DNA of 64,000 bases. Source: Takakia lepidozioides. Lineage: Eukaryota; Plantae; Bryophyta. Below are positions 1 through 64,000 of the stretch, piece after piece. The position numbers and the translations under genes were made by a program. The stretch spans positions 20,460,001 to 20,524,000 of the forward strand of contig CM060734.1 of NCBI GenBank assembly GCA_030704615.1, read 5' to 3'. Every line of letters begins with the position of its first letter. The first letter of the stretch is position 1. The notes below the pieces were generated by a model. The model did not search any database, was not told where the DNA came from, and saw only the letters and a list, made by a program, of their open reading frames with translations.

Positions 1-306
1 TCAGCTCTGGTATGGTCGGAGACCCCATGGTACCAAAAGTACAGAGTCTGCCCAAGAAAATCCCTGCTGTGCAGGTTATGCCCAAACCTGTGTTAGTGGT
101 TGAAGGGGTAGAGGGCAAGGGTACTGCAGCACCTGGGGAAGATGAGGTGGCTCAGGAACAAGATCCTGTGGGATCATGGCCTGATTGGTTTGTGAAACAT
201 CAAACTGTTGATGTTGAAAATCAGGAAGAACAGCAGCATGTTTTCTATAAAGACCCACGGTAGGCCATGGTTATGAGTTCCATAAGCATGACTCTCAACA
301 TGTTGG

Positions 307-1243
307 CACTACAACAAATGGGGGGGGGTTTGCGACGCTAGCCGCGCCCCCATGCCCGCGCGGCGCTGAGCCCGCGACGTCGAGCCCGCGACGCTTTTTT
401 GCGACGTCCCGGCAACGCAATCCTTCGCTGCGACACCATTGCGACGCCTAGCCGTCGCAAGGTGGCATGAAGCCGGAAAGAGGGCCCTCGCTACGATAGA
501 TTTTTTTTTCTTGCGACGCCCCGGCATCGCAAATGGTTTTTTTTTTTTTTTTTTTGGACATTGAGACGCCTCGGCGTCGCAAAAGCGTCACGGAGGGCAC
601 CCCAGCGCCTCTGCGTCGCAACAGCATCATCACAATGAGAGTTTGTTTTTTTTTTTTTTTTTTTTTTTGGCTTTGCGGCCGTTAACTTCACAAAAGCGTC
701 GCTGGGGCGGCCAATGCTGCGACGCCAAGGGGTCGCAACAACGTCGCCACAGGGGGTCGCAATGGTGTTGTAGTCAGCTTAGGTCATCACAAGGACGTCG
801 CTTGGGGCGCCTGGCGGTGGGGGGGGGGGTACAATAACGGCGACGACGTTGGGGCTGGGGCTAGGGCTGGGCACTAAGGTTGTGGAGGTTGCAACTCCCA
901 GGCGTCACAAGAGGTTCCCCTTAGAAGGAACTTGAAGGAAATCTTCATATGTATATATATAGATATTTAAATTGCTTTTGTGATCCATAGATGTAGCGTA
1001 AGTGTGTTGGTTAGTCTGTATTGTCTTAGAAATGTTATAACGTGGAGGTCTTAGGTTCAAGTATGCATTGCATGATATATGTAGAACAACGAACATATCG
1101 CCATTAGACGGAACCGGAGTCAATGGTCAACAAGTTTTTGAAAAACAAGTTTCAAATTCAAATTTTCCCACCTAAATTCAAATGTACCCTCTTAAATTGC
1201 GACGTCCGGGCGTCGCACTTTGCGACCCCCGGACGGTGCTAAT
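307..1243 (+). mobile_element. CACTA/EnSpm-type transposon terminus with GC-rich subterminal repeats (one end only)
   Basis: Starts CACTACAACAAATGGGG...TTTGCGACG at 307, followed by dozens of GCGAC(G)/(C)GTCGC motifs in both orientations. The same architecture recurs at 53304. No matching other end found; interrupted by an LTR at 1244. Confidence 0.6.
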
Positions 1244-1968
1244 TGTCGCGCACCTCATTTCGGTAAGCTCCCTTTCAAGTCATAGTTACTCGCTTTGATG
1301 CGCGCGCCTAACTCCCAACCTGGCCGCTGGGCCAACTCGGAGCTTCGGCTGCTCACCGGGACATAACGGTCCCCCTTTTCTCTCCCAACAGACCCTCCAC
1401 CAATTTGGGCCTAGTGGAAATTCCCTCTAGTAGTTGGTAGTCCGGAATAGCTCCCCACTTCTTGGTCGCTTTCCGGCTCGCTCGCTTATTCATTAGTTTT
1501 TGGTCACCAACGGGCTTGCACCTCGGGGTTACTACTCCCTATATATACTTCTGTGACTGTCCGCAGGGGTTCACAAACAACCATGCCATTTTATGGCGAA
1601 CCACCACGAAGACCCTCGATTCCCGGTGATGAGTCGCGGTGAGTCTTGGCCCACCCACCACGGCCCCATTGGACCGTGGTGAGTCCCAAGACTCCCCACG
1701 ACTCCCACCATAAGGTCTCCGCCCCATGGTGAGTCATATGCCACCCCCACTAAGTCCCACTAAGCTACCACCACCCCTTGTGGAGCCACCCCCACCGCAA
1801 CCCGGTGTGCGGGGCTCCACCTAGTGAGCGCCTCCGCCTCCGCCTCCTTGAGTGTCTTGGGCACTCAAGGGTGCTTCAGCCCCCCGTACCTATTGCTGCC
1901 ACCGCCCCCACCTAAGGGGCAACCCATTGCGTCCCGACCCCCTGCCCTCAAAGCAAAGGGCCGCGACA
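1244..1968 (-). repeat. 3' LTR of copy 1
   Basis: TGTCGCG...CGCGACA ends; homologous to the other ~720-bp LTRs; adjacent to a PPT-like AGGGGTGTG on the minus strand. Confidence 0.93.
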
Positions 1969-2855
1969 CACACCCCTATCAACAGGGAGTCGATGTCCTC
2001 ATCGACTTGTCCATTTTGTAGAAACGATCATCCAAGTTGTGGCGTCCCACATCAAGGAGTTTGTTTCCGCACCATGGCAACCCATGGCAAAGAACCAAAC
2101 CCCACACTTGACTCTACTCTCCACTAGCTAGTTCGGCCGACAAGGGTGGAGCCTCTCAAGTTCCACCCAGTACACTCTTCTTGGCCTACTTCAAGGCCAA
2201 GGAACGATCCTCCCCGAGGATCGAATCGCCTTATTGCAACAACATTGTTTGCGACCGCTCTTGATGCCGCTTTTGGCATCACCTTGAGCAAGGGTTCACC
2301 TTGAACCCTTTTTGACTAGGAAGATAACCTTGAACCAACCGTGCGCCCCAATCACTACAATTGGGTCCGCCTTGGAATGCTGACCTGAGGTACGGGAACA
2401 CGCCAAAGCCGCACTACGACTTCGTCCCGAGGCTACACGATTATAGTACGTGAACGAAAGCACGTAGCTTCCGCGTTAGCCCGCACTACAAGGCAACCCC
2501 CTCAGTAGCGCAATTATAGTACGCGCACGTGCCAGGTGCGCACTAGCACGTGAACTCCCAAAGAAGGCGCAAGTTTCTTTGCCCCTTGGATGGGAGTCAC
2601 CCGATTTCGGCTCTGCGCAAACACACGATTAATCCAATTTACCTCTCCCACTTTTGTAAGCTAGCATGCATTCTACACACTAGCCAACCATACCATGCAT
2701 CACCATTCCAAACAAAATATGAGGCACAACATTTGGAAACCATTTCATTTATAACAAAATTTATACAACACAAGTTTTTGCAATCGGATTCTTGAGCTAG
2801 CTGAGCCGGGCTAAGCATGCATTTCCTCCCCCACGATCCAAGGTTGATGTCCCCA

Positions 2856-5800
2856 TCAACGCTTCTCCACTTTTGAGGTCGCCCTTCGAAAGCTGCAACC
2901 GCCTCGGATGCGTTTCCCATTTCTGAGGCACACACCCAAGATGCCTCCACATGATGATAGCCCTTCCATTTCACGAGATACTCCATTTCTTGATTCTTGA
3001 ACCTCCTCGACTTAAGCACTGCCTCCACCTCGTACTCAGGTTCATTTTCATGATCCAACAACATAGGTGGCGGACGCAACACTTGATGCCGATTTGGACG
3101 CGCTTCATCTTTGAAGTAAGGCTTCAAAAGGGAGACGTGGAATACCGGATGCACCTTGCTATTTGCCGGCAGCTCCAATTCATACACATCCTCATTCATA
3201 ACCTTCCGGATGCGAAAGGGTCCCACATACGGAGGTACGAACTTCGGGCTCACTTCCGGAGGTAATCGGAAATTCTTGATGTTCAACCAGACCTCCGTGC
3301 CTGCCTCAAACTTAACTTCCCTCCGCTTCCGATTCGTCTGCCTTTCTTACCGTTTCCTAGCTTTGGCAATGTTGTACTTTGCGAGCTTCAACAAACGCTC
3401 GCGTTCTTCTAGCACCGCTGCTGCTGCTGCTGGTTCCTCAACGTCTTGGGCGGCCCAACTTGTCGGCACCAGAGGTGCTTTTCCATAGACCAATACAAAA
3501 GGGGAAACTCCAATTGCGGAATGTTTTGTGTTATTATAGCAGAACTCTGCCGCATCCAAGTGCTCCACCCAGTCCGATTGGTCTGTCGACACGTAATTCC
3601 GCAGGATCTGCTTCACCACGGAATTCACCCTTTCTGTTTGGCCATCCGTCGTAGGTCGGAAGGTGGTGCTATCTTAAGCCTTGTCCCCATTTTCTTCCAA
3701 AGTGCCCTCCAAAATTTACTTGTAAACTTTGGATCGCGGTCCGAGACAATATCCTTCGGGAGTCCATGATGCTTGAAGACGTGGGCGAAATAAAGTCGCC
3801 CCGTCTCCTGCGCCGTTGCCGTCTCCTTGGTGGGAATGAAATGACCCATTTTACTGAACCTATCCACCACCACCAGGATTGCATCGAATCCTTTTGACAA
3901 CGGCATAGCAGTCATGAAATCCATCGAGACACTTTCCCAAGACCTCTCTAGAATCGGCAAAGGTTGTAACAGTCTCGTTTGTTTTTTGTACTCGCTCCGG
4001 TTTTGTTGGCATGTGGTGCATGACTTGACATACTCCTCGGCCTCCTCCCTCAGTTTGGGCCAGAAATACTCTTTCTTCAAGAGTGCCGCGGTGCGCTTGG
4101 CTCCGCCGTGGCCCGCAAGCGGGCCATCATGGCATTCTCTCAAGAGACCATCTCTGATCCCTCCCTTCGGCACATAGAGACGCCTTTGCTTATACTGGAG
4201 CAGTCCATTTTGCAAGTGGAACTGCGATTTAATCCCCATCCTCAAGTCCCGCATCACGGACTTTGCCATCTCATCCTTCCGGTAAGCCTTCCGGATCTTC
4301 CTTTGGAGTGTCGTCTCGCCCCTTTACACCAACATGAGCTGCTGCTTTCTACTTAAAGCATCGGCCACCACATTGTCCCGTCCCGGTTTGTACTGGATAT
4401 CTACATCGAACACCGCCAAAGTATCTTGCCACCTAAGTTGTTTTGGGGACAACTTAGGCTGCGTGGTAAAATACTTCACCGTGACATTGTCCGTGAATAC
4501 CTTCACCGGGTTGGAACCAACATAGTGGCGCCAAAGCTCAAGGCAATGCACCACCGCCTTCATCTCTTTCTCGTACGTTGGCCACTGTCGCTCCACTTCA
4601 TTCAGTTTCTTACTTTCGTAAGCCACTGGACGTCCATCTTGCATAAGTACACCCCCAATCGCGAAGTCGAACGCATCTGTATGAATCTCAAACGGGCGGT
4701 CGAACTCCGGGGATTTCAAGTCTAGAGCTTCCGCCATCCGCTGCTTCAACTCGGCAAAAGCTTGGCCACAAAAGGTGTTCCATACCCATACCTTGGATTT
4801 ACACAGAAGGTCTGACAGCGGCCCCGCGATCTTGGCAAAATTTCTCACATACTTTCGGTAATAGGAGGCGAGTCCTAGGAAAGATCGCACTCCCGGGACG
4901 GAAGTCGGAGGTTCCCAGTCCAAGATCACCCTCACCTTTCTATCATCCATTTTGATCCCATCCTGTGTAATCACATGCCCTAGGAACTCCACTTTTGTGA
5001 CCCCGAATTCGCACTTTGAAGCTTTGGCGTACAGCTTTCCTTCCGGCAATTTCTGGAACACCCAGTCCAAGATGTCAACGATGTACATGATCACAAAGTC
5101 ATCCAGCCACTCCTGGAACATTAGTGTGCTAAAGGTCGCATGGTTGTTGGTGAGTCCAAAAGGCATCACCAAGAACTCATACGAACCATATCTTGTCCTG
5201 CACGCGGTTTTCTCCTCATCTCCTTCCGCCACTCGGATTTGATGGTAGCCGGAGTGCAAATCGATCCGGCTGAAATACTTCACTCCTGCCAATCGATCAA
5301 AGAGGTTGTCGATTCTTGGCAAAGGGTACCGGTTCTTGATAGTCACCTTATTTAGAGCCCTGTAGTCGACACACATCCGCAACGTCCCATCCTTCTTGTC
5401 TGCTAATAGCACCGGGCTCCGTAAGGTGACTTACTCGGCCGGATGTACCCCTTTGACATTAGAGCCTTGAGCTGCGTCTTCAGCTCGACCAACTCTCTGT
5501 GGCTCAACCGGTAGGGCGCCTTGGCAGGCGGCTCTGATCCCGGTATCACCTCAATCTTGTGGTCAACTCCCCTTCGTGGTGGCAAGCCGCTTGGTAAATC
5601 CTCCGGCATCACATCCTGGTATTTCTCCAAGATCCCTTTGATTTAATCTGGGCTCGGCTCCCTATCGCCTTCTCCCTTCACTTGTCTTACATAAAGCAAA
5701 AACTGGGGCTCGTGTAACTCCTCCACGGCCCACTCCCTTGCTGACAGAAGGTTTATTCGCCCTCCCACGGGGTTGGGCGTTTCCGACACTCGTAAAACTT

Positions 5801-7370
5801 TGCCACCATTCCCACACGATAGTGTGACTACTCTCTTGCGGCCATCTATGACCGCTCCGGATTTGCTCAAAAAGGTCATCCCCAAAATGAGATCCACTCC
5901 ATCGATCTCGCAAATGGTGAAGTTCTCACGTCCCTCCCAACTCCCCAGTTGAAGAGGAACATCGAACGCCAACCTCGTCGCCAATTGTGGTTCTCCTTTG
6001 GCAGAACGCACCTCAATAGAGGCCCCCACGTCACTTGTCGGGAGTCCCAACTTTCGCGCCGCCGCCGGCGTCATGAAGGAGTGCGACGCTCCTGTGTCCA
6101 CCAACAACGACACGTTAGTTCCGGATATTATCCCATCCACGAACAATAACTGACTCCCTTTACGCAGGGCGCCAGTTTCCTGATACAACTCACAAGAATA
6201 GTTGCCTACGTTGCAAGTCCTGGCGACCACCGCTTCCACCAAGCGACTGATGGTATCTTCCGACAGCTCCGTGGTTGCCCGAGTCATGTTCAATTGTCGA
6301 GGTTTCGTGCACTTCTTGGCCATGTGCCCGGGCTCCCCGCAATTGAAACACACTCCATCAAAGGTCGCCTTCTGTCCGCCATAAGCCGCTCCACCCGCTT
6401 TTCCTCTCGAAGCACCGGGTGCCGCCTTGACGTGTGAAGGCCCTCCCTTTGATTTCCACGTGCCATTGTCGCCGCGTAGCCTATCCCACTTCTTTTCCGG
6501 TCGGAAGGAGTCACCTTCCCGCCGGGTCTTCTTGTGGTTCAGCTCCGTACGGCCTTGTCTCTCATCCCTAGGGACATCCGAGAAACATTCAACCCTCTCA
6601 ATTGCCTCGTTCAAAGTCTTGGGTGGCTTCTCCTCCAACTTCCGCCTGGCCCATGGGGCCAGTCCCGCCACAAAGTTGAAGACCATTTCTGGTTCTGCCA
6701 TGTCCGCGACTTCGAGCAACAACACATTGAAAGCCTGGACATACCCCCGAATGTCATCTGTTTGCTTCAAATTCCTCATCTTGTCCTGGGCAAGCCAGGA
6801 CGCGTTGAGGGGCACAAACTGTCTCTTCATCAATTCCTTGAACCCACTCCAATTCAAGGTTTCCGGGCTTGGACCTCGGCCGTGAAGGCGTTTCTGCCAC
6901 CATTGTTGAGCATAGCCCCTCAAATAGGTGGGAGCCACTTCCACCCGATCCTCGTCACTCAACTTGGCCGCCCGGAAGTACTGCTCTAGCTCCAAGAGCC
7001 AGGTGTTGAGTGCCTTCCGATTTCGGACGCCCTCGAAGGTGTCGGGTTCCTTAGGCTTCACCTTAAATTTTGCCTTAGTGGAAGTGGCATTAGCCGCCTT
7101 CAACACGTCTTTCAACGTCCTGCCAAATTGCGCCAACAATCCTTCCCAAAAGGCTGCCGGCATGGGAGGCATCTCTTGGTTTGTCGGAGCTCTCAATGAT
7201 TCTTCGGGCTCCGACTCCTCGGATTCCTCCCGCTCTTGAGCGGCCTCATTTTCGGAAACATGCATCGCTTCCTCAAACGGCTGCCTCGGTGACATGTCGC
7301 CCCCATCGGGCTCACCAGGATCATCATCTTTTGGGCCGTTCCGCTTTCGCTTCGGCTTGCCCGACCCCAT
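2856..7370 (-). pseudogene. gag-pol pseudogene of copy 1
   Basis: ORF pieces 5643-7424 (gag, CCHC knuckle, DTGA protease), 5403-5630, 4324-5412 (RT/RNaseH with small deletions, YIDD changed to YIVD), 3625-4269 and 3347-3628 (integrase), 2639-3286 (chromodomain). Several stops and frameshifts relative to copy 5. Confidence 0.92.
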
Positions 7371-7425
7371 GATGAGGCCAATCCCAAGGACGATCACGTA
7401 CTGAACTCTAAGCTCTGATACCAAG

Positions 7426-8153
7426 TGTCACGCACCTCACTTCGGTAAGCTCCCCTTCAAGTCATAGTTACTCGCTTTGATGCGCGCGCTTGACTCCCAA
7501 CCTGGCCGCCGGGCCAACTTGGAGCTTCGTCTTCTCACCGGGCATAACGGTCCCCCTTTGTTCTCGCAAAGAACCCTCCACCGATTTGGAACCAGCGGGA
7601 ATTCCCTTTGGTAGTTGGCAGTCCGGAACCGCTCCCCACTCTTTGGTCGCTTTCCGGCTCGCTCGCTTACTCACTAGTTTTTGGTCACCAACGGGCTTGC
7701 ACCGTTCTCGGGGTTACTACTCCCCCTATATATACTTCTGTAGCTGTCCGCGGGGGTTTCACAACCAGCCATGCCATTTTATGGCGAACCACCACGAAAA
7801 CCCTCGACTCCCGGTGATGAGTCGCGGTGAGTCTTGGCCCACTCACCACGGCCCCTATGGACCGTGATGAGTCCCAAGACTCCCCACGACTCCCACCACG
7901 AGGTCTCCGCCCCATGGTGAGTCCTATGCCACCCCCACTAAGTCCCGCTAAGCTACCACCACCCCTTGTGGAGCCACCCCCACCGCAACCCGGTGTGCGG
8001 GGCTCCACCTAGTGAGCGCCTCCGCTTCCCTGAGTGCCTTGGGCACTCAAGGGTGCTTCAGCTCCCCCATACCTATCGCTGCCGCTGCCCCCACCACAGG
8101 GGCAGCCCCTCATGTGTCCCGACCCCCTGCCCTCAAGGCAAAGGGCCGCGACA
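7426..8153 (-). repeat. 5' LTR of copy 1
   Basis: Directly adjacent to the PBS; TGTCACG...CGCGACA. Confidence 0.93.
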
Positions 8154-9870
8154 ATACTACCCGCAAGGGAATGGGTAGGCAGAATCAACCATGGCTTCAG
8201 AGTAGGCCATCGCAAACTCACTATCCCATGGATCACCAGCATCTCGCGTGAGCTTAGGTAGACCAAGATATTGGGGAGCTATGCTGGTGTTCGTACAACC
8301 ATGAACAGAGTGGTTTAGCAGAGCTGGTGTTTGTGCATGAAGCACAACGAGTGCATTGACATGCGTAGTGAGGAAAAGCACGACGATAAGAATGCAGCAC
8401 CTGGTGTAGCCTCCATGCACAACAAATAGGGCATCCAGAGACCAGGGTGACTGCAGCCTAAAGTGTCCATTTTTTTGTTGTCACAACACTAGTTTTTCCA
8501 GACATAGAATAGTGGTAAATTATCATACTCCTACATGACAATGCCATCAATAAAAAGGGACTAACATATAGAGGCTCATCTACATATACTTTCACATTTT
8601 TAAATCTCATTATCAAAAACCAGAATCTCTAGATGCTATGGACTTTTAAAAAGTCCATACGGAATTGTCACAGTCCATAAAAAGACGTTACGAATTTTTT
8701 TAATATAGGAGTTAGAAAAAAGCCAAGAAAAGGGACTCTCTCAAACTTGCTTTGGAGAATGAGGAATCTGGAATGAGAACAATCATTCAAAAATATGAAG
8801 TTAAAAAAATAATATGTACTATTTTGAGCCTAAAAAATAGCTATTTTCATATAGTCCTTTATGACTAAATTCTTTTGAAATAACAATTTTTTTTTTCATT
8901 AGAAGCATTCATTCACCATAAATGCACAGTTGAGTATGATCAAATATCAAAAAAACATTTGTGAATTGATATTATCGTAATTTGAAAATCTTGGTTTTAC
9001 CAGTTAATAATAGACGGTCAAGATTGTCAGTTGAAGCAAATCCGATGGCTGAGGATTCGCCACATCCTCCTTTATGTACTCTTTATGTACTCATGATCTG
9101 CCGTTTTTGGTCCATTCTAGTTTGCAATCACCCACCAGCGTTCTCCAGAGCGTGTAGTGACTGAGGCAGTATGTGAGGGGGTAGAGCACTCTGTGACGCC
9201 GAATCCACGGAGGGCCGACTTGCGCTCGAAAGGCTCGAAAGAAAATGACCATAAAACAACCCATAAATGAGCATTAAGGCCTTGAAGAAGCATAGCAAGA
9301 TAGACTGGTTATGAACAGATCCACTGACCAGCCTGAAGAATCTGAGAGGAGGCGCCATAAGATTAAACTTTAAGTCTTGGGGGGAGAATGTAGCTTGTGG
9401 AGGGATGAGAGCGAATACGGTCCGGTCTGTAGATCGTCGAGAGCACCTGGCAGGTTGCTTCAACATAAAAAAGCCAAGGGTGGGGGCCCAGGGTGGTGAC
9501 AGCGGCAGTAAGGGCCTTACATTGATGGGAGCCGAAGGTGTGCAGCAACGACACTCACACACGTTCGGGGCAACAGCTGGTGATGGTGGTGGTCCTGAGC
9601 TCCTCGAGAGGGGATTTGGACGGCAGAGGCCACTCTAAAAGCATCAAAAGGAAGCTTAAAAGAAGCACATTTAAGCATTTGTAAAGGAGATTGTTAGAGC
9701 ACGGGAGAAGACTAGGAGGTCTCATCGCAAAAGCAGACTAGACGGAAGCAGAAGCTATAGTGGCGACCATGTCTAAAGTAGAGGCCGAGGCAAAGTAGCG
9801 AAGCCGCTAGAGGGAGGACGAATTAACACGAAAAGGCTAAAAGTATAGCGGAACCCTTAGAGAAAGTAAT

Positions 9871-10596
9871 TGTTGCGGCCCTTCGTCTTGAGGGCAGGGG
9901 GTCGGGACACAAGAGGGGCTGCCCCTATGGTGGGGGCAGTGGCAACAATAGATACGGGGGCTGAAGCACCCTTGAGTGCCCAAGGCACTCAAGGAGGCGG
10001 AGACGCTCACTAGGTGGAGCCCCGCACACCGGGTTGCGGTGGGAGTGGTTCCACGAGGGGTGGTGGTAGCTTAGTGGGACTTAGTGGGGGTGACATAGGA
10101 CTCACCATGGGGGCGGAGACCTTGTGGTGGGAGTCGTGAGGAGTCTTGGGACTCATCACGGTCCAATGGGGCCGTGGTGGGTGGGCCAAGACTCACCGCG
10201 ACTCATCACCGGGAATCGAGGGTTTTCGTGGTGGTTCGCCATAAAATGACTGGGTTGTTTGTGAAACCCCCGCGGACAGTCACATAAGTATATATATGGA
10301 GTAGTAACCCCGAGAACGGTGCAAGCCCGTTGGTGACCAAAAACTAGTGAATAAGCGTGCGAGCCGGAAAATGACCAAGGTGTGGGGAGCTGTTCCGGAC
10401 TGCCAACAACCAAAGGGAATTTCCACTAGGCCCAAATTGAGAGAGGGTCTTGTGGAGAAGCAAAAGGGGACCGTTATGTCCCGGTGAGCAGCCGAAGCTC
10501 CGAGTTGGCCCGGCGGCCAGGTTGGGAGTTAGGCGCGCGCATCAAAGCGAATAACTATGACTTGAAGGGGAGCTTACCGAAGTGAGGTGCGCGACA
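9871..10596 (+). repeat. 5' LTR of copy 2
   Basis: TGTTGCGG...GCGACA followed by PBS TGGTATCAGAGC at 10599-10610. Confidence 0.93.
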
Positions 10597-10651
10597 CTTG
10601 GTATCAGAGCTTAGAGTTCTGTACGCGATCATCCTTGAGATCGGCCTCATC

Positions 10652-12023
10652 ATGGGGTCGGGCAAGCCAAAGCAAAAGCGGAATGGCCCGAAAGATGATG
10701 ATCCTGGTGAGCCCGATGGGGGCGACGTGTCACCGAAGCGACAATTTGAGGAGGCGATTCATGCTTTTGAAAGCAAGGCTGCTCAAGAACGGGATGAATC
10801 TGGGGAGTCGGAGCCCGAGGACTTCCCGGGGGCTCCGGCAGACCAACAGATGCCTCCCATGCCAGCAGCCTTTTGGGAAGGGTTATTGGCGCAGTTTGGC
10901 GGGACGTTGAAAGACGTGTTGAAGGCGGCTAATGCCACTTCCACTAAGGCAAAGTTTAAGGTGAAGCCTAAGGAACCCGGCACCTTCGAGGGCATCCAAA
11001 ATCGGAAGGCACTCAACAACTGGCTCTTGGAGCTAGAGTAGTACTTTCGGGCGGCCAAGTTGAGTGACGAGGATCGGGTGGAAGTGGCTCCCACCTATTT
11101 GAGGGGCTATGCTCAACAATGGTGGCAGAAACGCATTCACAACCAAGGTCCAAATCCAGAAACCTTAAATTGGAGTGGGTTCAAGGAACTTATGAAAAGA
11201 CAGTTTTTTCCACTCAATGCGTCTTGGCTCGCCCGGGACAAGATGAGGAATTTGAAGCAAACAGATGACATTCGGGGATATGTTCAGGCTTTCAATGTGC
11301 TGTTGCTCGAAGTCGTGGATATGGCGGAACTAGAAATGGTCTTCAACTTTGTGGCGGGACTGGCCCCATGGGCCAGACGGAAGTTGGAGGAGAAGCCACC
11401 TAAGACTTTGAACGAGGCAATTGAAAGGGCTGAATGTTTCTCGGATGTCCCTAAGGGCGAAAAACAAGGCCGTACGGAGCTGAACCACAAGAGGACTCGG
11501 CGGGAGGGTGACTCATTTCGACCGGAAAAGAAGTGGGATAGGCCACGCGGCGACAATGGCACATGGAAATCGAAGGGAGGGCCTTCGCACGTCAAGGCGG
11601 CACCTGGTGCTCCGAAAGGAAAATCAGGTGTGGCGGCTTATGGCGGACAGAAGACAACCTTCGATGAATTGTGCTTTAATTGCAGGGAGCCCGGGCACAT
11701 GGCTAAGAAGTGCGCGAAGCCCCGACAATTGAACATGACTCAGGCAACCACAGAGTTGTCCGAAGATTCCATCAGCCGCTTGGTAGAAGCGGTGGTCGCC
11801 AAGACTTGCAAGGTAGGCAACTACTCTTGTGAGTTGTATCAGGAGACTAACACCTTGTGTAAAGGGAGTCAGTTAATGTTCGTGAATGGGATAATTTCCG
11901 GAACTAACGTGTCGTTGTTGGTGGACACAGGAGCATTGCACTCCTTCATGACACTGGCAACGGCATAAAAGTTGGGGCTCCCGACAAGTGATATGGGGGC
12001 CTCTATTGAGGTGCGTTCTGCCA
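10652..12023 (+). pseudogene. gag-protease portion of copy 2
   Basis: MGSGKPK... gag, zinc knuckle [18 protein letters not shown] protease; in-frame stops at ~11039 and ~11966; interrupted by the MULE at 12024. Confidence 0.92.
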
Positions 12024-12220
12024 CAACGATGCAACGGCGTGAGCGTTGCGCGTGAGCGCGCGAGCGTACGCTCACGCAGGAGTGACGTGGCGTGAGCGTA
12101 CGCTCACGCCAGCTGACGTGGCGTGAGCCTGCACACACGCTGACGTGGCGTGAGCGTCATGTCAGCATGCTGATGTGGCGGTAAATGATGACATGGCACT
12201 GTCCGTCATCTGCCACGTCA
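12024..12220. repeat. Left TIR and subterminal repeats of the MULE
   Basis: Repeated GTGAGCG/CGCTCAC; TGACGTGGCGTGAGC at 12083, 12114 and 12141; palindrome GTGAGCGTACGCTCAC. Confidence 0.85.
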
Positions 12221-12673
12221 CCATTAACATGCGCCGCCTATAACCGTGGATGGTCCTATGACCGTGGAATTAATGCAGGGAATCTTGCCTAAATAGAATC
12301 AAGACGAGCATTGAGGCTACAATTGCAGCATCCAACATTGTGCAATTACAAATGCTTGTTTCACTTTTACAATTACGAGGACGACAAAATATCCTCACAA
12401 AGTGTGCGCCATAAAGGCTGCCACGGGAAGACCTTCCTCCCTCCTCAAATAACAATGAGAGTTAGGATCATCTTCAAAAGATGATTGTAGTGCATAGCGA
12501 CAGCAAGACATGTAGACTTCGAACGGTGCAATGACAAATGTGCACTACCTAAAAGTTGTCACTCAGAGCTCACTCCGTATAGTTGGAGGCCATATCATTG
12601 CACAGCCGACGAATTGATGTGAATTACACATTTCAAATCATGGTCATCCACATACCACATTACATAGTTCATG

Positions 12674-15600
12674 CTACCCATGTGTTGTATCCCGCTGCAA
12701 AAGAGTATCGACCTCGTTGAAACTCATAGTGGCCTGGTGAATGAAGTTGTCACGTTTGGGATCGCAAACCATCCTCCTCAAAAATATGAAATACAAATGT
12801 TTGCAGGGTATGAATTTACCTCTCTTGCCCAAACTGGTTGATAGCATATTCACAAAATCAGGACATGTGCAATTGGGGAAATTGGAAACCGTGATGTCGT
12901 AGGTCCTGTCATGAACAGCAGATGTGGAAGTGATGATTGTGAATACCCGACCATATCCTGGATCGGGTACTTCCGTGGTGCTTCCAACACGAGCTTGGAG
13001 CATTCTTGCGGACTCCACTTTGCCAAAGTGTTCAGCGGTTGGAGGGAAACGCCGAACGAGCTTTCCATCTCGTTTGGTTGGCCACAAGTCAGGATTTGCC
13101 GGGGGGACCCGGGAGGACGCAGAAGTAGTAGCACATGCATGGAGTTGGGGTTGTCTCGCAAGGGAAAAACCTGCCTCCTCCAGCATTTCAATCTCCTGAA
13201 AGCTGAGATGTGTTCCCACCTTCACGGGCCAAACGGTTGGAGGAGATGGCTTCATCACTACGGAAGGACGCACAGTTCCATGCACACATCTGGCACAATC
13301 ATCTGCGCAGAACCAGAACTTGTGGTTCTTGGCTTCTGGTTGACCGTATGGACGCATCAAGCCCGTGAAAGTCGGAGCAGGAGTTCGGGCACCACCTCTG
13401 GATATAGATGAAGTGCACTTCTCGAAATTAGTTGCCCTGATCGCTGTACATTTCACACGAGACCCTACACTTGTGCGTTCTATGTGCCAAACGTGGTCGG
13501 GGCATGCGGACTCAAGCACATCAAGGGGGTTGTTTCTCTCCTGCACCATTTCAGTGGCACTGTTTGATGCTGGAGCTTGCCGTCGTGTTGGAGGTTCCTC
13601 CACAATGGAGGTTCCGGACATGGAGCTGTCATGCAGGGGAACACGAGGCTTCGAGAAGTTATCACGGTCTGCCCTGTGGGAATCTGAATCCGAACCAGGT
13701 GGAGTGTTCAATTTCCTCTTACAGGAGCCGAATCTCTCCTCCCCTTCAAGATGTGGAACTCTAGAAACAAGTGGCGTTCCCTGGGCATACATGCTCACCG
13801 CCCGTGCTATCTTGATTGGATCCCCAGATCTGTTTGCAGCACGCAACATCAACTCCCATTTGTCCGGACCCTTGCCACCAACCCCACCTCGTAAGAAATC
13901 ACGGTATCGGGTTTGTTGTTGCAAGGCACGTATCAAATCATCTGTTGTTGCCACATACAAATCCCGACCTCGTTTCCCAGACTGCTGCAACCATGCGTTG
14001 TGCACAGTTTCTGCCAAATTGCAAGATGGCATGTCCGCCATTTCCTCAATGGACATGTTCTGCAAAGAGGATAACCACACTTCAGAACAGTGCACAGGAA
14101 ACAACATAAAGAAAGCAATGAGTCAAAAATATGGAAAGCAAATGTATGAATAAAGCATGAAATAGAAGCCTCGTACCATTGTCATGGCTGCTCCCCACTG
14201 TCTATACCGGAAGTGCCAAAACGCCAGCCAATCTTCCAATGCTCTCATACTCTCAAGTGATGCAGCTCCAGAAGAGAACCACCAGGCACGAATTGTCTGG
14301 AACAAAGTGTCCGCCTCCTTCATTGTTCTAGCATCTTTGTACTCTTTGCACAATTTACGGTGCTGAGTCTGCATCTCTGGTTTGATGTCCGACTTTGTAT
14401 GTTTTTCCAGAGATTGTGTCCAATGGAATAGACATGTACGCTCTCTTCCTGGCATAGGCACTTTTGGGTCGCCCGATCCGAAGACAATACGAACAGCATT
14501 GAAATTTGCTTGAGCACTATCCGCCATGAAACCTGCGAAATTTGGAGATGGGCCCATGGCAGCCCATGACACGTATCAGGGAATTCCACATGAGCTTCTG
14601 GGATTCCGTATCCTCGGATTGCATGTCACAAACTGCAATTGTCATAACTCGTTGGTACACTGGATCGTAGACATGACAAGCCATTGTCGTCCAATCCTTC
14701 ACTCGTTTCACATGATCAAACATAAGAAAACAGTTCTGCAAGTCCCCAGTCTTCTGCATCCGCTTCACGAGGCTAACCCCACTGCCCTCCCCAACAGTCG
14801 ACATTTTGAAAAGAAAAACTTTGATGGCACCTTGACCTGGGAATACATTGTCCTGGATGTAATCGTACTTGCTCACTCGTTTCAATTCCAAAATATTGTC
14901 TATGTAGCCTCTGATCCCAGAGCCCATTCTCAATGCATTGATCTGATGCCGAATGTTAGGTGAACTTAAAGTGGAGAAATGATCCATGACCAGGTCCAAT
15001 GCTGCACCGTCAAGTTTAGTCCCCACAGAATCTCCTTCACTCAAAATATGGCTTTCCAAGAAGGACTTGCTTGCGCCAAGAGCAATTGCAGATGTTGTTG
15101 CGGATGGGTTTCTCCCGAACTCCTGTTTGATCAACCTCGATACTGTCTCAACACTCTCCCTGTAATCCCCCTTCGAGACAGGATGGTTATGGAATCCAAA
15201 ATGCACACAAGCTCTCGTCATTGTATTCAAACGGTGGACAACATAGTACATTCTTGCTCCGCAGAGCGCCAAGCAGGATGGCACAAGTTTGCAGAATTTG
15301 CAGACGAAAGTGTTTGCCGGTGGAGGGGCAGTCCCAGGCTGAAATGGATTTCCGCCAGACCCTCCCATTCGCTTTGATTATGAACCCCAGACTGAAGAAA
15401 GTGTCTGCAATTCAAATTATCACACCTAAGGTGTCCATTGCAAACTGTCCTCCTGAAAACAAGCTTGTCATCATTCTGAATATTGGATGTTTTTGTTCTG
15501 CACCACGGGTGCCCGTCGTGTTTCTTGTCCATTCCATGCATCATGATTGTTACACCTCCAACTCGCGGAGGAGGAGGCAGCTCGAATAGGATATCGCCAT

Positions 15601-16125
15601 CAAAAGTCTCCGGCAAGAACTTCACAGGCACCTGCTTCAAAGATTCCCAATCAATTCCCCGCAACTCACTTTTGAATCCAGCCATTCCTCCCATCGCCCG
15701 CAATTTTGGAATGACACTACAAATCTCTTCTTCATCAGCTTCTCCAACCACAGTAGGAAGGACTGGATTTGGAATTTCACTTATGTCATCATCGGAAGAA
15801 TCCGAAAGCTCAACGATTGGAGTGGAGGACGTCTGTTCTTTTTTCACCACCACCTCCCTCTTGTCTTCAACGACCGAAGCAGCAGTCCCGGGCGTCACAT
15901 ATGACCCAAGGGACTTTCGCCGAGGCTCTCCAAGTACTCTGTATCGACCAGGACGCACTCTCCACTGGCTGATATGAGCCGTCTCATCACGGTGGAGCCA
16001 TTCTGCAGCTGAAAACGGGTAGCCAAGACATGTTCTAGAACAATTGCAAATCCATTGTCAAGGACTTCCTGGGAGAACGGCACTGGTTTGTCGTCAGAGA
16101 AGAACTCCGCTTCAGAGGAAGCCAT
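12674..16125 (-). pseudogene. MULE-type DDE transposase with N-terminal GCM/WRKY-like Zn domain and C-terminal SWIM finger (frameshifted)
   Basis: Overlapping ORFs 15895-16125, 15227-15958, 14517-15368 and 14123-14572 join through ~3 frameshifts. A GT-AG intron at 14060-14176 joins them in frame to 12674-14059. Motifs: CNGHLRC...CKFC...C...HFGFHNHP (GCM-like), FDHVK (D1), FMADSAQA (D2), CLFHW (CxxH), CNLAETVHN (E), CTCPDF...CKHL (SWIM). Confidence 0.82.
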
Positions 16126-16977
16126 CTTCCTTCCTCGCGTACGTTTGTACCTTGCTATCGTAGATCTAGTGTAAATCGTTTTACTGATGTCTCCAGAACA
16201 CAGTTGAAGAATGAGCAGAGAATATGGCGGAGGAAGCTCAGATAACGACTGTGCATATTATGTTATTCTTCCCAGATATGCAGCCGTCCATTTTAATTAC
16301 TTTTCTTGTGGGCCCAGTGGTCAGAGTATCCCTAGGGGCAGTGTCGGAAGCTGTAAAACCGTTAACCAGAACCTCATCAATAAACCCAAAAACAAAGCCG
16401 ACTTCCTGGAAGCATGCCACAGGATCTGAGAATGGGATTGCAGATTAAGTAAATGTATCTATATACTACTACCAATGATCATGCGCATCTGGAAAGTTCC
16501 AAATGTGAAACGAATGTGGGGTTTGGCTAACAAGGATGACCGTGTATGATATTCCAAAATTTGTCATCAAACTCTCGTTCATTTACATTTATTTGTGTAA
16601 GACTGCGCCAAAATTTCTGGGATTCGCTGTTATTTTAAATATTGAAACCGTTCTAATAAAGAACACGCCGTTTTTTTTGGGCGACACACGTCAGACATCC
16701 ATAACTGAATACGAACAGATGTACACCAATTGCTGGCATGTGCACTAATAAGGGAACGACTATGTGTAACGGTCACGCGGAGGGAATCCGATGCTTCTAG
16801 AGACACGCAAGAACGCAGGCAATCCCGCAAGAAATCGGGAGTCACTGCGTTTTTCTACTTTTCGCGCTTAGAGGGAGAGTGGTAGTCAAGCTGGAGAGGG
16901 TTCCTTCTAGAATACGAAAGAGAAGAAAGTCTCTTTATTTTACTTCCCTTAGAGAGAGACGCAGAGCAAGAGAGAAA
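16126..16977. promoter_or_regulatory. Putative bidirectional promoter region between the transposase and cargo gene
   Basis: ~850 bp separating head-to-head start codons (16125 minus, 16978 plus); GA-rich leader before 16978. Positional inference only. Confidence 0.4.
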
Positions 16978-17350
16978 ATGACGAGGCGTCGTTTGTTGGA
17001 GAACACAGGGCCAAGGCAGCAGGTGAACGCGGAGACTGATTCACAAGAGCAGACGGAGACTGAGGCAGCGGCTGTGACACAGTCGGCGATAAGAGTGCGC
17101 CAGCCTGTGAGATGTGGAGGCAGAGATGATTCGCAAGGACACTGAAGGAGGTGGAAGCACGCGGAACGCCGAACCGGGAGAAGGTCCAGAAACCCTAGCG
17201 CAGACAGAAATTCCAGCAGATGTGAGAGGGAAGAGGAAAGCTGCAGAAGGGGATCAAATTTCAAAACCTAAGAAGGTGCCAGTAAGTTTTATCTAATTAC
17301 ATTTCATTGTTGAAGATATGCGTAGAGATTGAGTGGAATGTCCCAAACAG

Positions 17351-17847
17351 GGATTGTCGCTACCGACCATCACAAAGGTGATTTGCTTTACTCCTCTGCG
17401 AAGGGTTTACCGCACAATGAGTTGGTGACTATCGTACAGTCATTCACTGGTGTTCAGATCATACAGTCTGTCTGATTGCCTTTCAAGGAGTCCTTCCTCT
17501 TCCCTTCTTTAGCAGGAACTACTGAATTGCGAGCGTCGTTAACGCCATTCGATTCTCCTCATGAGATTTATGTACCTATGTGTTTGAAGAGAGAGTCTGC
17601 ACTTACTATCCGCCCTAAACTACACTGAATGTCGTTGCCGCCAATCAGTTGCACATATATGTCATTACACAACACCGATCCGGCAGGTCGTTATCTTTTG
17701 TGATTGTCGTTAACGCCGTTCGCTATCGCTCTCGCTTTTGTTTTGAATACGGCAGTATCAGCTTTGCTTGTGTAGATTGTGCTGAATTTTTCACACCATT
17801 CATGGTGAGTTTCCTTGAGACAGAGTGATGGTCGTTACCGCCATTCA
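17351..17847. repeat. Degenerate array of the 22-bp palindrome in intron 1 of the cargo gene
   Basis: Copies at 17351 (15/22 match), 17530 (16/22), 17626 (19/22), 17701 (17/22) and 17826 (17/22) versus TGAATGTCGTTGACGACATTCA. Confidence 0.65.
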
Positions 17848-19683
17848 CTATTTGCAAATCACTCAGTCAGAACTGAATGGCATCGTGCAGAAAACTGTGA
17901 GGTCGAAGCCTACAGGATCAGAGGGGAAAGGATCTGGAGATGGGGACGAGTCCGCAAAAAGCTCAGAGAATACAGATGAAGCAGATGAATCTGAAGTGCA
18001 CTACCTTGACAAGGTGAAAGAACTCATGTCATTCCAGAAGGTAAACTCTCAGGAGGTTATAAGGGACATGCTCGTATCTGGAGGGCGTCTGGACATACCT
18101 CTGTGCCGGATGATATCAATGCCTGTTGTGCGTCCACCTCTTTCCCATGACATAACAAAATTGGAGAGTGATTTTGTGCATGGATATAGACTTGGTGCAC
18201 AAGTTTTTTATGTGTCACTGACGGATATAAATGGGAAAGCACATTAGTGTCTCCAGAGATCAGTGATAACTGGGATGAGTGCTGGAAAGATGCCAATGAG
18301 GAGTTCGAGCTGGGCCTCATGATGGGAAAGAACACCCAGCAATTCTGCAACCACATGTTCTACGTCTGGGACGGCAACCACCGATTGCTGGCATGGATGG
18401 GATACATTCAGAAACACCATGCGAAAGACAAAGACAAGCATGTTGCTGTGGAGGCAATGGTTTTGGATCCTGGAAACGACATCGCTAGGCTTCTTACAGC
18501 TATGCACGACGTGAACAAGTAAGTCATCCAGGAGATTTCATTCCCTCTGTAGTGTCTTATTAATCCTCAAAAAACAGTGTTAAGGAATGCAATGTTTCCA
18601 ATGTTTTTGCAGATCGACAGAGAAATCGCATGTGACAACAAGCTTGGTTCACACACTATTCCGAATTCAGAGGATTGGTCTGATGAAGCTGGATGATTTT
18701 CGGACAGTACTACCACCCAATATCATCAAGAAGTGCGAAACAGGAAGAGCTGCAGGCACTTGGTATTCTTTGACACGAGAGGCGTTTCGTGAGTACATGT
18801 ATTCGAATACATGTTTGTAGTCCCTTCGGAGCTAATCACTACTTGAATGAATGCAGCAAGAACTGGCAGAGGCAGCTGAGAAGGGAAAATCCGAATATTA
18901 CCGCACTACACCAGAAGAACTAAGGACATCAAAGGGTGTGGAAGCTGCAATAAAGAAGGAGTTTGAAATGCGAAGAACCAAATTGATGTCCGCCTTCGGA
19001 AAGCAGCTTAGAATAGTAGATCCTGGACTTGGTCCTGAGTTCCTTCAGCAGATCAAAACACACTATGACAAGCATGTGCATCCGGAGATGCAGCAGGAGA
19101 AATTGCACCGGCTGGCCATATCGATGGTCGACCCACAAACAAAAATAAGGTGGCTGGAGATATGGAACTCAGATCAAACAGTAAAGGACTTGAATCAGTT
19201 CCCAAAGAGCACCATACAGCCTGGCACAAAGGTGGAAGGAATCAGTGATTTGGTGTTTGATAACTGGCTCCACAAGGCTACATTTTGGAGTCAGGTGTGT
19301 ATTCAAACATGTTGTTTCTTCTCTTCAAGTATGTGATGAGTATCTTTTTGCAATTCTGACAAATATACTATTTGCAGCTCGAAAAGCGCGCCGTCATTGT
19401 GCTGGATCAGACTTTGAAGGACCTGAACATTTCGATTGTTTCCCCTCCCCAAATGTCATTGGAGGCATACATAAGGAAGTGGAGAGGTCTCACCTGGAGA
19501 TACTGTTTTTTCCGGGAGTTCTCCAAAGATGGTAACATTTTACGGTCCAACGACTTTGACAGTCAGGTTGGAGGAGAGTGGGCCATGATGCGAGTTGTGT
19601 ACAGGTGCAATGTCATACTTGAAACTCTACTGTTTTTTGGGAAAAAATGTGGCTTCATATGGATTGCAATCTTAGATCCAGAT

Positions 19684-20404
19684 TGAATGTCGTTGACGAC
19701 ATTCACTTCTTTGTCTGAGTCATTCTTAAGCGAGTATATGAATTCACCTGGTTAGGATCTAAGGGTGCAATTATAGTGTCCCTGATTAGAATTGATAATG
19801 TCCTTGAATGGCGTTGACGACATTCACATACGGAGTTGTTGAGAGGTCCTCAGAGTTATGTAAATTTTTGTAATGTCCATAGAGGTTACAGTGAGGGTTC
19901 CTCACTTCATTTGCTGAATGTCAATGCAGACATTCAGTTGTTCTGCATTGTTTTTGCCTCTTGCGAGGAATCTGGAGGCTTGATAAGCTCTGTTATGAGA
20001 AATCCAAAGTGAATGTCGTTGACGACATTCACTGCTGTGTCTGTATTATTCAACAGCGACAAATTGAATTTACATGGATTGGGAGCTAAGTAATTGGTTT
20101 CTTTTTGTATTTTTGTGAATGGCGTTGACGCCATTCACATACAGTGATGTTGTGAGGTCCTCAGTGATAGGTTCGTTATGAATGTGCATTGAGTTTTCCT
20201 GGAGGGTTCCTTACTCGATTTTTTGATTTCCATCCTGTGATTTTGCTTCATTTAAGTAATAATTAGGCTTCATTAGTGAATGTCGTTGACGACATTCACT
20301 TCTATGTCTGTGTCATTCTAAACGATAATTTGCATTCACCTGGATTAGGGTTGTATTTACAGTATCATTGAATGGAATGTTTTGAATGGCGTTGACGACA
20401 TTCA
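19684..20404. repeat. Array of seven interspaced 22-bp palindromes TGAATG(T/G)CGT-TG-ACG(A/C)CATTCA in intron 19605-20544
   Basis: Starts at 19684, 19805, 19915 (variant TGAATGTC-AATGCA-GACATTCA), 20010, 20116, 20277 and 20383; start-to-start spacing 121, 110, 95, 106, 161 and 106 bp. Confidence 0.92.
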
Positions 20405-23329
20405 TATCTGGAGCAGTAGTGTGGTCCTGAAAGGTCCTTGGAGCAGTTCTCAGAGCCATTTCAATCTATGTTTTTTCATTCTGTTCTACTTGCATCTTAC
20501 TCACTGAGCGCTTTTGTGGGTTGGGATTTATCTCCTTTTTTCAGGTACACGAAATATGTGCTTATGGAAGGAAATCACCTGAGCGGAATTCCCGACTATC
20601 TTGACATGTGGTCGGACCCTGCAAACGATCCAACCATGTATACTGCAGGGATATTGAAGGACTGGAGTCCTTCTCACTTCAGAGACTGTGGGTGGTACCT
20701 TGACTGCCCACCTGAGCACACGACCTTTCAAGAACAGCATATGAAATACTTGAACAATAACGCTGAGATGCTGGCGCCTTTGACTGACGAAGAGTATCAA
20801 CGAAACATAGCAACATTGGCTGCCAAGGAGCCTGATGCTCAGGGAACGCCGCAGAAGGGAAAGAAGGCGGGCCGCAAACCAAAAGACAAGGCTGTTGATG
20901 TCATAGCCATCTCACCAGCAAAGCCAAAGGACAAAGACAAGTCCAAAGAGAAGGAAAAGGACAAGGGGAAGGAGAATGAAAAGGAGATGGAGAGTGGGCA
21001 GGACTTTACTGCTGGAAGATATACCCGCACTCTTCAGTGCGTGTTCGATGCCAAGCCACACCCTTCCCGTTCTGATTCAGCAGGAGAGATGAAAATTGTT
21101 AATGAGGGTTGGCTTTCGATGATGCAGAGTCGAAAGAGAGGATACACTGGGGTGTCATCCCCTACCTGGGACAATATAATCTCATTCCTCAATCTGGTGA
21201 GAATTCCAGTTTCTTTCCTTTTTCTCTGAAAGTTTCGTTGGCAGTATTTCAGTCTCGTTCTTTGAAAACAATCTTGCCATCGTTCTTATAAAAAACATGT
21301 CTGTTGCAGGTGAGCACAGGTCCCACCTTCGTGTGCGGTGTGTAGAAAACTTATGCGGCCGACATTGTCATTCTCGACATCCCGGATGGCCAGGCTGTGC
21401 CAGAAGTTCTTCCAAAGGGCAAGACGCCAGGCTGGAACAAATTCGAGAACAACTACTGGAGTTGGGTGTTCGGGTTCTGTAACAACTTCCTCTCTGATGC
21501 AGGGACACTTCTGCTTTTTCAGTAATGTGACAATGATAGTCGTCGGGCATTGACATCATACCTCAAGTCTTCAGGGTTTGAAGTTTTGCGCACATGGAAT
21601 TGTGTGAACAGCCTCTACCTTGTGAAAGGGGGTTTCCCTAGTCAGCTGGTATGTCGTCTCCCTTCTGCTTGTGCTTTGATCATGAGTTTCAATTTTCTCT
21701 GCAGCTCCACTCTAGTAGAATGTGTTATGATCGACACCGATCATCACCGATTCATGATTTTTTTGTGTCTGAGTTCTGAATAGCCGATGTACACACTTCC
21801 ACTATAGATTGTGTTTACCACACTAACTTGTTATCTTTGGCAGACGAGGATGTTCGAGGCGATCTGCCTGCGGAGGATTCGCACCTCAAAGACACCATCC
21901 TCCATCCGCAGCTTTGAGATTTCTGACCAGGGTTGTTTCGTCAACCCCCCCTATGAGCCCCATGTCGATGACATTTTGTACAACTTCATGCAGTCCAGTC
22001 AGACTCTGAAGAGACCAGATGGCACTCCCTGGAGAGGTGCAAAGGAAAAGTCCCCAGCGTTCATGCAAATACTGCTGGAGTCATGCAGCCACCGCTCTGC
22101 ACGGGTGGTCGATCTTTCTGTGTCCACAGGTTGTTTTTTCCCTTCCGAATTGGTTTTCTTTCAACAGTTTCATCTGCTTAAATCCCCCCCTCCAAACTGT
22201 TCATGTTCTCCTGTCTGGTGCAGGAGCAACTTACCATGCATGCAAGGCAGGCGGAAGAAGCCTTTTTGGCATGGAGGGTGATTCTGACCTCTACAACACA
22301 GTGCTCCCCCCCCTTTTGTCTAGCTCCACTTCAGGCACACAGATTGATCGGATTCAAATTCGAAATGATGACGATCCCGAAGATAAGCAGGTCGACAACG
22401 ACTTTTCATGTGAGTAAGTGCTAAACCCTCTTTGGGAGTCATACTCAATTTCTCGATAACATCAAAGTTACAGTAATAACTTTTTCAGGCTGTCTTTCAG
22501 GAAAGGCAGCGGTGGATCTTCAGGAGATACAGTCATTTCTGGCGAGTCTGTTTTCGACAGCCCCCTTTCCAATTTTCTGCTCCCTGTTTATGCCGAAGCA
22601 ATGGCACTTCACGCGGCCGAGTCCCTATCCCCTGACTTTTTAGTGGCCAGCCGTAGGTGTATCCAGCGTGGATCCGGTGTTCTAAAATACTTAGACTTAG
22701 ATGCAGAGGAAGCGGGGATACATTGTACTGACTCTGAGTCAGACTGAACTGTATTCTTTTAATATTCATTTTCATATTATCTGGAAAACGTTGAATCCCC
22801 TTCCTCCACCGTAGTTGTTCCTTTAGAACAAATAATAATCACAGAATCAACTTTCATTTAAATTGCAATATGTATGAATCCATCTCACAAACCTCCCTGA
22901 CTCTTCTCATATCCATTGTGCATTCATCTACACTGTATTCATGCGTGCTCCATTCATGAATTATTTCCTTTGTACAACATCCATTGTACATTCATCCTCT
23001 GTACTCTTTAATCCACCCCACAAACCTTCCACACTCATTTCATATACGTTGTGCATTCGTCAAAAGATTTGGTCATGCATCTTCCTGTCATGAATTTTTG
23101 TCATTGCTCAACATCCATTATACATTCATCCATTTTACTCTTATCCATCCCTCATTCATCCATCTACATTCATTTTTCACACTCATCCATCTGTTTATCA
23201 TCCAACTATACATTCATCCATCCTTTATTCAATGCCTTTTATTATGTCGTCCAGCTTGTTTCCGCGGTAAAGGGTGCCAATCCGCGGGAATACACTCCAC
23301 TTCTTTCTGGGCGCGTGGTGACGCGGCCT

Positions 23330-23418
23330 TCACGTGTGATGACGTGGAGTGAGCCCCGTGACGTGGCGTGAGCGCGCTCACGCGCTCACGTTACCAGGCT
23401 CACGCCGAGGCATCCCTG
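23330..23418. repeat. Right subterminal repeats and TIR of the MULE
   Basis: TGACGTGG(A/C)GTGAGC at 23340 and 23359; GTGAGCGCGCTCAC palindrome; terminal GCTCACGCCGAGGCATCCCTG. Confidence 0.85.
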
Positions 23419-24405
23419 GTTCTGCCAAAGAAGAACCACAATTGGCGGGGAGTTGGGAGGGACGTGAGAACTTCACCATTTGCGAGATCGATGGAGTGGA
23501 TCTCATTTTGGGGATGACCTTTTTGAGCAAATCAGGAGCGGTCATAGATGGCCGCAAGAGAGTAATCACGCTACCGTGTGGGAATGGTGGCGAAGTTTTA
23601 CGAGTTTCGAAAACGCCCAACCCAGTGTCGTGGCCCTTTGCCTTGAGGGCAGGGGGTCGGGACACAGAAGGGGCTGCCTCTGTGGTGGGGGCAGTGGCAG
23701 CGATAGGTATGGGGGGCTGAAGCACCCTTGAGTGCCCAAAGCACTCAAGGAGGCGGAGACGCTCACTAGGTGGAGCCCCGCACACCGGGTTGCGGTGGGG
23801 GTGGCTCCACAAGGGGTGGTGGTAGCTTAGCGGGACTTAGTGGGGGTGGCATAGGACTCACCCTGGGGCGGAGACCTCGTGGTGGGAGTCGTGGGGAGTC
23901 TTGGGACTCATCACGGTCCATAGGGGCCGTGGTGAGTGGGCCAAGACTCACCGCGACTCATCACCGGGAGTCGAGGGTGTTCGTGGTGGTTCGCCATAAA
24001 ATGGCATGGTTGTTTGTGAAACCCCCGCGGACAGCTACAGAAGTATATATAGGGAGTAGTAACCCCGAGAACGGTGCAAGCCCGTTGGTGACCAAAACCT
24101 AGTGAGTAAGCGAGCGAGCCGGAAAGCGACCAAAGAGTGGGGAGCTGTTCCGGACTGCCAACTACCAAAGGGAATTCCGCTGGTTCTAAATCATTGGAGG
24201 GTTCTTTGGGAGATCAAGGGGGGACCGTTATGTCCCGGTGAGCAGCCAAAGCTCCAAGTTGGCCGGGCGGCCAGGTTGGGAGTTAGGCGCGCGCATCAAG
24301 CGAGTAACTATGACTTGAGGGGGGAGCTTACCGAAGTGAGGTGCGCGACACTTGGTATCAGAGCTTAGAGTTTAATACGCGATCGTCCTTGGAATTGGCC
24401 TCATC

Positions 24406-27400
24406 ATGGGGTCAGGCAAGCCCAAACAAAAGCGGAATGGCCTAAAAGATGATGATCCTGGTGAGCCCGATGGGGGCGACGTGTCACCGAGGCGACCGTT
24501 TGAGGAAGCGATGCATGTTTCCGAAAACGAGGCCGCTCAAGAGCGGGAGGAATCTGAGGAGTCGGAGCCTGAGGAGCTCCGACCGACCAACATATGACTC
24601 CCATGCCGACAGCCTTTTGGGAAGGGTTGTTGAACCTTGAACTGGAGTGGGTTCAAGGAATTGATGAAGAGACAGTTTGTGCCCTTCAACGCGTCCTGGC
24701 TCGCCCGGGACAAGATGAGGAATTTGAAGCAAACAGATGATATTCGGGGATATGTCCAGGCTTTCAATGTGTTGTTGCTCGAAGTCGCGGACATGGCAGA
24801 ACCAGAAATGGTCTTCAACTTTGTGGCGGGACTGGCCCCATGGGCCAGGCGGAAGTTGGAGGAGAAGCCACCTAAGACTTTGAACGAGGCAATTGAGAGG
24901 GCTGAATGTTTCTCGGATGTCCCTAAGGGTGAAAGACAAGGCCATACGGAGCTGAACCACAAGAAGACCCGGCGGGAAGGTGACTCCTTCCAACCGGAAA
25001 AGAAGTGGGATAGGCCACGCGGCGACAATGGCACGTGGAAATCGAAGGGAGGGCCTTCACAAGTCAAGGCGGCACCCGGTGCTTCAAAAGGAAAAGCGGG
25101 TGGAGCGGCTTATGGCGGACAGAAGGCGACCTTTGATGGAGTGTGTTTCAATTGCGGGGAGCCCAGGCACATGGCCAAGAAGTGCACGAAGCCCCGACAA
25201 TTGAACATGACTCGGGCGACCACAGAGCTGTCGGAAGATACCATCAGTCGCTTGGTGGAAGCGGTGGTCGCCAGGACTTGCAAGGTAGGCAAATTTTCTT
25301 GTGAGTTATATCAGGAAACTGGTGCCTTACGTAAAGGGAGTCAGTTATTGTTCGTGGACGGGATAATATCCGGAACTAACGTGTCATTGTTGGTGGACAC
25401 AGGAGCGTCGCACTCCTTCATGACACCGGAAATAGCACAGAAGCTGGGACTCCCGACAAGTGACGTGGGGGCCTCTATTGAGGTGCGTTCTGCCAAAGGA
25501 GAACCGCAATTGGCGACAAGGTTGGCGTTTGATGTTCCTCTTCAATTGGGGAGTTGGGAGGACGTGAGAACTTCACCATCTGCGAGATCGATGGAGTGGA
25601 TCTCATTTTGGGGATGACCTTTTTGAGCAAATCCGGAGTGGTCATAGATGGCCGCAAGAGAGTAGTCACGCTGCCATGTGGGAATGGTGGCAAGGTCTTA
25701 CGAGTGTCGGAAACGCCCAAATCCGTGGGAGGGCGAATAAACCTTCTGTCAGCAAGGGAGTGGGCCGTGGAGGAGGCACACGAGCCCCAATTTTTGCTCT
25801 ATATTAGAGAAGTGAAGGGAGAAGGCGATGGGGAGCCGAGCCCAGATTGGATCAAGGGGATTTTGGAGAAATACCAGGATGTGATGCCGGAGGATTTACC
25901 AAGCAGCTTGCCACCGCGAAGAGGAGTTGACCACAAGATTGAGGTGATACCGGGATCAGAACCGCCTGCCAAGGCGCCCTACCGGTTGAGCCACTGAGAG
26001 TTGGTTGAGCTGAAGACTCAGCCAAAGATCTAATGTCAAAGGGGTACATCCGGCCGAGTAAGTCACCTTACGGAGCCCCGGTGCTATTCGCAGACAAGAA
26101 GGATGGGACGCTGTAGATGTGTGTCGATTACAGGGCTTTGAATAAGGTGACTATTAAAAACCGGTACCCTTTGCCAAGGATCGACGACCTTTTCGATTGG
26201 TTGGCAAGAGCGAAGTATTTCAGCCGGATCGATCTGCGCTCCATCTCTCATCAAATTTGAGTGGCGGAAGGAGATGAGGAGAAGACCGCGTGCAGGACAA
26301 GGTATGGTTCATATGAGTTCTTGGTGATGCCTTTTGGACTCACCAATGCTCCCGCGACCTTTAGCACGCTGATGAACAACCTTTTCCAGGAGTGGTTGGA
26401 TGACTTTGTGATCGTGTACATTGACGACATCTTGGTGTATTTGAAAACAAAGGAGGAGCACCTGGAGTACCTCAAAAGGGTGTTCCAGAAATTGCGGGAA
26501 GGGAAGCTGTATGCCAAAGCTTCAAAGTGCGAATTCGGGGTCACAAAAGTGGAGTTCTTGGGGCATGTGATTACACAGGATGGGATCAGAATGGATGACA
26601 GGAAGGTGAGGGCCATCTTGGACTGGGAGCCTCCGACTTCGGTCCCGGGAGTGCGAACCTTCCTAGGACTCGCCTCCTACTACCGGAAGTATGTGAGAAA
26701 TTTCACCAAGATCGCGGGGCCGCTATCAGACCTTCTGTGTAAGTCCAAAGTCTGGGCATGGAACACCTTTTGTGGCCAAGCTTTTGCTGAATTGAAGCAA
26801 CGGATGGCAGAAGCTCCAGTCTTGAAAATCCCGGAGTTCGATCGTCCGTTCGAGATTCATACAGATGCGTCCGACTTCGCGATTGGGGGTGTACTGATGC
26901 AAGATGGACGCCCAGTGGCTTACGAAAGTAAGAAACTGAATGAAGTGGAGCGACGGTGGCCGACGCACGAGAAAGAGATGAAGACGGTGGTGCACTGCCT
27001 TGAGCTTTGGCGCCACTATGTTGGTTCCAACCCAGTGAAGGTGTTCACGGACAATGTCACGGTGAAGTATTTTGCCACGCAGCCCAAGTTGTCCCCAAAA
27101 CAACTTAGGTGGCAAGATACTTTGGCGGTGTTCGACGTGGATATCCAGTACAAACCGGGACGGGACAACGTGGTGGCCGATGCCTTAAGTAGAAAGCAAC
27201 AGCTTTTGTTGGTGTACAGGGCGAGACGATGCTCCAAAGGAAGATCCGGAACGCTTGCCAGAAGGATGAGTTGGCGAAGTCCGTGATGCAGGACTTGAGG
27301 ATGGGGGTTAAATCGCAGTTCCACTTGCAAAATGGACTGTTCCGGTATAAGCAAAAGCGTCTCTACGTGCCAAAGGGAGGGATCAGAGATAGCCTCTTGA

Positions 27401-27437
27401 GAGAATGCCATGATTGGGGGCCACTGCGGAGCCAAGC
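24406..27437 (+). pseudogene. gag-PR-RT-RNaseH portion of copy 3
   Basis: ORF pieces 24406-24597, 24637-25617, 25554-25997 and 26261-27286; deletion in gag near 24630; stops and frameshifts; interrupted at the integrase GHGGAK motif. Confidence 0.92.
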
Positions 27438-30400
27438 TGTCGCGCACCTCACTTCGGTAAGCTCCCCTTCAAGTCATAGTTACTCGCTTTGATGCGCGCG
27501 CCTAACTCCCAACCTGGCCGCCGGGCCAACTTGGAGCTTCGGCTGCTCACTGGGACATAACGGTCCCCCTTCGCTCCCCCGAAAGACCCTCCACCTATTT
27601 GGGCCTAGTGGAATTCCCTTTGGTAGATGGCAGTCCGGAACAGCTCCCCACTCTTTGGTCGCTTTCCGGCTCGCTCGCTTACTCACTAGTTTTTGGTCAC
27701 CAACGGGCTTGCACCGTTCTCGGGGTTACTACTCCCCCTATATATACTTCTGTAGCTGTCCGCGGGGGTTTCACAACCAGCCATGCCATTTTATGGCGAA
27801 CCACCACGAAAACCCTCGACTCCCAGTGATGAGTCGCGGTGAGTCTTGGCCCACTCACCACGGCCCCTATGGACCGTGATGAGTCCCAAGACTCCCCACG
27901 ACTCCCACCACGAGGTCTCCGCCCCCATGGTGAGTCCTATGCCACCCCCACTAAGTCCCGCTAAGCTACCACCACCCCTTGTGGAGCCACCCCCACCGCA
28001 ACCCGGTGTGCGGGGCTCCACCTAGTGAGCGCCTCCGCTTCCCTGAGTGCCTTGGGCACTCAAGGGTGCTTCAGCTCCCCCATACCTATCGCTGCCGCTG
28101 CCCCCACCACAGGGGCAGCCCCTCATGTGTCCCGACCCCCTACCCTCAAGGCAAAGGGCCGCGACAATACTACCCGCAAGGGAATGGGTAGGCAGAATCA
28201 ACCATGGCTTCAGAGTAGGCCATCGCAAACTCACTATCCCATGGCGAACCACCACGAAGACCCTTGATTCCCGGTGGTGAGTCACGGTGAGTCTTGGCCC
28301 ACTCACCGCGGCCCCAATGGACCGTGATGAGTCCCAAGACTCCCCACGACTTCCACCTCGAGGTCTCCACCCCATGGTGAGTCCTATGCCACCCCCACTT
28401 AGTCCCGCTAAGCTACCACCACCCCTTGTGGAGCCACCCCCACCGCAACCCGGTGTGCGGGGCTCCGCCTAGTGAGCGCCTCCGCCTCCTTGAGTGCCTT
28501 GGGCACTCAAGGGTGCTTCAGCCCCCGTATCTATCGCTGCTACTGCCCCCACCACAGGGGCAGCCCCTTCTGTGTCCCGACCCCCTGCCCTCAAGGCAAA
28601 GGGCCGTGGCCCGCAAGCGGGCTATCATGGCATTCTCTCAAGAGACTATCCCTGATCCCTCCCTTCGGCACGTAGAGACGCTTTTGCTTATACCGGAGCA
28701 GTCCATTTTGCAAGTGGAACTGCGATTTAACCCCCATCCTCAAGTCTTGCATCACGGACTTCGCCAGCTCATCCTTCCGGCAAGCCTTCCGGATCTTCCT
28801 TTGGAGCGCCGTCTCGCCCTATGCACCAACATGAGCTGCTGCTTTCTACTTAAAGCATCGGCCACCACATTGTCCCGTCCCGGTTTGTACTGGATATCCA
28901 CGTCGAACACCGCCAAAGTATCTTGCCACCTAAGTTGTTTTGGGGACAACTTGGGCTGCGTGGCAAAATACTTCACTGTGACATTGTCCCTGAACACCTT
29001 CACTGGGTTGGAACCAACATAGTGGCGCCAAAGCTCAAGGCAATGCACCACCGCCTTCATCTCTTTTTCGTGCGTCGGCCACCGTCGCTCCACTTCATTC
29101 AGTTTCTTACTTTTATAAGCCACTGGACGTCCATCTTGCATAAGTACACCCCCAATCGCAAAGTCCGATGCATCTGTATGAATCTCAAACGGACGATCGA
29201 ACTCGGGGATTTTCAAGACTGAAGCTTCCGCCATCCGCTGCTTCAATTCAGCAAAAGCTTGGCCACAAAAAGTATTCCATGCCCAGACTTTGGATTTACA
29301 CAGAAGGTCGGACAGCGGCCCCGCGATCTTGGCAAAATTTCTCACATACTTCCGGTAATAGGAGGCGAGTCCTAGGAAGGATCGCACTCCCGGGACCGAA
29401 GTCGGAGGCTCCCAGTCCAAGATCGCCCTCACCTTTCTGTCATCCATTTTGATCCCATCCTGCGTAATCACATGCCCCAAGAACTCCACTTTTGTGACCC
29501 CGAATTCGCACAGCTTTGGCGTACAGCTTCCCTTCCCGCAATTTTTGGAACACCCTTTTGAGGTGCTCCAGGTGCTCCTCCTTTGTTTTCGAGTACACCA
29601 AGATGTCGTCGATGTACACGATCACAAAGTCATCCAACCACTCTTGAAAAAGGCTGTTCATTAGCGTGCTAAAGGTCGCAGGTGCATTGGTGAGCCCAAA
29701 AGGCATCACCAAGAACTCATATGAACCATACCTTGTCCTGCACGCGGTCTTCTCCTCATCTCCTTCCGCCACCCGAATTTGATGGTAGCCGGAGCGCAAG
29801 TCGATCCGGCTGAAGTACTTCGCTCCTGCCAACCGGTCAAAAAGGTCGTCGATCCTTGGCAAAGGGTACCGGATTTTAATAGTCGCCTTATTCAGAGCCC
29901 TGTAATCGACACACATCCGCAACGTCCCATCCTTCTTGTCTGCGAATAGCACCGGGGCTCCGTAAGGTGACTTACTCGGTCGGATGTACCCCTTTGACAT
30001 TAGATCCTTGAACTGAGTCTTCAGCTCGACCAACTCTCTGTGGCTCAACCGATAGGGCGCCTTGGCAGGTGGTTTCGATCCCGGTATCTCCTCAATCTTG
30101 TGGTCAACTCCTCTTCGCAGTGGCCAGCCGCTTGGTAAATCCTCCGGCATCACATCTTGGTATTTCTCCAAAATCCCCTTGATCCAATCTGGGCTCGGCT
30201 CCCCATCGCCTTCTCATTTCACTTCTCTAATGTAAAGCAAAAATTGGGGCTCGTGTGCCTCCTCCACGGCCCACTCCCTTGCTGACAGAAGGTTTATTCG
30301 CCCTCCCACGGATTTGGGCGTTTCCGACACCCGTAAGACCTCGCCACCATTCCAACATGGCAGCGTGACTACTCTCTTGCGGCCATCTATGACCGCTCCA

Positions 30401-32690
30401 GATTTGCTCAAAAAGGTCATCCCCAAAATGAGATCCACTCCATCGATCTCGCAGATGGTGAAGTTCTCACGTCCCTGCCAACTCCCTAGTTGAAGAGGAA
30501 CATCGAACGACAACCTTGTCGCCAGCTGTGGTTCTCCTTTGGCAGAACGCACCTCAATAGAGGCCCCCACGTCACTTGTCGGGAGTCCCAGCTTTTGTGC
30601 CGTTGCCGGTGTCATGAAGGAGTGCGACGCTCCCGTGTCCACCAACAATGACACGTTAGTTCCGGATATTATCCCATCCACGAACAGTAACTGACTCCCT
30701 TTACGTAAGGCGCCAGTTTCCTGATACAACTCACAAGAAAATGTGCCTACCTTGCAAGTCCGGGCAACCACCGCTTCCACCAGGCGACTGATGGTATCTT
30801 CTGACAGCTCTGTGGTCGCCCGAGTCATGTTCAACTGTCGGGGCTTCGTGCACTTCTTGGCCATGTGCCCGGGCTCCCCGCAATTGAAACACACTCCATC
30901 AAAGGTCGCCTTCTGTCCGCCATAAGCCGCTGCACCTGCTTTTCCTTTCGGAGCACCAGGTGCCGCCTTGACGTGTGAAGGCCCTCCCTTCGATTTCCAC
31001 GTGCTATTATCGCCACGTGGCCTATCACACTTCTTTTCCGGTTGGAAAGAGTCACCTTCCCGCCGGGCCTTCTTGTGGTTCAGCTCCGTACGGCCTTGTC
31101 TTTCACCCCTAGGGACATCCGAGAAACATTCAGCCGTCTCAATTGCCTCGTTCAAAGTCTTAGGCGGCTTCTCCTCCAACTTCCGCCTGGCCCACGGGGC
31201 CAGTCCCGCCACAAAGTTGAAGACCATTTCTGGTTCTGCCATGTCCGCGACTTCGAGCAGCAGCACATTGAAAGCCTGAACATAACCCCGAATGTCATCC
31301 GTTTGCTTCAAATTCCTCATCTTGTCCCGGGCAAGCCAGGACGCGTTGAGGGGCACAAACTGTCTCTTCATCAATTCCTTGAACCCACTCCAGTTCAAGG
31401 TTTCCGGGCTTGGACCTCGGTCGTGAAGGCGTTTCTGCCACCATTGTTGAGCATAGCCCCTCAAATAGGTGGGAGCCACTTCCACCCGATCCTCGTCACT
31501 CAACTTGGCCGCCCGAAAGTACTGCTCTAGCTCAAGGAGCCAGGTGTTGAGTGCCTTCCGATTTCGGACGCCCTCGAAGGTGCCGGGTTCCTTAGGCTTC
31601 ACCTTAAACTTTGCCTTAGTGGAAGTGGCATTAGCCGCCTTCAATACGTCTTTCAACGTCCCGCCAAACTGCGCCAACAACCCTTCCCAAAAGGCTGCCG
31701 GCATGGGAGGCATCTCTTGGTTTGTCGAAGCTCTCAAGGATTCCTCGGGCTCCGACTCCTCGGATTCCTCCCGCTCTTGAGCGGCCTCGTTTTCGGAAAC
31801 ATGCATCGCTACCTCAAACGGCCGCCTCGGTGACACGTCGCCCCCATCTGGCTCACCAGGATCATCATCTTTTGGGCCGTTCCGCTTCCGCTTCGGCTTG
31901 CCCGACCCCATGATGAGGCCAATCCCAAGGACGATCGCGTACTGAACTCTAAGCTCTGATACCAAGTGTCGCGCACCTCACTTCGGTAAGCTCCTCTTCA
32001 AGTCATAGTTACTCGCTTTGATGCGCGCGCCTAACTCCCAACCTGGCTGCCGGGCCAACTTGGAGCTTCGGCTGCTCACTGGGACATAACGGTCCCCCTT
32101 CGCTCCCCCGAAAGACCCTCCACCTATTTGGGCCTAGTGGAATTCCCTTTGGTAGATGGCAGTCCGGAACAGCTCCCCACTCTTTGGTCGCTTTCCGGCT
32201 CGCTCGCTTACTCACTAGTTTTTGGTCACCAACGGGCTTGCACCGTTCTCGGGGTTACTACTCCCTATATATACTTCTGTAGCTGTCCGCGGGGGTTCCA
32301 CAAACAGCCATGCCATTTTATGGTGAACCACCACGAAGACCCTTGATTCCCGGTGGTGAGTCGCGGTGAGTCTTGGCCCACTCACCGCGGCCCCAATGGA
32401 CCGTGATGAGTCCCAAGACTCCCCACGACTTCCACCTCGAGGTCTCCACCCCATGGTGAGTCCTATGCCACCCCCACTTAGTCCCGCTAAGCTACCACCA
32501 CCCCTTGTGGAGCCACCCCCACCGCAACCCGGTGTGCGGGGCTCCGCCTAGTGAGCGCCTCCGCCTCCTTGAGTGCCTTGGGCACTCAAGGGTGCTTCAG
32601 CCCCCGTATCTATCGCTGCTACTGCCCCCACCACAGGGGCAGCCCCTTCTGTGTCCCGACCCCCTGCCCTCAAGGCAAAGGGCCGCGACA
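27438..32690 (-). mobile_element. Chromovirus copy 4, nested in copy 3 in opposite orientation; integrase deleted, 3' LTR rearranged
   Basis: Exact TSD CAAGC (27433-27437, 32691-32695). 5' LTR 31967-32690 with PBS. Left end = full LTR 27438-28166 + 78-bp foreign flank + partial LTR to 28606 fused directly to pol. Confidence 0.9.
28607..31911 (-). pseudogene. gag-PR-RT-RNaseH of copy 4 (truncated at the start of integrase)
   Basis: ORFs 30214-31965, 29440-30171 and 28752-29489. Confidence 0.92.
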
Positions 32691-33933
32691 CAAGCGCACT
32701 GCGGCACTCTTGAAGAAAGAGTATTTCTGGCCCAAACTGAGGGAGGAGGCAGAGGAGTATGTCAAGACATGCACCACATGCCAACAAAACCGGAGCGAGT
32801 ACAAAAAGCAAGCGGGGCTGTTACAACCCTTGCCGATTCCTGAGGGGACTTGGGAAAGCGTCTCGATGGATTTCATGACTGCTATGCCGCTGTCAAAAGG
32901 ATTCGATGCAATCATGGTGGTGGTGGATAGGTTCAGTAAAATGGGCCATTTCATCCCCACCAAGGAGACAACAACGGCACAGGAAACAGGGCGACTTTAC
33001 TTCGCCCATGTCTTAAAGCATCATGGAGTCCCGAAGGATATTGTCTCGGACCGCGATCCAAAGTTTACGAGTAAATTTTGGAGGACACTTTGGAAGAAGA
33101 TGGGGACGAGGCTGAAGATGAGCACCGCCTTCCAACCTACGACCGACGGCCAAACGGAAAGAGTGAATTCCGTAGTGAAGCAGATCTTGCGGAATTACGT
33201 ATCGGCAGACCAAACAGATTGGGTGGAACACTTAGACGCGGCAAAGTTCTGTTATAATAACACAGAACACTCCGCAACGGGAGTTTTCCCTTTCGTATTG
33301 GTCTATGGAAAAGCACCTTTGGTGCCGACAAGTTGGGCCGCCCAGGACGTTGAGGAACCGGCAGTAGCGGCGGTACTGGAAGAACGCGAGCGTTTGTTGA
33401 AGCTCGCAAAGTACAACACTGCCAAAGCTAGGAAACGGTATGAAAGGCAGGCGAATCGGAAGCGGAGGGAAGTGAAGTTTGAGGCAGGCACGGAGGTCTG
33501 GTTGAACATCAAGAATTTCCGACTACCTCCGGAAGTGAGTCCAAAGTTCGTACCTCCATATGCGGGACCCTTTCGCATCCGGAAGGTTATGAATGAGGAT
33601 GTGTATGAATTGGAGCTGCCGGCAAACAGCAAGGTGCATCCAGTATTCCACGTCTCCCTTTTGAAGCCTTACTTCAAAGATGAAGCGCGTCCGAATCGGC
33701 ATCAAGTGTTGCGTCCGCCACCTGTGCTGTTGGATCATGAAAATGAACCTCAGTATGAGGTGGAGGCAGTACTTAAGTCGAGGAGGTTCAAGAACCAAGA
33801 AACGAAGTATTTCGTCAAATGGAAGGGCTATCATCATGTGGAGGCATCTTGGGTGCGTGCCTCAGAAATGGGAAACGCATCTGAGGCGGTTGCAGTTTTC
33901 GAAGGGCGACCTAAAAAACGGAAGAAGCGTTGA
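32691..33933 (+). pseudogene. Integrase-chromodomain portion of copy 3
   Basis: Resumes [14 protein letters not shown] after the TSD; [20 protein letters not shown] motifs and chromodomain; stop at 33933. Confidence 0.92.
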
Positions 33934-35723
33934 TGGGGACATCAACCTTGGAGCGTGGGGGAGGAAATGCATGCTTAGCCCGGCTTAGCTAGCTTAGGAA
34001 TCCGATTGCAAAAACTTGTATTGTACAAAAATTTGTTATAAAGGAAATGGGTTTCAAATGTTGTGCGTCCTATTTTGTTTGGAATGGTGATGCATTGTCG
34101 CACACCTCAATTCGGTAAACTCCCCTTCAAGTCATAGTTACTCGCTTTGATGCGCGCGCCTGACTCCCAACCTGGCCGCCGGGCCAACTTGGAGTTTCGG
34201 CTGCTCACTGGGACATAACGGTCCCCTTCCGCTTCCCTCTAAACCCTCCACCTATTTGGGACTAGGAGAATTCCCTTTGGTAGATGGCAGTCCGGAACAG
34301 CTCCCCACTCTTTGGTCGCTTTCCGGCTCGCTCGCTTACTCACTAGTTTTTGGTCACCAACGGGCTTGCACCGTTCTCGGGGTTACTACTCCCTATATAT
34401 ACTTCTGTAGCTGTCCGCGGGGGTTTCATAACCAGCCATGCCATTTTATGGCGAACCACCACGAAAACCCTCGACTCCCGGTGGTGAGTCGCGGTGAGTC
34501 TTGGCCCACTCACCGCGGCCCCAATGGACCGTGATGAGTCCCAAGACTCCCCACGACTCCCACCTCGAGGTCTCCACCCCATGGTGAGTCCTATGCCACC
34601 CCCACTAAGTCCCACTAAGCTACCACCACCCCTTGTGGAGCCACCTCACCGCAACCCGGTGTGCGGGGCTCCACCTAGTGAGCGCCTCCGCCTCCTTGAG
34701 TGCCTTGGGCACTCAAGGGTGCTTCAGCCCCCATACCTATCGCTGCCGCTGCCCCCACCACAGGGGCAGCCCCTCATGTGTCCCGACCCCCTGCCCTCAA
34801 GGCAAAGGGCCGCGACACACACCCCTACCAACAGGGAGTCGATGTCCTCATCGACTTGTCCATTTTGTAGAAACGAACATCCAAGTTGTGGCGTCCCACA
34901 TCAAGGAGTTTGTTTCCGTACCATGGCGTCCCATGGCAAAGAACCAAACCCCACACTTGACTCCACTCTCCACTAGCTAGTTCGGCCGACTTCCTCCAAG
35001 TCCCGGCCAAGGGTGGAGCCTCTCCAGCTCCTCCCAGTGCACTCTTCTTGGCCTACTTCAAGGCCAAGGAACGATCCTCCCCGAGGATCGAATCGCCTTA
35101 CTGCAACAACATTGCTTGCGATCGCTCATGATGCCGCTTTTGGCATCACCTTGAGCAAGGGTTCACCTGGAACCCTCTTTGACTAGGAAGATAACCTTGA
35201 ACCAACCGTGCGCCCCAATCACTACAATTGGGTCCGCCTTGGAATGCTGGCCTGAGGTACGGGAACACGCCGAAGCCGCACTACGACTTCGTCCCGAGGC
35301 TACACGATTATAGTACGTGAACGGAAGCACGTAGCTTCCGCGTTAGCCCGCACTACAAGGCAACCCCCTCGGTAGCGCAGTTATAGTACGCGCACGCGCC
35401 AGGTGCGCACTAGCACTTGAACTCCCAAATAAGGCGCAAGTTTCCTTGCCCCTTGGATGGGAGTCACCCGATTTCGGCACTGCGCAAACACACGATTAAC
35501 CCAATTTACCTCTCCCACTTTTGTAAGCTAGCATGCATTCTACACACCAGCCAACCACACCATGCATCACCATTCCAAACACAATAGGACGCACAATATT
35601 TGGAACCCATTTCCTTTATCACAAATTTTTGTACAATACAAGTTTTTGCAATCGGATTCCTGAGCTAGCTAAACCGGGCTAAGCATGCATTTCCTCCCCC
35701 ACGCTCCAAGGTTGATGTCCCCA

Positions 35724-38700
35724 TCAACGCTTCTTCCGCTTTTGAGGTCGCCCTTCGAACGCTGCAACTGCCTCGGATGCGTTTCCCATTTCTGAGGCAC
35801 GCACCCAAGATGCCTCCACAAGATGATAGCCCTTCCATTTGACGAGATACTCCGTTTCTCGGTTCTTGAACCTCCTCGACTTAAGTATTGCCTCCACCTC
35901 GTACTCGGGTTCATTTTCATGATCCAACAGCATAGGTGGCGGACGCAACACTTGCTGCCGATTCGGACGTGCTTCATCTTTGAAGTAAGGCTTCAAAAGG
36001 GAGACATGGAATACTGGGTGCACCTTGCTGTTTGCTGGCAGCTCCAATTCATACACATCCTCATTCATAACCCTCCGAATGCGAAAGGGACCCGCATACG
36101 GAGGTACGAACTTCGGACTCATTTCCGGAGGTAGTCGAAAATTCTTGATGTTCAACCAGACCTCTGTGCCTGCCTCAAACTTCACTTCCCTCCGCTTCCG
36201 ATTCGCCTGCCTTTCATACCGTTTCCTAGCTTTGGCAATGTTGTACTTTGCGAGCTTCAACAAACGCTCGCGTTCTTCCAGTACCGCCGCTACTGCCGGT
36301 TCCTCAACGTCCTGGGCGGCCCAACTTGTCGGCACCAGAGGTGCTTTTCCATAGACCAACACAAAAGGGGAAACTCCCGTCGCGGAGTGTTCTGTGTTAT
36401 TATAACAGAACTCTGCCGCGTCTAAGTGTTCCATCCAGTCTGATTGGTCTGCCGACACGTAATTCCGCAAGAATTGCTTCACTACGGAATTCACTCTTTC
36501 CGTTTGGCCGTCCGTCGTAGGTCGGAAGGCGGTGCTCATCTTCAGCCTCGTCCCCATCTTCTTCCAAAGTGCTCTCCAGAATTTACTCGTAAACTTTGGG
36601 TCGCGGTCCGAGACAATATCCTTCGGGACTCCATGATGCTTTAAGACGTGGGCGAAGTAAAGTCGCCCTGTCTCCTGCGCAGTTGCCGTCTCCTTGGTGG
36701 GGATGAAATGGGCCATTTTACTGAACCTATCTACCACCACCATGATTGCATCGAATCCTTTTGACAGCGGCATAGCAGTCATGAAATCCATCGAGACGCT
36801 TTCCCAAGTCCCCTCTGGAATCGGCAAGGGTTGTAACAGCCCCGCTTGCTTTTTATACTCGCTCCGGTTTTGTTGGCATGTGGTGCATGTCTTTACATAC
36901 TCCTCTGCCTCCTCCCTCAGTTTGGGCCAGAAATACTCTTTCTTCAAGAGTGCCGCAGTGCGCTTGGCTCCACCGTGGCCCGCAAGCGGGCTATCATGGC
37001 ATTCTCTCAAGAGACTATCCCTGATCCCTCCCTTTGGCACATAGAGACGTTTTTGCTTATACCGGAGCAGTCCGTTTTGCAAGTGGAACTGCGATTTAAC
37101 CCCCATTCTCAAGTTCTGCATCACGCACTTTGCCAGCTCATCCTTCCGGCAAGCCTTCCGGATCTTCCTTTGGAGCGCCGTCTCGCCCTTGTACACCAAC
37201 AAGAGCTGCTGCTTTCTACTTAAAGCATCGGCCACCACATTGTCCCGTCCCGGTTTGTACTGGATATCCACGTCGAACACTGCCAAAGTATCTTGCCACC
37301 TAAGTTGTTTTGGGGACAACTTGGGCTGCGTGGCAAAATACTTCACCGTGACATTGTCCGTGAACACCTTCACTGGGTTGGAACCAACATAGTGGCGCCA
37401 GAGTTCAAGGCAATGTACCACCGCCTTCATCTCTTTTTCGTGCGTCGGCCACCGTCGCTCCACTTCATTCAGTTTCTTACTTTCGTAAGCCACTGGACGT
37501 CCATCTTGCATAAGTACACCCCCAATTGCGAAGTCCGATGCATCTGTATGAATCTCAAACGGACGATCGAACTCCGGGATTTTTAAGACTGGAGCTTCCG
37601 TCATCCGCTGCTTCAATTCAGCAAAAGCTTGGCCACAAAATGTGTTCCATACCCAGACTTTGGATTTACACAGAAGGTCCGACAGCGGCCCCGCGATCTT
37701 GGCGAAATTTCTCACATACTTCCGGTAATAGGAGGCGAGTCCTAGGAAGGATCGCACTCCCGGGACCGAAGTCGGAGGCTCCCAGTCCAAGATCGCCCTC
37801 ACCTTTCTGTCATCCATTTTGATCCCATCCTGTGTAATCACGTGCCCCAAGAACTCCACTTTTGTGACCCCGAATTCGCACTTTGAAGCTTTGGCATACA
37901 GCTTCCCTTCTCGCAATTTTTGGAACACCCTTTTGAGGTGCTCCAGGTGCTCCTCCTTTGTTTTCGAGTACACCAAGATGTCGTCGATGTACACGATCAC
38001 AAAGTCATCCAACCACTCCTGGAAAAGGCTGTTCATCAGCGTGCTAAATGTCGCTGGTGCATTGGTGAGCCCAAAAGGCATCACCAAGAACTCATATGAA
38101 CCATACCTTGTCCTGCACGCGGTCTTCTCCTCATCTCCTTCCGCCACCCGAATTTGGTGATAGCCGGAGCGCAAGTCGATCCGGCTGAAATACTTCGCTC
38201 CTGCCAACCGATCGAAGAGGTCGTCGATCCTTGGCAAAGGGTACCGGTTTTTGATAGTCACCTTATTCAGAGCCCTGTAATCGACACACATCCGCAGCGT
38301 CCCATCCTTCTTGTCTGCAAATAGCACCGGGGCTCCGTAAGGTGACTTACTCGGCCGGATGTACCCCTTTGACATTAGATCTTTGAGCTGAGTCTTCAGC
38401 TCGACCAACTCTTTGTGGCTCAACCGGTAGGGCGCCTTGGCAGGCGGTTCCGATCCCGGTATCACCTCAATTTTGTGGTCAACTCCTCTTCGCGGTGGCA
38501 AGCCGCTTGGTAAATCCTCCGGCATCACATCCTGGTATTTCTCCAAAATCCCCTTGATCCAATCTGGGCTCGGCTCCCCATCGCCTTCTCCTTTCACTTC
38601 TCTAATGTAAAGCAAAAACTGGGACTCGTGTGTCTCCTCCACGGCCCACTCCTTTGCTGATAGAAGGTTTATTCGCCCTCCCACGGATTTGGGCGTTTCC

Positions 38701-40286
38701 GACACTCGTAAAACCTCGCCACCATTCCCACATGGCAGCGTGACTACTCTCTTGCGGCCATCTATGACCGCTCCGGATTTGCTCAAAAAGGTCATTCCCA
38801 AAATGAGATCCACTCCATCGATCTCGCAGATAGTGAAGTTCTCACGTCCCTCCCAACTCCCCAGTTGAAGAGGAACATCAAACGCCAACCTTGTCGCCAA
38901 CTGAGGTTCTCCTTTGGCAGAGCGCACCTCAATAGAGGCCCCCACGTCACTTGTCGGGAGTCCCAACTTTCGCGCCGCCGCCGGCGTCATGAAGGAGTGC
39001 GACGCTCCTGTGTCCACCAACAACGACACATTAGTTCCGGATATTATCCCATCCACGAACAATAACTGACTCCCTTTTCGTAAGGCGCCAGTTTCCTGAT
39101 ACAACTCACAAGAAAATTTGCCTACCTTGCAAGTCCTGGCGACCACCGCTTCCACCAAGCGACTGATGGTATCTTCCGACAGCTCCGTGGTCGCCCGAGT
39201 CATGTTCAATTGCCGGGGCTTCGTGCACTTCTTGGCCATGTGCCCGGGCTCCCCGCAATTGAAACACACTCCATCAAAGGTCGCCTTCTGTCCGCCATAA
39301 GTCGCTCCACCCGCTTTTCCTTTCGAAGCACCGGGTGCCGCCTTGACGTGTGAAGGACCTCCCTTCGATTTCCACGTGCCATTTTCGCCGCGTGGCCTAT
39401 CCCACTTCTTTTCCGGTCGGGAGGAGTCACCTTCCCGCCGGGTCTTCTTGTGGTTCAGCTCCGTACGGCCTTGTCTCTCACCCCTAGGGACATCCGAGAA
39501 ACATTCAGCTCTCTCAATTGCCTCGTTCAAAGTCTTGGGTGGCTTCTCCTCCAACTTCCGCCTAGCCCATGGGGCCAGTCCCGCCACAAAGTTGAAGACC
39601 ATTTCTGGTTCTGCCATGTCCGCGACTTCGAGCAACAGCACATTGAAAGCCTGGACATACCCCCGAATGTCATCTGTTTGCTTCAAATTCCTCATCTTGT
39701 CCCGGGCAAGCCAGGATGCGTTGAGGGGCACAAACTGTCTCTTCATCAATTCCTTGAACTCACTCCAGTTCAAGGTTTCCGGGCTTGGGCCTCGGTCGTG
39801 AAGGCGTTTCTGCCACCATTGTTGAGCATAGCCCCTCAAATAGGTGGGAGCCACTTCCACCCGATCCTCGTCACTCAACTTGGCCGCCCGGAAGTACTGC
39901 TCTAGCTCCAGGAGCCAGGTGTTGAGTGCCTTCCGGTTTCGAACGCCCTCGAAGGTGCCGGGTTCCTTAGGCTTCACCTTAAACTTTGCCTTGGTGGAAG
40001 TGGCATTAGCCGCCTTCAACACGTCTTTCAACGTCCCGCCAAACTGCGCCAACAACCCTTCCCAAAAGGCTGCCGGCATGGGAGGCATCTCTTGGTTTGT
40101 CGGAGCTCTCAAAGATTCCTCGGGCTCCGACTCCTCGGATTCCTCCCGCTCCTGAGCGGCCTCGTTTTCGGAAACATTAATCGCTTCCTCAAACGGCCGC
40201 CTCGGTGACACGTCGCCCCCATCGGGCTCACCGGGGTCATCATCTTTTGGGCCGTTCCGCTTTCGCTTCGGCTTGCCCGACCCCAT
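35724..40286 (-). CDS. Gag-Pol polyprotein (1,520 aa from the first ATG): gag, CCHC knuckle, aspartic protease, RT, RNase H, integrase, chromodomain
   Basis: [14 protein letters not shown]; [10 protein letters not shown]; MPFGLTNAP and YIDD; [12 protein letters not shown]; HHCC and DDE integrase; [11 protein letters not shown]...YLVKWKGY...ASW; terminal PQKRKKR. RNase H signatures ([22 protein letters not shown]) resemble the Galadriel lineage (from memory). Confidence 0.97.
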
Positions 40287-40327
40287 GATGAGGCCAATCC
40301 CAAGGACGATCGCGTACTGAACTCTAA

Positions 40328-40339
40328 GCTCTGATACCA
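40328..40339 (-). promoter_or_regulatory. Primer-binding site complementary to the tRNA-iMet 3' end
   Basis: TGGTATCAGAGC 2 nt downstream of the 5' LTR; identical in all six copies. Confidence 0.92.
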
Positions 40340-42540
40340 AATGTCGCACACCTCAATTCGGTAAACTCCCCTTCAAGTCATAGTTACTCGCTTTGATGCG
40401 CGCGCCTGACTCCCAACCTGGCCGCCGGGCCAACTTGGAGTTTCGGCTGCTCACCGGGACATAACGGTCCCCTTCCGCTTCCCTCTAAACCCTCCACCTA
40501 TTTGGGACTAGGAGAATTCCCTTTGGTAGATGGCAGTCCGGAACAGCTCCCCACTCTTTGGTCGCTTTCCGGCTCGCTCGCTTACTCACTAGTTTTTGGT
40601 CACCAACGGGCTTGCACCGTTCTCGGGGTTACTACTCCCTATATATACTTCTGTAGCTGTCCGCGGGGGTTTCATAACCAGCCATGCCATTTTATGGCGA
40701 ACCACCACGAAAACCCTCGACTCCCGGTGGTGAGTCGCGGTGAGTCTTGGCCCACTCACCGCGGCCCCAATGGACCGTGATGAGTCCCAAGACTCCCCAC
40801 GACTCCCACCTCGAGGTCTCCACCCCATGGTGAGTCTTATGCCACCCCCACTAAGTCCCACTAAGCTACCACCACCCCTTGTGGAGCCACCTCACCGCAA
40901 CCCGGTGTGCGGGGCTCCACCTAGTGAGCGCCTCCGCCTCCTTGAGTGCCTTGGGCACTCAAGGGTGCTTCAGCCCCCCATACCTATCGCTGCCGCTGCC
41001 CCCACCACAGGGGCAGCCCCTCATGTGTCCCGACCCCCTGCCCTCAAGGCAAAGGGCCGCGACATGCATGGTGTGGTTGGCTAGTGTGTAGAATGCATGC
41101 TAGCTTACAAAAGTGGGAGAGGTAAATTGGGTTAATCGTGTGTTTGCGCAGTGCCGAACTCGGGTGACTTCCATCCAAAGGGGCAAGGAAACTTGCGCCT
41201 TCTTTAGGAGTTCACGTGCTAGTGCGTACCTGGCGCGTGCGCATACTATAACTGCGCTACCGAGGGGGTTGCTTTGTAGTGCGGGCTAACGCGGAAGCTA
41301 CGTGCTTCCGTTCACGTACTATAATCGTGTAGCCTCGGGACGAAGTCGTAGTGCGGCTTCGGCGTGTTCCCGTACCTCAGGCCAGCATTCCAAGGCGGAC
41401 CCAATTGTAGTGATTGGGGCGCGCGGTTGGTTCAAGGTTATCTTCCTAGTCAAAGAGGGTTCGAGGTGAACCCTTGCTCAAGGTGATGCCAAAAGCGGCA
41501 TCATGAGCGGTCGCAAGCAATGTTGTTGCAGTAAGGTGATTCGATCCTCGGGGAGGATCATTCCTTGGCCTTGAAGTAGGCCAAGAATAGTGCACTGGGA
41601 GGAGCTTGAGAGGCTCCACCCTTGGCCGGGACTTGGAGGAAGTCGGCCGAACTAGCTAGTGGAGAGTAGAGTCAAGTGTGGGGTTTGGTTCTTTGCCATG
41701 GGACGTCATGGTACGGAAACAAACTCCTTGATGTGGGATGCCACAACTTGGATGTTCGTTTCCACAAAATGTACAAGCTGATGAGGACATCGACTCCCTG
41801 TTGGTAGGGGTGTGTGTCGCGGCCCTTCGCCTTGAGGGCAGGGGGTCGGGACACAAGAGGGGCTGCCCCTGTGGTGGGGGCAGTGGCAGCGATAGGTATG
41901 GGGGGCTGAAGCACCCTTGAGTGCCCAAAGCACTCAAGGAGGCGGAGGCGCTCACTAGGTGGAGCCCCGCACACCGGGTTGCGGTGGGGGTGGCTCCACA
42001 AGGGGTGGTGGTAGCTTAGCGGGACTTAGTGGGGGTGGCATAGGACTCACCCTGGGGCGGAGACCTCGTGGTGGGAGTCGTGGGGAGTCTTGGGACTCAT
42101 CACGGTCCATAGGGGCCGTGGTGAGTGGGCCAAGACTCACCGCGACTCATCACCGGGAGTCGAGGGTGTTCGTGGTGGTTCGCCATAAAATGGCATGGTT
42201 GTTTGTGAAACCCCCGCGGACAGCTACAGAAGTATATATAGGGAGTAGTAACCCCGAGAACGGTGCAAGCCCGTTGGTGACCAAAAGCTAGTGCGTAAGC
42301 GAGCGAGCCGGAAAGCGACCAAAGAGTGGGGAGCTATTCCGGACTGCCAACTACCAAAGGGAATTCCGCTGGTTCTAAATCGTTGGAGGGTTCTTTGGGA
42401 GATCAAGGGGGGGACCGTTATGTCCCGGTGAGTAGCCGAAGCTCCAAGTTGGCCGGGCTGCCAGGTTGGGAGTTAGGCGCGCGCATCAAGCGAGTAACTA
42501 TGACTTGAGGGGGGAGCTTACCAAAGTGAGGTGCGCGACA

Positions 42541-44874
42541 CCCAGTGGAAGGGCGAATAAACCTGCTGTCAGCAAAGGAGTGGGCCATGGAGGAGCCACA
42601 CGAGCCCTAGTTCTTGCTTTACGTAAGACAAGTGGAGGGAGAAGGCGATAGGGAGCCGAGCCCAGATTGGATCAAGGGGATCTTGGAGAAATACCAGGAT
42701 GTGATGCCAAAGGATTTACCAAGCGGCTTGCCACCGCAAAGAGGAGTTGACCACAAGATTGAGGTGATACCGGGATCGGAGCCACCTGCCAAGGCACCCT
42801 ACCGGTTGAGCCACAGAGAGTTGGTCGAGCTGAAGACTCAGCTCAAGGATCTTTCCTAGGACTCGCCTCCTATTACCGAAAGTATGTGAGAAATTTCGCC
42901 AAGATCGCGGGGCCGCTGTCAGACCTTTTGTGTAAGTCCAAGGTATGGGTATGGAACACCTTTTGTGGCCAAGTTTTTGCCGAGTTGAAGCAACGGATGG
43001 CGAAAGCTCCAGTCTTGAAAATCCCGGAGTTCGACCGTCCATTTGAGATTCATACAGATGCGTCGGACTTCGCAATTGGTGGTGTGCTCATGTAGGATGG
43101 ACGTCCAGTGGCTTACGAAAGTAAGAAACTGAATGAAGTGGAGCGACGGTGGCCAATGCACGAGAAAGAGATGAAGGCGGTGGTGCATTGCCTTGAGCTT
43201 TGGCGCCACTATGTTGGTTCCAACCCGGTGAAGGTGTTCACGGACAATGTCACGGTGAAGTATTTTGCCACACAGCCTAAGTTGTCCCCAAAACAACTTG
43301 GGTGGCAAGACACTTTGGCAGTGTTCGACGTGGATATCTAGTACAAACCGGGATGGGACAATGTGGTGGCCGATGCTTTAAGTAGAAAGCAAGAGCTCAA
43401 GTTGGTGTACAGGGGCGAGACGACGCTCCAAAAGAAGATCCGGAAGGCTTACCGGAAGGATGAGATGACGAAGTCCTTGATGCGGGACTTGAGGATGGGG
43501 ATTAAATCGCAGTTCCACTTGCAAAATGGACTGCTCCGGTACAAGCAAAAGCGTCTCTACGTGCCGAAGGGAAGGATCAGAGATAGTCTCTTGAGAGAAT
43601 GCCATGATGGCCTGCTTGCGGGTCACGGTGGAGCCAAGCGCACCGCGACACTCTTGAAGAAAGAGTATTTTTGACGCAAACTGAGGGAGAAGGCCGATGA
43701 GTATGTCAAGACATGCACCACATGCCAACAAAACCGGAGCGAGTACAAAAAGCAAGCGGGGCTGTTACAACCCTTGCCGATTCCAGAGGGGTCTCGGGAA
43801 AGTGTCTCGATGGATTTCATGACTGCTACGCCGCTGTCAAAATGATTCGATGCAATCATGGTGGTGGTGGATAGGTTCAGTAAAATGGGCCATTTCATCC
43901 CCACCAAGGAGACGGCAACGGTGCAAGAGACGGGGCGACTTTACTTCGCCCCCGTCTTCAAGCATCATGGACTCCCGAAGGATATTGTCTCGGACCGCGA
44001 TCCAAAGTTTACAAGTAAATTTTGGAGGGCACTTTGGAAGAAAATGGGGACGAGGCTCAAGATGAGCACCGCCTTCCGACCTACGACGGACGACCAAACG
44101 GAAAAGGTGAATTCCGTGGTAAAGCAGATCTTGCGGAATTACGTGTCGACAGACCAATCAGACTGGGTGGAGCACTTGGATGCGGCAGACTGTTATAATA
44201 ACACAAAACACTCCGCAATGGGAGTTTCCCCTTTCATATTGGTCTATGGAAAAGCACCTTTGGTGCCGACAAGTTGGGCCGCCCAGGACGTTGAGGAACC
44301 GGCAGCAGCGGCGGTGCTGGAAGAACGCGAGCGTTTATTGGAGCTCACAAAGTACAACATTGCCAAAGCTAGGAACCGGTATGAACGGCAGGCGAATCGG
44401 AAGCGAAGGGAAGTTAAGTTTGAGGCAGACACAAAAGTCTGATTGAACATCAAGAATTTCCGACTACCTCCGGAAGTGAGTCCGAAGTTCGTACCTCCGT
44501 ATGCGAGGCCCTTTTGCATCCGGAAGGTTATGAATGAGGATGTGTATGAATTGGAGCTGCCGGCAAACAGCAAGGGGCATCCGGTATTCCACGTCTCCCT
44601 TTTGAAGCCTTATTTCAAAGATGAAGCGCGTCCGAATTGGCATCAAGTGTTGCGTCCGCCACCTATGCTGTTGGATCATGAAAATGAACCTGAGTACGAG
44701 GTGGAAGCAGTGCTTAAGTTGAGGAGGTTCAAGAATCGAGAAACGGAGTATCTCGTGAAATGGAAGGGTTATCATCAAGTGGAGGCAACTTGGGTGCGTG
44801 CCTCAGAAATGGGAAACGCATCCGAGGCGGTTGCAGCTTTCGAAGGGCGACCTCAAAAGTGGAAGAAGCGTTGA
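42541..44874 (+). pseudogene. 3' pol portion of copy 2 (RT core deleted; RNaseH-IN-chromodomain with stops)
   Basis: Resumes after TSD CCCAG; LKTQLKD joins directly to FLGLASY at ~42850; many nonsense codons. Confidence 0.9.
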
Positions 44875-45776
44875 TGAGGACATCAACCTTGGATCGTGGG
44901 GGAGAAAATGTATGCTTAGCCCGGCTTAGCTAGCTCAGGAATCCGATTGCAAAAACTTGTGTTGTATAAATTTTGTTATAAACGAAATGGTTTCCAAATG
45001 TTGTGCGTCCTATTTTGTTTGGAATGGTGATGCATGGTATGGTTGGCTAGTGTGTAGAATGCATGCTAGTTTACAAAGGTGGGAGAGGTAAATTGGATTA
45101 ATCGTGTGTTTGAGCAGTGCCTAAATCGGGTGACTCCCATCCAAGGGGCAATGAAACTTGCGCCTTCTTTGGGAGTTCACGTGTTAGTGCGCACCTGGCA
45201 CGTACGCGTACTAGAATTGCGCTACCAAGGGGATTGTCTTGTAGTGCGGGCTAACGCGGAAGCTACGTGCTTTCGTTCACATACTATAATCGTGTAACCT
45301 CGGGACGAAGTCGTAGTGCAGCTTCGGCGTGTTCCCGTATCTCAGGTCAGCATTCCAAGGCGGACCCAATTATAGTGATTGGGACGCACGGTTGGTTCAA
45401 GGTTATCTTCCTAGTCAAAGAGGGTTCGAGGTGAACCCTTGCTCAAGGTGATGCCAAAAGCGACATCATGAGTGGTCGCAAATAATGTTGTTGCAGTAAG
45501 GCGATTTGATCCTCGGGGAGGATCGTTCCTTGGCCTTGAAGTGGGCCAAGAAGAGTGCACTGGGTGGAGCTTGAGAGGCTCCACCCTTGGCCGAGACTTG
45601 GAGGAACGGCCGAACTAGCTAGTGGAGAGTTGAGTCAAGTGGGGATTTGGTTCTTTGCCATGGGACGCCATGGTACGGAAACAAACTCCTTGATGTGGGA
45701 CGCCACAACTTGGATGTTCGTTTCTACAAAATGGACAAGTCGATGAGGACATCGACTCCCTGTTGGTAGGGGTGTG

Positions 45777-46512
45777 TGTCGCGGCCCTTCGCCTTGAGGG
45801 CAGGGGGTCGGGACACAAGATGGGATGCCCCTGTGGTGGGGGCAGTGGCAACAATAGATACGGGGGCTGAATCACCCTTGAGTGCCCAAGGCACTCAAGG
45901 AGGCGGAGGCGCTCACTAGGTGGAGCCCTGCACACTGGGTTGCGGTGGGAGTGGTTCCACGAGGGGTGGTGGTAGCTTAGTGGGACTTAGTGGGACTTAG
46001 TGGGGGTGGCATAGGACTCACCATGGGGGCGGAGACCTTGTGGTAGGAGTCGTGGGGAGTCTTGGGACTCATCACGGTCCAATGGGGCCGTGGTGGGTGG
46101 GCCAAGACTCACCGCGACTCATCACCGGGAATCGAGGGTTTTCGTGTTGGTTCGCCATAAAATGACTGGGTTGTTTGTGAAACCCCTGCGGACAGTCACA
46201 GAAGTATATATAGGGAGTAGTAACCCCGAGAACGGTGCAAGCCCGTTGGTGACCAAAAACTAGTGAGTAAGCGTGCGAGCCGGAAAATGACCAAGGTGTG
46301 GGGAGCTGTTCCGGACTGCCAACAACCAAAGGGAATTTCCACTAGGCCCAAATTGAGAGAGGGTCTTGTGGAGGAGCAAAGGGGGATCGTTATGTCCCGG
46401 TGAGCAGCCGAAGCTCCGAGTTGGCCCGGCGGCCAGTTTGGGAGTTAGGCACGCGCATCAAAGCGAGTAACTATGACTTGAAGGGGAGCCTACCGAAGTG
46501 AGGTGCGCGACA
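45777..46512 (+). repeat. 3' LTR of copy 2
   Basis: Follows TTGGTAGGGGTGTG; TGTCGCGG...GCGACA; has an extra TTAGTGGGAC unit compared with 9871-10596. Confidence 0.93.
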
Positions 46513-46589
46513 GTCATGGTTACAGAGTTTGGCGGTGAAAATTGGCAGGAGGGCGGAGCTCCGCCCTCGGCTTTTGCTAAGATCTGGAC

Positions 46590-46830
46590 CATGATATGTT
46601 TAGTGGGTGTTTCCACTTTACAATGAACATTCACCCAAAACTGAGTGGAACAGTTCTCCAAACTTTCCTCTCCAAGAACAAAGTCCGCAACTCTATCCCA
46701 AGGTATGCAAGCCTTATGAACATGCACTCGCACCCCCATAAACCCATTTTGAGTGTCACTCTTCCAATGGAGGTCCTTGTTGTTGAAGGGCCCTGGTTTT
46801 GGTATTTGCAAACATTGTTGAAGAAGGCGT
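46590..46830 (-). pseudogene. Fragment resembling the N-terminus of plant SWIM/MULE-related proteins
   Basis: DLHWK...ACIPWDRVADFVLGEESLENCSTQFWV resembles the L.W...A.IP..RV.DFV.GE.....C.T.F.V pattern recalled from Arabidopsis At1g60560-type SWIM proteins; no downstream domains. Confidence 0.4.
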
Positions 46831-47327
46831 ATAAGCGGGCTTTCAGTTTGTTATATCTCATCGCCTTCTGCTTCTACGTCCATGCCCTGTACAGTACTGA
46901 AGACACGCTTCAGAACCTGCAAGGAACGCCCCGCAGTCTGGACACAATCGAGAACGTGCAATGAGTAATAGGACGCACGTTTGCGTCTGCTAGCAGCTGG
47001 CAGGCAGCAGGGATAAGGCGTGGCATGGTGCCCTAAAAATGGAGGGCTGGGATGGGTTTTCAGGGCGGACGGTCCAGATCCGGCGCTGGCAGCAGACTGA
47101 CACATGGGACTGGCCGCAGCGGTTGCTGCATCCGCGGGAGCGGGGGCCGCGGCCGAGGTGGGGGGCGGGGGCACCCCACGTCCGTGCGTGCAGGCCGCCG
47201 CATCCCTGGCGTGTGCACATTGAAGACGCTATTATCTTAAAATGAAAGGCTTTCTTATTGGTTTTCTATTATTTGTGATGCTGGGTGCCAATTGGGTAGC
47301 AGCCTGGGTGTGAGCTATTGGCGGATA

Positions 47328-48043
47328 CCGTAGTGGGAAGGCTGATCCGGCAGTGAAGTGCCGAATATTTATTTTCTTTACAACAAAACACTTTGGCACA
47401 ACTTAAGGAAATTTCTAGATTTTACGGCAATGCCACGATGAGATTTTAAGTAATTCGGTGGTGACTCCCTGCATGAACTTGCTCTATCTACTGTACCAGT
47501 TGTGTTAAAAGAATTATGTACCAACAGTCAGTAGCTTAGATGGTTAAGTGCACTGAGTGCTACCCAGATGATTCTGGGGTCAAATTTTGCTACTGACGGT
47601 GTGGTATGGTTCCTGGGCGGTGTCCCACTCATTCGCCTCCATGGCGCATAAATGAAAGAGGTTATTTTCTCCTCTCACTACTAAGGGGCCAAATTTGTGA
47701 GCTGGCGCTCCCAGGTGTTTCCCCTTTTTAAAAAAAAAACAAACAAAAAAAAACACAAATTATGTGGGTTGTTAAGAGCCATGAGAACATCTGGTCAATC
47801 ATCAAATGCAGTGATTGTTCAGCCAATTATTCTAGGATTTCTCAGAGCTAAGGAAACTATTTTCCTAGAGCTTTATGCCTTGAAACATGCATTTGGAGAT
47901 TTGATATTTGGAGTTTGTTTGAGATTTTAGGCATTTTTTTTGTAAAGTTTCTGGAATTTGGGCAGTTTTTCCTAAATTTTCACTTAATTATTAGGCAGAT
48001 TCATTTCTAATTATTTAGTGCCGGATCAGCCTTCCCACTACGG
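47328..48043. mobile_element. MITE with TA target-site duplication (Tc1/mariner-pogo type), 716 bp
   Basis: Perfect 25-bp TIR CCGTAGTGGGAAGGCTGATCCGGCA (47328-47352, 48019-48043); TA on both sides; AT-rich non-coding interior. Confidence 0.88.
47520..47757 (+). mobile_element. tRNA-derived SINE nested in the MITE
   Basis: tRNA-like head 47527-47597 with A-box-like TAGCTTAGATGG, degenerate B-box GGGTCAAAT and complementary ends GTCAGTAG/CTACTGAC. A-rich tail ~47730-47757. Direct repeat AATTATGT at 47512-47519 and 47758-47765. Confidence 0.7.
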
Positions 48044-48652
48044 TACATGGGTCATGTGATTAAAAACAAATCTACCTGGTATTTATTCGAAACTATACTA
48101 CGTGGCGCGACCTTATTGGGTGGTTCAAGGGTTGGCGTCGCATGATAGGTGCATGGCGCTCTCTTTGTGGGTGGATGAGAAACCTAATTGCTGCGAGTGC
48201 GGTGCGGGGAGAAGGATGTGTGATGCATTTGAGTGTTTGTGTTTATAGAGTAGAGATGATGGGGCCGTGCTGAAGGGGATTCAAATCCGTTCTTTGACGA
48301 CCCAAGTGGAGTGATTGTGTGACGACCCATTGGGTGTGGATCTTGGACTGGAGTGTAAAGAATCTCTGGAAGTTTTGGGTCAATCCGAGGTTGACCTGCA
48401 TTTTTGTAAAGAGGGCACCGTCTTGTTATTTTATCAGCTGCAGCTGCGATCTCCAAACTTGAAATTATCTGAGATTCATGGTGATCGGGAGGAGGTGAGT
48501 TGGGAAGAAGGGAGGAACCGAATCGAAAGCGTGGAACGATCTGAGTGGGGGAAGTTGGGTTGTTGTTCATACGGAGGAGAGCACAAACAGGAGGAAGGGA
48601 AGGGGCGAAACTGGAGAAGAGAGAGGGTGGGAGGAGGGTTTGGTTTTGAGAG

Positions 48653-51600
48653 ATGGCGGATCATTCCCGGGAGGTTGATGAGAAATTGGCTTACTTCCAG
48701 GATGTAACGGGCGTGGAGGATGTGTTTCTGTCCCAGCAGATTTTGGAAGCTCATGGCTGGGATCTGGATGCGGCAGTGAGTGCAATGGTAGACACGAATT
48801 CGCAGGCAACTCCAGAGTACGGTGCAGCTGGGAAGAGCGACGTGGATGCAGGCAGCTCCAGCCAATGGAACACAGCGGTGGATGAGCCTTCCAGTGCCTT
48901 GGAGAGGGGTCCTGGGCCAACGTCTACAAGTCCATCGAATTTTGCAGGTCCAGAGAGATTTGGATTGAACGCCACACGGCACAACTATGAGAGATTCAGG
49001 GATGACGGACCAAGATACGAGAGGTTGGGAGAGTATCCTTCCAATCAGGGCAGCAATTTGGCGGTGGGACGAAACCCTCCAGGCCCCAATGTTGTGTGGA
49101 GAGTTGTGACTCTACCGTTCTCTATCCTTCGGGGAAGTTACAGTCTCATGTATGGTGCTGTAGGTTTGAGCATGTGGATGGCAGGAGGGGTCCTGAATTT
49201 CGGGTTAGGAGCATTGGGATTAACAGGAGGAGATAGGAGAGGGGAGAGTCGTGGGCTGCTGTCAGTGCCTTCAGGCACAGCAGAGGCTGCCAGTTTCTTG
49301 AGGAATTTTGAGAGGGAGTATGGGGAGTATCACCCCGCTTTTCAGGTGACGAGTTTCATGGAAGCACTGCGACGGGCAGGCCAACAGTTCAAATTTCTGT
49401 TTGTGTATTTGCACTCTCCAGAGCATGTGAATACACCCTTGTTTTGTGAGAGGGCGCTGTGCACTGAGCCAGTGGTGCAGTTTGTAAATGAGAATTTTGT
49501 GGCATGGGGGGGGGATGTGCGCACCAGTGAGGGCTTCCAAATGAGCAACAGTCTCAAGGCGTCCACCTTCCCTTTTTGTGCTGTTGTTATGGGCTCATCC
49601 AACCAGCGCATTGCCCTTCTCCAGCAGGTATGGGACTATTCCCTCTTTGTCTTTCTCTCTCGGGCATATGTAACTTCTCATGAGTACATTCTCATGGGCA
49701 TATTTGCAACCTGCTATCCTGGTGGGTTACAGCCTTCTGGGTTTCAGTACAGTTAGTGTCCCAAGGTTGCTAAAAAAATCACACAGCTTTCACATTATTG
49801 CGTGCAAGTGGTGAATAGGATCTTTTGTGATGAGTTGACGATTGTATTGGAAAACAATTTTCCCCTTTTGGCTGTTCCTTGTCCTCTATGCTCACAGATT
49901 GCTTAAAGAAACTGTGATTATGTGCAGGGTAGAGAGATTCTTTGATGAACTTGTTCTTTGGCAGTAGGTCTCACTGCTGATTTCAATTGTACTATCCCCA
50001 TGTCCCTCCTGCAGGGTTTTCTGGCAGTCGGTACTGTTGTAATTGGTAGGCCAAAGATAGTTGATATTATGTTAGGCCTTTATCTAGCTATGTATTGTTG
50101 TGTCCAGTCAAGTTGATATTGTTGCTGTTAATAACTACTTGGAGCAAGCCCAAGTTCTCGATGAGATAAGCTTCTTTCTAGATGCTTAAGCATTAAGGGA
50201 GTCCAAGCAGTACCATCTTATAATGCAGGCAAGATAGCTTTGTCCTCCTGATGATTTTGACATTTAACCTGCCTTGGGAGCCTAGGAATGTGAGAAAGAG
50301 TTGAAGTTTGAAGTAACTTCACGAGATTCTAGGGCTCAGTGTGGGTCACAGCCCGCTGACACTGTCCAACAATTCCCCTTCTCTGCGCATGTAGGTTTTA
50401 TTACACTTGAACGACACTTCGAGTGGTGACGTCATGATCAAAGCAGAATCCTTGGACCCAAATAGGTATTAGTTCAGAGTCAACAATGTGCAGCTCAGAC
50501 TAGGGTTGAAAGTAGGATCTAATATAGAGAAGTACTTTACAGGTTGCCCTTTGGTGCCTCTTCTTGGGACCATGAGCTTCTTGTGGAGGGCACTATATTT
50601 CCTCAGAGTCAGCTTTCATTGTATAGTGAGTCACTCCTAGGAATTTTGTGATTGCTTCTGAGTTACAAATGCATTTTACACAGGTTCCAACTTTGTTGTG
50701 GTCTGAGCTTCTTCCTTTTACTCTATTTTTGCTTGCACTAATGGGTCATATTTCATCTAATTATCATTTGAATGTACCTTGCATGGGGAAGAGTCTCATT
50801 TATGCTGGCTCTCTTCTCTCTCTCTCTCTCACGCTAATGTGCATTATGAACTTTTCAACTTGTTATGTTGCCCATTGTGAAACTATTTACTTTCCCATAC
50901 GTTCCGCCTTCTGATCTATACAGTACAGAATGGGTTGGTTCTCCTGGTCTGTCCCATGTTGGCAAGATGTTCCAAAAACTATGATGTGGTGCTGGATTGG
51001 CCTTGTTTCAGGTGGAAGGTCCCAGGTCTGTGGCAGAGCTAGTATCCATTCTACAGAGGGTAGTGGAGGAACAAGGTGCAGCGTTGGTGGCCGCCCGTGT
51101 TGAGGAGGAGGAGCGCCAACTTAATCGCCGACTGCGTGAAGAGCAAGATGCTGCATACCAAGCTGCACTTCAAGCTGACCAGGTACAGACATACTTAGTC
51201 TTGCTCCTGCTCACTTCAGAGGTCCGTATCAACAAGTTCCCAATGTCCACAAGACTGGATTTTGGGAGAGGGAAAGGACAAAAGGAAGATGACCTATAAT
51301 TTTCCCCTTCAAACAAGTACAGAATGATATTGTCCTTGCAAACCCACTGTATGGACAAACTATTATTAGTGCAATGCGCCTGAACTTTGCAAGGATGAGG
51401 AGCTGAGAGTACTCAAATTGAAGTTTCCCATGGGATACTTATGTGCTGACCGGATGTACTTGAGAGTTGCTAGGAGAGGGAGCGCAGACGTCTTGCAGAA
51501 GCTGAAGTTGCTACCAAAGAGGCAGCTGACGTTGAGCACAAAAGGAAGGATGAAGAAGATGCAGCAGCTCAGGCTGCCCAGGAAGCTGCAGAAAGAGAGG

Positions 51601-52100
51601 CAGCCCTGGAGTGTCGCAGGCGTGAGAAAGCCATGTCACTTGGTACAGAGCCTGAAAAAGGCCCTGATGTAACACAAGTGAGTGCATATATCTTGATGTA
51701 TAAGCTTTTGGTGTGTAAATTCTGAAGGATTGGGTATGGTGGCGTTTCACGCCCTAGTCTTCAGAAAGTGATTGGCACGTTGTTTGTTTGAGCATGAATT
51801 TCCCTTTTTTCAGTGGTTAGGTCCATGGAACTGAAGAAGGTGAGTGTGTGGGGGACTGATTGGCAGGTGCTGGTGCGATTGCCCAATGGGGAACGCAAAG
51901 AGCGCAGGTTTGACAGTGGTGCAAAGGTGCAGTCTATTTATGACTATGTGGATTCATCTGGAACTTTTGATGCTGTCAAATACAGCTTGGTTTCCAACTT
52001 TCCTCGAACTGTTTATGGTCCTGACAAATTGGACCTGACTCTGAAGAGTGCAGGCCTTCATCCCCATGCTAGCCTTTTTGTTCAAGTGGAAGATAGCTAG
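48653..52100 (+). CDS. PUX10: Plant UBX domain-containing protein 10-like (FAF2/UBXD8 family CDC48/p97 adaptor), 527 aa, 4 exons
   Basis: Exons 48653-49627, 51012-51182, 51474-51677 and 51867-52100 (all phase 0, GT-AG, 1,584 nt). N-terminal UBA-like (LAYFQDVTG...LEAHGWDLDAAV), hydrophobic hairpin (VVWRVVTLPFSIL...), UAS (FLFVYLHSPEH), coiled coil (RRLREEQDAAY), UBX (VRLPNGERKERRF...SNFPR). Confidence 0.93.
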
Positions 52101-53303
52101 GGGCAGCCTTGATATGGGTTGTTGTAGAGCTTGTCTCTCTTGGTGATCCAATTTTGGATATTGGCTGCTTCCATGGTGCAATAAAAGGTATAATAACTCG
52201 CAAGAGGGTGAACCATGCTCACAAATGGTGAGTGCTCCAACATTCAAGCTACTCATTTGGCTTGCCATCCCAGGTTGTTGGCTGTCTTGATCAGACGGAT
52301 TGTGGTCGACGAAACCATGCTGCTTGTGATACCTTCCAAATTGTACACTTCTGGCCTTATGCAGCAATATTAATTACCATTCTGCTTTCTGGAAGCAAAA
52401 TGTATTTTCTTTTGAAGTCAATACACTGGTGTATTTTGAGTCGCTGATGGATACTTTGCCATGTTTGAATTGAGAATCAGAACCTATAGTGGTTTGATAG
52501 GGGTGCTGTGTACGTTTATGAAGCTCTAAAATTTTACTTTTCCTAAGGTCTCATTAGTGACAGGGAAGTCTCACTTGTATTCACAAGCTCTGCATCTTTG
52601 TGAAGTGTGCAACACTGGAGCCAGGTACCCGATGACTGGGATTTTCCTTCTGCACTGCTAAATTCCAGTGGTAGTGTTCCAGGGGAAGCTGATGATGCTC
52701 AGGTGTCTTGTTGACTGCATATATTTGAGAGCTGATAAATGCTTGGAATTGAAGGATGATATCCAAAGAGGCAGAGAAAAGAAAATTTAGAAGAGAACAG
52801 ATCTGAAGGGAGGCAGAAAAAAGAAAATTAAGGGAGAAGGTGCAGAAGGGACCCCACTCATCCGCCAAATAACAGGCTTGTTGCAGAAAGCTGTTCAGTG
52901 ATGAATAGGGTAGAAGCACCGTTCATGGCGATTGTGCCCCTCTATGACACGATAATCTCTGATGGCGTGGGGTGAAGGCGCTCCTTCCACAGTGCACACT
53001 TGTTACAACTGCTATTATGAAACAAATGCATAAAGTAGCCAAGGATGAAGGGACACATCCAAAATGATCTTGGTGGGACCACCATGTGATGGAAGATAAG
53101 CCACCATAGGAACCCCCAAATATCCATTCGTTGTGATACGACCTTTCCCTGGCCTATTTGAGCCGTAGTAAATGTCATTTGAGCAATCGCTAAACCATTT
53201 GAGCCTACAATCACACAAATTTGCAGGCCCAGCCCTCTGTCTTTGAACCACCATACAGTGCCAGACGTGTCACCATAAGAAAAAAATGACACTAATAAAT
53301 GGG

Positions 53304-54340
53304 CACTACTCCAATGGGGGGGGGGGGGGGGGGGGGGTTTAGCGACGCCCGAGCAACCTCCCCGGGGTCGGTAATGGGGGCTAAAGCCGTTGCGGCCAAG
53401 TCCCAGATAGCTACCCCTACACCGTCGGAATGGCGTCGCTAAAACGGGGTCGCAAAATAGGAGAGCTTAGACCGACCCTTACCCCCCCCCCCCCCCCCCG
53501 CAAGGGGGTCGATGCAATACCCCGCGACCAGCCCCCTCAAAGCGACCCCCTGTCCGACACTGTAGATCGCCCCCGGGGCGACCCCCAGGGGGTCGCTCGG
53601 TTAAATTTTTTTCCTTCAAAAAAACCAGTTAAAACTCAAAGAACACCTACCGACCGCCCGGGGGCGGGTACAATGCAACGCTGCTACTGGTCGACGGGCA
53701 GGGATGGTGGAAAAGTGTGCGCGACCCCCAAGGGGTCGGATTTACCTAACGACGGGTTTGTTGGGGACCGGGGGTATCGCCATGATGTGACCCAGGGGGG
53801 TCTGATGTACCTAGCGACGGGTTTGGCGGGGGCCGGGGATATCGCCATGATGCGACCCTGGGTGGTCGGATTTACCTAACGACGGGTTTGGCGGGGGAGG
53901 GGGGTATCGCCATTATGCGACCCCCAGGGGGCCGGTGATACCCAATGATCTGCAGTGACTGGGGCAGGCATATCGCCAGGATGCGACCCCCTGAGGATCG
54001 TTGTTATCCGCGACGGGCAGATATGGGGCAACACAAAGCGACCACCAAGGGAGTCGCTTGACGGGTTCTAACGCCGTGGGGGTCGGTGTGCACCAGCGAC
54101 GGACAAGGATGTGGGGGCAAGGGAGCGTCCCCCAGGGGGTCGGTGTTACGAAGCGACGTGTTCGTCGGCCGGGGCCAAAACCTTCAGCGACCCCCTGGGG
54201 GTTAGTTCTTAGAAGCGACAGGCAGGGCCAACTTGGTTTAACCCTAAACCGACCCCCGGGGGGTCGGTTTTTTCCAGGCAACGGGAAGAGGCATGCCTGG
54301 GTGAACCCTAAAGCCATCCCTAGGGGGTCGGCCTTCAAAT
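53304..54340 (+). mobile_element. Second CACTA/EnSpm-type terminus with GC-rich subterminal repeats
   Basis: CACTACTCCAATGGGG...TTTAGCGACG at 53304; many (G)CGACCCC/GGGGTCG motifs in both orientations; ~60-65-bp tandem units at ~53735-53940. Confidence 0.6.
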
Positions 54341-54849
54341 GAGGTTTTCTTTTGTTTTATTTATTTGCTTTATATTACCCCTGCGCATTGGGTCGCCTTG
54401 TAAATAGTGGGCCGAGAAGCTTCCTAGAGCCTCTTTGTAGGTGTAACCTATATGTCCACAACAAAGCAAGCCGAGAGATATGGTCCCCTGGTCAGGGTCC
54501 ATTGCCCCTGATATAGATTCTCAAGAAGTGATTGCCTTCGATTTAGAATGCCTCAAATTGCACTCCCTCAAGATGGCGCAGCACGACATCCCGGTACACT
54601 TTTCAGGTCGTCCGAGAGACAAGGACTGGGCTCGCAAATGGGTTCTTGAGCATCTTGGCGGAGAGGGTGGCCTCCCGCGAATTAGACGACAAGCAACCGC
54701 TGCTAGAAATAATCAATAAAACATAACGAGGTCGAAGCCTCATATCCTGTATATGCATTATATAATATGCGTCTTCTATACTACTAGATACCATCATGGA
54801 CTCCGAGGTCCTTGAGGGTCAACATATCATCGTGCGAACCATGATCATC

Positions 54850-55490
54850 ACCCTGATCACTCCAGGATATATCATGTGGCCCAAATAAATCTGGTTGTGG
54901 AAGAACTTGCACTTCCCAGGGTGCAATTTCAACCCATGCGCTCTCAAACGCTCAAACACTATCTGAAGGCGTCTCTCGTGCTCCTCAATCGTAGCACTAA
55001 AGATGATGATGTCATCAATGTAGCACCGGACAAAGTCTAGCCCTACAAAAATCCTATCCATGACCCTCTGAAATTCTGCAGGAGCAGTCTTCAACCCAAA
55101 CGGTAAGAACCGCCATTGGTACAAACAATCCTTCCCATGCTGGTCAATCCCCCAAAATGTCGTCTTTTGCTTGTCAGCCTCTTTGCTATGTTGGGTGAGG
55201 CACAATCCTCACACGGCCATCCTCCCACACTCGGAGCAGGTGTGTCCCCTCCCACTTGAACCTCTTGGCTCGTTGTAGGATTCGATCCCTCTCCTTGGCA
55301 GTCACAGTGGCTGTCGTGTCTCCAGTGCAAAGATAGTCTAACACAGCCGAATCCTCATATATATCTTTGGCACCACCTGGCTCGTCACTAGCCTCAGGGT
55401 CCTCAGACACTCCGTCTACAGTCATCCCTATCGTAGGTCCAACTTGGCCTCCCGCTGCCAAGATACACAAAAATGCAGATGCGTGCCATC
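54850..55490 (-). pseudogene. Inverted, scrambled fragments of a different Ty3/gypsy family (pre-integrase linker joined to RT core)
   Basis: 55186-55490 ends ...RVRIVPHPT; 54850-55185 reads KTTFWG...LPFGLKTAPAEFQRVMD...CYIDDIIIFS...LKLHPGKC. Confidence 0.8.
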
Positions 55491-56734
55491 CCGGCACGGT
55501 TAGTACGGCATGCCCATGAGGAGTTGGGGCATTTTGGAGTGCGACACACTCATAGTTTACTACAGGGGTAGTATTGGTGGCGTGGTATGCATACAGAGGT
55601 GCAACGGTTCGTGGCTAGGTGCATGGTGTGTGACAGGGTGCGTGCTTCATTCAATGCCCTACGCCATAGTTGCATCATTTACCCATCATGAGGTTGGGCT
55701 ACAGGTGGAGTCTTGACTTCGCAGGACCGTTGCCACTGACGATGCGCCACCACAGATATGTGTTGGTGATGGTGGAGCACTTCTCCAAGTGGATTGAGTT
55801 GGTTCCACTGCCTGACAAGGCTAGTGAGGGGGCTGCGTATGCATTCTTGGATTGTGTGCTTAGCCGATTCAGCTGAAGTGCTCACGTCTTAGGGGAGTTT
55901 TAGGCTTTGTGTGATAAAACCTTGATAGACCACCGCACCACTTCTCGGGATTATCGTGAGGCCGATGACCTCACGATGGTTTGACAGAGAGAGTTGTGCA
56001 GACGGTAAAGATGGGTTTGCGCAAGTATGGCTTGCAGAAGAGACACCTAGGAGATTGGGATCTTCAGTTACCTTGGTTAGCCATGGGCTACAGGTTCAGC
56101 ATCACTTGCCTCCTTCTCACCATATTTCTTTCTCTTTGGCCAAGAGCCGGATTTGCTTGCAGCCATTTGTAGGGACACTGATCAAGTCCTTAACCTTGAT
56201 GATCTGGACGTGTGGGTACGTGCATATGATCAGCGTGCAGAGTTGTTCAAGAAAGTCATGCCCATGGCTTTTGAGAACCTTGCCATTGCACAACACCGTG
56301 ATACGTTGAGGTATGTCACTATACGTGGTGGAGGATATCGTCCTGGGGTTCGGAGGTTTAGCCCTGGTGACTATGTTTATTTGCAGCAGACTGCTCCTAC
56401 AACCTTGGATGTGACTGCAGGGCGTGTTATTCTAAGGGTTCGAGAGGTGTTGCCCTCAGGAGTCTTGATCTTGGAGGGTTGAGATGACATGACTTAGAAG
56501 GACCATGTGCGTAATTGTGCGCCATGTCACCTTCCCAATGTCGATGGCAGGATTGACCCAAACTTGGCAGTGGCACCTGCAGGTTTGAGGTGTATGTTGT
56601 GTGGGTCTGCCAAAGGGGCAGCCACTATGCTGGTATGTGACCGATGCTCAAGAGGTTGGCACATGGGATGCTTGACACCACCTCTTGAGAAGGTTCCTGA
56701 TGGAGATTGGTTATGTCCATACTGCTTGGGATAG
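55491..56734 (+). pseudogene. Ty3/gypsy integrase remnant with a C-terminal PHD finger
   Basis: HAHEELGHFG...YWWRGM...CMVC (HHCC); WSLDFAGP, VEHFSKW and TERVVQTVK core; terminal CMLC...CDRC...HMGC...WLCPYC (C4HC3 PHD). Stops and frameshifts throughout. Confidence 0.85.
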
Positions 56735-57099
56735 TGGCAGTGGATATGACCAGTGGCAGTTAACAAGACATGGGCGGCCAAGCTCATAGGAGTCAATACA
56801 CGAGATCCCAGGCTCAAGTTCATAGGTTGTAAGACGACGACTAACGACGGGGCTACGCTTGTACCCGGCCTCTTGATCTATCGAGTTTGAGTGTAGTAGG
56901 GACAGTGGTGGGGAACTTAGTGAGGCTACGGTCACTATTGCATATTGTGGCTACCTGGACTTAGAGGGACCTAAGCACCAGCTAGAAGGGCGATTGTGGT
57001 GGACTAGTTACTGCCATAGTGGGCAGCATAGTACCAGCCTAGTGATTGGACTAGTGGCTGGACTAGTGGTATACAAATGTGTGGTGTGCACATGTGTTG

Positions 57100-60000
57100 T
57101 GTCGCGCACCTCACTTCGGTAAGCTCCCCTTCAAGTCATAGTTACTCGCTTTGATGCGCGCGCCTGACTCCCAACCCGGCCACCCGGGCCGACTTGGAGC
57201 TTCGGCTGCTCACCGAGACATAACGGTCCCCCTTCACTACCCTCTTGACCCTCTACCTATTTGGGACTAGGAGAATTCCCTTTGGTAGATGGCAGTCCGG
57301 AACAGCTCCCCACTCTTTGGTCGCTTTCCGGCTCACTCGCTTACTCACTAGTTTTTGGTCACCAACGGGCTTGCACCGTTCTCGGGGTTACTACTCCCTA
57401 TATATACTTCTGTAGCTGTCCGCGGGGGTTTCACAACCAGCCATGCCATTTTATGGCGAACCACCACAAAGACCCTCAATTCCCGGTGGTGAGTCGCAGT
57501 GAGTCTTGGCCCACTCACCGCGGCCCCAATGGACCGTGATGAGTCCCAAGACTCCCCACGACTCCCACCTCGAGGTCTCCACCCCATGGTGAGTCCTATG
57601 CCACCCCCACTAAGTCCCGCTAAGCTACCACCACCCCTTGTGGAGCCACCCCCACTGCAACCCGGTGTGCGGGGCTCCACCTAGTGAGTGCCTCCGCCTC
57701 CTTGAGTGCCTTGGGCACTCAAGGGTGCTTCAGCCCCCCCATACCTATCGCTGCCGCTGCCCCCACCACAGGGGCAGCCCCTCATGTGTCCCGACCCCCT
57801 GCCCTCAAGGCAAAGGGCCGCGACACACACCCCTACCAACAGAGAGTCGATGTCCTCATCGACTTGTCGTTTTGTAGAAACGAACATCCAAGTTGTGGCG
57901 TCCTACATCAAGGAGTTTGTTTCCGTATCATGGCGTCCCATGGCAAAGAACCAAACCCCACACTTGACTCTACTCTCCACTAGCTAGTTCGGCCGACTTC
58001 CTCCAAGTCCCGGCCAAGGGTGGAGCCTCTCAAGCTCCTCCCAGTGCACTCTTCTTGGCCTACTTCAAGGCCAAGGAACGATCCTCCTTGAGGATCGAAT
58101 CGCCTTACCGCAACAACATTGCTTGCGACCGCTCATGATGCCGCTTTTGGCATCACCTTGAGCAAGGGTTCACCTGGAACCCTCTTTGACTAGGAAGATA
58201 ACCTTGAACCAACCGTGCGCCCCAATCACTACAATTGGGTCCGCCTTGGAATGCTGGCCTGAAGTACGGGAACACGCCGAAGCCGCACTACGACTTCGTC
58301 CCGAGGCTACACGATTATAGTACGTGAACGGAAGCACGTAGCTTCCGCGTTAGCCCGCACTACAAAGCAACCCCCTCGGTAGCGCAGTTATAGTACGCGC
58401 ACGCGCCAGGTGCGCACTAGCACGTGAACTCCCAAAGAAGTCGCAAGTTTTCTTGCCCCTTGGATGGGGGTCATCCGATTTCGGCACTACGCAAACACAC
58501 GATTAACCCAATTTACCTCTCCCACTTTTATAAGCTAGCATGCATTCTACACACTAGCCAACCATACCATGCATCACCATTCCAAACAAAATAGGACGCA
58601 CAACATTTGGAACCCATTTCCTTTATAACAAATTTTTGTACAATACAAGTTTTTGTAATCGGATTCCTAAGCTAGCTAAGCCGGGCTAAGCATGCATTTC
58701 CTCCCCCACGCTCCAAGGTTGATGTCCCCATCAACGTTTCTTCCGCTTTTGAGGTCGCCCTTCGAAAGCTGCAACCGCCTCGGATGCGTTTCTCATTTCT
58801 GAGGCACGCACCCAAGATGCCTCCACATGATGATAGCCCTTCCATTTCACGAGATACTCCGTTTCTCGGTTCTTGAACCTCCTCGACTTAAGTATTGTCT
58901 CCACCTCGTACTCAGGTTCATTTTCATGATCCAATAGCATAGGTGGCGGACGCAACACTTGATGTCGATTCGGACGCGCTTCATCTTTGAAGTAAGGCTT
59001 CAAAAGGGAGACATGGAATACTGGGTGCACCTTGCTGTTTGCCGGCAGCTCCAATTCATACACATCCTCATTCATAACCTTCCGAATGCGAAAGGGTCCC
59101 GCATACGGAGGTACGAACTTCGGACTCACTTCCGGAGGTAGTCGGAAATTCTTGATGTTCAACCAGACCTCAGTGCCTGCCTCAAACTTCACTTCCCTCC
59201 GCTTCCGTTTCCTAGCTTTGGCAATGTTGTACTTTGCGAGCTTCAACAAACGCTCGCGTTCTTCCAGTACCGCCGCTACTGCCGGTTCCTCAACGTCCTG
59301 GGCGGCCCAACTTGTCGGCACCAGCGGTGCTTTTCCATAGACCAATACGAAAGGAGAAACTCCCGTTGCGGAGTGTTCTGTGTTATTATAACAGAACTCT
59401 GCCGCGTCTAAGTGTTCCATCCAGTCTGACTGGTCTGCCGACACGTAATTCCGCAAGAATTGCTTCACTACGGAATTCACTCTTTCCGTTTGGCCGTCCA
59501 TCGTAGGTCGGAAGGCGGTGCTCATCTTCAGCCTCGTCCCTATCTTCTTCCAAAGTGTCCTCCAAAATTTACTCGTAAACTTTGGATCGCGATCTGAGAC
59601 AATATCCTTCGGGACTCCATGATGCTTTAAGACGTGGGCGAAGTAAAGTCGCCCTGTCTCCTGCGCCGTTGCCGTCTCCTTGGTGGGGATGAAATGGCCC
59701 ATTTTACTGAACCTATCCACCACCACCATGATTGCATCGAATCCTTTTGACAGCGGCATAGCAGTCATGAAATCCATCGAGACGCTTTCCCAAGTCCCCT
59801 CTGGAATCGGCAAGGGTTGTAACAGCCCCGCTTGTTTTTTGTACTCGCTCCGGTTTTGTTGGCATGTGGTGCATGTCTTGACATACTCCTCTGCCTCCTC
59901 CCTCAGTTTGGGCCAGAAATACTCTTTCTTCAAGAGTGCCGCAGTGCGCTTGGCTCCGCCGTGGCCCGCAAGCGGGCTATCATGGCATTCTCTCAAGAGG

Positions 60001-63000
60001 CTATCTCTGATCCCTCCCTTTGGCACATAGAGACGTTTTTGCTTATACCGGAGCAGTCCATTTTGCAAGTGGAACTGCGATTTAACCCCCATCCTCAAGT
60101 CCTGCATCACGGACTTCGCCAGCTCATCCTTCCGGTAAGCCTTCCGGATCTTCCTTTGGAGCGTCGTCTCGCCCTTGTACACCAACAAGAGCTGCTGCTT
60201 TCTACTTAAAGCATCGGCCACCACGTTGTCTCGTCCTGGTTTGTACTGGATATCCACGTCGAACACCGCCAAAGTATCTTGCCACCTAAGTTGTTTTGGG
60301 GACAACTTGGGCTGCGTGGCAAAATACTTCACCGTGACATTGTCCGTGAACACCTTCACTGGGTTGGAACCAACATAGTGGCGCCAAAGCTCAAGACAGT
60401 GCACCACCGCCTTCATCTCTTTTTCGTGCGTCGGCCACCGTCGCTCCACTTCATTCAGTTTCTTACTTTCGTAAGCCACTGGACGTTCATCTTGCATAAG
60501 TACACCCCCAATTGCGAAGTCCGACGCATCTGTATGAATCTCAAATGGACGATCGAACTCCGGGATTTTCAAGACTGGAGCTTCCGCCATCCGCTGCTTC
60601 AATTCAGCAAAAGCTTGGCCACAAAATGTGTTGCATACCCAGACTTTGGATTTACACAGAAGGTCCGACAGCGGCCCCGCGATCTTGGCGAAATTTCTCA
60701 CATACTTCCGGTAATAGGAGGCGAGTCCTAGGAAGGATCACACTCCCGGGACCGAAGTCGGAGGCTCCCAGTCCAAGATCGCCCTCACCTTTCTGTCATC
60801 CATTTTGATCCCCTCCTGCGTAATCACATGCCCCAAGAACTCCACTTTCGTGACCCCGAATTCGCATTTTGAAGCTTTGGCGTACAGCTTCCCTTCCCGC
60901 AACTTTTGGAACACCCTTTTGAGGTGCTCCAGGTGCTCCTCCTTTGTTTTCGAGTACACCAAGATGTCGTCGATGTACACGATCACAAAGTCATCCAACC
61001 ACTCCTGAAAAAGGCTGTTCATCAGCGTGCTAAAGGTCGCCGGTGCATTAGTGAGCCCAAAAGGCATCACCAAGAACTCATATGAACCATACCTTGTCCT
61101 GCACGCGGTCTTCTCCTCATCTCCTTCCGCCACCCGAATTTGATGATAGCCGGAGCGCAAGTCGATCCGGCTGAAATACTTCGCTCCTGCCAACCGGTCG
61201 AAAAGATCGTCGATCCTTGGCAAAAGGTACCGGTTTTTAATAGTCACCTTATTCAAAGCCCTGTAATCGACACACATCCGCAGCGTCCCATCCTTCTTGT
61301 CTGCGAATAGCACCGGGGCTCCGTAAGGTGACTTACTCGGCCGGATGTATCCCTTTGACATTAGATCCTTGAGCTGAGTCTTCAGCTCGACCAACTCTCT
61401 GTGGCTCAACCGGTAGGGCGCCTTGGCAGGCGGTTCTGATCCCGGTATCACCTCGATCTTGTGGTCAACTCCTCTTCGCGGTGGCAAGCCGCTTGGTAAA
61501 TCCTCCGGCATCACATCCTGTTATTTCTCCAAAATCCCCTTGATCCAATCTGGGCTCGGCTCCCCATCGCCTTCTCCCTTCACTTCTCTAATGTAAAGCA
61601 AAAACTGGGACTCGTGTGCCTCCTCCACGGCCCACTCTTTTGCTGACAGAAGGTTTATTCGCCCTCCCACGGATTTTGGCGTTTCCGACACTCGTAAAAC
61701 CTCGCCACCATTCCCACATGGCAGCGTGACTACTCTCTTGCGGCCATCTATGACCGCTCCGGATTTGCTCAAAAAGGTCATCCCCAAAATGAGATCCACT
61801 CCATCGATCTCGCAGATGGTGAAGTTATCACGTCCCTCCCAACTCCCCAGTTGAAGAGGAACATCAAACGCCAACCTAGTCGCCAACTGAGGTTCTCCTT
61901 TGGCAGAGCGCACCTCAATAGAGGCCCCCACGTCACTTGTCGGGAGTCCCAACTTTCGCGCCGCCGCCGGCGTCATGAAGGAGTGCGACCCTCCTGTGTC
62001 CACCAACAACGACACGTTAGTTCCGGATATTATCCCATCCACGAACAATAACTGACTCCATTTACGCAGGGCGCCAGTTTCCTGATACAACTCACAAGAA
62101 TAGTTGCCTACCTTGCAAGTCCTGGCAACCACCGCTTCCACCAAGCGACTGATGGTATCTTCCGACAGCTCCGTGGTTGCCCGAGTCATGTTCAATTGTC
62201 GAGGTTTTCTCACTTCTTGGCCATTGCCCGGGCTCCCCCAATTGAACACACTCCTCAAGGTTGCCTTCTGTCCGCCATAAGTCGCTCCACCCCCCCCTTT
62301 TCCTTTCGAAGCACCGGTGCCGCCTTGATGTGTGAAGGCCCTCCCTTCGATTTCCACGTGCCGTTGTCGCCGCGTGGCCTATCCCACTTCTTTTCCGGTC
62401 GGAAGGAGTCACCTTCCCGCCGGGTCTTCTTGTGGTTCAGCTCCGTACGTCCTTGTCTCTCACCCCTAGAGACATCCGAGAAACATTCAGCCCTCTCAAT
62501 TGCCTCGTTCAAAGTCTTGGGTGGCTTCTTCTCCAACTTCCGCCTGGCCCATGGGCCAGTCCCACCACAAAGTTGAAGACCATTTCTGGTTCTGCCATGT
62601 CCCGCGACTTCGAGCAACAGCACATTGAAAGCCTGGACATACCCCCGAATGTCATTTGTTTGCTTCAAATTCCTCATCTTGTCCCGGGCAAGCCAGGATG
62701 CGTTGAGGGGCACAAACTGTCTCTTCATCAATTCCTTGAACCCACTCCAGTTCAAGGTTTCCGGCTTGGGCCTCGTTGTGAAGGCGTTTCTACCACCATT
62801 GTTGAGCATAGCCCCTCAAATAGGTGGGAGCCACTTCCACCCGATCCTCGTCACTCAATTTGGCCGCCCGGAAGTACTGCTCTAGCTCCAGGAGCCAGGT
62901 GTTGAGTGCCTTCCGATTTCGAACGCCCTCGAAGGTGCCGGGTTCCTTAGGCTTCACCTTAAACTTTGCCTTAGTGGAAGTGGCATTAGCCGCCTTCAAC

Positions 63001-64000
63001 GCGTCTTTCAACGTCCCGCCAAACTGCGCCAACAACCCTTCCCAAAAGCTGCCGGCATGGGAGGCATCTCTTGGTTTGTCGGAGCTCTCAAGGATTCCTC
63101 GGCTCCGACTCCTCGGATTCCTCCCGCTCCTGAGCGGCCTCGTTTTCGGAACATTCATCGCTTCCTCAAACGGCCGCCTCGGTGACACGTCGCCCCCATC
63201 GGGCTCACCAGGATCATCATCTTTTGGGCCGTTCCGCTTTCGCTTTGGCTTGCCCGACCCCATGATGAGGCCAACCCCAAGGACGATCGCGTACTGAACT
63301 CTAAGCTCTGATACCAAGTGTCGCGCACCTCACTTCGGTAAGCTCCCCTTCAAGTCATAGTTACTCGCTTTGATGCACGCGCCTGATTCCCAACCCGGCC
63401 GCCCGGGCCGACTTGGAGCTTCGGCTGCTCACCGGGACATAACGGTCCCCCTTCACTACCCTCTCGACCCTCCACCTATTTGGGACTAGGAGAATTCCCT
63501 TTGGTAGATGGCAGTCCGGAACAGCTCCCCACTCTTGGTCGCTTTCCGGCTCGCTCGCTTACTCACTAGTTTTTGGTCACCAACGGGCTTGCACCGTTCT
63601 CGGGGTTACTACTCCTATATATACTTCTGTAGCTGTCCGCGGGGGTTTCACAACCAGCCATGCCATTTTATGGCGAACCACCACGAAGACCCTCGATTCC
63701 CGGTGGTGAGTCGCAGTGAGTCTTGGCCCACTCACCGCGGCCCCAATGGACCGTGATGAGTCCCAAGACTCCCCACGACTCCCACCTCGAGGTCTCCACC
63801 CCATGGTGAGTCCTATGCCACCCCCACTAAGTCCCGCTAAGCTACCACCACCCCTTGTGGAGCCACCCCCACTGCAACCCGGTGTGCAGGGCTCCACCTA
63901 GTGAGTGCCTCCGCCTCCTTGAGTGCCTTGGGCACTCAAGGGTGCTTCAGCCCCCCCATACCTATCGCTGCCGCTGCCCCCCACCACAGGGGCAGCCCCT
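57100..64000 (-). mobile_element. Chromovirus copy 6 (5' LTR runs off the window)
   Basis: 3' LTR 57100-57825; 5' LTR from 63319; PBS 63305-63316; the two LTRs share diagnostic variants (CCCACTGCAA, GTGAGTGCCTCC). Confidence 0.93.
58731..63263 (-). pseudogene. gag-pol of copy 6 with stops and many indels in gag
   Basis: ORFs 58731-60701, 60738-61514, 61521-62357, 62255-62809 and 62790-63317; 7-codon deletion at KARKR/KRRE. Confidence 0.9.

Follow-up and report, generated by a model that had tools for sequence, protein, structure and literature searches.

According to PMC10770331, ParB forms dimers that recognize clusters of palindromes, are closed by CTP and then slide, and VirB thereby counters silencing. 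In the VANDAL/VANC system of Arabidopsis, the motifs that VANC proteins bind are family-specific and amplified as tandem repeats in introns, and these proteins remove methylation (passages of PMC5735166). Petroll et al. (bioRxiv 10.1101/2025.02.11.637652) described ParB-domain accessory genes, PAG3, with adjacent inverted-repeat arrays in red-algal Plavaka elements. They propose that PAG3 binds and modifies its own element, and report homologous accessory genes in Chondrus Mutator elements. In Ectocarpus, the element Sola1-1_Ec32 encodes an accessory protein in which ParB is fused to a methyltransferase (PMC12477816). The concept is thus already in print, as proposals, for red-algal Plavaka PAG3 and Ectocarpus Sola1-1. 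In their available passages, these two 2025 algal genome papers propose self-binding by a ParB accessory protein, name no target sequence and report no test. The main text of PMC12477816 does not contain the string "palindrom" and describes no target site for Sola1-1, and the passages of bioRxiv 10.1101/2025.02.11.637652 describe no family-specific motif divergence for PAG3.

Here, we analyzed a window of 64,000 nucleotides from Takakia lepidozioides, in which a palindrome array lies in an intron of an accessory gene of a Mutator-type transposon (Table 1). This locus is like PAG3 in that a DNA transposon carries a ParB-domain accessory gene and tandem inverted-repeat arrays. In the PAG3 case, however, the fusion partner of ParB is a 2OG oxygenase, the methylase has a gene of its own and the arrays are adjacent to the gene in an EnSpm/Plavaka element, whereas here a ParB domain and an amino-methyltransferase fold are predicted in one gene and the arrays are intronic in a plant-type MULE. 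Sola1-1 is from a brown alga and belongs to the Sola-1 superfamily, in contrast to the plant-type MULE described here. The likeness to VANDAL/VANC consists in a MULE accessory protein and family-specific motifs, which in Arabidopsis accumulate in introns and other non-coding parts. The VANC motifs are non-palindromic and 8-9 bp long, whereas the sites here are 22-bp palindromes; and demethylation has been demonstrated for VANC, whereas anti-silencing is here suggested by analogy. Neither the accessory gene (gene 2) nor its homologues matched any VANC-type Pfam family. With ParB-parS, KorB-OB and VirB-virS, of which VirB has an anti-silencing role, the locus shares a predicted ParB/Srx fold and clustered palindromic sites that are putatively cognate. 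It differs from these ParB-type CTP clamps in being a eukaryotic transposon with a 22-bp rather than a 16-bp site, without ParA and with a C-terminal methyltransferase fold. Phage fusions of ParB with an N6/N4-methyltransferase (Iyer et al., PMC4738411) have the same domain order, but the catalytic motif is altered here. The passages of Iyer et al. 2016 (PMC4738411) and of the Marchantia 4mC preprint contain no such system. Marchantia MpDN4MT1 and the bdelloid N4CMT were considered as counterparts and rejected: both possess SPPY, and the texts searched mention ParB for neither of them. The literature that we searched contained neither a case from land plants or from introns nor a series of family-specific motifs.

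Table 1. Coordinates of the transposon, its genes and the palindromes in the window (position 1 is the first nucleotide of the window).
Feature	Position	Strand	Remarks
Mutator-type DNA transposon, 11.4 kb	12024..23418	.	9-bp target duplication 12015-12023 / 23419-23427, imperfect terminal inverted repeats
Left terminus, 7 copies of subterminal 8-bp motif	12024..12160	.	motif unrelated to intron palindrome
Gene 1, MULE-like transposase with C-terminal SWIM finger	12674..16125	-	ORFs overlap and lie in different frames
Gene 2, intron-containing accessory gene	16978..22417	+	ParB/Srx-like N-terminal domain, beta-class amino-methyltransferase-like C-terminal domain (predicted)
Degenerate four-palindrome cluster	17530..17847	.	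inferred intron 1, about 17282-17866
Exon for ParB/Srx-like domain	17867..18521	+	GxxRxxA-type motif within WDGNHRLLA from 18367
Array-holding intron (intron 4), 940 bp	19605..20544	+	phase-2 GT..AG
Palindrome A1	19684..19705	.	T/T half-sites, perfect arms
Palindrome B1	19805..19826	.	G/T half-sites, one unpaired position
Variant site	19915..19936	.	8-bp arms retained, both CpGs lost
Palindrome A2	20010..20031	.	
Palindrome B2	20116..20137	.	G/G half-sites, perfect arms
Palindrome A3	20277..20298	.	
Palindrome B3	20383..20404	.	G/T half-sites
Methyltransferase-like domain exons	21345..22417	+	motif IV position reads DIPD (21376-21387)
Right terminus, 3 copies of left-terminus subterminal motif	23340..23418		

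The duplication of 9 bp falls within the 8-11 bp given for MULE target sites in the passages of PMC6446971, and together with the terminal inverted repeats it agrees with a Mutator/MULE element. The host site is a gypsy-type LTR retroelement, because the flanks match neighbouring stretches of the LTR family of the window. This family (about 6.9 kb with LTRs of about 730 bp) is present as many nested copies, which are 88-99% alike (1244-12023 and 23419-64000), and most of its LTRs bear a 25-bp hairpin with 11-bp arms (for example, at 9970, 28488 and 34694). Another element may account for a tandem repeat of 65 bp (53732-53923) and the GC-rich palindromes close to it (53578 and 54246; region 53578-54270), which lie outside the LTR family. 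The termini of the transposon are made of repeated GC-rich palindromic motifs, which are candidate transposase sites, and the subterminal motif is absent from the interior of the element. The stretch that separates gene 2 from the right terminus contains a tandem duplication of 134 bp and an AT-rich repeat of 15 bp (22877-23221). In this copy, gene 1 is broken by frameshifts. Its SWIM finger was detected with E 7e-4 and 19.4 bits (the Pfam cut-off is 19.6), and the frameshifted pieces gave no Pfam MULE match. By eye, gene 1 contains a D..D..CxxH..E pattern, which we take to be a transposase motif. The CpG observed/expected ratio of the element is 0.68, and those of two LTR elements are 0.83 and 0.85. 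Because the ratio of the element is not above those of the LTR elements, the sequence gives no hint that the element is protected from methylation.

The original prediction placed six near-identical palindromes and one variant in an intron. Their coordinates and sequences were as described, the intronic location was borne out, and the count holds for intron 4 of the Takakia element; however, four degenerate copies in intron 1 had been missed. The start-to-start distances of the seven 22-bp palindromes are 121, 110, 95, 106, 161 and 106 bp. A higher-order repeat of about 270-330 bp had been proposed as the source of the array, and the units are indeed 326 and 267 bp. With a degenerate palindrome pattern at no more than two mismatches, 13 strand-matches were obtained, as compared with none in 100 shuffles. 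Six copies differ from the A-type palindrome by 0-2 nt and all six retain both CpGs, as had been predicted. These six palindromes contain 12 of the 20 CpGs of the array intron, and the CpG observed/expected ratio of its other 793 bp is 0.29. The site at 19915 keeps its 8-bp arms, as predicted, and in addition has lost both CpGs; its counterpart in the second unit has decayed. Thus, not every site is maintained. A MITE or satellite origin of the array was rejected within the window, since the array is not bounded by termini and was not reported by Tandem Repeats Finder. The exact palindrome motif was absent from the viral contigs searched.

The spacers have diverged far more than the palindromes. 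A-type spacers are 67-75% alike (z 6.5-10.3) and the B1 and B2 spacers are 72% alike (z 11.8), whereas the B3 spacer matches B1 and B2 weakly (z 2.7-2.8). In none of the nine A-versus-B comparisons can the spacers be aligned (z -1.6 to 1.4), yet the corresponding palindromes differ by 1-2 nt. We aligned three higher-order units, the comparison that the original prediction had called for, and conservation of the palindromes beyond the spacers was confirmed: 43 of 44 palindrome columns are invariant, but only 88 of the 209 spacer columns without gaps are (Fisher p 2e-13). Two such windows never arose in 100,000 permutations of the columns, a test that ignores autocorrelation.

The further cluster lies in the inferred intron 1, where palindromes with 3-6 mismatches start at 17530, 17626, 17701 and 17826. 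Four sites were observed there at no more than six mismatches, and the mean of 500 shuffles was 0.016 with a maximum of 2. No clear homology links the flanks of these copies with the spacers of intron 4 (the best of 68 tests gave z 3.7). At 17783-17802 there may be a fifth site, in shortened form; many other copies of the gene have one extra base there. In the other 62,476 bp of the window there are no palindrome copies, so the array is confined to the transposon within the window, as had been expected.

To compare half-sites, ten CpG-bearing sites were folded on their axis; these sites were picked by their likeness to the consensus, which favours conservation overall but not at particular positions. 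All 20 half-sites agree at positions 2, 3, 6, 8 and 9, the CpG included. At position 7, 12 of them have T and 8 have G, and the pairings T/T, G/T, G/G and T/G all occur. In the intron-1 copies these five bases are retained although 3-4 arm positions are unpaired. Because both half-site variants occur in all four pairings, it is the half-site sequence, and not base pairing, that is conserved. The compensatory change at 20116 therefore does not support selection on dyad symmetry, which had been claimed. That this change is a paired one was overstated: the T7G change is common to B1, B2 and B3, only one of these being symmetric, and 20116 alone carries the matching second change, so that a single further change, and not two paired changes, has to be explained. 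Template switching between inverted repeats produces such single symmetrising changes (abstracts of PMC8604942 and PMC3820800). Selection on spacing between the sites finds no support either: the distances range from 95 to 161 bp here and are about 33, 75, 127 and 213-266 bp in the related loci described below.

Gene 2, which holds both clusters, is defective in this copy (a frameshift near 18235, a loss of 32 bp near 18802 and a stop near 21523), and other copies differ from it at all three defects. Many sequence variants of the gene exist: 13,222 contigs of one run, possibly the source sample, and 464 contigs of a run from another study align with it at varied identities. In a presumed-RNA run, two contigs bridge two downstream GT..AG introns. 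In this run there is zero cover over 19705-20452, and the depth of 2.95 in the preceding bin fits 46 unaligned letters of a contig that starts at 20542; we do not count this pattern as evidence of splicing.

The named homologues of gene 2 are all from two Adiantum ferns, and they match the window at the N-terminal domain (E 1e-12) and at the C-terminal domain (E 1e-4 to 2e-3). In these two genomes the gene is multicopy and annotated only as hypothetical (P0003-P0021). Both fold models were made from fern homologues, which are about 25-37% identical to the window exons, and not from the broken gene of the window. Alignment A7, which was folded, has a few misplaced pieces; A5 and A8, in which short exon pieces are misplaced, were left out of folding. 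The model of 531 residues of P0005 has a mean pLDDT of 66.8, with values mostly of 80-96 in the first domain. Its four best rows in VIA all belong to the ParB/Srx family (KorB, Z 7.4; PadC, 7.3; pNOB8 ParB, 6.6; SerK, 6.5), and the next row, with Z 5.7, is unrelated. The KorB match has an rmsd of 3.0 over 92 aligned residues. The top ten Foldseek rows are ParB, Noc, KorB or sulfiredoxin, none of them at E 0.001 or below. The N-terminal domain modelled for the fern homologues is consistent, at moderate strength and with Z under 8, with a ParB/Srx fold. As compared with bacterial ParB-type clamps, about 40 extra residues are found inside the domain. GxxRxxA is the nucleotide-binding motif of ParB-type CTP clamps. 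It is present in six of the nine alignment rows that cover it, reads GxxRxxS in one and is degenerate in two. The middle of the P0005 model is helical, with pLDDT 35-60 over long stretches; no helix-turn-helix, the element with which ParB-type clamps read their palindrome, was located in this poorly modelled region and no known fold was assigned to it.

For the C-terminal domain, the model of 286 residues of P0011 gave M.BceJIV (Z 16.5), MboIIa (16.1) and CcrM (14.9); the M.BceJIV match has an rmsd of 3.6 over 204 aligned residues, and the Foldseek E value for a methyltransferase fold was 6e-7. The model strongly indicates that this domain of the fern homologue has a beta-class N4C/N6A methyltransferase fold, motif order included. 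In the Adiantum proteins the SAM-binding motif is apparently intact (ELGxGTG), but motif IV is altered. In seven of seven alignment rows this motif reads D-[ILF]-P-[TEDI] instead of (S/D/N)PP(Y/F/W). The bdelloid N4CMT requires the Ser and Tyr of its catalytic SPPY (passages of PMC8885841). Because motif IV has the form D-[ILF]-P-x in all seven rows, methylation of the element by the gene 2 protein appears doubtful. Pfam returned no ParB and no significant methyltransferase for the window pieces and the homologues (best, N6_N4_Mtase, E 0.021), PDB sequence searches gave nothing at E 0.001, and no relatives of gene 2 were found at the sequence level in viral or GTDB contigs. PHROGs assigned one fern protein to DNA methyltransferase (E 7.5e-4), and there was a weak phage match over 66 residues (E 0.06). 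The nearest named Atlas clusters are phage proteins with ParB_N and N6_N4_Mtase (feature scores 0.80-0.82), which we take as a lead only.

One metagenome scan yielded 243 candidate stretches, among which nine homologous loci were recognized; their ParB segments are 30-49% identical. No transposase was found on these nine short contigs. Three of the nine, all from one metagenome assembly, bear their own, different arrays of 20-24-bp palindromes. A motif-blind detector returned repeated palindrome families for L001 (4), L003 (5), L005 (5) and the Takakia element (7), against a background of at most 1 in 10 shuffles of each locus and 1 in each of three control regions. The L001, L003 and L005 arrays are all upstream of the ParB exon, where the Takakia element has its degenerate cluster. 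The array-bearing loci are three of the four that have at least 600 bp upstream of this exon. Among the six loci without an array, five hold only 3-303 bp upstream; L007, of the most divergent subfamily, has none in 879 bp upstream or in its downstream introns. L002, in which all downstream introns are present, also has none. The intron that holds the Takakia array is found at the same position and phase in L002, L003 and L007, where it measures 100, 90 and 90 bp, respectively. L009 was excluded because it is truncated and the repeats downstream in it are part of other sequence: its incomplete ParB exon is followed by unrelated DNA (L009:2221-3400), which contains three or four dispersed 170-bp repeats with a 21-bp conserved word.

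The four motifs differ from one another at 11-19 of 22 positions. At no more than five mismatches, each motif finds its own locus, and only two stray single matches occur elsewhere. The ParB domains of the four motif-bearing loci are 36-53% identical. A TCG...CGA core is common to all four motifs, in register as TCG-N4-CGA in three and as TCG-N2-CGA in one. The four sites of L001 are identical (0 of 22 positions mismatched), whereas the next 50 bp are alike at 29-30 positions between distinct units; in L005, one 12-bp core is kept in two unrelated repeat units. Homologous genes carry different palindromes of the same design. Other palindromes were seen beside these arrays: in L003, one nearly perfect palindrome of 24 bp, which is unrelated, immediately downstream of the array (L003:236-259), a 24-bp palindrome with a different centre between the two L005 arrays (L005:2115-2140) and a MITE-like hairpin with 52-bp arms at the contig end (L005:3710-3816).

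Several explanations of the sites were weighed. The array clearly grew by tandem duplication and, in the aligned units, conservation tapers gradually into the palindrome flanks; both features would be expected of a neutral repeat seeded by a palindrome, in which hairpin-prone DNA duplicates and the palindromes, unlike the drifting spacers, are held alike by template switching or gene conversion. Template switching does homogenise inverted-repeat arms (abstracts of PMC8604942 and PMC3820800), and the decay of one site would also fit. However, homogenisation of arms keeps symmetry and not a fixed sequence, whereas here the sequence is kept and symmetry is not. Moreover, one and the same site stands between spacers that cannot be aligned and is found again in another intron; in three distant homologues, too, this gene bears arrays with the TCG core; and CpGs are retained in an otherwise CpG-poor intron. 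We consider a neutral repeat quite unlikely. Conservation of sequence rather than pairing also bears on the idea that the palindromes act as RNA hairpins in the intron, as splicing elements or a small-RNA source, or as DNA cruciforms. Perfect arms of 10-12 bp are found in four of the seven palindromes, and the RNA of the intron folds more stably than shuffled versions of it (20 shuffles, z -6.1), but this score follows trivially from repeated palindromes. Particular bases are preserved even though G/T and T/G combinations leave positions unpaired and arms contain 3-4 mismatches; the motifs of L001 and L005 lack a loop; and the intron has no Rfam match at E 1 or below. Therefore, a role as hairpin or cruciform hardly seems probable.

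Two other proteins might bind the palindromes. The element's own transposase (gene 1) could use them as its own activator, and would likewise give family-specific motifs: the AtMu1 transposase binds cognate motifs and hypomethylates its family (passages of bioRxiv 10.64898/2026.08.24.746577). In the same passages, however, the AtMu1 peaks are at the termini, whereas here the termini have a different motif and no 22-bp site, and the palindromes lie 5.5-8.4 kb from the left end of the element, inside the ParB-type gene. Binding by the transposase is accordingly very unlikely. A dimeric transcription or chromatin factor of the host, for which the palindromes would be an intronic enhancer, could account for the TCG half-core in all four motifs, since a single host factor family might read it. 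Against this, the outer arms are family-specific and strictly kept, as the four L001 copies demonstrate, and the window has no copies outside the element. Moreover, a site of 20-24 bp is long for a plant transcription factor. We regard a host factor as highly improbable.

The sites are selectively conserved, occur within the window only inside this element and lie in introns of a gene that is predicted to be of the ParB-methyltransferase type. The original prediction favoured binding sites for a dimeric protein; this is still the best reading, and a candidate protein is now found in the array-bearing gene itself. The anatomy combines the clustered sites of ParB with the intronic repeats of VANC. 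On this basis, the palindromes are probably parS-like binding or loading sites for the element's own dimeric, predicted ParB-plus-methyltransferase protein, and a VANC-like escape from silencing is a possible outcome, to which we give a somewhat less than even chance. Binding by the element's own protein is supported by the second cluster in another intron, the identical sites between unalignable spacers and the different motif at the termini; the moderate ParB match, the six of nine loci without an array, the decayed site, the altered motif IV and the CpG ratio of the element count against it. By analogy with ParB-parS and VirB-virS, each subunit would read one 10-bp half-site (invariant xGAxxGxCG). 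The dimer would then close with a nucleotide, probably CTP, and spread along the element, again by analogy. Tandem amplification in introns would add loading sites without burdening the coding sequence. Because the protein and its motif would diverge in concert, each family would address only its own copies. Because it is without an S/DPPY motif, the methyltransferase-like domain may serve as a module that binds or shields DNA, or may be an atypical enzyme.

The array is real, and neither a land-plant Mutator case nor family-specific motifs were found in print. In its fullest form, the proposal is that a land-plant Mutator uses a phage-derived ParB CTP clamp with a pseudo-methyltransferase, which loads at family-specific, parS-like palindromes in introns, spreads and blocks CG methylation by the host. 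As a whole, this proposal is tentative and on balance unlikely. If it is true, a ParB-parS switch would work on eukaryotic chromatin, and a second, independent anti-silencing system would exist beside VANC, with a readable protein-motif code across families. The four concrete motif-protein pairs, which have a shared core and different arms, make a cross-binding experiment straightforward. With the present locus, which has homologues in ferns, the ParB-accessory system is extended to Mutator elements of the plant type. Should loading prove to depend on CTP, a clamp mechanism known from bacteria would operate in eukaryotic nuclei and may provide orthogonal tools for chromatin targeting.
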